Shown here in pieces: positions 1 through 64,000 of a stretch of 64,000 nucleotides of DNA. The DNA lies in NCBI GenBank assembly GCA_973895155.1, contig OZ316899.1:7691241-7755240 (forward strand), in the 5' to 3' direction. The notes under the pieces are model-generated. The model was given only the letters and a program-made list of their open reading frames with translations. It ran no database searches and had not been told where the DNA came from. Origin of the DNA: Marsupella aquatica (lineage: Eukaryota > Plantae > Marchantiophyta). Numbering within the stretch: position 1 is the first letter of the stretch; every line of letters begins with the position of its first letter. Both the position numbers and the translations under genes were made by a program.

Positions 1-1029
1 TCATGAATTATACTCATTCATGGATGGGTACTCTGGTTATAACCAAATCAGGATTAGGCAGAAGGACCAAATCAAGACGGCCTTCATCACGGAATGGGGG
101 ATCTATATCTTCAATCGTATGCCGTTTGGACTCTGCAATGCACCAGCTATGTTCCAATGATTCATGGTGAACATTTTCCATGACTACTTGAGAAAGTTCA
201 TGGAAATCTTCATTGATGACTTTGCAGTATTTGGAAAAGCATCGAAGCATGCTAAATACCTAAGGAAGACCTTCATGAGATGCAGAGAGGTAGGTCTCAA
301 GTTACCCCCAGATAAATTTTTCTTTGGAGTAACAGAAGGTGTGCTGCTAGGGCACAAAGTATCGAAGAAGGGCATTGAGATTGACAAGGGTAAGCTAGCA
401 GTATGGCTTGATATCATGCAACCTAAGAACATAAAGGATGTGAGATCCTTCTTGGGGTGCATTGGGTATTACCGCCGGTTCATCAAGGATTTTGCCAAGC
501 TAGCCTTACCATTAACCAACATGCTCAAGGCAGGCGCAGACTTTGAACCCACAACAGAAAGAGTAACAGTTGTGGTGGAATTAAAGCAAAAGTTAGTAGA
601 GGCCCCAGTCATGATAGCACTAGACTGGAACAAAGATTTTCATGTCTTCATAGATGTCTCAGGCTTCTGTATCGGCTCAGTATTAAGTCAGTTAGATGAG
701 AAAGGAAGGGACCATCCCATATACTTTGCAAGCCACCAGCTTGCCGATGCCGAACGGAACTACTCCACCATAGAAAGAGAAGCTTTAGGAGTTATTTATT
801 CATGTAAAAAGTTTAGGCATTATTTGCTAGGGTACAAAGTAATCTTTCATACCAATCATGAAAGTTTGAAATATCTAGTAAATAAGCCGGACCTTACAAG
901 TAGGGTAGCAAGATGGATTTTGTTATTACAGGAATTTGACTACGAGCTAAAAATCAAGCCGGGAAAGCTACACGCCAATGCCGACTTCTTTTCAAGGATC
1001 ACAGATGAACCTGCCACAGATTGCATCGA
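1..1029 (+). pseudogene. pol: gypsy pol: reverse transcriptase and RNase H, with an in-frame stop near 158, interrupted at 1030 by a solo LTR
   Basis: ORF 164..1048 translation. The frame continues as ...DCID-DRFPDEELF at 3347 once the insertion is removed. Confidence 0.93.
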
Positions 1030-1044
1030 TGTGACGTCGATGAC

Positions 1045-1232
1045 ATAGAGGTTAGCAGACACGGATAGCGGATATGGATAGAGGTTAGCGGACACGGATA
1101 GCGGATACGGATAGAGGTTAGCGGACACGGATAGCGGATACAGATAGAGGTTAGCGGACAGGGATAGCGGATACGGATAGAGGTTAGCGGACACGGATAG
1201 CGGATACGGATAGAGGTTAGCGGATACAGATA
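1045..1232 (+). repeat. 33-bp tandem repeat (about 5.5 units) in the U3 of solo LTR B1
   Basis: GAGGTTAG recurs at 1048, 1081, 1114, 1147, 1180 and 1213. Confidence 0.93.
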
Positions 1233-1284
1233 CCGGATAGTGGCTAGTGGCTAGCGGATTTAGATTGGGGTTAGACTAAACCCG

Positions 1285-1510
1285 GGACAACGGATAGCGG
1301 ACAACGGATAGCGGACAACGGATAGCGGACAACGGACACGGACAACAGACACGGACAATGGATAGCGGACAACGGACACGGACAACGGACACGGATAGTA
1401 GACAGCAAGCACAGATAGCGAACATGGATAACGGACACGGACAACGAACACGGACACAGACAACTGACACGGACAACGGACACGGATAGCGGACACGGAC
1501 ACGGATAGCG
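1285..1510 (+). repeat. compound minisatellite of CGGACA/CGGACAA/CGGATAG units
   Basis: Read directly from the sequence. Confidence 0.9.
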
Positions 1511-3346
1511 GCTTAGCCCGAGGCCACGGGTTAACTCTTCTAAGGTTAGATAGGATAGCTAGGCTAGCCGAACTTGGGTTAGCTATGTAACTTGGGTTAG
1601 CGTAGCAATGAGTACCCCCTCTCGGTTGCGGGGGCATAACTTTATGTGTATTTGGCCAAATCGGCTATAATTGACCTCGTTGGAAAGAGGAGCTCAAGCC
1701 GCTTCCAACGCTGCTATCCACGCAGCAAATGGTTGAATAGAGAAATCGGGAGAGGAGGCGCAAGCTCGCAAAAACCATGGAGGAGGGCCAAATCCGAAGT
1801 ACGTAGCCAATTCGAGATAGAAATAAAGTTGCGAGTTAGGGTTCAGTAGTTAGAGATAGTGGCGGCTCTGTTAGGGCTGGGATGGGGCTCCAGCAGCGTA
1901 GTATCCACCCATTTGGGCTCAGTATGAGAGTATATAGAGTAGTCCCCCGGTAGAGGCAAGGGGGGGGACTTCAGTTGTGTGATCTCACTTAGACTGAGCA
2001 GCAGGGAGGAGCTCTGTGCAAGCAAGGCTGGACTTGGACGCTGCGTGTTGGGGAGAGCTTGGTTGTGCTATTACTCAGGGAGTAATCAGCCAAGCTTCAC
2101 AACTGCAACGGGTTGCTAGGTTTGCGAGCTGGATTGTGGCTCTTTCTAGTGGGCAGCACAACTGGGTCCTTTTCCCCCGATATAGAGCCTTGGTGATAGG
2201 TGATGTATTGGTGATTGGAAACTGTGGGGAGGATGTCAATTTGATTTGTGGTGAGCACATTAGGGAGGCTGAGATACTGATTGAGGGGCAGCAGAAGGAG
2301 CATTTACAGTTTGGTCTGGCAAGGCTACGTGATCCATGGGGAGTCCCGGCCTTTGTCTGGTAGAGAGCACTAAGGGATTTATGGCTAGAGCTGAGCTTGC
2401 AAGGCAAGCATGAGGCCGGGCCTCATTGCAATCTGGGGTAGATCGTCGTTAGGCCTGGTACCAGCTTTGAAGTCGAGTCGACTATGCATGCGTAACTTGA
2501 CGTTCTGAATTGGAGGTGTGAGATCTGTATGTGCCCCCAAGAATGAAGTGCAGTGAAGGAGGTTGAGTTCAGGATTGAGTTTGCAAGGCAAGTACGGGAT
2601 TGGTTTGAGTCCAATCTGCCGTCGCAATCTGGAGTGAGCCGGGCTCAGGTTCAGGATTGAGCTTGCATGGCAAGCATGGGGCTTGCGGGGCAAGCACGTC
2701 ACAATCTGGAGGAGACAGTCTTCGGCCCTAGTGTTCGGATCAAGTGTTCTCAGTGAACTATTGTGCACATCTTTGAATCTAATTGAGTTTTCCTCTCAGG
2801 CCTCATTTCTCTCATGGATGTGTGTGTGTGAGGCAATTTGAGTGTACAATGGGACTAGCAGCGCCACTGAGAGGTGTACAGGGTGCATTGAAGCGGGTTG
2901 GGTGAGGACTGTCATAGCTTTGATTGCTGAGAGTGGAATGGCAGAGTGGTGGGGCAATGGCTTAGAAGTCCCTAAGCCGGGAATCAGTCAAGAGTCACTG
3001 GTTTATGGGTACATTTTGGCGGCGGAATAGAAACATACCTATGACAGTAAGCATACGTATAGACCTATGTGCACCGTAGCGCTAGGCCCTGTGTGTACGG
3101 GCCCAATATGAAGACCCCTTCTCACCAGAACTATCATGAGCGCAAATCTGATGCCCAACCTTGGTTCCTTGGGATTGAGCTTGGGTGATGTGTGATAGAG
3201 TCTTGCTATGATAGTCTGGTGTTAAGGGCATAAATTGGTGTTTACCGGCCTTCACAACATCCCTTCGTGATCCTCAGGTACAAGGAGATGGTTTTGGCAC
3301 CCATAGTGACATCTTTGGTGTTAAGACCCATGTCAACCGCGTGACA

Positions 3347-4715
3347 ATCGATGACCGATTTCCCGACGAAGAGCTATTCATTGTGGAAATAGCTGATACA
3401 TGGTACCCTGAGATGTTGCAATTTCTCAGCACGTCCAGATTACAGCCAGGGCTAACCCGAGAACAAGCCGCAGTCTTTCTACGCAAGGTCAGACAGTATC
3501 AGTACATTAAGGGTGTGCTACACAGGTATGGAATCAGCAGCACAATTCAAAGGTGTTTGGAGAAGGGAGAGGTAAAACGAGTCTTACGGGCTATGCATGG
3601 GGAGGAAGCCGGCGGACATTTTTCTCCAGTAACCACGTCTACAAAGATATTAAATGTCGGTTACTGGTGGCCCACATTGCACAAAGATGTCTATCAGTTT
3701 ATCAAACAATGCGATCCTTGTCAACAAGCGGGGGGACCAAGGGCGTCCACAAGACATCCTCTGCACCCTATTCTACCTCTGGCACCATTCAAGAAGTGGG
3801 GTATTGATTTCATGGGACCTCTGAAACCATTGACCCATCCTCGGAGAAACAAGTACATAATCCTGGCCACGGATTATGCAACTAAATGGGTGGAGGCCAG
3901 GCTAACGACGAAGGATGACGCAATTACTACGGCTCGATTCATGTATGAGCAGATCTTCACCAGGTATGGAGCACCCTTAGAATTAGTTAGTGATAGAGGA
4001 ACCCATTTTCTGAATGATATAATTAGTCATTTAAATAAGCAGTATTTAGTTAGACATAGACCTACTACTCCTTACCACCCAAAGGCAAATTAATGGGTTG
4101 ACAGAACGAGCCAATGGGATTATAGGAAAAATATTAAACAAAACTGTAGCTCAGATCAAACTCGATTGGGATGATAAAGTGTTTGCTGCTGTTTTTGCTT
4201 ACAATTTAGCCTATAAATCCACTACCGGTCATACACCCTTTTTCTTAACCTTTGGGCAAGAAGCTCTGGTACCCATGCAACTTGAGATACCCACATTTCA
4301 AATTACAATTGAGGAAAGAGTCTCTGAGGAGGAAAGCCTAAAGGAGCGAGAATATAGATTAGAAGCTTTAGAAGAAGCAAGAATGATTTCAGCCGAGAGA
4401 GTAGAATATAGACAAAATACCATGAAGCAGCAATACGATAAAAGATTGAAACCAGTTAGTATCCACACAGGAGATCTAGTATTACTTTATGATAGTAGGT
4501 ATAGTAGGTTCCCGGGTAAACTTTACACTCGCTGGTTAGGACCCTTCAGAGTAAACATGAAGTTCTCCAATGGCTCCGTGCAATTGGCCAACACTACTGG
4601 AGAAATATACCCCGTTTGCATTCATTGCGACCGCCTCAAGAAATACTATATGGACGAAGATGAAGTTGTTTGCGAGGACGCTTCACAATTAAGTGGGGAG
4701 CTATGTGATGCCTAG
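3347..4715 (+). pseudogene. pol: gypsy integrase (HHCC zinc finger, DDE core, GPF motif), frameshifted near 4093
   Basis: H...GGHF...C..CQ; WGIDFMGP; SDRGTHF; TPYHPKAN/ERAN; RWLGPF in ORFs 3341..4093 and 4098..4715. Confidence 0.93.
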
Positions 4716-6088
4716 CCAGGAATCATTAGGCCAGTTTAATTAGTAAAATCAGGAGTGTACCGTAGGAAACACCTTAGTATAGTAACAAAAATAGGGAAAT
4801 ATAAACAATTAAGGGTGACTATGGAACCCGAGCCGAGGCCAAAAGTAAGGACGTCGGGGGAAACACGATTAGGGTTAGGGAGTGCTAAGTACTGGCGGCT
4901 ACTAACGGGAAGGAAGACCAGCCAAGGGGGGGGGGTAAGGACCGAGCGAAAGGACTGGCGGCTCATTTGCAAACACAAGCCAAGCGGACGACTACGGGAG
5001 GCCAACTGCTGTCCGCTGCTCAGGCAAGCACTCGGGGTGGAAGCAGATACCGACGATCAACTCAAGAGGGGTATGAGCAACGTCAATCAAGCTGCTCATT
5101 TTTGGGGATGCCTGTTAGAACGGGTAATTGAGTACATTGGGACCTACCAGGAAAAGAATCAGAGAGAGCGGCTTGAGAACGGCAGGAGTGGAGGGCCGCT
5201 CCTTTTGAGGAGGGCGGACGTGGAGGGAGGAGGCGTGAGTGGGCAGGGCGGGCTCAGATCTCCAAGTTTAGAATTAGGATCAGGACCAAGGGGCGGCCCT
5301 GACACTTAGCTTAGTGGGATTGCGGATCCACTGGTAAGAGCAACACTTGTGCTTGTGCCTTACTGTACATAGGTAGATTACAGTTAGGTAGATTAGGCTT
5401 ACGCTGCAAGGAATTAGGCGGATCCACTACCAGGATAAGTACTTGGGCAGCGGGGAGTTCAGGGCCTTCTTCCTTAGCAAGTTTTTAGTGCACCAACATG
5501 GCTGGGATCAAGTAGTTAAAGAAGCTCTCGGTTAGTTATACTGTGACCCTTGTGTATATTCATGTTTCCTCATACCTAAGAAATGAATAGAGTTGGCCTC
5601 ACGGCTTAGTTCGCAGATCTTGTATATGAGAAGTACTGTTTGTATGGCAAGTGCATGGTATAACTCAATCAGAAGGAGTCATTTTGCTATTTGTGTGTCG
5701 CATTAACTTGTTTGAAGATTGCCCGCATCAACCAAGAAGGGAGTAAGCAAGGTAGTAAGAGTTGGATGTGTCAAGCTTAGAGAGGTCTTAGCGGCTTACC
5801 CAAGCTAGTTGGGGATCATTCCGGCGGCGGAATCCAAACATACCTAAAGGAAAACCGAGAGAGGAGGACAAGGGAAGGCCGAGAATAGGCCGGCTACGTA
5901 TCTCATGACCCGATGAAGGATCTGTCCAGTATATGTGAGTAAAATGTTAATAGCAATAGTAGTAGAAGGAAGTTAGCAGCGTCCCATGCCGCTAAGCCGC
6001 AAAATCGGCCTTGCCAAGAGCGAAACCTGCGGGAATCGGCTTGAGCAGAGGGGTTTCTTGGGTTTAGGGAGCCATGGGACGCACCACA
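4704..6088 (+). mobile_element. 3' LTR (1385 bp), short relative of LTR family C
   Basis: Follows the PPT. The start TGTGATG..GCCAGGA and end GGGACGCACCACA resemble the 29806 and 34407 ends. Contains the shared TTCCG-N4-CGGAA motif at 5819. Confidence 0.85.
4755..5309 (+). pseudogene. truncated remnant of the LTR-encoded ORF (N-terminus only)
   Basis: GMSNVNQAAHFWGCLLE...TY matches GMNTVNQAGKFWGCLLE...TY in ORF 29994..30440. Confidence 0.7.
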
Positions 6089-7110
6089 GTCATGTTCTTG
6101 AAGTACCAAGTCTTCCCGTGGCCACGATTTTGAGCCTTGAGGAAACCCTCCAGCATCTCCTTCAACATAAGCAAACTGTACTCCTCCAATGGAGTGTTCA
6201 ACAACTTTGCCACCCGATTGGCATCATTGAACCATGACATCCTCACGACAGTCAAGCTTATCTTGGACACGACAAAGAATGTTCTTAGGTCTAACATTCA
6301 AACAAGGCAATCTTTGACAGATTGCCAATAGGGTATTCACACAAGGGAAACAATATTGTATACCTGTTGTTACAAAATGTGAGTTACTTATGAGTTCAGA
6401 GCGTGCATTGCTTGCTCAACCTTCTTGAATCCGTCCTTTCCAGCATTCAAAAGAGAGAATCTGACAAACGGATGGTACTACGGTTGATCTCCAAACTCCT
6501 TCGCAACTGCAGACCAAGCTATGTACCTATGGTTTCCGTCAAAAACCCAAAACATCTTGTCCTTGAGCATTTTGAAGTCCTCTAACGCATCGCACTCTTG
6601 CTCAAACTGCTCATTGATTTCAGTCCACAGCAAGTCCCAATAGGGCTTGAACTCTGCCACTGTCCTTGTCTCCCCTGATTCATTGAACTCAGTGATGTGG
6701 AACTCGCTAAGCTTTACAACATAGCCAAGCTCTCTTTGAATCCTTTTTTTAGTTTGACTACCGACTCATCATGAAGATTCCTGATGGCCTCCATTGGCAT
6801 GAGCCGGCATAAGGGGATCCGGGGAGGATCCTTTTCAAACTTTGTCTCATACTTGGAGACGATTGACTCCCAAGCTCCCTTCTCTGCAATATCTACTAAT
6901 TCCGCTGCTCCTATTGGCTCAAACAACATTTTCTTTGGCTCAAACTTCCTCCTTGAGTCCATTGACTCCACAAGGGGACCACCTTTGTGAGCGTGTTAGT
7001 CAAGATGTCACTGGCAAAGGGGACAAAGACCGTTGTTTCTTACTCCGTTGAGAAGTTCCGCTATCAACAGGTCCAGCAACCGAACCAACCGAGTCTTTCC
7101 TCTTCACCAT
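6089..7110 (-). pseudogene. ParB/Srx-like domain protein of probable TE origin, disrupted by stops and frameshifts and cut at 6088 by the gypsy insertion
   Basis: Fragments 6714..6971, 6478..6660 and 6064..6297 read IPLCRLMPMEAIRNLHDESVVKLKKGF ... FWVFDGNHRYIAW, a DGxHR ParB signature. Confidence 0.6.
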
Positions 7111-7994
7111 TGTGAGCTAAGATTACATGAGAAAACATTCAAGAATTAATTCACAATAACCATACATCTTGGCGAGCCCCGCTGAGCAAAAGTTTTGACA
7201 TGTCAAGCTTGCAACATACATTCAAATCGTGTAGACAGTCATGCAGTGAACAAGGGATCTAACCTCAGAGATAGGAGAAGCACCGTGCTTGAAACTACAA
7301 CCCGCTGAGAGTGATTTGACTGCCGCCAACTGAGACCTTCAAATCACCTATTGTAGCACAGAGTTTGAAACTTTGAGAGTCGACCGCTGCCAAGCTCAAA
7401 CCAGACTGAGACCTTCAAATCACCTTTGCCAACCAGCACAGAGCTTGAAACTATGGGACTCGACCACCGCCAAGGTGAAGCCTTCAAAACACCTTCGCAA
7501 ACCAGGGCACACGACCACACTTGCCAAGAATAAGTGGAAGAGAGGAAAGCCAACATGATTGGAAGACTGGGATGAAGAGCGGAGGGGACCTAGGAAGAGC
7601 GAGGATGCGTGAGGAATAACGGGGAGTGAATGAGACGGGGAGTGAATGATGAAGAGTGAGGAAGCGCAGGGATAAGTGAGAAAGACGTTGAAAGCCCTAA
7701 CGAAGAGTGAAGAGCAAGAGTGACAAGGAAGAGTAAGGAAGAAGGACCCTCGTACCGCAAGTACTGCACCGCACGGAAGTACGCCATGGATACAAGAGAT
7801 CCCCGATACCGCACTGCAACACAAGTACATGGATACGGGAGATCCAAACTATACTAGAGAACGTACATCTTGTTAATTAACGGGCCAAACAAAAAAGTAC
7901 GCGGCCAAACAAGAAAGTACATAAGGTTGTAGGGTTTATGGCCCAGTACGGGGGTATAAGATACGGCCAATGTTTAGGGTTTAGGGTCCAAATC

Positions 7995-9004
7995 TCAAAG
8001 ACCCTTGTTGACAATGGATAGCGGGCAATACTAAGACGTGTCAACATCTCAGAGTCTTGTCCCAAAGAGGGAATGGGGCCCACAATATGAGTCCAAATCT
8101 CAAACACCCTCGCCAAGAATGGATAGCGGGCCAATACAAAGACCTCTTAACCTCTAAACCTCATAGTGGGCCAACCTCACAGTACATACCCTTGGGTGGG
8201 GTATACAAAGCTGCAATGAGACAACACCGATAGATCTCGGAGACCCTCTCCGAGATGGCGTGGTGTGCCACATCTGGCAGTCATCTTGTTTTGAGACACT
8301 CGCAAAAGAGGGATGTGGACAAGGAAGTTGACAATCTAAATCCAATAAGACCCCTGCTCCATGTCAGAGACCCTTGCCAAGATAGAAAGGCATGCCCCAA
8401 ATGTCTTCACTTTATCTAGGAGACAGTTGCCGATGAAGAATTTTGGACACCTTGTACTCTTGGAGACCCTCTTCGAGAAGGAGTAGTGTGCATGAAATGA
8501 CAATGCCTCTAAACTCTTGGACCGTATCACGGGAGGAAAGGTAAGGCAGATCAGGCATCCTGTCTCTCGGAGACCCTCTCCGAGATGGAATTGAGAGGCA
8601 CTAGTCCCCCGCCAAAGGACCCAAGATGTCGGAGACCCTCGCCAAAATGGGACTGTGGAACTATAAACGCTTCTCCATACCATAAATCCATCAACTTTTT
8701 ACAATTATCCGTACAAAACGACTTGAAAACTCCAAATTGGGCATTTTCTCCTCTACCATGCTTGGATATATCTTGGAGACCCTCGTCAAAATGGGATTAT
8801 GGAACTAGAAATGCTTCTCCCTACCATTAATCCATAATTTTTTAACAAATATCCTTACAAACTGGCGTTTTCTCTCCTTTACAATGCTCGAATATATCTC
8901 AGAGAGGCTCGCTGAGTATGATATGCACTCCAAACAACTGACACCAAACTCTGAAGTAGACCTGCGCCAAGGAGACAATCTGGCAATCATACATCCAAAT
9001 CCAT
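7995..9004 (+). repeat. array of short dispersed motifs (G)AGACCCTCGCCAA/GAGACCCTCTCCGAG
   Basis: Variants near 7999, 8104, 8240, 8367, 8462, 8570, 8632 and 8775; the same core begins each downstream 158-bp unit. Confidence 0.65.
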
Positions 9005-9768
9005 CTCAGAGACCCTCGCCAAGTAAGAGACAGAATCAAAAGTCGATGTTGAACAGTCAATGTTGAAAAGTCAACAAATTTCCCACTAAGAAACTCTTGC
9101 TTATAAAGGAGCGTGGGCCCCAGGAGTCCCGAATAGATCTCAGAGACCCTCACCAAGTAGGAGTAGGGATAACAAGTTGATGATGCTCCGACTCAGAGAG
9201 TCAATGTTGAACAATCAATGTTGAAAAGACAACAAATTTCCTACTAAGAAACTCTCGCTTATATAGGAGTGTGGGCCCCAAGAATCACAAATAGATCTCA
9301 AAGACCCTCGCCGAGTAGGAGTAGGGATAACAAGTCGATGGTGCTCCGACTCAGAGAGTCGATGTTGAACAGTCAATGTTGAAAAGACAACAAAATTCCT
9401 ACTAAGAAACTCTCGCTTGCACAGGGGTGTGGGCCCCAGGAGTCCCAAATAGATCTCAAAGACCCTCGCCGAGTAGGAGTAGGGATAACAAGTCGATGGT
9501 GCTCCGACTCAGAGAGTCGATGTTGAACAGTCAATGTTGAAAAGACAACAAATTTCCTACTGAGAAACTCTCGCTTGCACAGGAGTGTGGGCCCTAGGAG
9601 TCCCGAATAGATCACAGAGACCCTTGTCGAGTAGGAGTAGGGATAAAAAGTCGATGATGCTCAGACTCGGAGAGTCAATGTTAAACAGTCAATGTTGAAA
9701 AGACAACAAATTTCCTATTGAGAAACTCTCACTTACATGCCCTAGGAGTCCCGAATAGATCTCAAAGA
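9005..9768 (+). repeat. 158-bp tandem repeat (about 4.8 units); the last unit is split by the Sola-like insertion and resumes at 26426-26460
   Basis: AGACCCT at 9144, 9302, 9460 and 9618 (158-bp spacing); continuation AAGACCCTTGTCGAGTAG..GGGATAAAAAG at 26426. Confidence 0.92.
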
Positions 9769-10899
9769 ATCAATACTTTCACTAACTCTGGAATATTATA
9801 GTCCACTTGGAATTTTGATAGTGTACTTTTGGAAAATTGAATGTTACTTTTTAGAAATTTGAAAACATAGTTTTTGAGTTTTAAATAAGGGTTCTAAACA
9901 ATTCCAATTTTCTTCCGGATACTTCAGCACCAATTTTGGAAACTTCAAGTTGTGATTTGGTACAAACTTTTGAGACATAACATAAGAAAAGGGGCTTAGG
10001 TTCACACGTTGTTAACTTCATCCCAATGAGTTTTTTAATAGATAGAGACCAGCCACGAAAAGCCACACGACAAGGGGGAACAAGCAACCTCACACACAAC
10101 AAAGAACATGCACAACATACCCCTAAAAGCCCCCAAAAGAAGAGGGTCAGAGAGTCGCACAAGAGTAAAGAGTAAAAGCTCAACAACAAGAGTCGCCCTG
10201 ACACCTAAGGGGCACGACGGAACAAAAGGTGCACTCAAAGCTTCAATGAAGAGTAAGATACTGGAGATGACTACATATGATCATAAAAAGTGGGCGGGAC
10301 CAAGTGTAACAGTCCAGAGGAGCATATAGTTTAGCAAGCAGTTTTGCAAGCTTTATCGATTCCTAGAATGATGCATACAGGAATTCTACATGTCTTGTTG
10401 TGAGGGAGGAGTATGATAGACGGAGGACTTTGCACAAGCCGTTCATCCGCACTCGAGCGCAAGCCACTCTCCTCCACCAACACACGCAATAGGAGAAGGC
10501 ATCGTGAGAACAAAGGCTCCTCTATACTCTCTCCTCCCATCCCACACGCAGAGGGAGAAGCGGCGTGTGAAAAGAGGCTCCTCTCTGCCGAAGACCAAGT
10601 CGCTCCAGAAATAGAAGGGCAAAGAACAAGGGGATTGCAAATGAAAGAGCACCAACATCCAATTTGCATAACAAAACAACATTCCACATTTGTACACATA
10701 AAGATAAGCTTGGTATATTCATAGGAAACATATGTGCCTAACAAAAATTCTGGTTGATGTCAGCGTAGGCATCCCTGAAATCAACCTCCCATGCTCAGAA
10801 ACACCAAAGCCTCCCAAGCGGAAAACACTAAGGCGGGAAACGCAAGCACTTTTTGTTCACACCTCAACACGATGCACGATCAACTAACAAATTCCTACG

Positions 10900-11453
10900 C
10901 GATGATCGCATTCGCACAAAAAATAGCTCCAAAACACCTCCCGATAGCTGACTCCAGAATGCCTCATTCAATCGTTCCAGGATGATGGCATCCACTTGTT
11001 GGAGTCCGCATTATCGCTATCTAGAAATTCTTCCCTTGCCCATTCCTTCAAACTTCTCTCGGAGCTTCGTTTCTTCTTCAAAGGTCCGTAATACTCAGCC
11101 AAATGCTCCCTCTTCCAACGACGCCTCATCTTTCAACATTCCTCCCGACGGATCCTCTTTTGTTGCCCCTTTGCGGCCTTTGTCAGCTTCTTCTCTTTCT
11201 CTTTCTGTTCCTCCTCCACCTCATCTGCAACAGGTGCCTGGTCATTTGTATTGTCATGACTAACCACAGTTTGGTTGCCAAGAGGAGGAATGGTTTCTGT
11301 TCTTGCAACAACTCTAGAGTCAAAACTATCGGATGGCTTCGAGCACACAGAGAAGTTGGACCGCTCCTCATTTGCATTCTCTGCCTGTAATGCTCTAGAA
11401 CTCTTCTCCGCATGTAATGCCGAAGAACTCCTCACTCGTCTCCGAGGTGCCAT
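10900..11453 (-). pseudogene. degenerate hypothetical gene with a charged, low-complexity N-terminus
   Basis: ORF 11133..11453 begins MAPRRRVRSS and is E/K rich; no recognisable domain; left end approximate. Confidence 0.3.
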
Positions 11454-11610
11454 TATGAAAGTTAAGGAAAATCACCACAATCCAAAATGGTTGTCAAGCG
11501 CTCAATTTGGGAAAGGAAGATTTGATCAGAAGGAGAGAGATGTTGGAGACTGAGCCAGAAGTTCATCACAAAACATAACTTGAAGGAGAGAAACAAGCCT
11601 CTTGAATAAA

Positions 11611-12330
11611 GGTGTGTGTGATGAGATCAGGGATTTGCAAGTCATAAGTTCATTATGACATCCTAAGCGAGCCTCATGTGGCACAATTGTGATACTAAAA
11701 CCCGTGACCTGGCACCACACCATCATTGTGGCCACAACGGACCCGAGCCATAGGGCGACATGCGCGCCATTGCAGTGAAAATGAAATTCAGTACAAGTAC
11801 ACACCTTTCACTTTCCGAAGGTCATAATGATCCTAGAGCTGAGTAGTCCGGCCTACACGAGCCTTGTACAGAAAGTGACTGGAACCAACCAGCGCCAACC
11901 TTGCCTATTGTTCTCCCACGGTCCTCAACCCGACAATTAGTACCTGTCGTGTGAATATGGGTGTGTGTGATGAGATCCGGGATTTGCAAGTCATAAGTTG
12001 ATTATGACATCCTACGCGAGCCTCGTGTAGCACAATTATGATACAAAAACACCTGTCAATTTAACCTCAATAACGGAGGAAATTGAGCTCATCCCACCCA
12101 AATCTCATGATCCGGCACCAAACCATCATTGTGGTCACAACGGACACGAGCCAAAGGTCGACATGCATGCCATTGCAGTGAATGTGACACACCTTTCACT
12201 TTCCAAAGCTCAAAATGATCCTTGAGCTAAGTAGTCCGGCCTACACGAGCCTCGTGCGGAAAGTGACTGGAACAAACCTGCTCCAACCTTGCCTAATGTT
12301 CTCCCACAATCCTCAACCCGACAATTAGGA
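11611..12330. repeat. tandem duplication of about 340-370 bp downstream of the transposase
   Basis: GGTGTGTGTGATGAGATC.GGGATTTGCAAGTCATAAG at about 11611 and 11960; both units end ...CCTCAACCCGACAATTAG. Confidence 0.88.
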
Positions 12331-12489
12331 CGTGCCATGCATCACCAAGTGTCTTCCATGCGAGTCTCGCATCGAGAAAGGATTTTAGTTCTCCTCAATC
12401 GTTTCTCTAATGTAAACCTTCACACTTTCCAAAACTCTTGCTGGAACTTTTACCTTTGCATCGTCGGGTCCATTCAACTTGGAACTCTT

Positions 12490-15473
12490 ACGACACAATC
12501 GATTGCTTTTGCAAGCCAAAATCATTGCCGAATTGTGGTTTCAAATTCATCGGTGGGTCAAATAATACCAAATCTTCTAGAGGACTAAATCTTGACCTCT
12601 CACGCTCAGAAGGGTGTCCGACAAAGATTTTTTGCCTCTCTTCTTCATCTTCTTGAAGCTCTCTTTCCAGATTATGCATCACCCCATTGTCTTCGCTTGG
12701 GTTGGTATCCACGTTCTGACCATCCTGACGATACCCAGTTCCATGGTTCGTTCGAGGCCAGAATCCATCAAGTAATGGATAATCTACCCCTGCTAGCGAA
12801 GGAGAGCAAACTGTGTCCTGAAACACAGAAACAGTGTTTTCCCAGTATTGAATCTCTGGACTTCGAAGACGATATCCCTCTGATGTAACATCCTTCCATG
12901 CAGCCATGAGATATAATGGATCAAGTATTCCAAAATGTCATTCGCCCGCTTGTGAGAAGACTCCATCCGCTTGGAATAAGGACTTCCAATTGGAAATTTG
13001 TATTGGTTTCTCTCTAAGTCAAACAACCAAACTGTTTGACCCTTTGTAGGTAGCCAAGGCGTATCAATTTTCTCTCGATATTGGTAGACTGGGACATTCT
13101 CCTTCATTGAGAACAAGATCCTTTTGACAAATGGTCCTACATAAGCTTTGTAAGATGCAACTTTGCGGATGAACCTGGGAACCGGATGTTTCTTCTCGCA
13201 CTCCCAAACCTCCGCCATCAACCCAAAAAATGTGGTAAGCTCTTGATTGTAGATCCTTATCCCAACTCTAGAGAAGAAGGCATCCACATCCTCATGAGTG
13301 TGCCCCACCATCAAAAAGGAAAGAGTTACTGACTCAAACACTCCTCTTAGAACAAGCTCGCTACAGAAAGCCAGAACTGTCTGGTTCTTGTTATCCTTTC
13401 CCAAGTTATCAAGTTGAAGGTGGAGGTGTTGAGGAAGCGCCTTGAAGGGTAGGGATGTTGAAGGCTCTATGCAACTCTTGTGTGGCATCTCTGTGGCATA
13501 TTATCACCAAACCCTGCGAAGTGAGCGAGAGAGATCTTTTTGGTTTCAAGGTATCCTACCTCAAAGGCACGCCGATCCAAGAGGGGTACAAAGATTGGAT
13601 CTGTGACGTCAGAGGTGTTGAGAGCTAGATTGCCGGTCTTATCTCCCACAAACGATTTGAGATCACAAAATAACTTTGCAAGCGAAGAGACTGTAAAATC
13701 ATGATCGCTTGCCCACAAACCAGAAAGGGCAAAATGTGCATAAATTCCAGGCTCCCGTCCATGCATTAACATCCCCGTCAGTGTCATTGGTAGCGGGATT
13801 GATTTGCCTCCTTGGCTCTTGAGTGTAGAAGTCATTTTAGGGATTCCGGTCTTGGCTTGATCCATTTTATCGTGAATCACAGACAAATATTTGTCGAGCT
13901 CTTGGTCCGCCGCAAGTTTTGCTGCATAGTACATACTCCTGCGTGATTGTTGTTCCAACATATACCGTTTGCGCTTTGCCTTAATTTCTAAAATCTTATC
14001 CACCCGTTTCTCCCCCCAAAGTGTTTCTTTAATGGTCGTGCAGAGATCGCATTTTGCAAAGTTGCTCCGATCTTGGAATTGGAATTTGGGAAAATATTTA
14101 TCCAAAATCTTGTAGAAGGTTGGGAGAGAGGGCGAGTGAATACCCAGGTTTTTGTTAAGCTTGCAAGCCTCTTCAAAAACATCTTTTCTCCCGTAACTTA
14201 TTGGAACCCTGAAAACAACTTCCTGCTTGCCTGAAACACCAATTTTGTGAAGATGTGGCATTGGTTCTGCACATTTCTGCAGGATACTTTGAATTGATTC
14301 TGTGAACAACACAACGTAGTCTTTGGTCTTGATGGTCCCTTGATTCCCATGAACACCAACTTTTGCTCCCTCCATGTATCAAGAATACATTGTGTAAAAT
14401 GTTCCTCGAGAAAATCCATGAATATTCCAGAAAGCTTCCTTGCAGATCCTGCTTCCCTTGAATACAATCATGCCTGGGGCGATGGTTTCATTGTCACGAC
14501 AGTGAAGATGATTGAGCACGTAAGTGTGGTGCTCAACATGCAATAGACCATAGTACTCTTCCCTAATGTCAGTGACGGTCTCATGGAGTTGTCGTCGACA
14601 ACAACTCTGTGAGCAACAATCAACCTGATAAAGAGTATCTATGGACACCCGAGACATCTTTTGATTGCGTCTTTTCTTGAGTCATTTTCTCTCCTTCTGG
14701 TTTGAATCTTGAGGATTTCTTTGTTGATTGTTATAGCCCCTTTTTGGCTTGATATATGAGAGAATTGTAACTTCCTCATCGTTACCATCATTCCGATCTA
14801 AAAGATCACTAAGACATTCCATTCCAGGCTCAATCCTAGTTTTGCTGATTGGCCATCGAACTGTGCATGGTGATCCCTCAACAAATTGAGGGAACAGAAC
14901 TTTTCCCAAGCCAGCTTCAATAGCTAGACTCAAAATATTCACACCAACATGATCTTCCCCAACTCGCTCGTTGTTAATGGACGCGAGAGGATGTGGGTTT
15001 ATGATGCAACCTCTTGCGAGCAAGGTTTCTTCGTCGTCCTCATAGAGAAGGGCAAACTTTTTGAACCATGTGCTACGATCTTTCAGATCCTCCGCAAAAA
15101 CCTCTGTCCCCTCCAGTCCGGTGGTTGATTCAGAATTACCTTCAATATTGTCAACTAGGTCATCAATGACATAAGGTGACTCTGTTTGACCTCCAAGATT
15201 CATGTCATTTGCATGGCGGACATCTTGCCGATCCCACAAAACAATAGAGTTCACCGACTCTCCTACTAGATCAGCTCCCGGATGTGGATACGGCAGTTGT
15301 GCGAGGTGAAAGAAAGCATTGTCCACCGCCACACTTATCCGTTCTACTCCAAGCAAAACAGAGTGGCAGGTGTCGAAAGGTAGAACACAAAAAACCTTTC
15401 CACCAGCAACTGGTTGTTCATTGATAAGCAGGTGAACGACATCTCTAGGTAGAAGCTGCGTTCTTGAAGCCAT
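12490..15473 (-). pseudogene. Sola1-like (DUF7869-type) DDD transposase with N-terminal tandem Tnp1/DUF8039-like domains; two in-frame TGA stops and frameshifts
   Basis: ORFs 14682..15473, 14379..14657 and 13467..14375 share one frame. Motifs: CC...CC, ICKEAFWNIHGFS, FAKCDLC, HDKMDQAKT, LQLDN.GKDNKN, FLMVGHTHEDVDAFFS. Confidence 0.82.
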
Positions 15474-15991
15474 TTTGGATCTGAGGAAAACAATTGCAAC
15501 AAAAACATCTTTTAAAACATCCTACACGAGGCTCGTGTGAAAGTCTCTAACTCTAATGTAAGCAAATATCATAGAACTGAAAATTCAACTCCTGTTTAAA
15601 CAAGCAATGAAGACAGTCATCTAAAAAGTTGAATGTTCTTTCATTAAAGAGAAAATTCTATGTATCTTAGACGAGGGGAACAACATATGTATCTATATAC
15701 TCATGTTGTTGCACTGCAAATCAATGGAACAACGAACATGTGAACAATAAGACATATTGTAGTGTGTTATCTATGTATATGGAAAATGTAAATCTCTCTC
15801 TCTCACGCTTGGCCCTCAGATTGTTTCACGCTCTTTCACGCTCGCCTCGAACGATACGCTCTTTCACACTCGCCTCGGACTATAAAAGGACCTCGGACCT
15901 TGGACCTTGGATCATTTGTGTTTTCTATTTGTTTTTGCTCAACTCATCGGTGCTTGACATTGTTGTGGAGGAGTTCGCACGTGCGAAGGGA

Positions 15992-18900
15992 ATGATGACT
16001 TCTTTGGCAAAAAATGACGCTGGATTACTTGCTTTGGCTGCATTGAGGAAGCTCAAAGGTAATTCTGACCTACATTTCTCTCTTTTCTATGGATTGTGCT
16101 AAACTTGAGTCTGCTCTACACGAGAGTCATGTAGAATGGGTCTCTTTCATCGAACCATACTCTCTTTTTGAGAGCCCTTATGTCAGAATTTAGAATTTCC
16201 TGTTTAGTTCTACGCGAGTCTCGCGTAGAATCGTTTCTCCAATCTTGGAAGAAATGGATTTCTACGCGACTGTCATGTAGAAACTCAGGTTCTGTAGAGT
16301 GTTAAATACTTGTTCGGAGATAGTATCATTTGGAATCAAAACATTGTTCATGTGACTTTGTTCTTTCAACTTTTCTAGAGGAAGCGCTCATCGCAAGGAT
16401 GATTTTGAGAAGATTTAGGGATTGTTGCAAAAAAGTATTTCTGCTTTTGATATGAGTTTGATGGAGAATTCCATTCTCCAAAAAGCGTTGCAGGATGAAA
16501 AGGAAGCAATAGAATACGAGCGGGAGCAAGTGTTTGCAAAGTATCGATGGGCACAGATCCAGTGTCACGCGATTGACATGGGTCTTAACACCAAAAACGT
16601 CACTATGGGTGCCAAAATTATCTCCTTGTTCCTGAGGATCACGAAGGGATGTTGTGAAGGCCGGTAAACACCAATTTATGCCCTTAACACCAGACTATCA
16701 TAGCAAGACTCCGTCACACATCACCCAAGCTCAATCCCTAAGAACCAAGGTTGGGAATCAGATCCTGTGCTCATGATAGTTTTGGTGAGAAGGGGTCTTC
16801 ATATCGGGCCCGTACACACAGGGCCTAGCGCTACGGTGCGCATATGTCTATACGCATGCTTACTGTCATAGGTATATTTCTATTCCGCCACCGGAATGTT
16901 CCCATAAACCAGTGACTCCTGACCGGGGCAATGGCTTAGGGACTTCTAAGCCATTGCCCCACCACTTTGCCATTCCACTCTCAGCAATCAGAGTTGTGAC
17001 AGCCCTCGCCCAACCCACTTCAATGCACCCGGTACACCTCTCAGTGGCGCTGCTGGTCCCATCATACACTCAGATTTCTTCACACACACACACATCCATG
17101 AGAGAAATGAGTCTTGAGAGGAAAAATCAATTAGATTCAAAGATGTGCACAATAGTTCACTGAGAACACTTGATCCGAACACTAGGCCCGAAGGCTGTCT
17201 CCTCCAGATTGCGACGTGCTTGCCCTGCAAGCCCCGTGCTTGCCATGCAAGCTCAATCCTGAACCTGAGCCCGACTCACTCCAGATTGTGACGGCAAATT
17301 TGGACTCGAACCAATCCGTAATTGCCTTGCAAACTCAATCCTGAACTCAACCTCCTTCATTGCACTTCATTCTTGGGGGCACGTATAGATCTCACACCTC
17401 CATTTGTCAAGTACGCATGCACAGTTGACTCGACTTCAAAGCTCGTACCAGGCCTAATGGCGATCTACCCCAGACTATAATGAGGCCCGGCCTCATGCTT
17501 GCCCTGCAAGCTCAGCTCTGGCCATAAATCCCTTAGTGCTCTCTACCAGACAAAGGCCGGGACTCCCCATGGATCACGTAGCCTTACCAGACTAAACTGT
17601 AAATGCTCCTCCTGCTGCCCCTCAATCAGTATCTCAGCCTCCTTAATGTGCGCACCGCAAATCACATTGAAATCCTCCCCACAATTTACAATCACCAACA
17701 CATCACCTATCACCAAGGCTCTATATCGGGGGAAAAGGACCCAGTTGTGTTGCCTACTAGAAAGAGCCACAATCCAGCTTGCAAACCTGGCCAACTGTTG
17801 TTGTGAAGCGTGGCTGATTACTCCCTAAGTAATAGCACAACCAAGCTCTCCCCAACACACAGCTTCCAAGCCCAGCCTTCCTTGCACAGAGCTCCTCCCT
17901 GCTGCTCAATCCACATGAGATCACACAACTGAAGTTCTCCCCCCCTTGCCTCTACCGGGGGGCTGCTCTATATACTCTCATACTGAGCCCAAATGGGTGG
18001 ATACTACGCTGCTGGAGCCCCATCCCAGCCCTAACAGAGCCGCCACTATCTCTAACTACTGAACCCTAACTCGCAACTTTATTTCTATCTCGAATTGGCT
18101 ATGTACTTCGGATTTGGCCCTCCTCCATGGTTTTTGCGAGCTTGCGCCTCCTCTCCCAATTTCTCTATTCAACCATTTGCTGCGTGGATAGTAGCGTTGG
18201 AAGCGGCTTGAGCTCCTCTTTCCAACGAGGTCAATTATAGCCGATTTGGTCAAATACACAGAGAGTTAATCCCCCACAACCGAGAGAGGGTACTCACTGC
18301 TACGCTAACCCGAGTTACATAGCTAACCCGAGTTTGGCTAACCTAGCTATCCTATCTAACCTGAGTAGAGCTAACCCGTGGTCTCGGGTTAGGCCGCTAC
18401 CCACTATCCGCTAACCTAGGCTAAGGTGAGCCTGAACCCGAGCTTGCCTATGCTAACCCGAGCCTGAGTTTAGGCTAACCCAAGTTCAATCTAACCCGGG
18501 ATCAATCTAATCCGAACCCGGGTTAAGCCTAAGCTGAAGCTGTGCTGACCTGAGCTAAGCTGAAGCCGTGCTTACCTGAGCTAAGCTGAAGCCGTGCTTA
18601 CCTAATCTAAGCCGTGCTTACATGAGCTAAGCCGTGGCCGAGCTTAGGTTAACCCGAAACCGGAGCCGAATCCGCTCATTCCGGCCATAAGTTAACCCGT
18701 CACACTAATCACACCGTATCTTCCTTAATACACCTCTATGTCCCAAGTGTTTTATATCGATTTTACTCGCCTTGACCAGATCTTTCCAATGCTCTTTACA
18801 GATCCGGATTTGGTGACATATTGAAAGAGATATGGTCACCGACCACCCGCGACATAGCTTTTATTTCCCTACTCTTAACGCCATGATTGCCCTTATTCTT

Positions 18901-19280
18901 GCCATCTTGCTAATTGTTATGCAATATCAATAGCTACTCCTTGCATACAGCAGCCTAGTTAATCAGATTAAAGAATAAGGACCATGTCATCGGCGTCACA
19001 TCCAGCATTTGACTACTTGCGACGTAGCGGCAAAGTCCATCAAAGCTTCTCTTGAGATGGAGAAGTTTTGAGATCGTGAAGTTCATGACTTGCGACAGGA
19101 GCTGGCCGATGGCCGAGAGAGGGAAAGACAATTGGATACCAAAGTGCGATGGATTGAATTGGGAAAAAAAATTGTTGCCTTCATGGCCACATGTGTGCGC
19201 ATACTTTGAGTTAGGGTTCTCTTATGTTTCTAGCGGATCGGATTGTTTTCTTAAATCTGGACAATGTTTTGACTCCGAAT
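15992..19280 (+). pseudogene. coiled-coil hypothetical gene with a probable intron (about 16059-16378), split by solo LTR B2
   Basis: QKALQDEKEAIEYEREQVFAKYRWAQIQ ends at the TSD and charged coding-like sequence resumes after 19005; GT...AG boundaries. Confidence 0.4.
16563..19000 (-). mobile_element. solo LTR, family B copy 2 (2438 bp)
   Basis: TGTCACG...CGTCACA on the + strand; perfect TSD TCCAG (16558-16562 and 19001-19005). Confidence 0.95.
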
Positions 19281-19531
19281 GATGATGAGCTCAAATGGCT
19301 CATAAGACTATCTCCAGAGTTCTGATAGTCATTTTTTGCGGGACCGTTTACACGCCAAAGAGGCCATTTTGTAAAGGATGTTTTGACATCATTTTGCTTG
19401 TAATGAATCAATAGTTTGTCGTGCAGATGTTTGACATATTTCTCCTTGTCTTCTAGGAGTTTGCTCTGTTTTATTTCCGTTTTGACAGGCTTCGGATTGA
19501 AACTCCAACGGTTGCAAAACTTGAGAATATT

Positions 19532-22500
19532 TTGGCGAATGTGAATTCATGGTCTTTTGAATTGCAACCAGTCAAAGACAACTACCGTTTGATTGTGAGG
19601 GGAGTTAAAACAGAAAATGGGCAAAGAAACTTTGTGAGTTTTGGCACTCTCACAGACTGTACAAGATTTGCGTCCCCAAAGGACAACCCATCTCTTCTGC
19701 TGACATTGGAGTCTGAGAGTTCTTGGAATTTCAAGCAGATGGTTGCTCCACTTCATGGGTTTTGCTCAGCACATTGTCTTGAACCTTACAGCCAGGACGC
19801 AAATGTTGTCTCGTGCGGTTTCTTTGATCCTTTGGTGGACAGATGGCTCTCACCTGATCGGGTCTTTACGGTTCATGAAATAATTCTGGGGCTTGGACAG
19901 GTCTCCTATGTCATGAAGCAATCGGAATATTTTATCTCTCGGACACGAGAGGTGGATCACAAATGCGGATGAAGATCCCAGACGATGACTGGAGGAGAAA
20001 GATGACTATTTCTCCAAATGTTGTGTTCATGAAACACTTCAATGAGACAAAGGTGGAGGAATGGATTCAAGGGCATCCAGTAATCCAAGACTTGGTACGC
20101 CCAAAGAAGAAAGAAGTTGGTGAAAAGAGAGTGACGATGATGATGGGGAGGGAAAGGACGAGGATGACTTGTCCGCCTCTGGAGAGAGCAAGTCCCATGA
20201 AATGATATCAGTGTATGAGTCAGAAAATGAGGATGACGGAGAGGACGGAAGTGTCCAAGAAGAGAGCAAGAAGACTTTTCAGAATCGGGCGGGGTCAGAG
20301 AATGAGTCAGAGTCAACAAGTTTAGAAGGTGGAGTTGAACCAACCAACGATGATGTTGAGAGTGGGGAAATTCAACAAAATGAGGTCATCCCCCCAGCAA
20401 AGCCTCCAATAGAGAAGCGATACGCAAAGACTTCAAAGGGAGTTTCGCCCAGGAAGGGGAAAGCTGGTGTCGTGTCAGAGTCATCCACACCCAGTTGGAA
20501 GAAAAAAGGAGTGGACAAAAAATCACCATCAGAGAAACTAGGCCTGAAGAAGGTTGATTTTGAGAAAACAAAAGAAGAAGCTAAATTACCTCGGAAGAGA
20601 GTGAGAGTTGTTGATCAAGCAGATGAGCCGCCTGTGGCAACAACAGGCTGCAAGAAGGTTCAACGGGAAGAACAAAAAGAAGACAAGAAACCATCTCGAA
20701 AGAGAGTTCTTGTTTCTGACCAGTGCGAAGTCGTGCCTCAAGTGAAAGGTGGAAAAAATGTATCTCCGGTTGATAAACAAGAAGAGGCAACGTCTTCTCA
20801 AAAGAGAATTCAAGTTGTCAAGGAAGCGCAAGGAATCAAGGACAGAATACGAAAATCAAGCAAAGCAAAGAAAGTCGCTTCACCAACAAAACCTGAGGAG
20901 GAGAAACCGTCTCAAAAGTCACGGGTTGGACAGAAATCTATGTCGGTCAGGAAGAAAGTTGAGAAGGTTGAACCGGAGATCAGGACGCTGAAGCAAAAGG
21001 GAGTCGTAAAAGATCCTGCACCAAAGGGAAAGAAAAAAACAAAACTTGATGTTGAATCAGTAGTTGTGGAATCAAGGGCAAAGCCTCCTAAGCGAAGGGG
21101 AACGACCACAAAGTTGGCTGAAATTGTTGTGAAAACTCCCATGGTCAGAGCCGTGGAGAAGAAGGCCCCAAACGTTGAGAAGAAGGTTGTCATCACCTCT
21201 CAAGTTGTCGTTCGCAAGCCCAAGAAGGCAAAGAAAAATCAGGAAGCTGTGGATATTGACGAGAACCCTAGTTCCACGAAGCTAGTTGTCGACCGTGCTC
21301 GACTGGAGATTGCAAAAAAAACATTGGAGTTGAATAAGTCTTGGTATTGTTTCGGGATATCCAAATTTTTTTCTGTCCCGGTTGAAAACATCCATCCCCC
21401 TCCTACAAAGATGAATGAGAGACTCCTCAATGAGGAGCATGTCAACCATCTTGCGCAACTGATGATGAAAAATGCAGGGCAAGAACCTTTACCTGCAGAT
21501 TTGGTTCCTTACAAGATGATCCACGGAGTACCGAGTTTAATTGACCTTGCGGGAAAGGATATTGACACCAAGAAGCTTGTGGAATTCAAGTTCTTTGCCA
21601 TCAGTGGTCAACATTCCACAGTGGCCGCCAAGAAAATTATTCAGAGTTCAAAGACCCAACCATCTCTCATGCAAACAGCCAATTTACTCAAATATTGTCG
21701 AGCGCGAATTCTCAAAGGGTCAACTCCAGTGAAAGTTCTTGTAGAAATTTCACACGCGAACAACCTTCAGGCGGAGGCACATCGGTTTTCATCTCCATTT
21801 ATTGATCAATTGAAACATGCAAGAATGCAATACAATGATATGGGGCAACCAGCTCGTCCACTTCCATCGAGTCATAAATCTCTAGAATTTCAGGTAGGTT
21901 CTCCATGAGATGTGAACAAAATTCAGATAGTTTGTCCTTCTCTCCTTTCTACGCGAGAGTCGTGTAGAGCCTTTCCAATATTTTGGGCTAACTTTGAGTT
22001 GTTTGGTCTTTCCTCCCAGGAGTATGAAACACTTGGGAAAGGTACGTTAAAGGTGAATAGCATCAACGAGTACAATTGGATTTTGTTTGCTCCCGAGAAG
22101 CTCTACTCTTTATGGAGAGAGGTTTGCAATAATTGCCTCAAGGGTAATCTTTTGGATTCAACCGGACAAATGACAGGAAAATCAACAGAAGCAAAATAGT
22201 TGACAGGGACAACATTCCGGGTTTTTGAGGGTGCCGTAGAATCCGACATCTTGGAAATCCTCCACAAAGTGAATTTGGGGGAGGCGCTTTTGATGAAAAA
22301 GAAACATGCTTTGACTGATCTTCCCGCCATGTGAGAATTGGCAAAAAAAGTAAAGTATACTGACAAACTTAAGGGGGCAATACTTTGATTCTATCAAGAG
22401 AAGTACGAAGGGGTTTTCTTGCAAGGATCGACTTGGGGTGATGTAGTTCAGCAATATAATTTCACTGATGAGGAATTGGATCGTTGTTGTGCAATGGTGG

Positions 22501-24925
22501 ACACTGGATATTTCAAGAGCCTTGTGAAGGTGTCATTAAAAGCAGAGATGCCGGAGCCACTGAAAGAATAGGTTGAGAAATATTCACCAAAAGAGGTTTG
22601 GCGGCCATCTCCGTGCAAGGATGGATCCTTACCGAGTCTTCTATACTGGAAATCTGCTCGCGTCTGCTGATCCTCCTTTTGATTCGGCTAGCTGCAAGGA
22701 GTCAACATTGGCATCTCTAGCGATTGTTGATTTGACCCATACTGGAAAACTAGTTTGGACGCAGTCCAAAATCTTCAACTTCTTGAAGATCGTCGTGAAT
22801 ATCCCAACAAATGATCTGGTAACAGTTGTTTTTTTTGTTCGTCCTGGTATTATTCTTGCAAGAATAATTGAAGCTGTTCGAGATCTCCCGGAGAACTATA
22901 ATGCGCACCTTGAATATGGTTTGTTCATGAGGAGTTCTATGGTTAATGCTCCTTCGCAACACATGAGAGGCGATGCGGACATGGTTCTTTTCCTTTGCGT
23001 CTCCCAAGATCGGGTTCCTGATTGGGAAAAGCATTTCAAGGATTTTACTGGTCACTTTGTGTTGGAGGAGTCCGACCTCGAGGAGACAATCAAGCCAAGT
23101 CAAGAGGATTATTCCAATATTTTTAAGGAAGATATGCAGGAGACATTGATCTCACGACTTGAAGGCCTTGTTCCTTTCAAGTTGACGACTGGACGGCCAT
23201 TCACATTGAATATTAAGCGCGCCCAGTCGCATCCTACAGAGTTTTATTCATGCATTTTCTTTGAGGGAGGAAATTGTCCTGGATTTTTTCACAGGAGGGC
23301 AGGTACTGAAGAATGCATTGATGCTTGAGCGTGAGTGTTTTTCATTCTGCTCTGACCGTGAGGATGTCTCTGACCTCACGGCTTATGCAAAGAATCTTAA
23401 ATTGTTAGTTCCGGTTGCACAGTTTGCTAAATCATTGTGGAAACCTCCTGGCCTTGAAGGGAGTTTGACTCGCAATTCCAATGCTAGTGGAGCAAAAGAG
23501 GGCCAGCATTATCAGATTGCCGCTACAGTTTTACATTACGTCGGGGTGGAAGCGGAGGAAAAGTTTCTGAGTTCCATTGGGGAGATGAGAATTGGTCCAT
23601 CAGTAGTTCCAATTGCAAGTCGTGAAGGATTTCCTCTTCTAATGGCTGAAGGAGGGTATGGTTTGATAGATAATTTTGAAAACTTACAGGCGGGCACGGG
23701 GTTGATTGCATTCAACGAAACTCTAGAAGATGTTGTGGGTGATGTCTCCCTATGCGCGTATTGTGTAGATTCTCAAAATTTGTTTGACCCTCCAGGGTTA
23801 GAGTGCAACAGAGGTGTTCAACAATCTCTTCTGGTTGATGCTTCAGTTCTTCCACGTGGCCCAATTTTTGATGATTGTGAGGCAAAAACTACACTCGAGG
23901 ATGTCGCAAAGGGGGTGGTGGATTGTGGACCCTTAAAAGAGATTGTTGTGGAGGAGGTTGGGATTGTGGAAAAAGATCACACTCCGATTGAATTTCAATG
24001 CAATGACAATGCTGACTCTCGTAGCGTTGAAGTAACAGGAGAGAATGATAACTCATTTTCTCTCACAGCAAATCTTCCTGAGGTGTCAGAGAGGCGAGTC
24101 GATTGTGCGGAGGCAACCAATGAGGCAGGTGCCAATTTCCTCTCTCTTGTCTCAAGTCATAAAGTTCTAAGCATAAACCAATGTCCTCTCCCATCTCCGG
24201 ATCCAATGGATAACAAAATGAGGATTGACAATTGCCTTAGTGATCTGTTGGATCAGGATGCGGTTCTAGTCAGGACTAATGGGTGCCTAATAACTTGTGG
24301 ACAGATGAGTTGCCTGAGTCCTAGAAATTGGATAAGTTCCGATATTCTAAATGCCTACTTAAGTCTCATAGTGGAGAGGAATGAACATTCCGACAGGGAG
24401 CTTCTTAAGTGCCATGTGTTTGACACTTGGTTCTATACTGCACTGACATTGAATGGCTACTCTTACCGCTGCGTGGAGGCTTGGACTTCACGACTGAAAT
24501 ATTTCTTAAGTGATTGTCATCGAATATTTGTCCCCATTCACGAAGGTGGCGATCATTGGGCGTTAGTTATGATTGACATGGAACACAAGTATTTAGAATA
24601 TCTCGATTCTCTCCATAACAATAGGCCAGAGGTTCTTGAAAACTTAGCCAGATATGTCGAGGATGAAATTCAAAGCAAAAGTCAGAAGCAAGTCTTGGCT
24701 ACTCTATGGCCAAAACATAGTCCCAAGGACATCCCAAGACAAATTGATTACTATAATTGTGGTGTGTTTGTTATGAAGTTTGCAAACTATCGTAGTTTGG
24801 ACCTTCCTTTTGATTTCACAGGAGAGGACATAGATTTGGAGAGGAGAGAAATCAATTTAAGTCTATTCAGGAATAGATTGAGCTTTCCTCCGCAATACAG
24901 TGATTTTTGCACGAGACGCGTGTAG
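19532..24925 (+). pseudogene. multidomain cargo gene: K/E-rich region, ParB/Srx-like domain, beta-class N6A/N4C DNA methyltransferase-like fold, Ulp1 (C48) protease
   Basis: ParB-like: VPVENIHPP..NERLLNEEHVNHLAQLM...FFAISGQHS..AA (about 21370-21770). Intron GT 21894-AG 22019. MTase-like: PSRILQSFIHAFSLREEIVLDFFTGG..LKNALMLERECFSF (about 23222-23350). Ulp1: WISSDILNAY, DHWAL, YLDSL, QIDYYNCGVFV. Confidence 0.7.
24250..24880 (+). CDS. Ulp1/SENP-like C48 cysteine protease domain (His-Asp-Cys triad intact)
   Basis: C-terminal part of ORF 23261..24925: IFVPIHEGGDHWALVMID, EYLDSL, PRQIDYYNCGVFVMKFA. Confidence 0.92.
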
Positions 24926-25064
24926 AGGGTGAGAGACGGGGTATTTGATTTCAAGGAGTGACTTGACTTCAAATGGTCTTTGGTCAAGACTGTTCCAATG
25001 ATTAACCATCCGGATTTGATATTTTTATGTTTGCAGAGTTTGTTCCTAAACTCCACTTAGAGAT

Positions 25065-26085
25065 CAAGCGAAAGCTCTTGATTTTGACCTTAATAAGGTT
25101 TGTTTCGATTCCGTAAAGAGTAAAAGCTCCGGACCATTTTGGAGGCTCATATTTGTGATGGGCATTCACTGGGGAAGACGGGGCGGGAACAAATTTATGT
25201 ATGTGGAGCGTCCAGGACTTCACAAATTTTTACAAGTGATTTTCAGGTATTACAATGTCGCGATTTGGACTTGCGCGGGAAGGCCGAGAACAAATGAAAT
25301 GATGGATCTTGTTTTCAACGATGCTGAACAAAAGCAGTTCAAGTTTGTATTCACCCAAGAAGAAACGTTTGACACTGGCTTTTTGAGGTCAGATATTACG
25401 GATGGGAAGGCAAAGTAACATACTTCTCAAGGAAATCCAAACTGTTTGGGATCATTTTGGCAATAAATATGGTCCGACAAATACTGTTCTCATCGATGAC
25501 TCTCCTCTGAAGTGTTTCGCAAATCCAAATGTTAACACGTTGTTTCCAGTTCCATTTGTTCACAACATGGGAGGCGACACTTTTCTGATGGAGATGTTGC
25601 TTCCACTTCTTCAAAGAATGCACAATGCTTTTGATGTAAGACACTTTCTGAATGTTAACTACCCAAAATGGTCCGCCTACAACAAGGGTGAAGCCCAAAG
25701 GAGGCATGGTGATATCTTTGCAGGACTCACTCAAGCCTGGGGGCACCGCGTTGCTGGCATCGTCGATAATTTCACTGTCCTTGATCACACGGCAGACGAG
25801 ATTTCTTGGGAAGTGAAGCATACCGTGCAAAGTTTGCCACTGGTGCAGGATATGAGTGACCGTGACATCAATTCAATTGCTAAAGGTCTACTTGGAGATG
25901 GTTATTCCGGCCCATATTTGCAAAATAAGCGGCAATTTGTTTGGGAAGTCCTAAAACTAGGGACCTTACTTCTAAGTTTAAAAACTTGTATCCTAAAGAC
26001 GCTTGCAACCGAGATAGAAAGGTTGATAAGTCAGGAAGTAGACTTACTTGCTCAAATATGTTTTGTAGCAACACACATTCAATGA
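25065..26085 (+). pseudogene. FCP1/NIF-like HAD-superfamily phosphatase domain protein, frameshifted
   Basis: KLLI-FDLNK across a frameshift near 25083; YVERPGLHKFL...YNVAIWTCA; KEIQTVW...NTVLIDDSPLKC..NP. Confidence 0.85.
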
Positions 26086-26460
26086 TCGTTATTTAAAAAT
26101 TTGGAGACTTGTAACATTGAGGGGAGGCCTATTACAAGTAAACAATTGTTATGGACTTTTGTATGGTTCCCGTTAGTGGGTGACAATGAAAATGTGACAT
26201 TACTCATGTGGCTATTCTCCACAAATTCGTACGCCAAAGATGTATTTTACATGGATTTGGAAATTTCAACTGGTGTTTAGGAAACTTGAAAGAGTGTTCT
26301 AGAAATTCCAGTTCCAAGTTTTGGAAACTTCATTTAAGGTTGTTGGATAATGTATTTATTTAATTTGGAAATTTTACCAAGCCACTTTGGAAAAAAGAAT
26401 TTCCAGAATTAGTGAAATCACTAATAAGACCCTTGTCGAGTAGTAGGGATAAAAAGCTGA

Positions 26461-29400
26461 TGTAGGGCAAAGAGGGGATTGTGGCCCGCACGAGGGATTG
26501 TGGGCCCGCACGATGGGACCTTCAAGACCACAACGTTGTCGCGAGGACTTAAAGTTAGGGGCTCCTCGGGCAAACTACGTGTTTCTGGCTGCGATCAGGA
26601 CAGGTGACAAGCACTTTTCGGAGCGAACTCTCACTCCTTTATATTTTTTACTTTTCTCACAAAGGTTACAATAGGTGCCCTTGAGTAAGCTTGCCCGCAA
26701 GAGTCTGGTAGCTGGCCCTACGGCGGGCCGCTACCTCTAACTTGTCGAGTAGAACTCCTCAAGTGACTAACTACTCAAAATTTGACGGAAAAACTATCCT
26801 CCTTAGCTCACAAAACCAAAAACTTGACTAGCTACTCCACTAGTCTAAAACAGCTCACACGGAACTCGGGCCTGGACCAACAAGGCTCCAAACTCGAGAA
26901 ATCCTCGCCTGGATCGACAAGACTCCAAACTTGAGAAATCCCCGCCTGGATCAACGAGACTCTAGACTCAAGAAATTCCCCGCCTGGATCAAAAACTCCC
27001 CACCTGGATGCCCCTCTGAGTTAGCATGCACGCAACCCAACCGGGAGGCCTCGCCCATCATCCCCTTTAAAAGCCATTCCTGAGCCAAAATCTTTCAGCA
27101 CGACATCCTCCCCCAGTAAACCTGAGCAGCCCTCTCGTAAGTCAAATGCACCCCTTTGTGCCCAGCCATGTCAGCATCATGGCTCTCTTTGAGAATTCGG
27201 TCTTTCTCATCCTTAGTATCCACAACCCTCTGCAACAACTGACTTGGGTCCTTATGCCTTCGCCACAAGTAGCCCTCCCTCAATAGGAACTTGTAAGATC
27301 TCTTCCGGATCTTGACGAACTCCTAGTAACTCCACTCTGGTTGCTTCTCCAAAGTGCTAATGTAACGCCCGATATCCAGTAACTCTCCCGAGTAGAGTTC
27401 TTCCTTGAACTCTAGACTTCCAACACTTTTGGTTCCGGTCACCTCGCCAACTCTAGTTGCTACCTCATTTCCGAATCTCGCCCTTGACAGCATGTCGGCA
27501 ACCGGATTATTTGCCCAATGAAATAGTTCCTCTCCTGATGGAGTGCCACCTTGGCACCCCAAAGCTCCCTCTTAACTTGGGCATATCTCCTTTGCCTTTC
27601 CGTAAATTTTTTTGCCCCAAATCCGATCGCATACCTTTCCCCATTCTCATCATCTTGCCCAACAGCCCACCCGGCTGCAAACGGACTCACATCAACAGTC
27701 ATGATCAGTGGTCGCCCGCTCTCATAGTCCGCAGCTTGGAGAACTGGCGGGCTCATGAGAGCGCTCTTAAGCTTAGCCATTGCTTCACTATGCTTGGGTA
27801 GCCATCTCCACTTAACCTTTTTCCTCAACAGCTCATAGAGCGGGTCTGCCAGGTGCAAGAAGTGAGGGATCCAGATCTTGTAAAAGACACAAGCACCAAG
27901 AAACCTTCAAACTTCCGGCACCGATTCTCAATCCTTCATCTCGCTAACAGCTCTCACCTTATCCATGTTTGGCTTCCTTCCATAAGATCCGCACATCATC
28001 AATGAACGGTCTTGCTTTTTCCGGAATGAACGGCTCCAAGATTTTACTCATTGCATTTTGCATGTGCGCAACTGAGTTCGTCGCCCCTTGAGGAAGAGTG
28101 CACATCCTCAAGAGGCCCAGCGGGGTCCTCATAGTCGTAATGTCTCGGCTCTCTTGCGCCAACTGGAACTGGTCGTAACCCGAAAACAAATCACCCATGG
28201 AGTAGATCGCCCTCCCAGCGAACTCCTCCGCAATCCATGAGTGGCCCAACTCCCACATTCCTGACGGTCACCTTGTTCGGAGGTTGCATATCCTGAATGA
28301 ACCTCAAGCTTCCATTCTTCTTTCTCACTGTAAACCATCTATTCGAGTAGGGAGCATCAGACCTCTCGAGAATCCTAGCACTCAGCTTCTCCTTAAGCAG
28401 TTCTGCAAGCTTTGGAGCTAAAGCCCGCGGAACCGAAATCGGTTTCAGATCCCACGGAACATGAGGGACAGTAAAGATGACCATCGATGTCACCTTACTC
28501 GGATCCGCACAACCAATCTCCTCAATCAAAAATGAGAATGCCTTGCCATGCTCCATTATCATCTTTTGAAATGCCACTTGCTCCACCTCCGTAACTAACC
28601 CATCCAAACCAATCTTAAGCTTCGCCAAACTCTCTTGAGTAAACTTATGCCCTATCCGATTAGTTGGCCTCAGCCTTGGTTCCAACCTTGCTTGATCCAT
28701 GACCTCCATCGCATTGTCCGGCAAAGGTATCGCCGTCGGCCTCACCTTCTTGTCAACCGTCTTGTATTTGGTACTTGAGTATACAAGCACGGCCATAGAC
28801 GAGTACTGCCTTTCCAACTCCTTCTCCAGCTTGTCCCTTCCCAAGTTAGACTCTGCACATTCGAGTGGCTCTTCCTCTCCATTATCCATCGTGTTTTCCC
28901 CTTCACAAGGAGCTAAGGAACGAGCACTCCGCCGATCCACTCTTTTCAACAAAGTGCCAAGTCGTTTTCCGGACCTGGACCAGATTCGGCACTCTCAGTC
29001 CTCAACCCTTTCCTATTCCTCTCGGGGTATTTACAAATGACAGCAAACAGCAAACAGTAACAGAAAACAGAAACTGGTAACAGGAAAATGAGTGGTAATT
29101 TTTTTTGAATTTCTTTTGAAATTTTTTTTTGGAAAAAAAAAGTTTTTTTTTCTTCGAATTTTTTTGAAATTTTTGCTAGCGCCCAAAGCTAGCCAAAAAA
29201 TGTTGTAATTTAAGTTTTTTTGGAAAATGTGACTTTTTAGAAAATATTTTGACATGGTTATTTTTCCTAGTAACAGTAACTTTTTTCTAGTAACAGGAAA
29301 ATTTTTGCTGGTACCAGTAAACCTGTTTCCTGTTTACTGTCACGCATGCCATACCCTTCCTCTCGTTTCCAGGTAAAACAGCCGGAAATTGAACCACCTC

Positions 29401-29805
29401 TTTCCCATCTTTGCTCCGAACCTTCACCATGAAGGTAGTATCATCCAGAACCTTCGTCTCCATCCTCCATTCAGTGATAAACGGCATGCCCAGTATCACC
29501 GGAAATAACAAGTGCTCATGAACAAAAATGTTACAAGCCTGCTTGACATTCCCGAACTTCACCATCACATTTGGACATCCGTCCCAAAGATAGTCCTTCA
29601 TTGAACTCACCGAGTTCACACTCCAAAGCAACTCATTGTCCACCGGCCAATTCCCCTTTTGAAACACCTTTGGATCCATCAAGCTGATCTTCGAGCCAGT
29701 ATCAATGAGCGCCCGCACCTTGCCTTCCATTCCTTCCAACTGGCACTCGCTCTCCGGACTTGCTCGAGCCCAGTATCCATCTCGGTAAGCATAACCGTTT
29801 CCTTT
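26461..29805 (-). mobile_element. divergent Ty3/gypsy remnant: protease, RT, RNase H, integrase N-terminus (core deleted), PPT and about 600-bp 3' LTR (26461-27060)
   Basis: ALIDTGS; DLFSGYDQF, TLPQGATNS, PFIDDV; TVDVSPFAAGWAVGQ; AGHKGV...YW; PPT AAAGGGGA next to LTR TGATGGG...CCCTACA. Confidence 0.88.
29025..29356. mobile_element. Mutator-like MITE (332 bp)
   Basis: 9-bp TSD TTCCTCTCG (29016-29024 and 29357-29365); termini GGGTAT...ATACCC; inverted TGACAG.AAACAG.AAACAG; AT-rich interior; splits the gypsy pol. Confidence 0.9.
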
Positions 29806-32800
29806 TGTGATGTCGTGCCAGGATCACGAAGTACTTAGTTAAGCCTAAAATAATGGCTAAATAAAGATTAGGTAGATATAATTAGGGAGTTATAAAGATC
29901 GAAGCCGATTTCAATATGTTCGGGGGAAATTGTGATGGGATCTGATCCAACGGTCGCGATTAAGTGGGATTAGGATTATGACCTAATCAGGGCTTGATCA
30001 CGCAAGCCATCAGGAGGCGGCTTCGTAAGGAGGGGACCGACACTCTGTACACTAGTGCAATTGCTTGTTCGATCAACCTAGCGAATCAGCTGCCGATCGA
30101 ACGGGGGAGGTGGTTTGAGAAATTGCGCAGGTTCTTGGCATTCGGTGGAATGAACACGGTGAATCAGGCAGGGAAGTTTTGGGGCTGTTTGCTTGAAGAA
30201 GCAAGGCAGCTGATACCTACGTATGAAGACGTTGAGCCGGAGCACGCAGCCAGAGAACGAGCAGAGCTTGCACGATTGTGGGGAATTCACAAATCGGCAT
30301 TCGTAGATACGGAGGAGGTATTGGAAAAGTTCTCGTGGACACCCATCAGTGTGGAGCTTGACAAATTGCTAATTCGGGAGAATAAGGTCGTGGGATCAGG
30401 GAGGCAATCAAGAATGTCGGGCAACCACTTTGGGAATTGAAGGGTCACACTGCAAAGTGGACGAAGGCAGCTATTCTTGGGGAGTATTCAGGCACTGAAG
30501 AGATGAAGCGCAAGGGAGGTTCGGCATCTGCAACTCCAGCAAAGCGAATAGGTTGGAGAGACCAATCAAGATGGAATCCGGGCCAATTAGAGATCGGGCT
30601 GTAGAAGATAAAAACATGACAGGGTGGGCAAACAGGTTACCTGCCGATTTACAATTACAGTTCGCAAGAGATGAGGATGAGGTCTTCAGTGCCGTTCAGG
30701 ATAACAAATATGCAGGATATATGAATGACACTGGGTTGGAGGGCTTTGTCAGGTTGCCCTGGAGAATGGTAGACATACCGGATGAGGATCTGTTGGACTT
30801 CGTGGGATGCTGGGAGGCTTCTTCCAACACAACGCTGCTGTATGGAAAGGTGTTCGAATTAACTCCTGCGCTTATCGAAGCCGTGTTCGCTTTACCAACA
30901 GGAAGGAAAACAAAGGTGGAGCAGAGGAAGACGTTGCCGGACGACCAGTTCAGGTCATTTCTAGGGCCTTCCACTAAGAATGGGTTTTTTAGGAATCAAT
31001 GTACCAACCCACATATAGGGCAGCTGATTGATTTCCTGAGAGTCACATTGCATTGTACCTTGCTGAGAGCAGAAATCGGCAAAGCCCAGGTATTTTTGGT
31101 AGAGAATATCGATGCAAGCCGAGACTACAACGACTATCTCTTAATGCAGTTAAAGAAGGCATTAAACGAAGAGAAGCAGAGCATTGGGGAGGGAGCGGTA
31201 TCCAGACTAGGGTACCATCTGCAATTGCTTTGCCGTTATGCAAGAAGCTAGTCTTTTGCACCAGTGTTGCCTATACAGGAGCGGATGCAGATCACTGCAC
31301 CACTTGAGGAAGTGGAGGAGGACGAGGAGCCTCTTAACATACGACGCCACGGGAGGAGGTCGGCAACACAGGCAACATGAGAACGGGAGCATTCCCCTAT
31401 CAAGGAGCCAGAGGTAGTAACATATGATGTAGTGAGAAATCCGTTACGCCGGCCTACTCGCAATAATCCATATGCAGGCATCCAGTTGGTCGAGAGGAAG
31501 ATGACTGCCGAAGAGAGAAAGAAATATGACGAGCGAATGGATTCGGAGACAGACGAGGAGGTAAGCCGAGGCCAGGAGAGGCCGGTTGTAAAAGCTTCTA
31601 ACAGAGCCCAAGTGAACGGATTCATGGTGGAAGGTCAACCAGCTGCAGCCCAACAATTTTCAGAGGAGGAGATTGGGGGCTTTGGAGGAGAGGTCGGCAT
31701 GTTAGGTAGTCAGGTCAATGTGGATGATTACGACGACGACTATGTCGATCATGGGGAGAGGCCGGTCCCAGGAGTTAGAACGATGGGAAGGTTTTGTAGA
31801 AGACTTCCCGCGGTCTTCTATGGCAAACCGGAGGACCAGAAAACGCCAAAATCTCCTCCACCAGATGTGACGCCATTGGAATTCGACAAGATGAAGGAAG
31901 CTTAAGCCGGGCTACATGAGAAGATTAAGGAGTGGGGGACCCAGAATGCAGAACACGAATGCCAGCTACTAGGAGGTGAGTGGCCAGAAGGAATAAGACG
32001 GCTTAGTGAGAGGCAAGCCGAACCTCTCACTAACTTTGACCAATTACGCGCTGAAGCTTGGGAGAGACAACCTCGATGGCAGATGCCAGTATCACCTGGG
32101 AGGTCAAACTATGCAAGAAATCGGGCTAAGGAGTATGGAGACATGTGTGGACTCTTAGCCTTAGAAATCTTCGGCAACGAGTTGGAATCCGGGCCATTTC
32201 TTAGAAAAGAAATGGCTGATCAGACGAGACTGGAGGAGGCAATGACATTGGAGCGATTGAAGAAGGAGGAAGTAATCGCTCGGCTTCGCTCCATGGAGGC
32301 CGAAGTTGCTAAGACAAAGTCTGCTCAACCAACTCAGCAGGATCTCTTCGCTAGGCAGCAGGAATTGGATGTGGCAAACAACCAATTGGATAACCAGCAG
32401 ATCAAGGAAAAGTTGACAAAGATAGAGCTAGAGTTAGCCGATTCAAAAGTAGAGGTACATGGTTTAAATCGCCAAGTTGAGAGGCTCAGAAAGACGGCTA
32501 AGGAGCAGGCCACCCAGAGCGAAAAGGCCTTGGTAGATGCCCAAAGGAAGTATGATAAGTTACTCGACCGGTTGGAGACCATGCGTGAAAAGCATGATGA
32601 GGCCATGTGCACGGCGGCCAATGATCACCTAAACCGGGTTCAACAGATACGCAAGGAGCTTCAAGAGGAGCTAACCAGGACAAAGCAGGCATGGACGAAT
32701 GAGGTCACAAAACTAGAAGGTATCAACGACTCCTTGAAAGCAGCCGTAGATAAGCAAGAGTTGGAGATCGTGCAGATCTTAAATGAGGAGTTGAAGACGG

Positions 32801-34407
32801 CCAAGGCCAAGATACTACGGCTTAACGATGAAGTTGAAGACGTATCTCAAGAATTGGAGGATGCCAAGGATAAGATGATCGGGCTGCAGAGGCGTGCCGA
32901 CAATCAAACGCAGAAATTGAAGAAGTATGTCGAAGCGGGATATGGGTCACCAACTGAAAGGCTTCTCGACAGTAGTATGGTAGGCGGAAATATAGTGAAG
33001 CCGAAGCCAAAGCCAAGCTCTCTGTTGTCAAGTGTGACTGGGGGCAAAGCCATGCAGTTGGTGGCAGACTTGGCAAAGACGTTCATGGGGCCAGGCGATA
33101 ATAAAGTTAAAACCCTTAAAGCCACTCCGGAGGAAGTCGAGAGCATGGCTGCTCACATTTGTGGTACTGTGGCCCTGAAGGCAGCGGTGGTAGAGGTAAG
33201 TACTGCGGATCAACTTGGAGCTGCGGTAACAGGTTTAGACAATGGTACTGCTTCTATGGACACACAGAACGTGAAACCGTGGGTTATTGAGACCAAGCGC
33301 ATCGGGGAAAAGGCTTGGATTGAGGAAATTAAGGCAAAGGCTCTCCAAGCCGTTTCCCAGGAGGATGCGGATGCAAATGCAGATGCCGATGCCAAGACCG
33401 ATGCCGGGGCCGGCAAAACAGAAGCCGAAGTGGTCGGGCCAGGGCCGATGGCAAGAGAAGGTGCAGAGTCGGAAGATTCGGACTTACCCCCGGTCATCTG
33501 ACAATTAAGGAGGGCCAGTCATCGGTTGGAAGGAGGACGTGGCGGCAGGAGAAGGGCTTGGGCCAGAAGGGCCCGGCCGTTGTAGGATGGGACATGGCAA
33601 GTAGCGCCCTGTTGGCTTAGATAGTAGTAGATGCTCGGTTCACACAGGGTTCCGGGCTATTCAAGTTTTTAGGTGATAGTTTTTTTTAGGATTATCGCGG
33701 TGGAAGGCCATGTGTGGTGGTTAGGATCTCTGTTGTTTTTTTTGAAAGCGCTGCAAGGATAAAAACCTTGGCAACGTGGTTTCAGGGGCTTTTTCTTAGT
33801 CAAGGCTTTAGTGTTAATCTGTATTGTTGTAAACACAGGAAGCTCTCGGCTAAATCTAGACCGCAGGGTATCAGTAAACCACCAATTCCCTTGGATTTCT
33901 GAGCAATTGTTTGAATTGAGTTGGCTTCGTTGCATAGTTCGCAAATTCTTGCCATCCAAGAAGTTGAGTGTTATGATATCTGTTGCTTGATCGATTAAAG
34001 TCAGATAGGGTGAACTGTTGAGCAAAATACAATCGCATTGCCTTGATTGGAGACTGCCCAAATCAAACTCTGAGAGAACAGTGAGGATTGAGAGTGTTAG
34101 TCAGTGAAGTGTGGGTTGAGTCAGTCTGAAAAAGACCTTCAACCGGCTTAAGAAATTAAGCCGTAGAGCTACATTCCGAGGGCGGAATACAAATATACCT
34201 GAAGAAGTTAAACAGGAATTAGGTGTCTCAGTTGTGCACAATTCACAAGCCCAGTGAAAGAATCGGTCCGGTAAGTGTGGACCCAAGGAGAGTATCGCGT
34301 TTCCAAGCTGAATAGCTGCCGTAAGGAAAGAGGACCGACATAACCAAGTGGTTTATGATCGGTTGAGGGTAGTTCTCGGTGTTAGAGGTCTTGGGAACCG
34401 TGCCACA
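29806..34407 (+). mobile_element. giant solo-type LTR, family C (4602 bp), carrying an internal gene; flanks do not match (CCTTT vs AGTTT)
   Basis: TGTGATG...GTGCCACA termini similar to LTR 4704-6088; shared hairpin motif at 34174; unrelated pol fragments on either side. Confidence 0.78.
29994..33501 (+). pseudogene. LTR-encoded protein, family C (about 1150 codons, several stops): PMD/Transposase_32-like domain plus long coiled coil
   Basis: ORFs 29994..30440, 30553..31251, 31432..31905 and 32083..33501. YMNDTGLEGFVRLPW...DLLDFV...LYGKVFELTPALIEAVFALPTG...NGF aligns by eye with the family A protein. Confidence 0.75.
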
Positions 34408-37400
34408 AGTTTCTTTGTACTCCATGCAGCGTCGTAGTTTCCTGTTAACTCCTTCCTTGTGTAAGTGGCCCCGTATCATGATGTACGGCCCCGCTTTTTG
34501 GAGGAATATGGCGGCAACTTCCTGGTTGGTGCCATCAGGGAGACTTTGCTACCTTCTCCTGGTCCACTTCAATACCCCGTTTGGATACCCAATGGCCGAG
34601 AAGCACTCCCTCTTCTACCCCGAAAAAACACTTGCCCGGGTGGAGCTTAAGGTTAACCTCCCGGCATCGCTGTAGAGTACGTCGTAGGTGTTTGGGGTGC
34701 ATGGCCACAGTTCCAAAGATGGCAAAGTCATCTATAAATATTTCCAAAAACTCCCGTAGGAAATCATGGAAAATATTCATCATGAGCCGCTGGAACATGG
34801 CCGGGGCGTTACACAGCCCGAACGGCATCCTCCAAAATGCAAATGTCCCCCACTCGGTAGTGAACGTGGTTTTTAGCTGATCCAAAAGGCGGATCCAAAT
34901 CTGATTGTAACCCAAATAGCCGTCAAGGAAGGTTTAGATTTCATTCCGAGCTACCATATCCAAAACCATGTCCGTGAAGGGTAATGGGTAGTGGTCCTTT
35001 TGGGTAACATCGTTCAGCTTACAGTAGTCCTAATAGATGCGGATCTTGGGTTTCCCTTCTGTGCCTCCCTTTTTTGGCACGATGACGATGGGAGATACCC
35101 AATCACTCGCCATTATCGGGTAAATGATATTCGCGGCCAGTAAATGATCGATTTCTTCTTTTACCAAGATTGAATATCTCGGGCTCATACATCGCTCGTG
35201 CTGCCGTACCGCGTGTGCGCCTAGGTTCAGGTCGGTCGTGCGTTCTCCTAGCTTGGGAGAGACACCCGTCAAGTCATGATGGCTCCATGCGAACACATCC
35301 TCATACTCCTTGAGTAGTGACTGAATGGATTTCTCGGCCTAAGTTGAACATCTTATCCATCCCCATGGTGTACTTCCGGTAGTGCTCCTTCCTGATGACT
35401 TCTACTTGATTACACAAGCCCGGGTCCAGGTTAGCGCCTAGCTCTGCTAAGCGGACTCCTCCGTACGTCGGAGGGGTTGGGTTCGAGTCTGGTGTTGCAT
35501 CCGCGTCTTCTTCCATTGGGATAGAAGGTCCCAGGATACTTGCTTCCGATGCTTGAGCCCCAAAATCTTGGCTGAGGTTGTGGTGGCCTTGCTTGCTGAG
35601 GGTTTGATGGTAGGCATAATGGCTTCAGCTCCCTACTTAGCTGGAGCTGCATTTTGCGTGTCCTTTGGGCTGAGACTTTGAGCGGGTTGCACCTCCGTTG
35701 AGGGGTTAGAGGAACTCGGGTTGAGGTTGCACGCGTCTTCCTTTGGGTAGTTCATGAGGTGGGTGTCTCGTGTTGCCTCTATCCCAAAAACATCTTCCTC
35801 GGAAACAGATGAGATGAGCTCTATCATGTTGAGCTCTTCTTCCTCTAAGATCTCTAAATCATATTCCTCCGGCCCCTGTGGTGTCTCTCCCTGATAGTCA
35901 TCCAAAGCCCATGACACTCGCACGGTGGGTGTCCCAAATCACAACTCTTTCTTTCCCCAATCCGTGACTACATTGCCCCCGTACAGCCATGGCCTCCCCA
36001 GCAGAACTGGATAAGAGGATGGTCTTACCGGCCTCATGACTAGGAAGTTGAGGTAGAACTCAATGCCCCCTACAAGAGTGAGCACCCGTGTGAGCGTGCC
36101 CAAGGGAAGGACCCGTGCCCCATTTGCCAATCTGATGGCCCGGGCCGTGGGTTGATACGTGAGATATCCCAGTTTGATTGACGTTTCTTCAGTCATGATG
36201 TTGACTCCTGCGCCGCCATCGACCAGGACCATCTTAATGGTGCATTGTTTATCTCAATAGATATGTCCGGCGCCCCTAGGTCTTTGCAGATCATGTTGCA
36301 ATTTGCCGTCCCTACCCGGGGTAGCCGCCTCGTCATCGACCCGTGAGTAACTGCCTCAGTTGCTATCGATATTGAGGGTTATTGTGCAGTAATTGCCCTA
36401 CTATTGCCGTGACCGGGCAACTTTTCACGTCTTGTTGGATATTGTAGTCCTCCTTCTTCTCTTCCTTGGGACGGTGCTGGGCTTCCTCCTGTTGCTTCTC
36501 TTGCTCATGTCGTTGGGCGGCTTCAGCTGCTTTGATATCCTTGTTGATAGTCTTTTGGTATTCGCGTGCTTCATAAGCCTCCAACTGCTTCTTAACCAAT
36601 TCTTTGATACGGGGGAAGAATAGCTTTGGGTCATCTCATCGGTAATCGTCATCCTCCTCTCGGGAGATTTCTACTGCTGGCTGCACCGGGGTAGTATCTT
36701 GCTTCTTCCGACGCTTCTCTTCCTGTTTCTCTTGCTTTTGTTCGGCTCGAGTCGCCACATGGTAGCACTTGACTTCGTCCGTCAGGTTTGGGTGTTCCAC
36801 CACATCCACCAGGTTTACCCATTCCGTGGTATCATCTTGCCATTCTACAATGATCATTTGTACGACAGCATCGTTAGTGCAGGACCTCCTAGGGCCGGCC
36901 TGGCTGCGCTTGCTCGGGCAGCGATCACCAAGGGGCAATTGGCCATGGAGCGGGCCTCAGTTTTGCGAACTTGACATAGTGGAGTGCCCCGGCCATCTCC
37001 CTGCCGTCTTGGCTTGGTGCATTCCCTGGCAAAGTGGCCCGACTTCTCACAGTTGTAACAAACTGGGGATCGCCAAATCCCGGGTTTAGGAGGAATGCTC
37101 GGGTTACTGATAACCTGGACATTCCTTCCATTGTTTGGGTAAGGGTAGGCCGTTCTACCAGCTAAGTTGCGTGGACCCATCGTGGAAATCTGGTAGACAG
37201 AATCTGTGGCGTCTTCGAAGAAGAACTCGATGGACTCCGGTTCTGGCCCCGGGCTGTCAGCGTCCTCCAATTCCACCTGATGGACCCTATTCTTCCATCG
37301 CGGGCATTCTTGCACCACGTGCCCAAATTGGAAACACTTGGAGCACCATGCATGTGCTCGGGTCTCGGAAGGTTTCTTTTTCTCCACGGGCTTGTCCGTA

Positions 37401-38632
37401 AGGTGTACCGACAATGCTTTGAGATGATCCATAATTTTGTTGAGCTTGTCTGCTTCAGTAGCCTTTGGATCGGGGATCGTTTGTCAAACACAAGGCTTGA
37501 CCTTCTCTTCCTTCTTAGCTCGCCTCTTCTTCTTCTTGCTCTGGCTCTCGCTCTCCGAATCACTTCTTGATGAATTGGAAGTGGAGGATCCGTTGGTTGA
37601 ACTCAAATCCGAACTAGATTCCGTCTCCGAACTAGACGAGGTCGAACGATGTTTCTTCTTCTTCTTCTTGCGTTTCTTCTTCTTCTTGTCGTCCGGTTTG
37701 GAGTCACTGTCACTGAAGGTCTCATATTTGCCCTTATGTTGGCGTGCCCGTTGACTTTGCCGAGAGTTATAAGTGGACTCCCGGTAGGTTTTGGCGCACG
37801 CTATGGCCGCTTGTATTGAAATTGGATTATTTTGGCGCACCCAAAATTGCATATTTGTGGGCAAACCGTGGAGAAACCACGTAAGCTGGAGCGCATCCCC
37901 TGGCCTGGGCCGGATCTTGGCGGCAAGTTTCTGAAACTTCTGAATGAACTTTTGCAAGGATTCCTTCTTTCCCATGCAAAGTTGGCCGATCTTTAATAAA
38001 GAACACTGCTCTGATCCAATGGCACAAAACTCTTGCAGCAACGCCGCTTGGAATTGTGCCCATGTAGTCCCGGGTGGCAGCAAGTTGTACCATGGACGAG
38101 ATTCTCCCCGCATCACACCGGGGAGGATGGTTAGCTTAATGGCATCTTCTCCATTGGCCTTAGCAGTGGCTTCAAATTCATCCAACCATTCATCCGGATC
38201 GTCCCCATGACGCCCTTTGAAAGGTCGATAATGAAATCATGACCGTTGTGATACTTGTGGGGGAGCTTGGGCAGCGTGGGCCATAGCCGGTGGGGCTGCT
38301 GCCATTGGTACTGCTAGCGGTGGCGCAGCAAGGACCGGAGTAGGACCGGCTGGTCCGGACCCCAAAGGTCCCGATGGTATGTTCATTCGTCGAGGCAATA
38401 GCAAATCCTCTGAGCTTGAGGATTTGGAGCTTGTTGTGGCTGCACTTTCTTGTTTGCTGGTCAATCTTCTCAAGTAAGCGGCTTGAGATCGGGTGACGGG
38501 CATCTACTCGTATAATGACAATGGTTAGTAACAAACTGGGGCCAGGTGTACCTCACCCTGGTGCATTCGCACATGTCTCCCCTCTACTATAAGTAGAGTG
38601 CCCCCTCCATCTAGCGCCAAAAACAAAGGCTA
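34408..38632 (-). mobile_element. internal region of a gypsy element: gag with CCHC knuckles, protease, RT; RNase H deleted; integrase truncated at 34408
   Basis: ORFs 37484..38185 (gag), 36854..37432 (CSKCFQFGHVVQEC, CYNCEKSGHFAREC), 35939..36232 (LVDGGAG), 34535..34915 (FIDDF). Confidence 0.92.
38601..38619 (-). promoter_or_regulatory. primer-binding site complementary to the 3' end of tRNA-Asn
   Basis: Minus strand TGGCGCTAGATGGAGGGGG vs plant tRNA-Asn(GTT) 3' end ...CCCTCCTTCTAGCG-CCA as recalled (1 mismatch); 13 nt downstream of the LTR end at 38633. Confidence 0.75.
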
Positions 38633-41600
38633 TGTCACGTCGTCAGCCTAGGCCTTAACCCGGGCTTTGGCTTAGACAGGCACATCCTTCGTAAATATGA
38701 GGGTTTGGGTAGGGAGGGACGCAGGAAATGCTCCTAACTCACGTAAACTAGCGCTAAGTGCGCTTATTGTTATGTACAGACACCTCCTAGGTATAGTTTG
38801 TGTTCCACCGCCGGAACGTACCTTAGTCAACACGGGGTTGACCCTGGATTACGGACTTCTAGGCCTTTGTGTTACCGCCTTCGATCCGGATCCATTAGTA
38901 CAAGTGCTCAACCCCGGCTTGCAACCCCATATCCGTAACCTGCACCCCATGCATGCTTGGCATAACGTGTTCGGCCCAGCATTGATACTTGCACACGAGA
39001 CTCATACATGCATTTACACATAAACATAAATCTCGATTTACACGAAGGAATTGAGGGGAAAGGATTTCATTCATTTATGATCATACATTTACGATTGGTT
39101 GACCCGACACCTCGTGAACGCACGGGCCCAAGGCCGAGGAGTATACACTACAACGGAGTGAGCTCTAGTTGTATACCCTCCCCTTGGCGCTCCGGTACTT
39201 CACCAAGTTCAAGACTCCCCACGTGTACCGCGAATGGCCAACTTCTGAGTCTAAAATCCCCCCCCCCCTTGCCTCTACCAGGGGGCTGCTAAATACTAAG
39301 GGTTGAGAACCAGTCTGGCCTCGTGCCCGAATCTACGCTAACTATATCCTCGCTAAGCTGGTTACGGCTTGTCCTATTAGTCTAACCTATTCTATACAGG
39401 CTGGCTAATGTGTCAGCGCCGCTATCTTCTGGTCGGCACTTGTCCTAACAGCCTGTTTTAGCTACTCCTAGTTCCATTCTAAGCCTAACCCTTCGCTAAT
39501 GCCTGGTGCGCTTTCCAGAGCCGTCCGAGTGGGAGCGGCCATCCCGCTGCCTACGGAGCCTGTCGTTGTCCATCTTGAGGAGCTGGATTTGGTCCAGCAG
39601 AGATTCGTTCTCTCGCTTCGCTGCGTCCGTCTCCTCCGCTGCCTCCTGGCATGCCTCTTCCAGCTGCTGGGCGTCGCTCGTCAGCTTGCCCACCATCTGG
39701 TTTTGCTTCTCGGCTTCGGTTTGAAGCCGTGCTACTTTGGCCTGTAGGGCGGCTATCTCCGCAGTGTCACGCTGGGCCCGCTCTTCGGCCTCCTCCAGGC
39801 CTTTCTGCCAGATGACAGTTTGGTTCTTCAAACTGTCAACCTAGGTCCGGAGCCGTGCAATCTCGGCCTCCTTCCCAACTTTGGCCTGTTTTCTGGACCC
39901 TCGGGCTCAACCAAGTCTTCTACCGCTTTGACTTTTGCTCTCGGCCCGGCCTGGTTGATCGTGTCTAAGGTTGCGATTACTGCCTTGTCTGGTACCACTT
40001 TGGCCACGGCTACGGCTATGGCTACTTGTGGAGGTGGGGTGGGTGAGGCCTGCATGGTCGCCAGACTTTGGGCCTCGGGTTGGGGCCGTCTGTCCAAGGC
40101 CGTGAAGACTCACCTAGCTGGGACCAACTTAGTTATGTTGACCCGGGGAAGGGTTCATCGATCAAACCGGGCGTACCACTCAAGAATGATCTCGATGTGG
40201 CTTGCAAAATACGCCTTCCCGCCGATGTATAGCGACTTCCTTCGCCGCTCCATCTCTTCATGGAACTTCTTAGCGAAGTACGACGCCCACTTCCTAGGTC
40301 GATAGTTCTCGACCTGGATAACCTAGGCAGCAGAGATCTCACCCGGGGTTCCATCATGTGGAGGGCGTACCTCTGGAACTCCAGTCGCTTGGCTATCTCG
40401 GGGATGAGGCAGGTCCTCATCACAAACCCGTTGTCCACTGATCCCTCGGAGGGAAAACTCGAGGATTGGTACTTGGCTCCTTTGCCCCCGGGAGCCCGTG
40501 ATTTGACTCGGTGATCTCCCTCGGGTAGCCCAAAGATCATCCTAAGCCGCTCCACTATGAGGGACATATTCCTCCCCTGCAACCGAGTATGTTGATGGAC
40601 ATCATCATAATTCTTGACAAATTCTGTCATGTCCTCCCCGTAGTACCTGCAGGTGTTCCAGGGGAGAGGGGCGAGGTGCTCAAACCCCTGAGTCTTCAAG
40701 TACACCGCATGTTTGGGGTGGAGGATGTTCTTATGCACGTTGTCCCCCATGCGGTGCATTGTCACCTTCGCTGCAGCTACCGTGGCCATGGGTAACCCGA
40801 ATACAGCTGCGGGTTCCTTCCTCTTCTTCCCCCGAGACTGGCTCGGGGAGGGTGACACCTCCCCATCTTCTCGATTGGGTATAGGTAGTGCCACCGCCGT
40901 TAGTATTGGGGCCGGGGCGGCTACGGTCACCGTGTTGTCTGTTGGAGCCGCTACTCGGGTCCGGGCCTGGGGAGGGGGCGATGTAGTCCCGGATCCCTGA
41001 GTGTTTGCTCTTCTGGGTCGCCTAAACAGGGGTAACGTAGCCTCTTCATTGTTGTTGAGATCTACGGCGTTGATGATGGATCTCACCTGTATGGGCGGGG
41101 CGATTGGGTTTGGCTAGGGGCTGAGGCTGAGCCTGAGCCTGAGGCTGAGCTGGTGCTGGTGCGGGCACGGGCACGGCTGGGCTGGCACCGGTGGTTGATG
41201 GTACGGTTGCCATGAAATTCTGCAGGTGCCGGTAGAGGTTTTCTGAAGCAAGTGTAGACGCCCTTGTAGACTGGGTAGTGTTGGACTTGCTGTTGATGAT
41301 GTCCCGGACCTGAGCGGGGATGTGGTCAAAGTAGTGCCGTTGTAAGTTGATCGTGCCTGGGATATTGAAGACCACATCCGGAAGCCAAAGCAAGGCTTCC
41401 CAGAAACTGATATATTTGCCTCCGTCAAAGAAGTACCCTGATATCTCTTTGGGTCAATAAAGCTCGCTCTAGGACGGGTAGTCAAAGTTAAGGAGATAGT
41501 GATGGCGGCCTGCTAGGTAGATGGCTCTCTCGTACTCGCATTCAATCTTGTATCATCGCGTGTTGGCGTATTTTAATGAGTCGGCCAAGTGCAGCCCAAT

Positions 41601-42130
41601 AGACAGGAACTACGTCCAGAATCGCAAGGCCGAACTAGAAAGGATCGTGTGCGACATTCAGGGGAGATAGAAGGCGACTAAGGATAAGCAAGAGAACTGG
41701 GGTCGAAGCTGGCGCGTGAACTGAAGAACTGGTGCACTGCAAAGGATCGGCCCCCTTTTTCTACCCTGAGAGCTCGCTGATCGCCCAACGCCTCCCCGTC
41801 GCTTATAGGCCGAGCCTTTCACGCTTGCAGTGTACCGGCCACTCCACCGGTCCGGGTCAGCACGTGTCAATGGCCGCCTCCCAAAGTTTGTTATACGGAC
41901 CCGAGGGGGAAAGGTGAGGGCCTATTACATGCTCGCAACCCGGGCGTGCAAATGGCAACCCGCCGCCAGCCTGAACACAAACGCCCCTTATTGACTAATG
42001 ATTTCCTACTCATAATGGCTACCTAAATACTCTCATTATGCTAATAATTATGGCCTAAGATACCCCTAAGGCGCGTGCTAAGCGTCGTTAGGCCGAATCA
42101 CTCATTACCCACCATACCGGCGGCGTCACA
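38633..42130 (-). mobile_element. 5' LTR, family A (3498 bp), containing a degenerate long ORF
   Basis: TGTGACGCCGCC...GACGTGACA on the minus strand; directly upstream of the PBS and gag; colinear with 59285-63285 except for a deletion of about 0.5 kb. Confidence 0.92.
39496..41657 (-). pseudogene. LTR-encoded protein, family A (stops, frameshifts, internal deletion)
   Basis: ORFs 41046..41393, 40133..41086, 39828..40097 and 39496..39831 are homologous to the 855-aa ORF; ATG (MSHTIL) at 41657. Confidence 0.88.
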
Positions 42131-44596
42131 CCGGTATCCCACGCAATTTGTTGGGAGAAGTCCCCCAGCAACCCATTCAAAAATATGCCCGGTGCAAAGA
42201 GTTCGTGGTACTCCAGATTATGCCCATTTGGGTTCGGGCAAGGATAGACCCCAGCTCGCGCGGGAGTCGGAGTGCTAACGTCTAGCCCTTGAAATATGAC
42301 AGCAAAGGGGGTTGGGTTTGCACGGGATGCATGGTTCTCTTGGACAGCCGTGGAGGGTATCAGGGGTCTCTGTAACCGCAGTCTTGGGCCCGGGGCTGGC
42401 TTTTGCTAACCCAACTTTGATGGTCGCACTGGCCTGGTTGATGGAATCCAGGGTCGCGATAATTGCATCATCTGATACAAACGGAGGGACAGCAGCGGCT
42501 GGTTGTGGGGCCAGGGTTGTGGGCCTCACGACCACCGGACTTCTGGCCTTGGGCTGGGGTCGCCTTTCTAGGGCCGGGAATACCCACCGTGATGGGGTTA
42601 GCTCGGGCTCGTTGAGCCAAGGGAGACTTTGGCGGTCAAAACGGGCATACCACTTGATGATGATTTCAATGTGGCTTGCGAGGTACGCCTTCCCGCCAAG
42701 GTACAAGGTCTTGCTTTGCCACTCCATCTCCTCGTGGAACTTCTTGACAAAGAAAGAAGCCCACTTCCTAGGCTGGTAGTTTTTGACCTGGATGACTTGG
42801 GCAGCAGATATTTTGCCCCTTGGTTCCATCATGTGGAGGGCGTACCTCTGGAACTCTTGTTGCTCCGCTATCTCCGAGATGAGGCATGTCCTCATCAAGA
42901 ATCCGTTGTCCACTGCTCCTTCGGTCGGGAAGCTAGAGGACTGATACTTGGCTCCCTTGCCCCTGGGAGCTCGTGATTCCACCCGATTTACTCCTTTGGG
43001 TAGGCCAAAGATCATCTTGAGCCGTGCTTGGCTGAGGGACATCACTCTTCCATGCGCACGAGTTTGTTGGCGGGCCTCGTCAAAGTTCTGGATGAACTCC
43101 ATCATATCCTGCCCATAGTACGTGCTAGCATTCCAAGGGAGAGAGGCAAGGTGCTCAAACCCTTGGGTCTTCAGGTAGCATGCATGCTTGGGGTGGAGAA
43201 TGTTCTTGTGGACATTCTCCCCCATGTGATGCATGGTCAGCTTGGCCACCAATACTGTGGCCAAAGGCAGCCCGGATAGAGCCGCGGGTTCCTTTCTCTT
43301 CCTACCCCAAGACTGGTTCCCGGGGTGACTTGTAGAGGGGGACATCTCCCGTTCCTCTCTATCGGGTGGCGGCAGTGCTACTGCCATAAGTATTGGTGCT
43401 GGGGCAGCCACTGTTACCGTGTCATCTACCAGAGCTGCCACTCGAGTCCGGGCTTGTGCGGGTGGTGACGTGTTGCCCGGCTTGTGTGTGCTCGCCCCTC
43501 AAGATCGCCGGTGCAAGGGAGGGTGAGCCTCTTTGTCCTTGGAACTGATGTTTACTGCGTTCACCACAGATTGTACCCAGAGGGGTGGTGCGACCGGTGG
43601 TGGAGATTAGCTTGGCTGAGGCCGAGGTGGTGTTGGTGAGGGCACCAATGAGTCGACAACGGTTGTAGCTGGAGGAGGCGCCATAAGATTCAGCAAGTCT
43701 GAGGGGAAGCCAAGTGAGGTCAGGAAGGATGTCTTGCCCGGATCTGCATTACCAAACTGATGGTTTATGGAAGCCTGAACTTTGGCAGGGATATGGTTGA
43801 AGTGGTGCCGCTGCAAGTCTATCGTGCCTGGGAGTGTGAAGACCTTGTCTGGAAGTTGAAGAAGTGCTTCTTGGAAGCCAAACTTACTTTAGACCGTCGA
43901 AGAAGTATTCACAGATCTCGTTGGCTCGACAGAGCTTGCTTTGGAACGGAAGGTTGAAATCGCCGTTATAGTGAGAGCGCCCGGCTAGACGGATGAGTCG
44001 CTCGTACTGCCTTTTGGTTTCATACCGGCGCGGATTAACTTTGGCCAACAACTTTGCTAAATGATTTTTGACGGATAGAAATTGAAGCCAAAACCGAAAA
44101 GCCTAACTGGACATAATCATGACAGACATACAAAAAACGGTGGTGGAGGATTAAGGAGCAGATGAGCAAGCTAGGGTCAAATTTGGCGCGAGGAGTGAAG
44201 TGTTGATGCTAAGCAAGAGAACGGCCTGCCTTTTATACCCTGAGAGCTTGTTGGCCGAATGGCCCCTTCCTCTTTCCGATAGGCCAATCCTTTCACGCTT
44301 GTAGTGTACCAACCACTCCGCAGGTCCGGGTCAGAGTGTGTCGGCGAGCCGCCCCCTTGAGTTGTTATACGGATCCAAGGAGGCATCCCTACACGCTTGT
44401 AACCCGGTAATATGAATGGCGCTCCACCGCCAGCCCGAGCGTAAATGCTCCTTATTGACTAATGATGTCCTAGTTGTGATTACTACCTACTTTAGTGTCG
44501 TTGTGCTAATAACTACGGACTACTATGTCCATATCGCGCGTGCTAAGCATGGATTAGACCGGATCACTCATTAACCGTCGTGCTGGCGGCGTCACA
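42131..44596 (-). mobile_element. 5' portion of an older, diverged family A LTR with its ORF (ATG about 44129), interrupted at 42130 by a younger family A element
   Basis: Terminus GGCGGCGTCACA at 44596; ORF 42275..43441 contains HPKHACYLKTQGFEHLASLPWN. Confidence 0.88.
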
Positions 44597-45241
44597 TAAA
44601 GGACCGCTGGAGCTTGATGTGAAGATTCAAGGATGTGTTGTGCAAAGAGTACCAGTGGGCGGTGGGTCCAACATTAACCTCGTGACCCAACGAACAACAT
44701 TGAATCTTGGATTCACTAAGTTTGAGACCACACTAAATATCCTACGCATGGTTGACTAATCCCAAGTTGTTCCAGCAAGGAAGTTAAGTAAGGTTGAGAC
44801 CCTCATTGCTGGTGTCCCTTTTGAATTGGAATATGTGGTCATAAGTCTTGAAGTACCTTCAAGTTTCCCAGTCGTGTTAGGCCAATCCTAGTTGTATAAA
44901 GCCCAAGTACAGGTGAATTGGATAGCCCAAGAGATGTCTTTTGGTAAGCCCAAAGTAGTTGTGAGCTGGGCTAGTGATGCATATAAAAGTGAGACATCGG
45001 ACTAATGATGGTTATACATCAGATATTTCAGATTCTAACTTGATTTTGGAACCTATGGAGTTTGAACTGGAAGAGGTCCAATACTTAGAGATTTATTTGT
45101 CTGAAGTTGGGAAGGATCTTGATTGAAATTTGCACAATCCTCTTGACAATTAATGCCCAAACATAAGCTGCCTAATGTACAAAGAGTGCCCTTGGTTACA
45201 AGGCAGCGCCCGTCCGCTCCAAAAGACGTTAAACCAGAAGT
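44597..45241 (+). pseudogene. degenerate gypsy aspartic protease remnant
   Basis: Reads ..VQRVPVGGGSNINL...LIAGVPFELEYVVI...SSFPVVLGQS*LY, paralleling LVDGGAGVNI...SSYPVLLGRPWLY at 35939..36232. Confidence 0.7.
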
Positions 45242-48200
45242 CACTAGAAGAAACCAAGCTATTTTGAGACCACAATATGTGACTCATTTTGGCTTGTGTG
45301 ACTTCATTGTGGCTCAACTTGACGTGACCCAGGCTGTGACCCTTGGAGTTGCAAAAGTTGAGACCAGAAAATAGAAGTCGCTCTTGATACACACCATCGT
45401 GACTTGCGTGATACCCATTTGTGACTGATTTATGACTCCATCATGGAGTCTAGCCTTGTTGATACATGACTGTAACATGACTTTAATTAGTCACGGGGAA
45501 AGTCAATTCCATGACTTAGTCACCCTTGGAAGCGTTGTCAACCTTCTTAAGAGAGACTAACTTGTGACATTTTTGTATCACATATTAGACCAAGGAAAAC
45601 TCTGGTACGAGTCACACAACACAACCATTTGGGTCTCTACATAGTCATGTTTATAACTAATAAGATTGAGTGGAATTTAAGGAAGTTGTAACCATGACTA
45701 ATCCACTAATGGAAGGTAGCAATTGTGTAACAGTTTTGTGGGCATGTAGTTCATAGGAGAGATGGTCGATTCATGAGCACTCCACATTGCAATACATCTA
45801 AACATTCATATTCATCATCACTTTAGAAGTATAACACACTGAATACAATAAATAAACACATCATCAATGACATCCATATGAAACAAAGCATGATATAAGC
45901 ATATGCTTCATATAACTCATTCATAAGAATTAAACAGAATCACAATACAGTTGAAAGATGATGATGAATTCAATTACAATTGCACAGTTTACAATGTCAT
46001 CAATGTGATTCAGAGAAAACATAAACTTCTAAACTGATAATTGTTTGAAACAATTGAAAGCAAATGCATGATACTATCAATTATCAAACATGATTGCGCA
46101 TTGCTTCTTGAGTTCTAAAATCTACAAAGCATGACTGACACTACAAACAAATAATGACATCACATTGTTATGGATCCTCTATGTACTTTGGCCATAATAC
46201 CAAAGAACCTCAGCATCTCCAAGTGTCTTCTAAGGAGGATCATCATTTGTGTTCGGAATGAGAAACACAACTTTAGTTTTCACTAGTAATGTGATTAACA
46301 CTATTGAATAACCTGGTGGGATCCTTTTGCCATGGAACGGTGTAGAACCAACTTGCACTCTGCCAAATCCTACTTGTGTTCCACTTTCATCAACAGCTAA
46401 CAAGCCACTCTATCCCTCTGCATTAGGTGCCTTCCCCACTTCCACCTTAGATCTTTCTATCAACACCAATCTTGGAGGTTTGTATGAAACCTTTAATGTG
46501 GCTTTCCTCCCAACAGACTTGCTTCGTGTGCGCATGCTTCCTCTCTTCACAGTAGTGAAGCAAGGCTCAATAGGTTTGTCACGCGATTGACATGGGTCTT
46601 AACACCAAAGACGTCACTATGGGTGCCAAAACCATCTCCTTGTACCTGAGGATCACGAAGGGATGTTGTGAAGGCCGGTGAACACAAATTTATGCCCTTA
46701 ACACCAGACTATCATAACAAGACTCCGTCACACATCACCCAAGCTCAATCCCTAAGAACCAAGGTTGGGAATCAGATCTGCGCTCATGATAGTTCTGGTG
46801 AGAAGGGGTCTTCATATCGGGCCCGTACACACAGGGCCTAGCGGTACGGTGCGCATAGGTCTATACGTATACTTACTATCATAGGTATGTTTCTATTCCG
46901 CCGCCGGAATGTACCCATAAACCAGTGACTCCTGACTGATTCCCGGCTTAGGGATTTCTAAGCCATTGCCCCACCACTCTGCCATTCCACTCTCAGCAAT
47001 CAGAGCTATGACAGTCCTCACCCAGCCCGCTTCAATGCACCCTGTACACCTCTCAGTGGCGCTGCTAGTCCCATCATACACTCAGATTGCCTCACACACA
47101 CACACATCCATGAGAGAAATGAGGCCTGAGAGGAAAACTCAATTAGATTCAACGATGTGCACAATAGTTCACTGAGAACACTTGATCCAAACAATAGGCC
47201 CGAAGGCTGTCTACTCCAGATTGCGACGTGCTTGCCCCGCAAGCCCCGTGCTTGCCATGCAAGCTCAATCCTGAACCTGAGTCCGGCTCACTCCAGATTG
47301 TGACGGCAGATTGGACTCGAACCAATCCTGTACTTGCCTTGCAAACTGCACTTCATTCTTGGGGGCACATACAGATCTCACACCTCCAATTCAGAACGTC
47401 AAGTTACGCATGCACAGTTGACTCGACTTCAAAGCTGGTACCAGGCCTAACGACGATCTATCCCAGACTGCAATGAGGCCCGGCCTCACGCTTGCCCTGC
47501 AAGCTCCGCTCTGGCCATAGATCCCTTAGTGCTCTCCACCAGACAAAGGTCGAGACTCCCCATGGATCACGTAGCCTTGCCAGACTGAACTGTAAATGCT
47601 CCTCCTGCTGCCCCTCAATCAGTGTCTCAGCCTCCCTAATGTGCTCATCACAAATCAAATTGACATCCTCCCCACAGTTTACAATCACCAATACATCACC
47701 TATCACCAAGGCTCTGTATCGGGGGAAAAGAACCCAGTTGTGCTGCCCACTAGAAAGAGCCACAATCCAGCTCGCAAACCTAGCAACCTGTTGCTGTGAA
47801 ACTTGGCTGATTACTCCCTGAGTAATAGCACAACCAAGCTCTCCCCAACACGCAGCGTCCAAGTCCAGCCTTGCTTGCACAGAGCTCCTCCCTGCTACTC
47901 AGTCTAAGTGAGATCACACAATTGAAGTCTCCCCCCCCCCTTGCCTCTACCGGGGGCTGCTCTATATACTCTCATGCTGAGCCCAAATGGGTGGATATTA
48001 TGCTGTTGGAGCCCCATCCTAGCCCTAACAGAGCCGCCACTATCTCTAACTACTGAACCCTAACTCGCAACTTTATTTCTATCTCGAATTGGCTATGTTC
48101 TTCGGATTTGGCCCTCCTCCATGGTTTTTGCGAGCTTGCGCCTCCTCTCCCAATTTCTCTATTGAACCATTGCTGCGTGGATAGCAGCGTTGGAAGCGGC

Positions 48201-49142
48201 TTGAGCTCCTCTTTCCAACGAGGTCAATTATAGCCGATTTGGGCAAATACACAGAAAGTTATGCCCCCGTAACCGAGAGGGGGTACACATTGCTATGCTA
48301 ACCCGAGTTACATAGCTAACCCGAGTTCGGCTAACCTAGCTATCCTATCTAACCCGAGTAGAGCTAACCCGTGGTCTCGGGTTAGGCCGCTACCCACTAT
48401 CCGCTAACCTAGGCTAAGCTGAGCCTGAACCCGAGCTTGCCTAAGCTAACCCGAGCCCGAGTTTAGGCTAACCCAAGTTCAGTCTAACCCGGGATCAATC
48501 TAATCCGAACCCGGGTTAAGCCTAAACTGAAGCTGTGCTGACCTGAGCTAAGCTGAAGCCGTGCTTACCTGAGCTAAGTTGAAGCCGTGCTTACCTAAGC
48601 TAAACTGAAGCCATGCTTACCTAAGCTAAGCCGTGGCCGAGCTTGGGTTAACCCGAAACTGAAGCCGAATCCGCTAATTTCGGCCACAGATTAACCCGTC
48701 ACACTAATCAGGCCGTATCTTCCTTAATACACCTCCGTTTCCCAAGTGTTTTATATCGATTTTACTCGCCTTGACCAGATCTTTCCAATGCTCTTTACAG
48801 ATCCGGATTTGGTGACATATTGAAAGAGATATGGTCGCCAACCACCCACGACATAGCTTTTATTTCCCTACTCTTAACGCCATGATTGCCCTTATTCTTG
48901 CCATCTTGCTAATTCTTATGCAATATCAATAGCTACTCCTTGCATACAGCAGCCTAGTTAATCAGATTAAAGAATAAGGACCATGTCATCAGCGTCACAA
49001 GGTTCCTCTATTGGGATTGTCACAATAGCAGGTACCTCACCTGGGAGTGTCATACCAACAAACTATTTGGTTGGATTTATCACAACAAGAGGCACACTTG
49101 TCGTTGACAATGACACATTCTGCAAATCATTTATCTCTGCAA
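45242..49142 (-). mobile_element. CACTA/En-Spm element end 1, with subterminal GTGAC/GTCAC repeats and the 3' end of a TnpA/DUF8039-like gene (about 46170-46576 and 49005-49142)
   Basis: CACTAGAAGAAA at 45242; the minus strand encodes VGFGRVQV...FHGKRIPPGYSIV...IPNTNDDPP.KTLGDA. Confidence 0.72.
46577..48999 (-). mobile_element. solo LTR, family B copy 3 (2423 bp)
   Basis: TGTCACG...CGTCACA; perfect TSD AGGTT (46572-46576 and 49000-49004). Confidence 0.95.
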
Positions 49143-49504
49143 CACTAGAAGAAAACATGGTCTTTTATGACCAACTGCCCAATGACATATGGAAATGCAT
49201 AAATGACGTAAATCCTCAATGACACAAAATGAATGACCAAAGAATGATTGTCCAAAATGACCAATAGACTGAAATGACAAAATGATCGCTTTTGCGTCAT
49301 TTTGTAAAATGTATGTAATGATTGATATGACCAAAATGACACAATTTTCTTAATATGCTCAATTTAGACATAGGTCCTAAATGCCGCAACCAATCACAAC
49401 AATGATAACTCATTGTTTAGCACCATTGTCATTACTTTGGACAACGATTCAAATGACCAAAAACCTATTTGGGTGATTTTGGACAACGGTAATAAATGAC
49501 AAAA

Positions 49505-52500
49505 TATTATGTACACCATAGACATCAATGCACCGGCAAGCTCACTTCCTTCTCACTGATTGTGAGAGTGGAAATAACTCCCTATATAGTACATGGTATG
49601 GTGGTTATGTAACCGCCTTGATTCCCTATATACTAGGGTGAGTCTAGGTAATCAGGGTTAGGGTTTATCCCTTACAACACTCCCCCTTGGTTGGATGAAA
49701 AAAAGGACTTTTCAAACAACCACAAAGTATGGGGAAAAACTAACCCTTTTTGTTATAATCCTATTATATGGCCCAAGTTTAGTATGGTCTCATTACAACC
49801 ATGCTTCAATCATGGAAAGAGTGCCACTACCTATTACATGGTTGAGGGTCAATAATAGGTTAAGTCCTTAACATGTCTATGGAATCCAAAGAAAAAATTA
49901 TGCCGAAAGGTATATACTAGTATCTATACTAACATATGTAAATCTGAAATACAAACAACTGTCTGTATTTTGCAAGGAAACAATATACTATCGGGCACAG
50001 ACCCTAATTGTGAAGTCAAAGACGACACATTCTGCATGGGCACGTTCGTTTGTATGGTTATCTTTCATAAGTTTGTTCCTGCAGGGTTGATCGATTGATG
50101 CGTGTCTTATGTGTCTTGGTGAACTTTGAGTTCTTGTTCGGTCAAGGGAATTGCATGTAATGGTGGAGATCGAGATAGGTCGATGGAGCAAAGTTGAGGT
50201 TGATGCGGGGCCATTGCGTTTCAAAATTTCTCGGTGGAGCTCAACAGAGTGCTTCAGGGATCCAATTTCTTCCGGTTAGTAAATATTCTTTGAGCTCGAG
50301 TAATTTTGATTTATGCATCAGTGCCTTGCAGCATCGATGCCATGCTCCTCATTCCTATGCCATATGTATGCTCACGGTGGAGGATGGCGGTAGGGGTGTT
50401 GTAAACAAATCCGCCCTATTGTCTTTGCTAGGAATCCACTGCACGTTGACCTGTTTGCCATGCTGTTCATGTGTATAGAAGAATTTGGGCGCTATATGTT
50501 TAATTCGGTCCCCTTTGATGAATCCCTGCACTATCTGATCGACACAAGGTCGATTATCATCATATATGATGGTCGGTTGATCAAATCGGGGCCTGCGAGT
50601 ATGTATTTGAATATGGTCTATCAAGTGTCATAACCAAATGCATTCCCTGGTGGCTTCATAGAGCGCTATTATTTCTGCGTGGTTAGAGGAAGTAGCTGTC
50701 AATGTTTGTTTGAAGCTTTTCCACGAGATCGCAGTGCCGCCTTGGAGAAAAACATATCCCGTTTGGGATTTTGCGTTGTCTGGATCTGAAAGGTACCCTG
50801 CGTCCGCGTATCCCACCAATAGGTTTTTTGATTGCTTGGGAAAGAATAGTCCCATATCGGTGGTTCCATGCAGGTAACAAAAAATGCGTTTGACTCCATT
50901 CCAATGACGTATGGTCGGCTTTGCGCTATGGCGGGCGAGGAGGTTCACTGCAAACGAGATGTCAGGACGGGACTGTATAGCAAGGTACATAAGAGCCCCT
51001 ATTGCAGAGAGGTAAGGTTTTTCTGGGCCAAGAATCGTTTCTGGTTTAGTCCATTTCTTGAATGTATCCTTATCAGGATCTAAGGACCTCAAATCCATAG
51101 GAGTGCTAACTGGGTGAGCAGAGTCCATGTTGAATTGCCTGAGTACCTTCTCAATGTAGGTAGATTGGTTAATGAGTATTCCATTTGGTAAGTAATTGAA
51201 TTGTAAGCCCAAACAATATGTGGGCTTTCCAATATCCCGCATTTCGAAGGTTTTCTTAAGGATCTCAATTGTATGAGCTGTGATTGTTGCCGTGCCAAAA
51301 ATGTTTATGTGGTCCACATAGATCACGATAATCATGACATCATCTCCCTCCTGTTTGAGAAATAGACAAGGAGCAATGTCGTTAGTAATGAAATTCAATG
51401 TAAGCATTTCAGCTTTGAATCATTTGTACCATGTCCGTCCACTCTATTTTAAACCATACATGGAACGAAGTACCTGAACTGCAAGTTCTCTTTTAACTCT
51501 CTTTGTTTGTGTAGTAGGGGTAAGCAGTGAGAGAGGCATCCGTTTCCTCTGATCTGATGTGTGCAACACATCTTGCTGGGTCAGTACTGAAGGTCTGAGC
51601 TCAATCGTCAAGGAATCCAAATCTCCTATAGGGCGAGTTTGGAGTACTCCAGGTTGCAGGCCTATGTTTGTTCTACTGGTTTTCTCCCCCTCCCACAGCC
51701 TTCAACCGCACCGACCCCCCTCTGGCGCCGCCTCTATCACAACGTTTCGCTGCACCTGCTTCGGATACTTTATAACTCGCTACCACCTTGCATTTAGCTA
51801 AAAAGTACGGGGAATGTGGAACGTTGATCTCTTAATTAGTTCCGGGAGTGCCTTCATATATATCGTGGTATCAAGTATACCATACAGATAGGCAATGATC
51901 ACGTCTAAAATGTGCATGACAATTTTGTGAAGAAGAGCATATGCGATAAGATATCTGTATGTGATTGAATCCATCACAGGAGAGTAAGTTTGATCAAAGT
52001 CCCGGCCGGGAATCTGGGTGTAGCCCTTTGCTACTAAGCAAGCTTTATGTCTGATCACTTCTCCTTTCGCATTGCGTTTCCTGACAAAGATGAACCTATA
52101 ACCCGTGAGATGGGTTCCTGCAAGTGCAGGTATAATCGGTCCAAAAACTTTTCGTTTATAAGGGAGTCCAGTTCTGAGTTTATATGTAGCTCCCATTGTG
52201 GCTAGTCTGGTCGAGATTGGGCCTCAGCAATCGTTAGAGGATCTGGTGTATTGTTTGTGATCTCCTTAGAGATATTAAACGCACATGTATCGTCGACCTG
52301 TATTGTATCACGCTGCAATATTTTCCCAGTATGTACATAGTTAATCGTGATCTCCTCATTATCGGCCTGTCGTGGTAAATGTGATATTGTAACTGGTATA
52401 ACAGTGGGAGATGGAAGGCCTGTACGCGGCAGTCTAGGGTGAGAGTCCCTGGATCCCTGAGGGCGACCTCGCTTTGCCCTTGGTGCAGCTTCAGTTGCTG

Positions 52501-55500
52501 GTGTAGACTTCCAAGAAATGCGAGCTAGTATGTTTGTTGCCTCTAAATGTGAGCAAGTGACCGTGGCCGCGTTGTTGAAGGCATTTGGGAGTTTCATAAG
52601 CATCTATTGTAGGTGGAGGACACGTTGTACTCCTTGATCTGCTTCTTTAGTTCAGTGGTCGTCAGTAAAAGGGTGTGTAGAAAACCATTGTAAGTCCTTC
52701 ACTTTTACCTCTTCGTTTCTGTTTGGGTCTTCTGGAAGAGTTGGAAACTCATCTTCAAAGAAATTGCAGTCTTGGAACCGTGCTTTGAAAATGTTTGTTG
52801 TTGAGAGTTCCAAGTATCTTATGATGGAGCGTGAGTCAAAACCAACATAGATGCCTCTTTGTCTCTGTGGTCCCATTTTAGTTTGTTTAGGACCTAAAAT
52901 TGGGACAAGTACCAGGCAGCCAAAAGTTCGTAGATGTGTGATATCAGGTGGCAATCCGTATGCCAGGAAATGGGGTGTTTGGGAATTAAATGATGATGGT
53001 CTCAATCTAAGGAGGGCGGCTGCATATAGGACCGCATGGCCCCAGGCTGATGCTGGTAAGTTAGACTACATCAGTAGGGGTCTGGCCACCATCTGTATAT
53101 GCTTGATCACGGATTTGGCAATGCCATTCTGAAAATGAACATGTGCAACAGGGTATTCAGTATCGATGCCTGCAGTTTCACAGAAGTCATCAAAAGTTTT
53201 TGATGTAAATTCCCCCGCGTTATCAACTCTGATTTTTTTGATTGGGTTCTCTGGGAATTGATGTTTTAATTTCAGGATATGTGATAAAATCCTCGGGAAA
53301 ACTAGATTCCCGGTGGAAAGCAGTGAGACCTGTGACCACTTGGTGGAGGCATCAATGATAACCAGGAAATATCTGAATGGACCAGAAGGAGGGTCAATTG
53401 GGCCACAGACATCTGCTTGTATCCTCTCTAGGAATTGTGGAATCTGGTGTATTGTCTTTGATGGTGATGGACGAGTCACCATTTTCCCTTGTGAGCATGC
53501 AATACAAGGTCTGATGGATGCTGAGGGGTGAACGCCTTGAGGTATGCCAACGATAGCTTTTAAGATATTGTGGTACATAGTTGTACCAGGATGTCCGAGA
53601 CAATTGTGCCATCTCTGTGTTAAGGTAAGTGGAGTGATCTCCGTATGATAAGAATAGATTCGGGTGATGTAGAGTCCGGGAGGATATATGGATAGTATTT
53701 TGCAGACTAATCTCCCTGATTTGGTGTTCTCTAGGATGCGCAAGACTTCACGGTTTCCACAAGTGTCTGTGTGAATATAAAATCTGTTGGCACGTATGTC
53801 ACTAAAACTTATAAGGTTTCTAGTGGCCCGTGGTGCAAAAATTGCTGAGTCAATTTGGATAATTGTTCCCTTGGGAAATCTGACTTTTGGTGGACCATGA
53901 CCTTCCTCTATGTAATTAGATCCAGTGATTGTTGTCATGGATCTATGGGATGGGGTTATGCTGAGGAAGTAGTCTTTGTGGCGCAGGATTGAATGAGATG
54001 TGCCGCTATCAACAATACAATTGTGATGATTGTCCAGAAGAGAGGGATGAGATCCTAATCGGGCAGTATGGACCTCAGGTGCTACTTGGCCTTGTGCATA
54101 ATCCTCAATGTTATCTGTAGTTTCCATGTAGTTACCATAGGCTTCATTACTGGGTGTTTCCATGCTTTGCTTGTAAAGTTTGACTAGATGGGCAGGTACT
54201 CGACAATCTCTCTGTAAGTGTCCTTTTGTGCCGCACCTGAAGCATTCTACAGAGTTATCGTTCTCTCTTATCCAATTATTGTATCCCCTTTCGTGGCCTC
54301 CCCCTCGGCCTTTGTCTCTGTATCCACCACCTCGTCCTCGTTGTCCGCCTCTTTGATTAAAATTTCCGAAGGTTTGGCCTCCCCTTTTAGGTTGGTCATT
54401 GCCCCTGCCTCGTTGTTGATGTCTGCCTTGGCCATAGGTTCGTCCTCTCCTCCCCCTGAAATTTCCATGCCCTCTGCCTCTTGCTCTGTCGTTCTGTCGA
54501 TTGAAGTTGATTTCAGGTTTAGGTGGGGGTGCGGCAGACCCTGGTGGGCGAGATTTTGCATTTTCCAGGAGGAGTAATTGATGCTTCTCTGCAAAAAGCA
54601 TATGAGCAATGAGTTCTAAATATTTCATAAATCCCATATTTCTGTATTGTGATGCAAGGAGGAGATTTCCTGCGCTGAACGTTGACAGGGTTCGTTTGAT
54701 TTGCTTGTCGTCGCCAACTGGGTGGCCATAGACTGCCAATTGTGAAATAATTTGGAAGAGTTTGCCATTGTAATTGGATATGGAAGTATGGTCCTATACC
54801 CGCAAATTTATCCAATCATGGCGGGCGGTTGGCAGGGAAACCAGTCGCATGTGATTGAACCTTAATTTCAGATCCTCCTAGAGGATTTGGGGGTTAAATT
54901 GATTTAGATATTGGATCTTGAGTGGCTCTGCAAGGTGGTGACATATAAAGATTAATGCTCTTGCCTTTTGCTGTAAAGTTAGGCCTGCATCAGTTAAAAT
55001 TGCATCTTGAAGGTCTTTTGATGCAAGATATGCTTCAACGTCCAGTGACCATGATAAATAATTTGCGCCATCAATGGTTAGGGCCTTAAATTGAAGCTTC
55101 TTGATTGAATTCATGTTCATGATTCTACTATGTTTATGATGATCAGAATATAAATTGAGTTATATTCAGGAATCTGAGCGTTATGATCTGCTTGGATATT
55201 GTAAAATTCAGTGCTGTTAAATTGGCCTTGAGATGATAATTCAAATGCAAAGGAATTTTGAGAAACTTCCTTGTGTTGGTTGAAGGTACATGATCTCTCG
55301 TGTATATTGGTGTCCAGATGCTTGCGCTCCGGTTTCTTCAATTTTTGATTTCGCGCATGTATGACGGATTTTGATTCAATCAATAATTCAAAGTGTGCAC
55401 CTTCATTCAATGAATATGGCTATATAAAAAATAATTGTTGCATCTACGAGTCACTGGCCATAAGCTTCATTCCAGGGAAGGATGAGTAATTGAGAAAAAA

Positions 55501-55709
55501 ATTCTGCTCGGATTGGAGAGTCATGCTGATAACGTATTATGTACACCATAGACATCAATGCACCGGCAAGCTCACTTCCTTCTCACTGATTGTGGGAGTG
55601 GAAATAACTCCCTATATAGTACATGGTATGGTGGTTATGTAACCGCCTCAATTCCCTATATACTAGGGTGAGCCTAGGTAATCAGGGTTAGGGTTTATCC
55701 CTTACAACA
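49505..55709 (-). mobile_element. full-length Ty1/copia retrotransposon, Bianca-like (6205 bp), coding region degenerate
   Basis: 175-bp LTRs at 49505-49679 and 55535-55709 (4 mismatches); TG...TA termini; TSD CAAAA; PBS CGTTATCAGCA (internal tRNA-iMet); PPT AAGGGGGAG; order gag(CCHC)-PR(DSGT)-INT-RT(YVDH)-RNase H(YADA). Confidence 0.95.
50355..55117 (-). pseudogene. gag-pol: copia gag-pol polyprotein with multiple stops and frameshifts
   Basis: ORFs 54878..55120, 53066..54739, 52652..53005, 52202..52603, 51798..52196, 50628..51407 and 50355..50624. Confidence 0.92.
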
Positions 55710-56149
55710 CAAAAAACCTATTTCCGTCATTTTAACCAACGGTGCTAAATGACTAAATCTATGGTCAATCAAAAAATTAAGATATATCAGTGTTTACAAC
55801 AACATACAGTCATTATGTACTTGTCTCATAAAATGACTAAATCTAGTGTCAATCAAAAAATGTTGACAACAACATACAGTCCTTATGGACTTGTTTCATA
55901 TATGACTAGATCTAAGGTCAATCTAAGAATTAGGATATATCAGTGTTTACAACAACATACAGTCATTATGGACTTGTTTCATAAATCACTACTTGTAGAG
56001 TCAATCTAAAAATCAAGATATATCAGTGTTTATGATAACACATTGTCATTACAGACTTGAGTCATAAATGACTGCTTATTGAGTCATTAAGGAATCCTGG
56101 ATATATCAATGATTAAAAATACTGTATAGTCATTGCGGACACAGGTCAT

Positions 56150-57800
56150 AATTGTAGAGTCATTGAAGAATGTCAATAACTGCAGTAAAGGTAATGTTGG
56201 CTGTCATATTAGATGTCATTTTGACCAAATGACTCCATATGTCGTCATTCAAGACATCCCTCATGGTGTCATTATGGACCAGCAAAAATGACCATTTTTG
56301 GTCTACGAGCTTAAGGTGGGCCCGAGTGTGCCATGGGCCATGCATAGAGGTGAGAAACTCTCCACTAGGTGCATGACACGTACTATACTCATCATTGTCC
56401 ATCCACTAGTTGCGGCATAAACACTTTGGACACATGTTTTTGCATTTACTTAAAGCATGATGCACCTTTGGGAAAATCACTTCCAAATCATATGACTTTG
56501 GAGTGATTTGCCAAAAGTGTTCGCATGGATGCATACCATCGTATCCAAAGGGAAATGAAGCCATTTTTTTGTCTCTCCAAGAAGTAGCGCAACACCAATG
56601 GAAGGTTGTCATCCTTTGATGTAATTGTGTCATGTTTGTGTTGGTGTTTGGATGGGGAATATTCTATCTTGCCAATGAATAGTGACGGGGCAATCAAGGA
56701 GGTAGTGTAATCTTTATTGGGTCATTTCTGAACAAATTTGTGTCATAAATGCCAATGACTACAAGTAGAGTCATTAAAATTGTCATATGGGATGTCATAT
56801 AAGTCAAGTGACTGGACTTGTGGTCATTTGTGTGGTCCCTCATGCTGTCATTAAGCAAAAGCACAAATGACCAGTTTGGGACTAGGGGCTAGAGGTGGGC
56901 CCTAGAGTGCCATGGGCCCTACATAGAGATGAGAACCCCTCCACTAGGTGCGGGATACTATACTCATCATTGTCCAACCACTAGTTGCAACATAAATACT
57001 TTGGACACATGTTTTTCCATTTACTTAAGGCATTATGCACCTTTGGGGAAATCACTCCCAAGTCATACAACTTTGGAGTGATTTGCCAAAAGTGTTAGCA
57101 TGGATGCATACCATTGCATCGTAAGGTAAATGAAGCCATTTTTTGTCTCTCGAAGAAGTAGCGCAACACCAATGGAAGGTTATGATCCTTTGATGTACTT
57201 GTGTCATGCTTATGCCTGTGTTTGGATGGGGAATATTCTATTTTGCATATGAATAGTGACGAGGGCACTCAAGGAGGTAGTGTAATCTTCATTGGGTCAT
57301 TTTTGAACAAATTGGTGTCATAAATACCAATGACTACAAGTAGTGTCATTAAATCTGTCATATAGACTGTCACATAAGTCAAATGACTGGATTTGTGGTC
57401 ATTTGAGGGGTCCCTTGTGCAGTCATGAAGCAGAAGCATAAATGACCAGTTTGGGGCTAGGGGCTGGAGGTGGGCCCTAGAGTGCCATGGGGCCCTGCAT
57501 AGAGCTGAGATCCCCTCCACTAGGTGCGGGCCACTATACTCATCATTGTCCAACCCTGGTTGCAACATAAACACTTTGGACATGCGTTTACTTAAAGCAT
57601 GATGCACCTTTGGGGAAATCACTCCCAAGTTATACAACTTTGGAGTGATTTACCAAAAGTGTCACCATGGATGCATACCATCGTATCCAAAGGCGAATGA
57701 AACCATTTTTTGTCTCTCCAAGAAGTAGCGCAACACCAATGGAAGGTTGTCATCCTTTGATGTAATTGTGTCATGTTTGTGCCGGTGTTTGGATGGGGAA
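56150..57800. repeat. tandem repeat with a unit of about 570 bp (about 3 units)
   Basis: TTTGGATGGGGAA near 56648, 57221 and 57788; GAAGTAGCGCAACACCAATGGAAGG recurs at the same spacing. Confidence 0.9.
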
Positions 57801-59284
57801 CACTACAACACTACCTCCACCTTTTGCAAACTTGAAAGTGTCGCAAACAACAAAGGAAATCAAAAAACAAATCTGAGTTTTGCGAAGTAACGCGCATCGC
57901 ACTAGACTTGCAAACTGCAAAGCCAAATGGTTTGCATCCGGTCTTTTGCAAGACCTTTGCAACTCCTTAGCAATTTGGAACACGAATCAAATCGAAAAGG
58001 ACTCACATTTAAGCAACTCCGTCGGCGTCACGATACACTTGCGACAATAATAGAGCAAGTTCCATATTTGCGATTCCAGGGGTTTGGTAACATGTTTGCG
58101 ATACCAAATGAATGGTAAGTATGCAATCAATATAATTTTGCATTTGTGTGAAAGTATGTGGATTGCATAAGTTTTGCGATACTTACAGAATGGTAAATAT
58201 GCAATATGGGTTGTTTGCATTGGTTTTGCAAGGTGTCTTGAGGCTAGGGTTTAGATTTAGAGTTTTGAATTAGGGTTGGGGTCTTGTTGTCCAACACGGA
58301 GAATGAGGTCTGAATAAAAATTTCTTTATAGAAAATTGATAGGTACACAAAAATTAGGGTTTCCTAAACCCTAAACCCTATATGGGTGTCATATGACAAG
58401 CTAGGTCCCTACAAGAGTACCCATATCAAAACTATATACTACACTAAGTAAATGGGCATCCCAATGGGCACTACACCAACAAGCTCTAGAATGGGGTCCT
58501 CCTACTCCTTGTTGCCGGCCTCTTCCCCTTGTCCCTCTTGCGACAATCCGGACGCGACACAGGAGGTGGTGCTGGTTGCTCCTCCACATCTGGTGCCTCC
58601 TTGTCCTCCCCCTCCTGCTGGGAAACTCCTCCTACTGGTCCAGATCCACTACTACCTCCTACCTTGGGCCCCTTTGTCATGGTCCCCTCATTGTTCTCAT
58701 TGGTGCTGCTGGTATCACTGGTATCCTCATCATCCTGTTTGCACAGCACAAGGCCAAATTGGTTTAGGTTTATGGAATGAAAAGATAAGTGGATTGGGTG
58801 GGCAAAACTGAAGGGGATATATATGCACTTACAGTCGCCAACTCTACGTCAACCAAGTCAAAGAGATGTTTCGCTCCATGCACAGCTCCTATCTCCATCT
58901 CTTTTGCTGTTATCTTCCTACGGTACCTCTTATACTACCACAACCAAACATTCCAACACCAAAATTGATTGGGGTTAATATGTCATAAACCCAAGTAAAA
59001 TGCATGGAGGTGCTAGTAGGGTGCCCTAACACAAAACTGGGCTCAATAACCCTTAGCGGTATTTTTAAACATAACACACATTTGCGAAACTCCCCATTTT
59101 GCAAATTCAAATAGATTGGCTGTTTGCAAAGCCGTTTATGAAGCGGGTTAGTTCGCACTAGCTTTGCATCTACAACTTAAAAAAAAGCCATGATAGACTT
59201 TGCAAAACAGTTGCAAAGCAACCCGCTTCGCAAAAGCTTCGCAAACGCTGTTTTTAAAAAATTCTGAGAAATCTCTAAGTCATG
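57801..59284. mobile_element. CACTA element end 3 with TTGCAAA/TCGCAAA subterminal repeats; possibly two nested ends (CACTACAA-CACTACC)
   Basis: The satellite breaks abruptly at CACTACAACACTACC (57801); many TTGCAAA/TTGCGA motifs follow. Confidence 0.6.
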
Positions 59285-62200
59285 TGTCACGTCGTAGGCT
59301 TCGGCCTTAACTCAGACTTCAGCTTAGACGGGCACATCCCTTGTAAATCTGAGGGTTCGGGCAGGAAGGGAAGCACGTAATGCACCTTATTCTCGTAAAC
59401 TAGCGCTAAGTGCGCATACTGCTAAATACGGACACCTCCTAGGTATGGTTTGTGTTCCGCCGCCGGAACGTACCTTAGTCGATAGCAGGATCGACCCCGG
59501 CTTAAGGGCTTCTAAGCCTTCGTGCTGTCCGCCTTCGATCCGGATTCGATGATACAGGTCCTCAACCCGTGCTCGCAACCACTTACCCGCAGGCTGCACC
59601 CTGTGCACGTCTCGGGTAGTGCGTTCGGCCCGGCGCTGCCACCCATATACGAGAAACCCACACACATATGCGCACACATGCATACAATCTCGATTTACAC
59701 GAAGGAAAAATGATGGGAAAGGATTTTACTACAAAGGGAACATATGCGTACACTTAGTTGACACGACAGCCCTGGAATGCACAGGTTCAAGGCCAAGGGT
59801 GCACACTACAACGGAGCCCGGCTCCGCACTCGCCCGACGAGCTTAGTCCTACCCCCTCCCCTTGGTACTCTGTCATTCCCAGAGGTCGGGACTCCCCGCA
59901 TGTCCCGCGGATGTCCGACTCTGAAACTAAAAACCCCCCCTGCCTCTACCGAGGGGTGCACTAAATACTAAGAGCCGAGGAACGGGGTGTCCTCACACTG
60001 AAGATTCGTTGACTAAGGTCCTAACTAAGCTGACAGTCAGGCCGGAAAATGGTTGTGTCTTATTAGAAGATCCTAATTTACGCAGGCTGGACAGCAGGGC
60101 AGCGCTGCTGTACCTAAGGCAGGTGCCTGTCCCAAGAGCCTGACTAAGCCAATCCTAATCCTAATCTATTCCTACTCCGCCGCTAATGCCTGGCACGCTT
60201 GCCAGAGCCGCCCGAATGGGAACGGCCATCCCGCTGCCTTCGAAGCCTGTCATTGTCCGCCTTGAGGAGCTGGACCTGGTCCAGCAGAGATTCATTCTCT
60301 CGCCTTGCCGCGTCCGTCTCCTCTGCTGCCTCCTGACATGCCTCCTCCAGTTGCTGGGCGTCGCTCGTCAGTTTACTTGCCAGCTGGTCCTGCTTCTTGG
60401 CCTTGGTTTGGAGCCGCGCCATCTCGGCCTGCAGCGTGGCTATCTCCGTCGCGTCCCGCTGGGCTCGCTCCTCGGCCTCCTCCAGGTCTTTCTGCCAGGT
60501 GACAGCTTGTTTCTTCAAACTGTCAATCTGGTTCCGGAGTCGTGTAATCTCGGCCTCGTTCCCAGCTTTGGCCTGTTCGGCTAGGGCGGTAAGAGCGTAC
60601 GCCTTTGCTAACAACTCATCGGCGGCTGCAACCTTGGGTCGTAGTTGCAGAAGCTCAGCCTCTTGAGCCGCCACTTCGTTCTTTAGGTACACGGACTCCA
60701 CCCGGTACCGCTCTATCCTCTGAAGGGCCTCCGACTGGGCCCGACCTGCCTTTACGGCGGCAACCAACTCCTGATTGAAGAAACAGGCTACCTTCCGGGC
60801 CATGAACTCCCTGGTATCTCGGGCAATTTGATGAGAGAAATCTCCCAGAAGCCCGTTCAGAAACGTACCCTGTACGAAGAGTTCCGGGTGGTCCAAGTTG
60901 TGCCTGTCCGGATTTGGGCACGGGCAGACATCAACACGCGCAGGGGCCGGGGCAGTGACGTCCAGCCCTGGGGACATAACGTTGGAAGGGCCTGGAGTGT
61001 CCTCCTGCAGCGATGTCCGGTTCTCCGGAATTGCCACCGGCGGGTCCTTGGGAGACCCGGGTTCGGGTAAGACCTCTGCCGTACCAACTTCTGTACTTAG
61101 CCCGGCTAGTTGGGTCGCATCAACGGTTGCGACGACCGACCCCTCCGGCGCCTCCTCGGGTACGATTACAGCTATTTGTGGAGGTGGGGTGGGTGAAGCT
61201 GGCATGTCCACTGGACTTCGGGCCTCGGGTTGGGGCCGTCTCTCCAATGCCGGAAAAACCCACCTAGCTGGGACCAGCTTTGTAACGTTGATGCGGGGAA
61301 GGGTTCGTCGATCAAACCGGGCGTACCACTCAAGAATGATTTCGATGTGGCTAGCGAAATACGCCTTCCCGCCAATGTACAACGTCTTCCTTCGCCGCTC
61401 CATCTCTTCATGGAATTTCTTAGCGAAGTACGACGCCCATTTCCTAGGTCGATAGTTCTCGACCTGGATAACCTGGGCGGCGGAGATCTCCCCCCGGGGT
61501 TCCATCATGTGGAGAGCGTACCTCTGGAACTCCAGCCGCTCAGCTATCTCGGGCATGAGGCAGGGCCTCATCACGAACCCGTTGTCTACTGATCCCTCTG
61601 AGGGAAAACTTGAAGATTGGTACTTGGCCCCCTTGCCCCCGGGAGCCCGTGATTCGACTCGATGATCACCTTCGGGTAACCCGAAGATCATCTTGAGCCG
61701 TTCTTCTGTGAGGGACATATTCCTTCCCCACAGCCGAGTCTGTTGACGTACGTCGTCATAATTCTTGACGAATTCTGTCATGTCCTCCCCGTAGTACCTG
61801 CAAGTGTTCCAGGGGAGAGAGGCGAGGTGCTCAAATCCCTGAGTCTTCAGGTACACCGCATGCTTGGGATGGAGGATGTTGCTGTGAACGTTTTCCCCCA
61901 TGCGATGCATCGTCACCTTGGCTACGGCTACCGTGGCCAACGGTAACCCGGATGCAGTGGCGGATTCCTTCCTCTTCTTTCCCCGTGACTGACTCGGGGA
62001 AGGTGATACTTCCCCATCCTCCCGATCGGGCCTGGGGAGTGCCACTGCGGTTGGTAACGGGCCCGGGGCGGCCACGGTCACCATGTTGTCTGCTGGGGCC
62101 GCTCCTGGGGTCAGAGCAGGGGGTGGGGACGATATAGTGTCGGCCCCCTGCGCGCTTGTTCCTCTGGGTCGCCTGGTCAAGGGTGGGGTAGCCTCGTCGT

Positions 62201-63285
62201 CATCGCTAAGATCCACAGCGTTGATGATGGAGCGTACCTGTGCTGGCTGGGTGATAGGTGGTGGGGTTTGGCTAGGCTGCGGCTGAGGCTGAGGCTGAAG
62301 CTGAGGTTGCATGGGCACGGGTACGGGTACGGGCCCGGCTGAGTTGGTCATGTTGGTTGATGGCCGAGTTCCCATGAAGCTCTGCAGGTGCTGGTAGAAG
62401 TTCTCCGAAGCGAGTGCGGACGCCCTTGTCGAACGGTTGGTACTGGACTCGCCGTTAATGACAGCCCGAACCTGGGCAGGGATGTGGTCGAAGTGATGTC
62501 GCTGCAGGTCGATTGTACCCGGGATATTGAAGACCTCGTCCGGAAGCCGAAGCAATGCTTCCCAGAACCCGATATATTTGTCTCCGTTGAAGAAGTACCC
62601 AGATACCTCAGCTGGTCGGTAAAGCTCGCTCTGAGACGGGTAGTCAAAGTTAAGGACGTAGTGGTGTCGTCCTGCTAGGCGGATGGCTCTCTCGTATTCG
62701 CGTTCGATCTCGTATCGGCGCGGGTTGGCGTGTTTCAATGAATCGGCCAAGTGCCTTCCGGTAGATAGGAACTGCGTCTAGAATCGAATGGCCGAGCTGG
62801 AGAGGATCGTGTGCGACATTTAGAGGAGATAGTAGTGGCGACCTAGAGAGAACGAGAGAGCTGGGGTCGAAGCTGGCGCGCGGACTGATGGACTGGTGCA
62901 CTACAAAGGGTTGGCTCCCCTTTTATACTTTGAGGGCTTGTCGATCCCCGACGTCTCCTCGACGCCCATAGGTTGAACCACTCACGCTTGTGGTGTACCG
63001 GCCACTCCGCCGGTCTGAGTCAGCGTGCGTCAGTGGCCGCTTCCTTAAGTTCGTTATACGGACCCGAGGGAGGGGCCCCTCCACGCTCGTAACCCGGGTG
63101 TGCGAATAGCGACCCGCCGCCAGCCCGAACCTGAAGTCCCCCTTATTGCCTAATGATGTCCTACCCCTAATGATTACCTAAATACTGTCATTATGCTAAT
63201 AATAGCGGCCTAAGACCCACCTAACGCGCGTGCCGAGCGCAGTTAGACTGAATCACTCATTAACCACCGTACCGGCGGCGTCACA
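59285..63285 (-). mobile_element. 3' LTR, family A (4001 bp), containing a near-intact long ORF
   Basis: TGTGACGCCGCC...GACGTGACA on the minus strand; immediately follows the integrase and purine tract AAGCAGGGAG; same ends as the PBS-adjacent LTR at 38633-42130. Confidence 0.93.
60183..62819 (-). CDS. LTR-encoded protein, family A (878 codons from ATG 62819, one TAG at codon 14, then open to 60183): N-domain, P/Q-rich linker, basic NLS-like motif, PMD/Transposase_32-like domain, coiled coil
   Basis: ORF 60183..62750. The upstream in-frame MSHTILSSSAIRF*TQF matches MSHTILSSSALRFWT in the 41657 copy. Contains RGKKRK, QGFEHLASLPW...DMTEFVKNY...GRNMSLTEERLKMIFGLPEG and a heptad-rich C-terminus. 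Confidence 0.88.
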
Positions 63286-64000
63286 TAGCTCCCTGCTTAA
63301 TTGTGAAGCGGCCTCGCGAACATCGCTATCGGCGTCGTCATCTTGATGGTGGTCCTTTTTAACACGATCGTAGCTGATTCGCGTGGGGAGTAAATCGCCG
63401 GCATACGTCGCAAGCTCCAAAGATCCGTTTCGGTAGATCTGATTGACAAGGAAGGGCCCTAACCACCGGGTATGCAGCTTCCCTGGAAACTGCATGTACC
63501 TACTATCGTACAGAAGGACTAGATCGCCTGCCACGACGTCGACCCTCCGTAGTCCTTTGTCGTGCTGCTTCTTCGAAGTTGCCTGTTTCTTCACGGTGTG
63601 TCGAGCTGCCAGTAGCCGTGCTTCTTCCAAGGCTTCAATCTGATAAGCTCGGTCTGACAGACTTTCAGATTCAGGTAAGCGATCCCGAATGCTGACCCGT
63701 GGAGTGTGCACTTCAAATTCGACGGGCACCAACGAATGTTGGCCGAACACCAGAAAGTACGGGCTGTGACTCGTAGTAGTTTTGTAAGCTAGATTATACG
63801 AGTACACCGCCGCGTACAACTTATCATCCCAATCCGTTTTGTGCGCAGCTACAGTTTTGTTGAGGATCTTCCCAATGATACCATTTGCTCTCTCCGCCAT
63901 CCCGTTGGCTTTAGGATGATATGGGGTAGTCTTGCGGTGCTTGACTAGGTAACGCTCCGTAAGCTGGGCTATGGTGTCATTGAGGAAGTGGGTTCCACGG
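63253..64000 (-). CDS. pol: gypsy integrase C-terminal half, reading into the 3' LTR; continues off-window
   Basis: GTHFLND, TTPYHPKANGMAERAN, RWLGPF; close paralog of 4098..4715. Confidence 0.93.
   Translation of the reverse strand, partial: RGTHFLNDTIAQLTERYLVKHRKTTPYHPKANGMAERANGIIGKILNKTVAAHKTDWDDKLYAAVYSYNLAYKTTTSHSPYFLVFGQHSLVPVEFEVHTPRVSIRDRLPESESLSDRAYQIEALEEARLLAARHTVKKQATSKKQHDKGLRRVDVVAGDLVLLYDSRYMQFPGKLHTRWLGPFLVNQIYRNGSLELATYAGDLLPTRISYDRVKKDHHQDDDADSDVREAASQLSRELCDAAGTVVNE

Follow-up and report, generated by a model that had tools for sequence, protein, structure and literature searches.

The closest published relatives in kind of the gene described here are, as far as the accessible text of the papers goes, the accessory proteins of algal transposons. 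In Ectocarpus, the element Sola1-1_Ec32 encodes an accessory protein with ParB-like and N4C/N6A methyltransferase domains (PMC12477816), and red-algal Plavaka elements encode the accessory proteins PAG3 and PAG2, for which a comparison with VANDAL elements has already been made (10.1101/2025.02.11.637652); the algal papers propose that such ParB-bearing passengers attach to the elements that carry them and methylate them. For the VANC anti-silencing proteins of VANDAL Mutator-like elements, binding and demethylation have been shown (PMC5735166). Here we describe a ParB gene in a 64,000-nucleotide stretch of DNA from the liverwort Marsupella aquatica (the whole stretch is referred to as the window). 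Our literature searches returned no paper on the land-plant family to which it belongs, and the supplements of PMC12477816 and PMC4738411 may name such proteins.

A decayed gene in a large DNA transposon

The ParB gene is enclosed by a DNA transposon of 16.7 kb (9769-26425), the insertion of which split a 158-bp satellite unit. The element has the following features outside the gene.

9765-9768 and 26426-26429: AAGA target duplication, 4 bp, outside both inverted repeats
9769..9793, plus strand: left terminal inverted repeat, 25 bp, matching the reverse complement of the right end at 20 of 25 bases
12491..15521, minus strand: DUF7869 transposase-like gene, decayed through stops and frameshifts and pointing away from the ParB gene
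16563..19000, no strand assigned: solo-LTR-like repeat, a later insertion, with TG..CA ends and a 5-bp TCCAG duplication
25050..26085, plus strand: NIF/FCP1-type phosphatase-like gene, frameshifted (PF03031, E 1.2e-8 and 7.2e-6)
26401..26425, minus strand: right terminal inverted repeat, 25 bp, pairing with the left end; the satellite resumes beyond it

The inverted ends and the AAGA duplication bear out the preliminary description of this DNA, which had taken the gene to be borne by a transposable element. Duplications of 4 bp are a Sola trait in the accessible text of PMC10741241. From its terminal inverted repeats and 4-bp duplication, both found at one insertion, the transposon is likely Sola-type, its transposase being known by Pfam DUF7869 only. 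Chapaev elements likewise make 4-bp duplications. We rejected the CACTA/EnSpm class because the satellite junction shows a 4-bp and not a 3-bp duplication; the CACTA motif sits 11 bases inside the inverted repeat. The DUF7869 profile (PF25273) matches 12796-13500 with an E value of 7.2e-32, and we infer from its motifs and position that this domain is the transposase core; linkage of the ParB gene with a transposase was seen in this window alone. The solo-LTR-like repeat matches two further copies in the window at 92% (end repeat I23), and in the NIF/FCP1-type gene DLNK replaces DxDxT.

The ParB gene itself is made up of the following parts, all on the plus strand.

20124..21893: exon, encoding an acidic/lysine-rich region and the ParB/Srx-fold domain; the start codon may be further upstream
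about 21330-21860: ParB/Srx-fold domain with SGQHS box, from model and structure searches
21894..22019: phase-0 GT-AG intron, 126 nt (GTAGGT...TCCCAG, with GCTAAC within), holding one palindrome
22020..22608: conserved middle region, at the position of the DNA-binding domain in ParB proteins, aligning with P0030, P0060 and P0080
22609..23428: beta-class amino-methyltransferase-like domain with degenerate motifs, from PF01555 (E 0.032), motifs and the model of a relative
24326..24859: Ulp1/C48 SUMO-protease domain (PF02902, E 1.7e-29), in frame with the methyltransferase C-terminus

The protein is thus ordered as ParB fold, middle region, methyltransferase-like fold and Ulp1. The intron, from which the preliminary description had argued that the gene is eukaryotic, is upheld by its splice signals, by the liverwort gene models P0030 (E 3e-13) and P0060 (8e-12), which match the start of exon 2 and continue across the junction, and by a GT-AG intron at the equal protein position in loci L001-L004. 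The motifs read earlier are likewise in place (ISGQHS at 21600-21617, DPPF at 22669-22680, DLTH at 22729-22740, PSRILQ at 23222-23239, LDFFTGG at 23279-23299 and ERECF at 23327-23341). Absent from that earlier account were the three stops, the frameshift near 22566, the in-frame Ulp1, the NIF domain, the enclosing transposon and the palindromes.

This copy is dead, carrying three stops (22197, 22332 and 22386) and two frameshifts (near 22566 and near 23217), and each of these breaks is missing from the contigs of related copies. Non-synonymous changes make up 25 of 34 and 27 of 40 of the differences listed against related contigs, a preponderance that is expected for decay and is uninformative on selection. 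The copy represents a passenger gene, now decayed, that a large land-plant DNA transposon carries. Its Ulp1 domain combines the profile match with the motifs DHW, YLDS and QIDYYNCG, which we take to be the His, Asp and Cys of the Ulp1 triad; no Ulp1 domain was found in L004 or in the fern gene models, and the domain is therefore not general to the family.

The ParB/Srx domain and the methyltransferase-like fold

PDB sequence searches matched no ParB or methyltransferase. The ParB/Srx domain was modelled at a pLDDT of 91.5, and the best 8 of 32 VIA-align matches to the model were ParB-N, PadC, KorB, SerK, Srx, SbnI, Atu1540 and again Srx (Z 7.8-4.8), while the top 11 Foldseek matches were to Noc, ParB, PadC and Srx structures (probability 0.99-1.00, best E 1.6e-3). 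By its predicted structure the N-terminal domain belongs to the ParB/Srx superfamily, with the core fold present, and the ParB-like domain with ISGQHS in place of GxHR, proposed earlier, is recovered by both searches. The box II GxxR arginine of the ParB CTPase clamp is absent from all 105 motif-bearing proteins (of 124 relatives), 95 of which have Ser at the position; the present copy reads GQHS. With alanine in place of this arginine, the ParB folds tested no longer bound NTP (accessible text of PMC12704722), and NTP binding and clamp sliding by the present protein appear doubtful. The middle region has a dN/dS of 0.21-0.25 in relatives, and single-sequence scans matched no HTH family in it.

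The catalytic and SAM-binding motifs of the methyltransferase-like domain are degenerate in all three subfamilies, in agreement with the probable inactivation proposed in the preliminary description. In place of motif IV, [DSN]PP[YF], we find DLTH in the window, DTTH in L001, L002, P0071, P0079 and P0080, and DVHG in L004; in place of the FxGxG of motif I, the three subfamilies have FTGG, FSLGYG and FCSG; and the SAM-binding Glu of motif II, present in 11 of 11 viral controls, is replaced by Cys (as in this copy) or Ala. P0060 was excluded from this motif census because its methyltransferase region could not be reliably aligned. Estimated from a single pair (L001 versus L002), dN/dS in the domain is 0.21 over 180 codons (dS 0.59), indicating that the domain is under purifying selection.

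The beta-class fold proposed earlier was recovered, for a relative, by one of two structure searches. With a model of the unbroken relative L004, DNA methyltransferases were the first 19 of 27 Foldseek matches listed (4 at E<=0.001; E 1.4e-4 and TM 0.35-0.42), on a weak model (pLDDT 51, from 7 alignment rows without any known methyltransferase among them), whose strand-helix order agrees with the permuted beta-class layout. VIA-align does not recover the fold, as unrelated alpha/beta folds rank first (best Z 7.3) and M1.HpyAVI reaches Z 5.1. A profile comparison with hhalign matched the last 48 columns only, at a probability of 17%, with a score (29.95) higher than that of any of 20 block shuffles (best 24.89) and than that of the reversed control. 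Homolog searches with the N-terminal half of the methyltransferase and with alignment A1 (lengths 1734-4950) found nothing, which is weak evidence; an atlas search with the methyltransferase half gave no usable match, tblastn of the C-terminal half against phages gave chance matches only (E about 4), and scans of viral and metagenome contigs with alignment A4 turned up no locus.

A pseudo-enzyme is probably the best reading of this domain, since catalytic and SAM motifs have been lost and yet purifying selection is indicated. That selection would also suit an active amino-methyltransferase of a non-canonical type, working with the conserved Asp of D-x-T-H and depositing 6mA or 4mC on its own element, as would the retention in all three subfamilies of the Asp at the end of the motif IV strand and of D/E-x-F of motif I, and the predicted activity of the algal relatives in kind (PMC12477816, accessible text); motif IV has lost its two prolines and its aromatic residue, the FxGxG loop varies both in sequence and in length, the Glu of motif II is substituted, and we consider such an enzyme unlikely. 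Another alpha/beta fold with a superficial methyltransferase likeness would explain why beta-class enzymes are not first in VIA-align, why the atlas offers no usable match and why Pfam reaches only E 0.032, but it is very unlikely in view of the first 19 Foldseek matches listed, the strand-helix order, the hhalign score relative to its shuffled and reversed controls, and the equal domain pair already published on a like element (accessible text of PMC12477816). Least credible, and highly improbable, is the relocation of the catalytic motif to the upstream DPPF, through which the preliminary description had allowed for catalysis: the present copy does have DPPF, and the changes listed for related contigs leave it untouched, but aligning the relatives, a check suggested earlier, finds it not conserved, the other two subfamilies reading EFC and EFL/EFI. 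It precedes the strand that ends in DLTH (DTTH or DVHG in relatives), and the SAM-binding residues are also gone.

Subfamily-specific palindromes and self-recognition

The element contains dispersed copies of a palindrome (no strand assigned).

11663..12259: three copies (11663, 12012 and 12241), downstream of the transposase
15522..16280: four copies (15522, 16116, 16210 and 16262), between the divergent genes
21949..21967: one copy, within the intron

These 8 sites (15 strand matches versus 0.07 expected, a count inflated by taking the pattern from the window itself) are all confined to the element, and none of them falls in a mapped domain. A second palindrome has 19 sites in L004-L007 and a third has 9 sites in L002-L003; no palindrome was found in L001 (1 of the 7 loci), and one type-A match, with 2 mismatches, occurs also in L004. 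Across L002-L007 the palindromes are concentrated in the introns of the ParB gene and in the DNA upstream of it. ParB domain identity is 72-89% within a palindrome type versus 26-40% between types. Each of the three protein subfamilies has its own dispersed palindrome; repeated palindromes, as expected for a ParB clamp, are present in three subfamily-specific types (candidate binding sites).

Our best explanation, to which we give an even chance, is that the gene is a decayed passenger of a likely Sola-type land-plant transposon and that the intact protein would likely be a non-methylating self-recognition factor that binds the palindromes of its own element. The protein would dock on them, probably as a dimer, through its methyltransferase-like fold, its middle region or both, with the dead fold serving as a DNA-binding or scaffold module; the Ulp1 domain would strip SUMO from nearby chromatin or silencing proteins, and desumoylation would keep the element expressible, as VANC may be said to do for VANDAL elements but by other means. 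We suggest, more tentatively, that in liverwort and fern transposons a bacterial ParB-methyltransferase fusion became a dead lock-and-key, in which a parS-like palindrome and the protein coevolve in each subfamily, and the protein, once docked on its palindrome, brings in a SUMO protease or phosphatase-like domain that lifts silencing.

The palindromes might instead be sites of the transposase (or of another element protein), the ParB-methyltransferase-like protein helping otherwise, for example in assembly of the transposition complex or by non-sequence-specific chromatin binding. Seven of the 8 sites in the window lie to either side of the transposase gene, no HTH was matched in the middle region, and the abstract of a 2026 preprint states that sequence-specific activation of their own copies is within the reach of transposases (10.64898/2026.08.24.746577), but the sites are far from the termini, those of L002-L007 accompany the ParB gene, and canonical ParB-fold proteins recognise palindromes (accessible text of PMC12704722), so that we regard this alternative as possible but rather unlikely. 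Also to be set beside palindrome binding by the ParB-fold protein are that the transposase could be the binder, that the types number only three and that kin share motifs.

Comparison with known systems

Transposon passengers that pair ParB with a methyltransferase, and arrays of palindromes, have been described before in algae, so that the land-plant family is a variant of that known kind, one in which the methyltransferase part can stay under selection after its catalytic motifs are lost. With three protein-palindrome pairs, cross-binding offers a direct test of self-recognition, which, if true, would be a convergent counterpart of VANC in seedless plants. The more tentative lock-and-key reading would mean that sequence-specific anti-silencing arose a second time, independently, in land plants, and it would supply new modules for programmable DNA binding.

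With bacterial ParB, Noc and KorB and their parS-type sites, as covered by the accessible text of PMC12704722, the family shares the succession of ParB/Srx fold and conserved middle region, and repeated palindromes both near and inside the gene; in contrast to them it has GQHS in place of GxxR, no HTH was matched and no ParA was seen. Rotifer N4CMT and Marchantia MpDN4MT1 are further cases of a beta-class fold in a eukaryote. No special tie to these enzymes, to which the preliminary description had related the gene, was found: N4CMT structures are among many Foldseek hits of L004 and are not the best, MpDN4MT1 carries TSPPY whereas the transposon family is without such a motif, and ParB is unmentioned in the accessible text of the N4CMT and MpDN4MT1 papers.

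Sola1-1_Ec32 is likewise a giant DNA transposon with an accessory gene on the strand opposite to the transposase, encoding a ParB-like and then an amino-methyltransferase domain for which own-element binding is proposed (PMC12477816, accessible text). The algal protein, likened here by its description, is a predicted methyltransferase, whereas the land-plant family has lost catalytic and SAM motifs in three subfamilies; the present element carries Ulp1 and NIF, and the main text of PMC12477816 names neither palindromes nor Ulp1. In Plavaka, a ParB-like accessory protein adjoins inverted-repeat arrays and is proposed to bind its own transposon, but there PAG3 is joined with a 2OG oxygenase, the methylase is encoded apart from it by a SET-fused gene, and the repeats form tandem arrays, whereas here they are dispersed, introns included, and subfamily-specific (10.1101/2025.02.11.637652, accessible text). 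Although VANC proteins belong to another transposon superfamily, have 9-base non-palindromic motifs and are likened here by motif layout only, they share with the land-plant family the presence of family-specific short motifs in the introns and intergenic DNA of the encoding element (PMC5735166, accessible text).

The transposon and its genes

The window is eukaryotic and rich in repeats, with many retrotransposon pieces, and the ParB gene lies there as a passenger of a DNA transposon. The element and its surroundings have the following features.

9041-9768 and 26426-26462: 158-bp satellite array, whose unit picks up again past the transposon's right end
9769 and 26425: imperfect 25-bp inverted repeats bounding the whole unit (20/25 complementary)
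Upstream of the ParB gene, minus strand: DUF7869 gene (E 7e-32)
16563-19000, 46577-48999 and 1503-3346: an LTR-like repeat of 2.4 kb, present three times at 92% similarity
Last frame, open to 24922: Ulp1 protease (E 1.7e-29)
25050-26085, 3' of the Ulp1 frame: NIF phosphatase-like gene, frameshifted

The insertion split a 158-bp satellite unit, and an AAGA duplication stands at the element's ends; this 4-bp duplication fits a Sola-type element, for which PMC10741241 gives duplications of that length. The copy of the solo-LTR-like repeat inside the transposon, flanked by a 5-bp duplication, is a later insertion; without it the native element amounts to about 14.2 kb. Short open frames (plus strand, 15930-16562 and 19028-20199) flank this LTR on both sides upstream of the ParB exon; neither has a Pfam or family match, and they may belong to a further small gene or be extra exons. 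Next to retrotransposon genes lie a coiled-coil frame of 864 aa and repeated frames related to it (60186-62777 and 40136-43498, both minus strand), without clear family. The NIF motif reads DLNK in the window (25050-26085), DLNG in the unbroken relative L004 (5924-7108) and SLCG in the fern protein P0079, making NIF perhaps the third enzyme domain to have degenerated.

The ParB gene and its family

All motifs named in the preliminary description were found in the window, and its intron (21894-22019) was borne out: it is in phase 0, the start of exon 2 is aligned by liverwort gene models (P0030, Calypogeia fissa; P0060, Riccia sorocarpa), and a GT-AG intron lies at the matching protein position in the related loci L001-L004. 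In the window copy, three stops (22197, 22332, 22386) and two frameshifts (near 22566 and near 23217) interrupt the gene, and the element's DUF7869 gene is likewise broken. In four public runs from two studies (28-39% of sampled words present), each of the five breaks is missing from most or all of the contig depth at its place; we infer an intact copy rather than see one, because no contig piece spans the gene. The ParB-methyltransferase-like feature is real and the window copy dead. DPPF and DLTH are without change among the contig differences listed, both long contigs covering the two motifs having one unlisted difference each. Some contigs of two runs (X1 and X2) omit parts of the gene (22348-23152) or pass from 23186 into NIF-like sequence, and their sequences suggest that internally deleted derivatives exist.

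Relatives were found by phmmer (71 clusters at E<=0.001) and by profile search (44 proteins), the named members coming from two liverworts and one fern. The fern models and L004 have the order ParB, middle region, methyltransferase-like domain and NIF without Ulp1, which is therefore an addition in the window copy's lineage. In the atlas, 21330-21893 resembles fungal DUF3723 as well as unnamed clusters from sponges, molluscs and basidiomycetes; there is a hint that the ParB-like domain is spread more widely in eukaryotes.

Folds and catalytic motifs

The ParB domain was modelled with confidence from 44 rows (pLDDT 91.5), and entries of the ParB/Srx fold take the first 8 of 32 VIA places (Z between 7.8 and 4.8). 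Foldseek ranks Noc, PadC, ParB and Srx at the top, none at E<=0.001, and atlas matches are unnamed eukaryotic clusters, DUF3723 and ParB_N. Box II reads GQHS in the window, and its Arg occurs in 0 of 105 proteins (106 of 124 matched the pattern; one false match was removed). Because this Arg is required for NTP binding in tested ParB folds (passages of PMC12704722), CTP-driven clamping by the family's domain seems doubtful.

For the methyltransferase-like domain, support at the sequence level is thin: the Pfam match has E 0.032, a profile of 29 beta-class sequences (viral and E. coli) matches only motif X-I in the window, and hhalign aligns 48 columns at 17% probability, with a score above 20/20 shuffles. 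The beta-class fold proposed in the preliminary description was recovered by one structural search and not the other. With the L004 model (folded from family rows only, pLDDT 51), Foldseek gives DNA methyltransferases as the first 19 of 27 matches listed, led by M.MboIIA (E 1.4e-4), M.RsrI, CcrM and M.BceJIV; VIA-align gives no confirmation, aligning the two halves separately and ranking unrelated folds top. We consider beta-class ancestry highly probable.

At motif IV the sequence is DLTH, DTTH or DVHG; the loop of motif I is variable, and the motif II Glu is replaced by Cys or Ala (Glu in 11/11 controls). Catalysis through a shifted DPPF, one of two options raised earlier, is not supported, DPPF being limited to the window copy's subfamily. 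The pseudo-enzyme option fares better: motifs IV and II are degenerate, yet the domain's dN/dS is 0.21 between L001 and L002 (180 codons, dS 0.59). The middle region is similar (0.21-0.25) and the ParB domain somewhat lower (0.07-0.20 within subfamilies). A conserved pseudo-enzyme is the simplest reading of these sequences.

Palindromes, a possible role and published relatives

Palindrome 1 (CTACRCGA-N3-TCRYGTAG) has 8 sites at up to 2 mismatches, every one inside the element and one in the intron (15 strand matches against 0.07 expected, a count inflated by deriving the pattern from its own sites); allowing 3 mismatches gives 13 sites, 12 of them within the element. L004 holds one 2-mismatch match. 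Palindrome 2 (GCTCRAACTTAAGTTYGAGC) has 19 copies in L004-L007, some of them upstream, others within intron 1 (L005, L006) or farther downstream, and palindrome 3 (CCCTATGGC-N6-GCCATAGGG) has 9, upstream, in L002 and L003; neither was found in the window. L001, whose locus sequence begins within the coding region, shows no palindromes. ParB domain identity is 72-89% within a palindrome type and 26-40% between types, three types being too few to demonstrate coevolution with the protein. At 11603-12339 a block of some 350-400 bp is present in duplicate, with palindrome copies in each half; this layout suggests that new sites arise when such stretches duplicate locally, as has been described for VANC motifs.

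The make-up of the domains, the lost motifs, the selection acting on them and the palindromes are observed; on the role that they may serve, we hold the following to be the most likely reading, with an even chance. The intact protein would dock on the palindromes of its own element, probably as a dimer, its dead methyltransferase-like domain acting as a scaffold instead of methylating, and would carry the SUMO protease to local chromatin, where silencing would be countered. The main rival, that the palindromes are read by the transposase, strikes us as less likely.

Our literature search found no publication on this family of land plants, the twofold loss of its catalytic motifs, its Ulp1/NIF fusions or its subfamily-specific palindromes; the portions of a review of eukaryotic adenine methyltransferases available to us (PMC4738411) do not describe the family. 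Transposon-borne ParB-methyltransferase passenger genes are already published as a kind. Ectocarpus Sola1-1_Ec32, as presented in parts of PMC12477816, has a ParB-like and N4C/N6A methyltransferase gene opposite its transposase, and shares with our family a ParB-like and amino-methyltransferase passenger on a DNA transposon. Red-algal PAG3, in sections of 10.1101/2025.02.11.637652 whose authors already made the VANDAL comparison, places a ParB-like domain next to inverted-repeat arrays, and it is in this pairing with inverted repeats that it resembles our family.

What the first reader, a model, noticed from the sequence alone, without database searches (positions are those of the whole stretch)
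29806..34407. A second, highly diverged family of gene-carrying LTR (4.6 kb)
Seen: no obvious nucleotide similarity to family A apart from the termini and one hairpin, yet the protein architecture is the same. KYAGYMNDTGLEGFVRLPW...EDLLDFV...LYGKVFELT...VFALPTG...NGF...C..P.I...IDFLR..LH aligns with KHAVYLKTQGFEHLASLPW...EDMTEFV...LWGRNMSLT...IFGLPEG...NGF...C..PEI...LEFQR..LH, and a long coiled coil follows. Inference: the ORF-in-LTR design is an old, lineage-wide trait under selection, not a one-off capture.
Basis: partly seen in the sequence, partly recalled or inferred. Interest (0 to 1): 0.78.

Follow-up and report, generated by a model that had tools for sequence, protein, structure and literature searches.

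The report
Anti-silencing-like gene inside retrotransposon ends
A high-copy jumping-gene repeat from what is likely a liverwort carries, inside what is most likely its 4.6-kb terminal repeat, a gene (broken in this copy) whose core is predicted to fold like VANC21, a DNA-binding protein that some plant transposons use to switch off host silencing, so the element likely carries its own anti-silencing tool at both ends.

Summary
Largely confirmed, and it leads further. 29806-34407 is a real dispersed, high-copy unit: contigs of public runs fix both ends exactly. It starts TG, ends CA, and its closest relative in the window (68% over 631 nt) is a 3' LTR after integrase and a polypurine tract. It was never seen paired. 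This copy has no target-site duplication, and its flanks come from two different Gypsy elements. The core of its ~1,100-codon sense ORF is homologous to the family-A LTR ORF (28%, E 2e-21). Family-A cores are under strong purifying selection (dN/dS 0.07-0.09). Named relatives are all from the liverwort Calypogeia fissa. New: the confident model (pLDDT 92) matches VANC21 bound to DNA (Z 8.5, next 2.2 of 48,161 chains). Best reading: a VANC/PMD-fold plus coiled-coil accessory gene placed in the LTR, likely anti-silencing; function untested. The architecture is known from internal ORFs of seed-plant Tat elements; five paper searches found no plant LTR with such a gene inside.

The parts
29806..34407 (+). 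Unit B: 4,602-bp LTR-like dispersed repeat, TG...CA, unpaired, no target-site duplication; likely a recombinant solo LTR
29806..30149 (+). 5' non-coding part; two TATA-like words near LTR positions 72 and 86 (promoter role inferred)
30150..33501 (+). Sense ORF of about 1,115 codons, broken in this copy: frame breaks near 30391 and 30548, stops at 31249, 31378, 31903
   Evidence: (table 4)
30150..30299 (+). Start of the N-terminal domain (FW motif), shared with family A, the 4704 LTR and Calypogeia proteins
   Evidence: profile built without B hits 30159-30299 at iE 3e-4
30640..31248 (+). Core domain, about 200 aa, intact here; predicted VANC21-like fold
32410..32913 (+). Coiled-coil-like stretch
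   Evidence: heptad scan; not alignable to family A
33502..34407 (+). 3' non-coding part, 68% identical over 631 aligned nt to the 3' LTR at 4704 onward
34173..34188 (+). Short hairpin motif shared by all four LTR families of the window
29290..29805 (-). Left flank: protease region of an unrelated Gypsy element (RT about 29% to element A), cut by B
34408..38602 (-). Right flank: decayed gag-protease-RT of element A, RNase H missing, cut by B just before the integrase zinc finger
38603..38619 (-). Primer-binding-site-like sequence 13 nt behind family-A LTR A1 (tRNA-Asn type: recalled, not tested)
38633..42130 (-). Family-A LTR A1 in 5'-LTR position, carrying a broken, partly deleted copy of the ORF
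42140..44596 (-). Family-A LTR A3, cut short at its 3' end by A1
59285..63285 (-). Family-A LTR A2 in 3'-LTR position (after integrase and polypurine tract); ORF 62819-60183 with one early stop
4704..5900 (+). B-related 3' LTR after integrase and polypurine tract; keeps about 39 codons of the ORF, the rest deleted; right end not fixed

Best explanation
29806-34407 is a dispersed high-copy repeat, most likely the long terminal repeat of a Ty3/Gypsy retrotransposon of a liverwort-like plant, and it holds a sense gene whose core domain is predicted to fold like the DNA-binding anti-silencing protein VANC21 and likely shields the element's own copies from host silencing. Shown: the ends, the homology to the family-A LTR gene, purifying selection in family A, and family A's gene lying between polypurine tract and primer-binding site, hence in the LTR. 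Predicted: the fold. Inferred: the gene is read from a promoter at the LTR's 5' edge; the core binds short words in the non-coding LTR DNA, the coiled coil oligomerises it, and silencing marks are kept off the promoter. Sitting in the LTR would put the gene at both ends and let it survive in solo LTRs, acting in trans on relatives that lost it. This copy is a decayed solo LTR, likely left by recombination between two separate B insertions, which would explain the missing duplication and the unrelated flanks.
For: Ends. B-related LTR in 3'-LTR position, score 152 against shuffle maximum 39. Homology. Selection. Model pLDDT 92, pTM 0.88. Foldseek top hit 9lnj_A VANC21-DNA, probability 0.96, TM 0.59, other listed rows at most 0.22; VIA Z 8.6, rmsd 3.8 over 197 residues; in the wide search Z 8.5, rmsd 3.8 over 196, next row Z 2.2, 1 of 48,161 chains above Z 5. 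Core 28% between families while nearby RT and integrase pieces are 68% and 58%, the conserved-enzyme, fast-accessory pattern reported for VANC (PMC5735166, passages). No membrane helix. TTAG is strand-enriched in non-coding LTR parts.
Against: B is never seen paired, has no target-site duplication (3 of 3 related solo LTRs do), and no primer-binding site appears among the listed right flanks. Foldseek E is only 0.096 and identity 9-12%; Z 8.5 is near the level the tool calls common. No Pfam DUF1985 or PMD hit in 34 members. The same fold family includes MAIN/MAIL host proteins, so fold does not fix function. B's core is net acidic (23 K+R, 28 D+E) and lacks a basic nuclear-signal motif, unlike family A. 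No tandem motif array in B; TTAG enrichment is weak in B (15 and 22 of 200 shuffles reach it) and the word was chosen after looking. The RT comparison uses the B-related element, not B's own unseen pol.
Confidence: 0.55

Rival explanations
1. Same LTR-borne gene and fold, different job: a chromatin-tethering or integration-targeting cofactor, a plain trans-activator, or a self-limiting repressor, rather than a remover of silencing marks.
For: VANC is structurally related to MAIN/MAIL host regulators (PMC13547354; bioRxiv 2024.09.27.615353), whose loss releases transposons (PMC5418596). Functions of Tat PMD-coiled-coil ORFs are unknown (PMC4408406). No motif arrays in B.
Against: The only solved match is an anti-silencing factor bound to DNA; the PMD-C proteins are themselves reported to counter Polycomb silencing; fast change between families with purifying selection within them fits host conflict.
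Confidence: 0.27
2. B is not an LTR but a separate mobile cassette (non-autonomous or DNA-transposon-like), or an internal extra-ORF region moved as a block.
For: No pair, no target-site duplication, no primer-binding site seen; VANC itself is a Mutator-like transposon gene.
Against: TG...CA ends and the hairpin shared with bona fide LTRs; DNA-level relative directly behind integrase and polypurine tract; family-A homologue bracketed by both priming signals; no terminal inverted repeat among 15 inverted pairs of 60 nt or more.
Confidence: 0.1
3. The ORF is a captured passenger that no longer matters to the element.
For: All four copies in the window are broken or truncated, and related LTRs lack the ORF.
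Against: dN/dS 0.07-0.09 between subfamilies with dS 0.46-1.3; indels avoid the ORF among B copies; gag-pol beside it is just as decayed.
Confidence: 0.05

Closest known systems
VANC anti-silencing proteins of VANDAL (Mutator-like) transposons, Arabidopsis; VANC21-DNA structure 9LNJ/9LNK
   Same: Predicted fold of the whole core (Z 8.5-8.6); accessory transposon gene diverging faster than the enzymes; a coiled coil, predicted to dimerise VANC21 (PMC13547354).
   Different: Retrotransposon, not DNA transposon; liverwort-like host, while VANCs are described as dicot-specific; 9-12% identity, no DUF1985 Pfam hit; no motif tandem arrays in B; activity untested.
PMD-coiled-coil and Tr28-coiled-coil extra ORFs of Tat/Ogre/Retand Gypsy elements (PMD-A)
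   Same: Accessory ORF with a PMD/DUF1985-like core followed by a coiled coil (PMC4408406 section 6; fold link PMD-DUF1985).
   Different: Those lie in the internal region, 5' sense or 3' antisense; moss Tat-like elements were reported to have none. Here the ORF is outside the priming signals, in the LTR; no PF10536, PF04195 or PF03078 hit; an extra N-terminal domain of unknown fold.
MMTV superantigen gene in the retroviral LTR
   Same: Protein-coding gene tied to the LTR (LTR deletion abolishes Sag, passage; its place in U3 is recalled).
   Different: Animal retrovirus, membrane immune modulator, unrelated protein.
env-like ORFs of Athila and SIRE
   Same: Sense accessory ORF downstream of pol (PMC7264820).
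   Different: Those lie before the 3' LTR and often have membrane helices; none here.

Membership tests
Ty3/Gypsy LTR | TG...CA termini and sharp ends across many dispersed copies | tested here: met
Ty3/Gypsy LTR | 4-5 bp target-site duplication around a solo LTR | tested here: not met
   CCTTT versus AGTTT; flanks are from two elements, so recombination may have removed it; 3 of 3 related solo LTRs have one
Ty3/Gypsy LTR | Two direct copies flanking gag-pol | not testable with these tools
   No genome held; contigs too short
Ty3/Gypsy LTR | Primer-binding site behind the 5' copy | tested here: inconclusive
   Not among listed B flanks, 19 rows hidden; present behind family-A LTR A1
Ty3/Gypsy LTR | Polypurine tract and integrase before the 3' copy | tested here: inconclusive
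   Met for the B-related LTR at 4704 and for A2; not seen for B itself
VANC | VANC21-type fold | tested here: met
   Predicted model; Z 8.5-8.6, rmsd 3.8, 196-197 residues
VANC | DUF1985 sequence profile match | tested here: not met
   0 of 34 members in the families listed at E up to 1 (25 of 42 families shown)
VANC | Encoded by a VANDAL Mutator-like transposon | tested here: not met
   Context is Gypsy LTR
VANC | Dense same-strand target motifs in non-coding parts, often tandem | tested here: inconclusive
   TTAG enriched in A and 4704 LTRs, weak in B, chosen post hoc; no tandem array in B's non-coding parts
VANC | Sequence-specific DNA binding and demethylation | not testable with these tools
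   needs bench work
Tat/Ogre PMD-coiled-coil extra ORF | PMD (PF10536) sequence match | tested here: not met
   one distant relative hits Transposase_32 at E 0.006, below cut-off
Tat/Ogre PMD-coiled-coil extra ORF | Globular core followed by coiled coil | tested here: met
Tat/Ogre PMD-coiled-coil extra ORF | Position in the internal region, between the LTRs | tested here: not met
   Family-A ORF lies outside primer-binding site and polypurine tract
Tat clade | RT phylogeny and additional RNase H | tested here: inconclusive
   No second RNase H or chromodomain hit in the pieces scanned, but copies are decayed; no reference RT set at hand
env-like ORF | Transmembrane helix | tested here: not met
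   Highest 19-residue hydropathy 1.37 (B), 1.13 (A2)

The most novel reading that the evidence does not exclude
Liverwort Gypsy elements run a sequence-specific anti-silencing system from inside the LTR: gene and target sites sit in one repeat, so every solo LTR is a self-contained anti-silencing cassette, and the VANC/PMD fold was a retrotransposon tool before seed plants, the likely source of PMD-A, MAIN/MAIL and VANC rather than a late capture.
Probability: 0.3. Interest if true: 0.9.

Novelty: new variant of a known kind. Interest (0 to 1): 0.72.

Why it matters
Whether plant mobile domains began in Gypsy elements or in host genes is called fully open (PMC5418596); moss Tat-like elements were reported to lack extra ORFs (PMC4408406) and VANC was proposed to come from a captured MAIN-like gene in dicots (PMC13547354). 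A selected VANC-fold gene in liverwort-like Gypsy LTRs would move the fold on retrotransposons much deeper in land plants and makes the question testable by structure-guided phylogeny. It also shows that surveys may miss accessory genes hidden in LTRs, and would give retrotransposons a candidate sequence-specific anti-silencing system in which solo LTRs stay coding.

Tried and rejected
No genome held, so no paired-LTR search. Word-index protein searches: none at E 0.001 for the B core or A core; 4 hits with a profile. Two metagenome contig scans confirmed no locus among 473 and 591 pattern matches. No RNA holder listed: no evidence either way. PDB by sequence: 2 chance-level rows. Viral structures: best E 0.016 with TM 0.36, rmsd 15, not taken. 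N-terminal domain model poor (pLDDT 63, 9 sequences) and no Foldseek match: uninformative. Rfam: none at gathering score. The protein atlas did not complete. One contig crosses the right junction without difference but has 30 letters on the short side, one under the tool's bridging rule, so it is only a hint. Substitution test on B variants is weak: 18 ORF rows of the 40 shown (607 hidden), 10 at third positions, p 0.04, 8 synonymous. Rejected: B as LTR of the left-flank Gypsy (opposite strand, cut in protease); env-like role; assembly artefact (repeat present in 4 of 4 runs). The core tree (34 rows) has unresolved deep branches, so no order of origin is claimed. No complex prediction was run.

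Full report
Setting. The window is a nest of plant transposons: Gypsy and Copia pieces and a Ulp1-protease transposon. No whole genome is held. The host is therefore inferred to be liverwort-like.

Are the ends real? B begins TGTGATGTCG at 29806 and ends GTGCCACA at 34407. Six public runs of four studies hold part of it; four were laid as contigs. B is covered end to end by thousands of variant contigs in 4 of 4 runs, so it is a high-copy repeat. Contigs of the left neighbour, a Gypsy protease on the minus strand, go on with other letters behind 29805 in 2 of 4 runs among the listed rows. At the right end depth falls from 3556 to 66, 598 to 129, 5468 to 507 and 946 to 119, and 13 contigs leave the window at 34407/34408 with mixed flanks (23 rows listed, 19 hidden). 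The right neighbour is the pre-integrase region of element A. The two flanks thus belong to different elements, and there is no target-site duplication, whereas 3 of 3 related ORF-less solo LTRs have perfect 5-bp ones. The simplest inference is recombination between two B insertions.

Is B an LTR? It has no second copy in the window, and no primer-binding site shows among the listed right flanks. Indirect evidence is good. B's 3' part aligns at 430 of 631 nt (score 152, shuffle maximum 39) with the repeat starting at 4704, which follows an integrase and a polypurine tract. That LTR also keeps the first 39 or so codons of B's ORF and then jumps to just after its stop. Family A brackets the homologous ORF directly: A2 (63285 to 59285) follows integrase and polypurine tract, and A1 (42130 to 38633) is followed by a primer-binding-site-like sequence and gag. 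A1 and A2 are different insertions, so family A is not seen as a true pair either. One short hairpin is shared by all four LTR families.

The protein. B's ORF runs from 30150 to 33501 with two frame breaks and three stops in this copy. The core is homologous to family A (28%, E 2e-21; 0 of 500 shuffles). The first helix of an N-terminal domain is shared too (iE 3e-4 with a profile built without B). The coiled coils are similar in kind only. Full-length relatives repeat the layout N-domain, linker, core, linker, coiled coil. Pfam names nothing: 1 of 34 aligned members has a sub-threshold Transposase_32 hit.

Selection. Between family-A copies the core has dN/dS 0.07 (A2/A1, 203 codons) and 0.09 (A2/A3, 205 codons); the N-domain 0.13-0.15; linkers 0.25-0.49. 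Among B copies 10 of 12 listed indels (6 more hidden) lie in the 27% outside the ORF, p 8e-5, and the other two are this copy's own breaks. A and the B-related element share 68% over 79 RT residues and 58% over 207 integrase residues, against 28% for the A and B cores; B's own pol is unseen.

Fold. AlphaFold2 with 34 sequences gives pLDDT 92, pTM 0.88. Foldseek's top row is VANC21 bound to its target DNA (E 0.096, probability 0.96, TM 0.59). VIA-align gives Z 8.6, rmsd 3.8 over 197 of 203 residues, VANC21 293-525. Against 48,161 representative chains VANC21 is the only row above Z 5 (8.5; next 2.2). The Z is moderate, but it stands alone and spans the whole domain. Which named VANC21 domain this range is could not be checked: the structure paper is not held.

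Mechanism. VANC21 binds a short motif in non-coding parts of its transposon and removes methylation across it (PMC5735166, passages). VANC/DUF1985 is structurally related to PMD proteins (PMC13547354, passages; bioRxiv 2024.09.27.615353, passages). I infer a nuclear DNA-binding protein, oligomerised by its coiled coil, that keeps cognate LTR promoters active. TATA-like words lie about 110 nt (A2) and 260-270 nt (B) before the start codon, and none of the patterns tried occurs in B's 3' part. Whether the ORF lies in U3 with its own promoter or in R/U5 at the head of the genomic RNA is open. TTAG is enriched on the element's sense strand in non-coding LTR parts (0-2 of 200 shuffles in A1 and A2, 0-5 in the 4704 LTR, 15 and 22 in B); it was picked after looking, includes a stop codon, and is only a lead. 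Against the reading: B's core is net acidic and has no basic nuclear-signal motif, and B has no motif arrays.

Comparison. PMD plus coiled-coil extra ORFs are known in Tat lineages IV and V, inside the element; moss Tat-like elements were reported without any (PMC4408406, passages and sections 6 and 11). Reviews place extra ORFs in the internal region (PMC7264820, parts 1-2 of 3), and LTRs up to 5 kb are known in non-chromoviruses (PMC6317226, passages). PMD ancestry is called open (PMC5418596, passages). A meeting report only mentions the VANC structure (PMC12859917, passages). Phrase searches for an ORF inside a retrotransposon LTR returned 0 papers or only retroviral and mammalian ones by their listing; Marchantia with plant mobile domain gave 2 listings, not read. 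The library lacks most subscription journals, Steinbauerova 2011 was not read, Sasaki 2022 is not held, and no supplements were seen; those of PMC6317226 and PMC4408406 may list LTR-overlapping ORFs. The scan's own index gave nothing by sequence or place and one unrelated fungal note by words.

Verdict. Real feature; a new variant of a known kind. LTR identity of B about 0.9, VANC/PMD-type fold about 0.85, anti-silencing function about 0.55 overall. It is not a member of VANC or PMD-A by sequence or context, but most likely works like them.

Noticed in passing
window 1030-3346 (+), 19000-16563 (-), 48999-46577 (-): Three 92-93% identical solo LTRs of 2.3-2.4 kb with perfect 5-bp duplications, no long ORF, tandem 26- and 33-bp repeats near the 5' end, and the same hairpin; 3' part related to family A (233 of 326 nt). 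Possible trans-dependent clients of the LTR gene.
   Followed up: partly
window 38620-38632 (-): The primer-binding-site-like sequence starts 13 nt after the LTR end, longer than the 0-5 nt usually allowed.
   Followed up: no
window 42130-44596 (-): Two family-A LTRs of different subfamilies lie head to tail, A3 cut at its 3' end by A1.
   Followed up: partly
window 19457-26085 (+): Transposon-like gene run with a Lys-rich protein, a weak DNA-methylase-like piece fused to a Ulp1/C48 protease, and a NIF-like phosphatase.
   Followed up: no
window 12793-15521 (-): Broken DUF7869 transposase-like genes.
   Followed up: no
window 26000-29805 (-): A second, distant Gypsy (RT about 29% to element A), with an AT-rich insert at about 29034-29333 and cut by B in its protease.
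   Followed up: partly
window 50628-54793 (-): Decayed Ty1/Copia element.
   Followed up: no
window 9041-9768 and 55746-57800: Tandem arrays with 158-bp, 83-bp and about 575-bp units.
   Followed up: no
window 34933-34407 (-): Element A jumps from the end of RT to the pre-integrase region; RNase H is missing.
   Followed up: partly

Follow-up and report, generated by a model that had tools for sequence, protein, structure and literature searches.

We identified, in the 64-kb stretch of liverwort DNA analyzed here (hereafter, the window), a family of Ty3/gypsy retrotransposons, Athila-like in appearance, in which the 4-kb long terminal repeat (LTR) itself carries a conserved gene of 878 codons. 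On balance, we favor the view that the core of the encoded protein, predicted to have a VANC/PMD fold, binds DNA of its own LTR and thereby acts against host silencing.

A gene within a long terminal repeat

The window contains three copies of the unit (A, B and C), all on the minus strand, and relatives of it that we call D, E and F:

59285..63285, minus strand: LTR copy A (3' LTR), 4001 bp, termini TGTGACG...CGTGACA
63286..63302, minus strand: polypurine tract (PPT) adjoining LTR A
63253..63999, minus strand: C-terminal part of integrase, its frame crossing the PPT to a stop inside the LTR
38633..42130, minus strand: LTR copy B (5' LTR), 3498 bp, termini as in copy A, ORF decayed
38602..38619, minus strand: PBS-like site starting with TGG, 13 nt after LTR B
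34408..38503, minus strand: internal remnants of element B (gag, protease-like, RT), with RNase H deleted, cut at D
42131..44596, minus strand: LTR copy C, 5' part only, interrupted by copy B (from self-comparison of the window)
29806..34407, plus strand: D, 4.6 kb, LTR-like and from a distant family; its ORF for a homologous core and a coiled coil is broken up (29982-33501)
4704..6088, plus strand: E, short 3' LTR of 1.4 kb after integrase and PPT, core absent
1030..3346, plus strand: F1, solo LTR lacking the ORF, sharing these termini and flanked by a perfect 5-bp target site duplication (TSD)
19000->16563 and 48999->46577, minus strand: F2 and F3, likewise solo LTRs lacking the ORF, sharing these termini and each flanked by a perfect 5-bp TSD

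In the self-comparison, copies A and B align in two blocks (81.8% over 2143 columns and 74.4% over 1303 columns), and their homology stops at the same terminal sequences in both copies. Copy A begins straight after the integrase frame and the purine tract, and beyond its CGTGACA end lies unrelated repeat DNA. Downstream of copy B come the PBS-like site, which we take to be of the tRNA-Asn type, the start of gag about 115 nt later (Retrotrans_gag, E 1.6e-4), a zinc knuckle (zf-CCHC, E 4.6e-9), protease-like sequence and RT. One sequence is thus found both after pol and PPT and before PBS and gag, which, with the TSDs of family F, bears out the proposal of the initial annotation that the unit is a true LTR and not a 3' UTR. 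Copies A and B belong to different elements and subfamilies, since B lies downstream of A's 3' end and dS between the two copies is 0.54; no element with both of its LTRs was found within the 64-kb window.

Decay and selection of the coding sequence

60183..62819, minus strand: LTR-borne ORF, 878 codons and a stop, 65.9% of LTR A, with a premature stop at codon 14

Read from 62819 to 60183, this ORF matches the roughly 880 codons and two thirds of the LTR first described. None of the copies A, B and C within the window is intact. Copy A has a single in-frame stop, at codon 14 (62778-62780), which looks private to this copy, since nearly all the depth of sequencing runs X2-X4 carries another letter at position 62779 (run X1 is mixed at low depth). 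Copy B has eight stops, frameshifts and a 482-bp deletion, all of its stops being C-to-T or G-to-A changes of the kind expected from methylation decay, and copy C has four stops.

Ratios of dN/dS (Nei-Gojobori, gapped and stop codons dropped) were 0.22 for A-B, 0.16 for A-C and 0.18 for B-C, from 703, 645 and 558 of the 878 codons, the three pairs not being independent and A-C being near saturation in places. By region, the core had 0.08-0.10, the N-terminal domain 0.14 (A-B), the coil 0.22 (A-B) and the linkers 0.24-0.49, as against 1.36-3.15 for the shifted frames used as a control. Far from lying near 1, the ratios in frame indicate that the LTR-borne coding sequence is under purifying selection, in agreement with the peptide conservation across diverged copies that had been noted at the outset.

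A HMMER search of 1.84 billion representative proteins returned 38 matches at E<=0.001. Ten clusters were looked up. Four hold proteins of Calypogeia fissa, which points to a likely liverwort host, and the others come from Logan, JGI or NCBI; none of the ten carries a name. One homolog, P0039, is unbroken at 906 aa and has the N-terminal domain, the core (45% identical), the coil and the same KRAR end. Word-indexed protein searches, one of which covered only proteins of 1587-4530 aa and is uninformative, gave no match, and scans of metagenome and viral contigs for relatives were empty.

Promoters and the place of the ORF in the LTR

62921..62927, minus strand: TATA box P1, 108 nt upstream of the ATG, LTR position 359
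59961..59969, minus strand: AGTATTTAG word ~215 nt past the ORF stop, candidate second promoter or binding site

We lean slightly toward an LTR with two promoters and the ORF in U3. The gene would then have its own TATA promoter, P1, inside the LTR, and genomic RNA would probably start from a second promoter, located within the 0.9 kb that follow the ORF, placing the gene in U3. With a TATA box only 108 nt upstream of the ATG, the U3 label is a candidate, because P1 might also be the sole promoter. The ORF would in that case lie in R or U5, preceding the PBS and opening the genomic RNA as its first cistron, an arrangement that we consider rather unlikely, as we do its corollary, that the LTR took in an Ogre-ORF1-like gene at its 5' side, strong-stop cDNA then being ~3.6 kb long.

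Several features agree with P1 as the sole promoter: its TATA box is canonical, is kept in C (it is altered in B) and is followed, before the ATG, by an initiator-like word and a CT-rich leader; neither TATAAA nor TATATA occurs in the 0.9 kb after the ORF; and TGTA words clustered ~430-500 nt after the ORF stop look like a plant 3'-end signal. The ORF-less family F, however, has TATATAG at the place matching the post-ORF AGTATTTAG of copy A and no similarity to P1. Integrase adjoins the PPT, as expected if a gene formerly between pol and the 3' LTR had entered U3, and a first cistron of 2.6 kb would require gag to be translated behind it. A second copy of AGTATTTAG lies at 63178-63186(-), and both copies are kept in B. 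As a TATA-like word, the post-ORF copy is weaker than the box of P1. An ORF in R or U5 is compatible with the same protein function as one in U3.

Predicted fold of the LTR-borne protein

62445..62819, minus strand: N-terminal helical domain, ~codons 1-125, conserved, with homologs P0001 and P0007
61968..61979, minus strand: KKRK, putative NLS-like word before the core
61305..61949, minus strand: core domain, codons 291-505, predicted VANC/DUF1985/PMD-like fold
60225..60662, minus strand: C-terminal coiled coil
60189-60200, minus strand: KRAR, second putative NLS-like word

The core is predicted to have a VANC/PMD-like fold. The best structural match of its predicted structure is VANC21 bound to DNA, with the similarity holding over the core domain, and language-model features placed the core in the DUF1985 cluster at 0.90. 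The PMD/Transposase_32-like domain proposed in the initial annotation was in this way upheld as PMD-like by fold and language-model features and found no counterpart among Pfam HMMs, those for PMD (PF10536), Transposase_32 (PF20167) and DUF1985 (PF09331) giving nothing above the curated cut-off in A, B, C or D. Among the homologs, Transposase_32 appeared in one of 29 members (E 0.059) among the first 25 of the 39 families listed; the Atlas leads for the LTR-borne protein (PMD, Transposase_32 and ATHILA) were weak. The suggestion that the protein is an anti-silencing factor gains real support from this modeled fold, since the best match is VANC21 in its DNA-bound form; the anti-silencing activity itself is a prediction.

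The coiled coil, also anticipated, is backed by a heptad score and sub-threshold coiled-coil Pfam matches and is kept in P0039, and the expected basic words were located as KKRK and KRAR, for which a nuclear localization role is presumed. The model of the N-terminal domain has a pLDDT of 73.5, and no clear fold match was found for it. Sequence searches of solved structures returned weak coiled-coil-type matches only, and a viral fold library returned nothing credible for the LTR-borne protein.

Candidate target words and a hairpin at the LTR end

VANC21 is reported to bind a short word arrayed in one orientation in the non-coding parts of its element (PMC5735166). The first seven letters of AGTATTTAG are those of the VANC21 target YAGTATTAY given in the same source, probably by chance. 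In an unbiased 5-mer ranking across families A, D and E (non-coding ends), TTAGG came first, with 30 sense against 5 antisense occurrences in the 5.6 kb of nine non-coding LTR segments, the best tiles being borderline after correction; the rest of the window has 0.61 per kb per strand. The word is absent from the 5' end of C and near expectation in F. TTAGG resembles the plant telomere repeat, and host telobox factors are an alternative reading of the excess; as a possible target word of the LTR-borne protein, it is a lead only.

59441..59468, minus strand: 6-bp hairpin with CAAA..ATACCT motif near the end of LTR A, common to A, B, D and E, variant in F
38789-38816(-), 34174-34200(+), 5819-5845(+) and ~3010-3045(+): further copies of the hairpin

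The hairpin, which has a four-base loop followed by AAA..ATACCT, occurs in four families and pairs in 30 of 30 cells, with one two-sided change and G-U swaps. Neither its folding energy (z -0.9 to 0.2) nor its covariation (65/500 shuffles) stands out, and scans of metagenome and viral contigs for the motif were empty. It may be a packaging or priming signal. On the opposite strand, its ATACCT can also be read as a splice donor.

Proposed function

In the mechanism that we favor, the protein would enter the nucleus, oligomerize via its coiled coil and bind short same-strand words in the non-coding LTR ends, for which TTAGG- or AGTATTTAG-type words are candidates, and it would counteract DNA methylation or Polycomb marks both in cis and in trans. 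Full elements would hold two copies of the gene, and solo LTRs would remain a source of the factor for the family and perhaps for its ORF-less relatives E and F as well.

The protein could instead serve another chromatin or DNA role, such as tethering the integration complex to chosen chromatin (for example, centromeres), plain transcription activation or self-limitation, which we judge unlikely. Room for such a role is left by the fold match, which gives DNA binding at most, and by the conserved N-terminal domain, which has no known match; moreover, MAIN and MAIL1 are reported to promote transposon silencing in Arabidopsis (PMC5418596), and Phygy, Selgy and Tat domains to be centromere-enriched in a liverwort (PMC12885004). 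The LTR-borne protein is, however, separate from integrase, the same-strand motif excess in the non-coding ends resembles VANC targets, and VANC, the sole transposon-encoded member of the fold with a tested function in the literature surveyed, is described as an anti-silencing factor (PMC5735166).

Relatives, lineage and the identity of the 4-kb unit

The core of D is 28% identical to that of A (E 2e-21) and is followed by a coil, and D has LTR-like ends and the shared end motif. We infer that D is an LTR, the flanks of which do not match: a chromovirus-type protease lies on the left and the pol of element B on the right, which looks as though two D-type LTRs had recombined and lost the DNA between them, including B's 3' end. 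The LTR of E keeps just a fragment like the N-terminal frame of D (E 2e-7) and looks as if it arose by deletion from an LTR that bore an ORF. Between the D/E N-terminal frame and the N-terminal domain of A, similarity is not significant (hhalign probability 1.5%), and we do not propose homology.

The integrase end, PPT and TGTGA junction of E are almost as in A. In both, ASQLSxELCDA is the conserved integrase end, and the frame continues through the PPT into the LTR (63253-63302(-) and 4660-4715(+)). Both integrases end at the PPT, without a chromodomain. The RT of B is 69% and the integrase (INT) of A 57% identical to those of E. In element E, aRH is absent between RH and INT, the linker being continuous across the insertion of F1; A and B lack this region. 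The three family F solo LTRs, each with its perfect 5-bp TSD, are 2.3-2.4 kb long and 92-93% alike. F1 lies within pol of element E, and its 5' end carries long tandem arrays.

We conclude that the 4-kb unit is a true LTR from the lack of direct repeats at the two ends of copy A (best 11 bp, E 0.33), so that it is not an ORF between short LTRs, from the TSDs of family F, from the junction likeness of E and from the pattern of sequencing depth. In four public runs from two studies, summed contig depth over A's ORF was 3.5-5.6x, and over the non-coding LTR A ends 2.8-7.3x, that over integrase, with a fall at both LTR boundaries, a consistency check only, as these data concern copy A alone, depth is not copy number and one run may be the source of the window. 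The lack of a two-copy element in the window, a PBS 13 nt from the LTR end (beyond the 0-5 nt used by Neumann et al.) and an imperfect terminal inverted repeat (6/7) notwithstanding, these four observations make it very improbable that short LTRs flank an internal 3' gene here, or that a separate element inserted next to PPT and PBS.

The lineage looks Athila-like, judging from the absence of aRH in E, the 5-bp TSD in F and the PBS, presumably for tRNA-Asn. In the lineage table, Athila has a 5-bp TSD and a PBS for tRNA-Asp or tRNA-Asn. Phygy and Selgy (4-bp TSD, tRNA-Trp/Ala PBS, no extra ORF) were excluded by the 5-bp TSDs in F and the large extra ORF, and a 4-bp NCGN target preference, as in Phygy, was rejected as well.

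Elsewhere, the window holds a probable DNA transposon region (the first two entries below), a Ty1/copia element and tandem arrays:

20202-26085, plus strand: Ulp1-type protease ORF (Peptidase_C48, E 1.5e-29), lysine-rich ORF and phosphatase-like ORF
12793-15473, minus strand: transposase-like ORFs (labels by eye)
49497-55710, minus strand: Ty1/copia element with 184-bp LTRs 96% alike
9041-9768: tandem array, period ~158 bp
55746-57800: tandem array, period ~580 bp

Comparison with known systems

The closest likeness is to VANC (DUF1985, PF09331; VANDAL Mutator-like DNA transposons; VANC21 PDB 9LNJ/9LNK), in the predicted core fold, in the coiled coil, through which VANC21 is predicted to dimerize (PMC13547354), and, tentatively, in short words that recur on one strand where the element is non-coding (PMC5735166). 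VANC is, however, the gene of a DNA transposon and is described as dicot-specific in the available text of PMC13547354, whereas the gene reported here belongs to a liverwort retrotransposon and lies in its terminal repeat. Identity to VANC is 10%, the DUF1985 HMM is not matched, the N-terminal domain is extra, and the anti-silencing role is here a predicted one.

The extra ORFs of OTA Ty3/gypsy elements (Ogre PMD, PF10536; Athila ORF-1/Transposase_32, PF03078/PF20167; Retand TRP28, PF04195, often with SMC-like coils) are similar in that a non-chromovirus element carries an accessory ORF combining a globular domain with a coiled coil; the weak Atlas leads and the 5-bp TSD in the clade also agree. 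Those ORFs, including the Ogre PMD, are described as internal, lying either ahead of gag or between pol and the 3' LTR, in the available text of PMC6317226, PMC7264820 and PMC11963269, and their function is given as untested (also PMC11728184, PMC5418596 and bioRxiv 10.64898/2026.03.20.713144, as far as their available text goes). Here, in contrast, pol adjoins the PPT, the ORF lies inside the LTR and the Pfam matches are below threshold. Non-chromovirus LTRs of up to ~5 kb are known (PMC6317226).

Host PMD-C proteins (MAIN, MAIL1 and MAIL2) belong to the same fold family by way of VANC and act at promoter motifs against Polycomb silencing, but they are angiosperm host genes with no sequence-level match to the LTR-borne protein. 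Genes encoded in LTRs are familiar from retroviruses (MMTV sag, HIV nef and foamy virus bet/bel), sag lying in U3 with its own promoter. The likeness is in coding sequence inside an LTR; the retroviral genes encode unrelated proteins in unrelated hosts and are much shorter, whereas here the repeat contains a whole gene of 2.6 kb together with a promoter and a probable 3' end. Searches of listings and abstracts, mostly of open-access papers, brought up no plant LTR with a gene of this kind, and such LTRs go unmentioned in the available portions of the liverwort genome papers PMC12885004, PMC9985172 and PMC13182070 and the meeting report PMC12859917.

Implications

What the extra ORFs of plant Ty3/gypsy elements (PMD, Transposase_32, TRP28 and Athila ORF) do is an open question in the literature surveyed, and one such ORF is here tied, by predicted structure, to VANC21, a proven anti-silencing factor. 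With ORF, promoter and candidate target words together in one 4-kb unit, the proposal is simple to test. Such ORFs end up in annotations as host proteins without a name, as in Calypogeia fissa. The predicted fold would extend VANC/PMD proteins, so far from angiosperms, to early land plants, and it bears on the question of whether host or transposon had the fold first.

An LTR that is also a gene changes what a solo LTR can be: recombination that removes gag-pol would leave the regulator behind. We tentatively propose, at somewhat less than even confidence, that a bryophyte Ty3/gypsy clade moved a VANC-like gene into its LTR, where gene, promoter and binding sites would form a 4-kb self-activating module able to outlast solo-LTR formation, by which hosts mainly delete retrotransposons. 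If true, this would be the first retrotransposon-encoded sequence-specific anti-silencing system, and the fold would have served transposons long before the dicot VANC genes arose.
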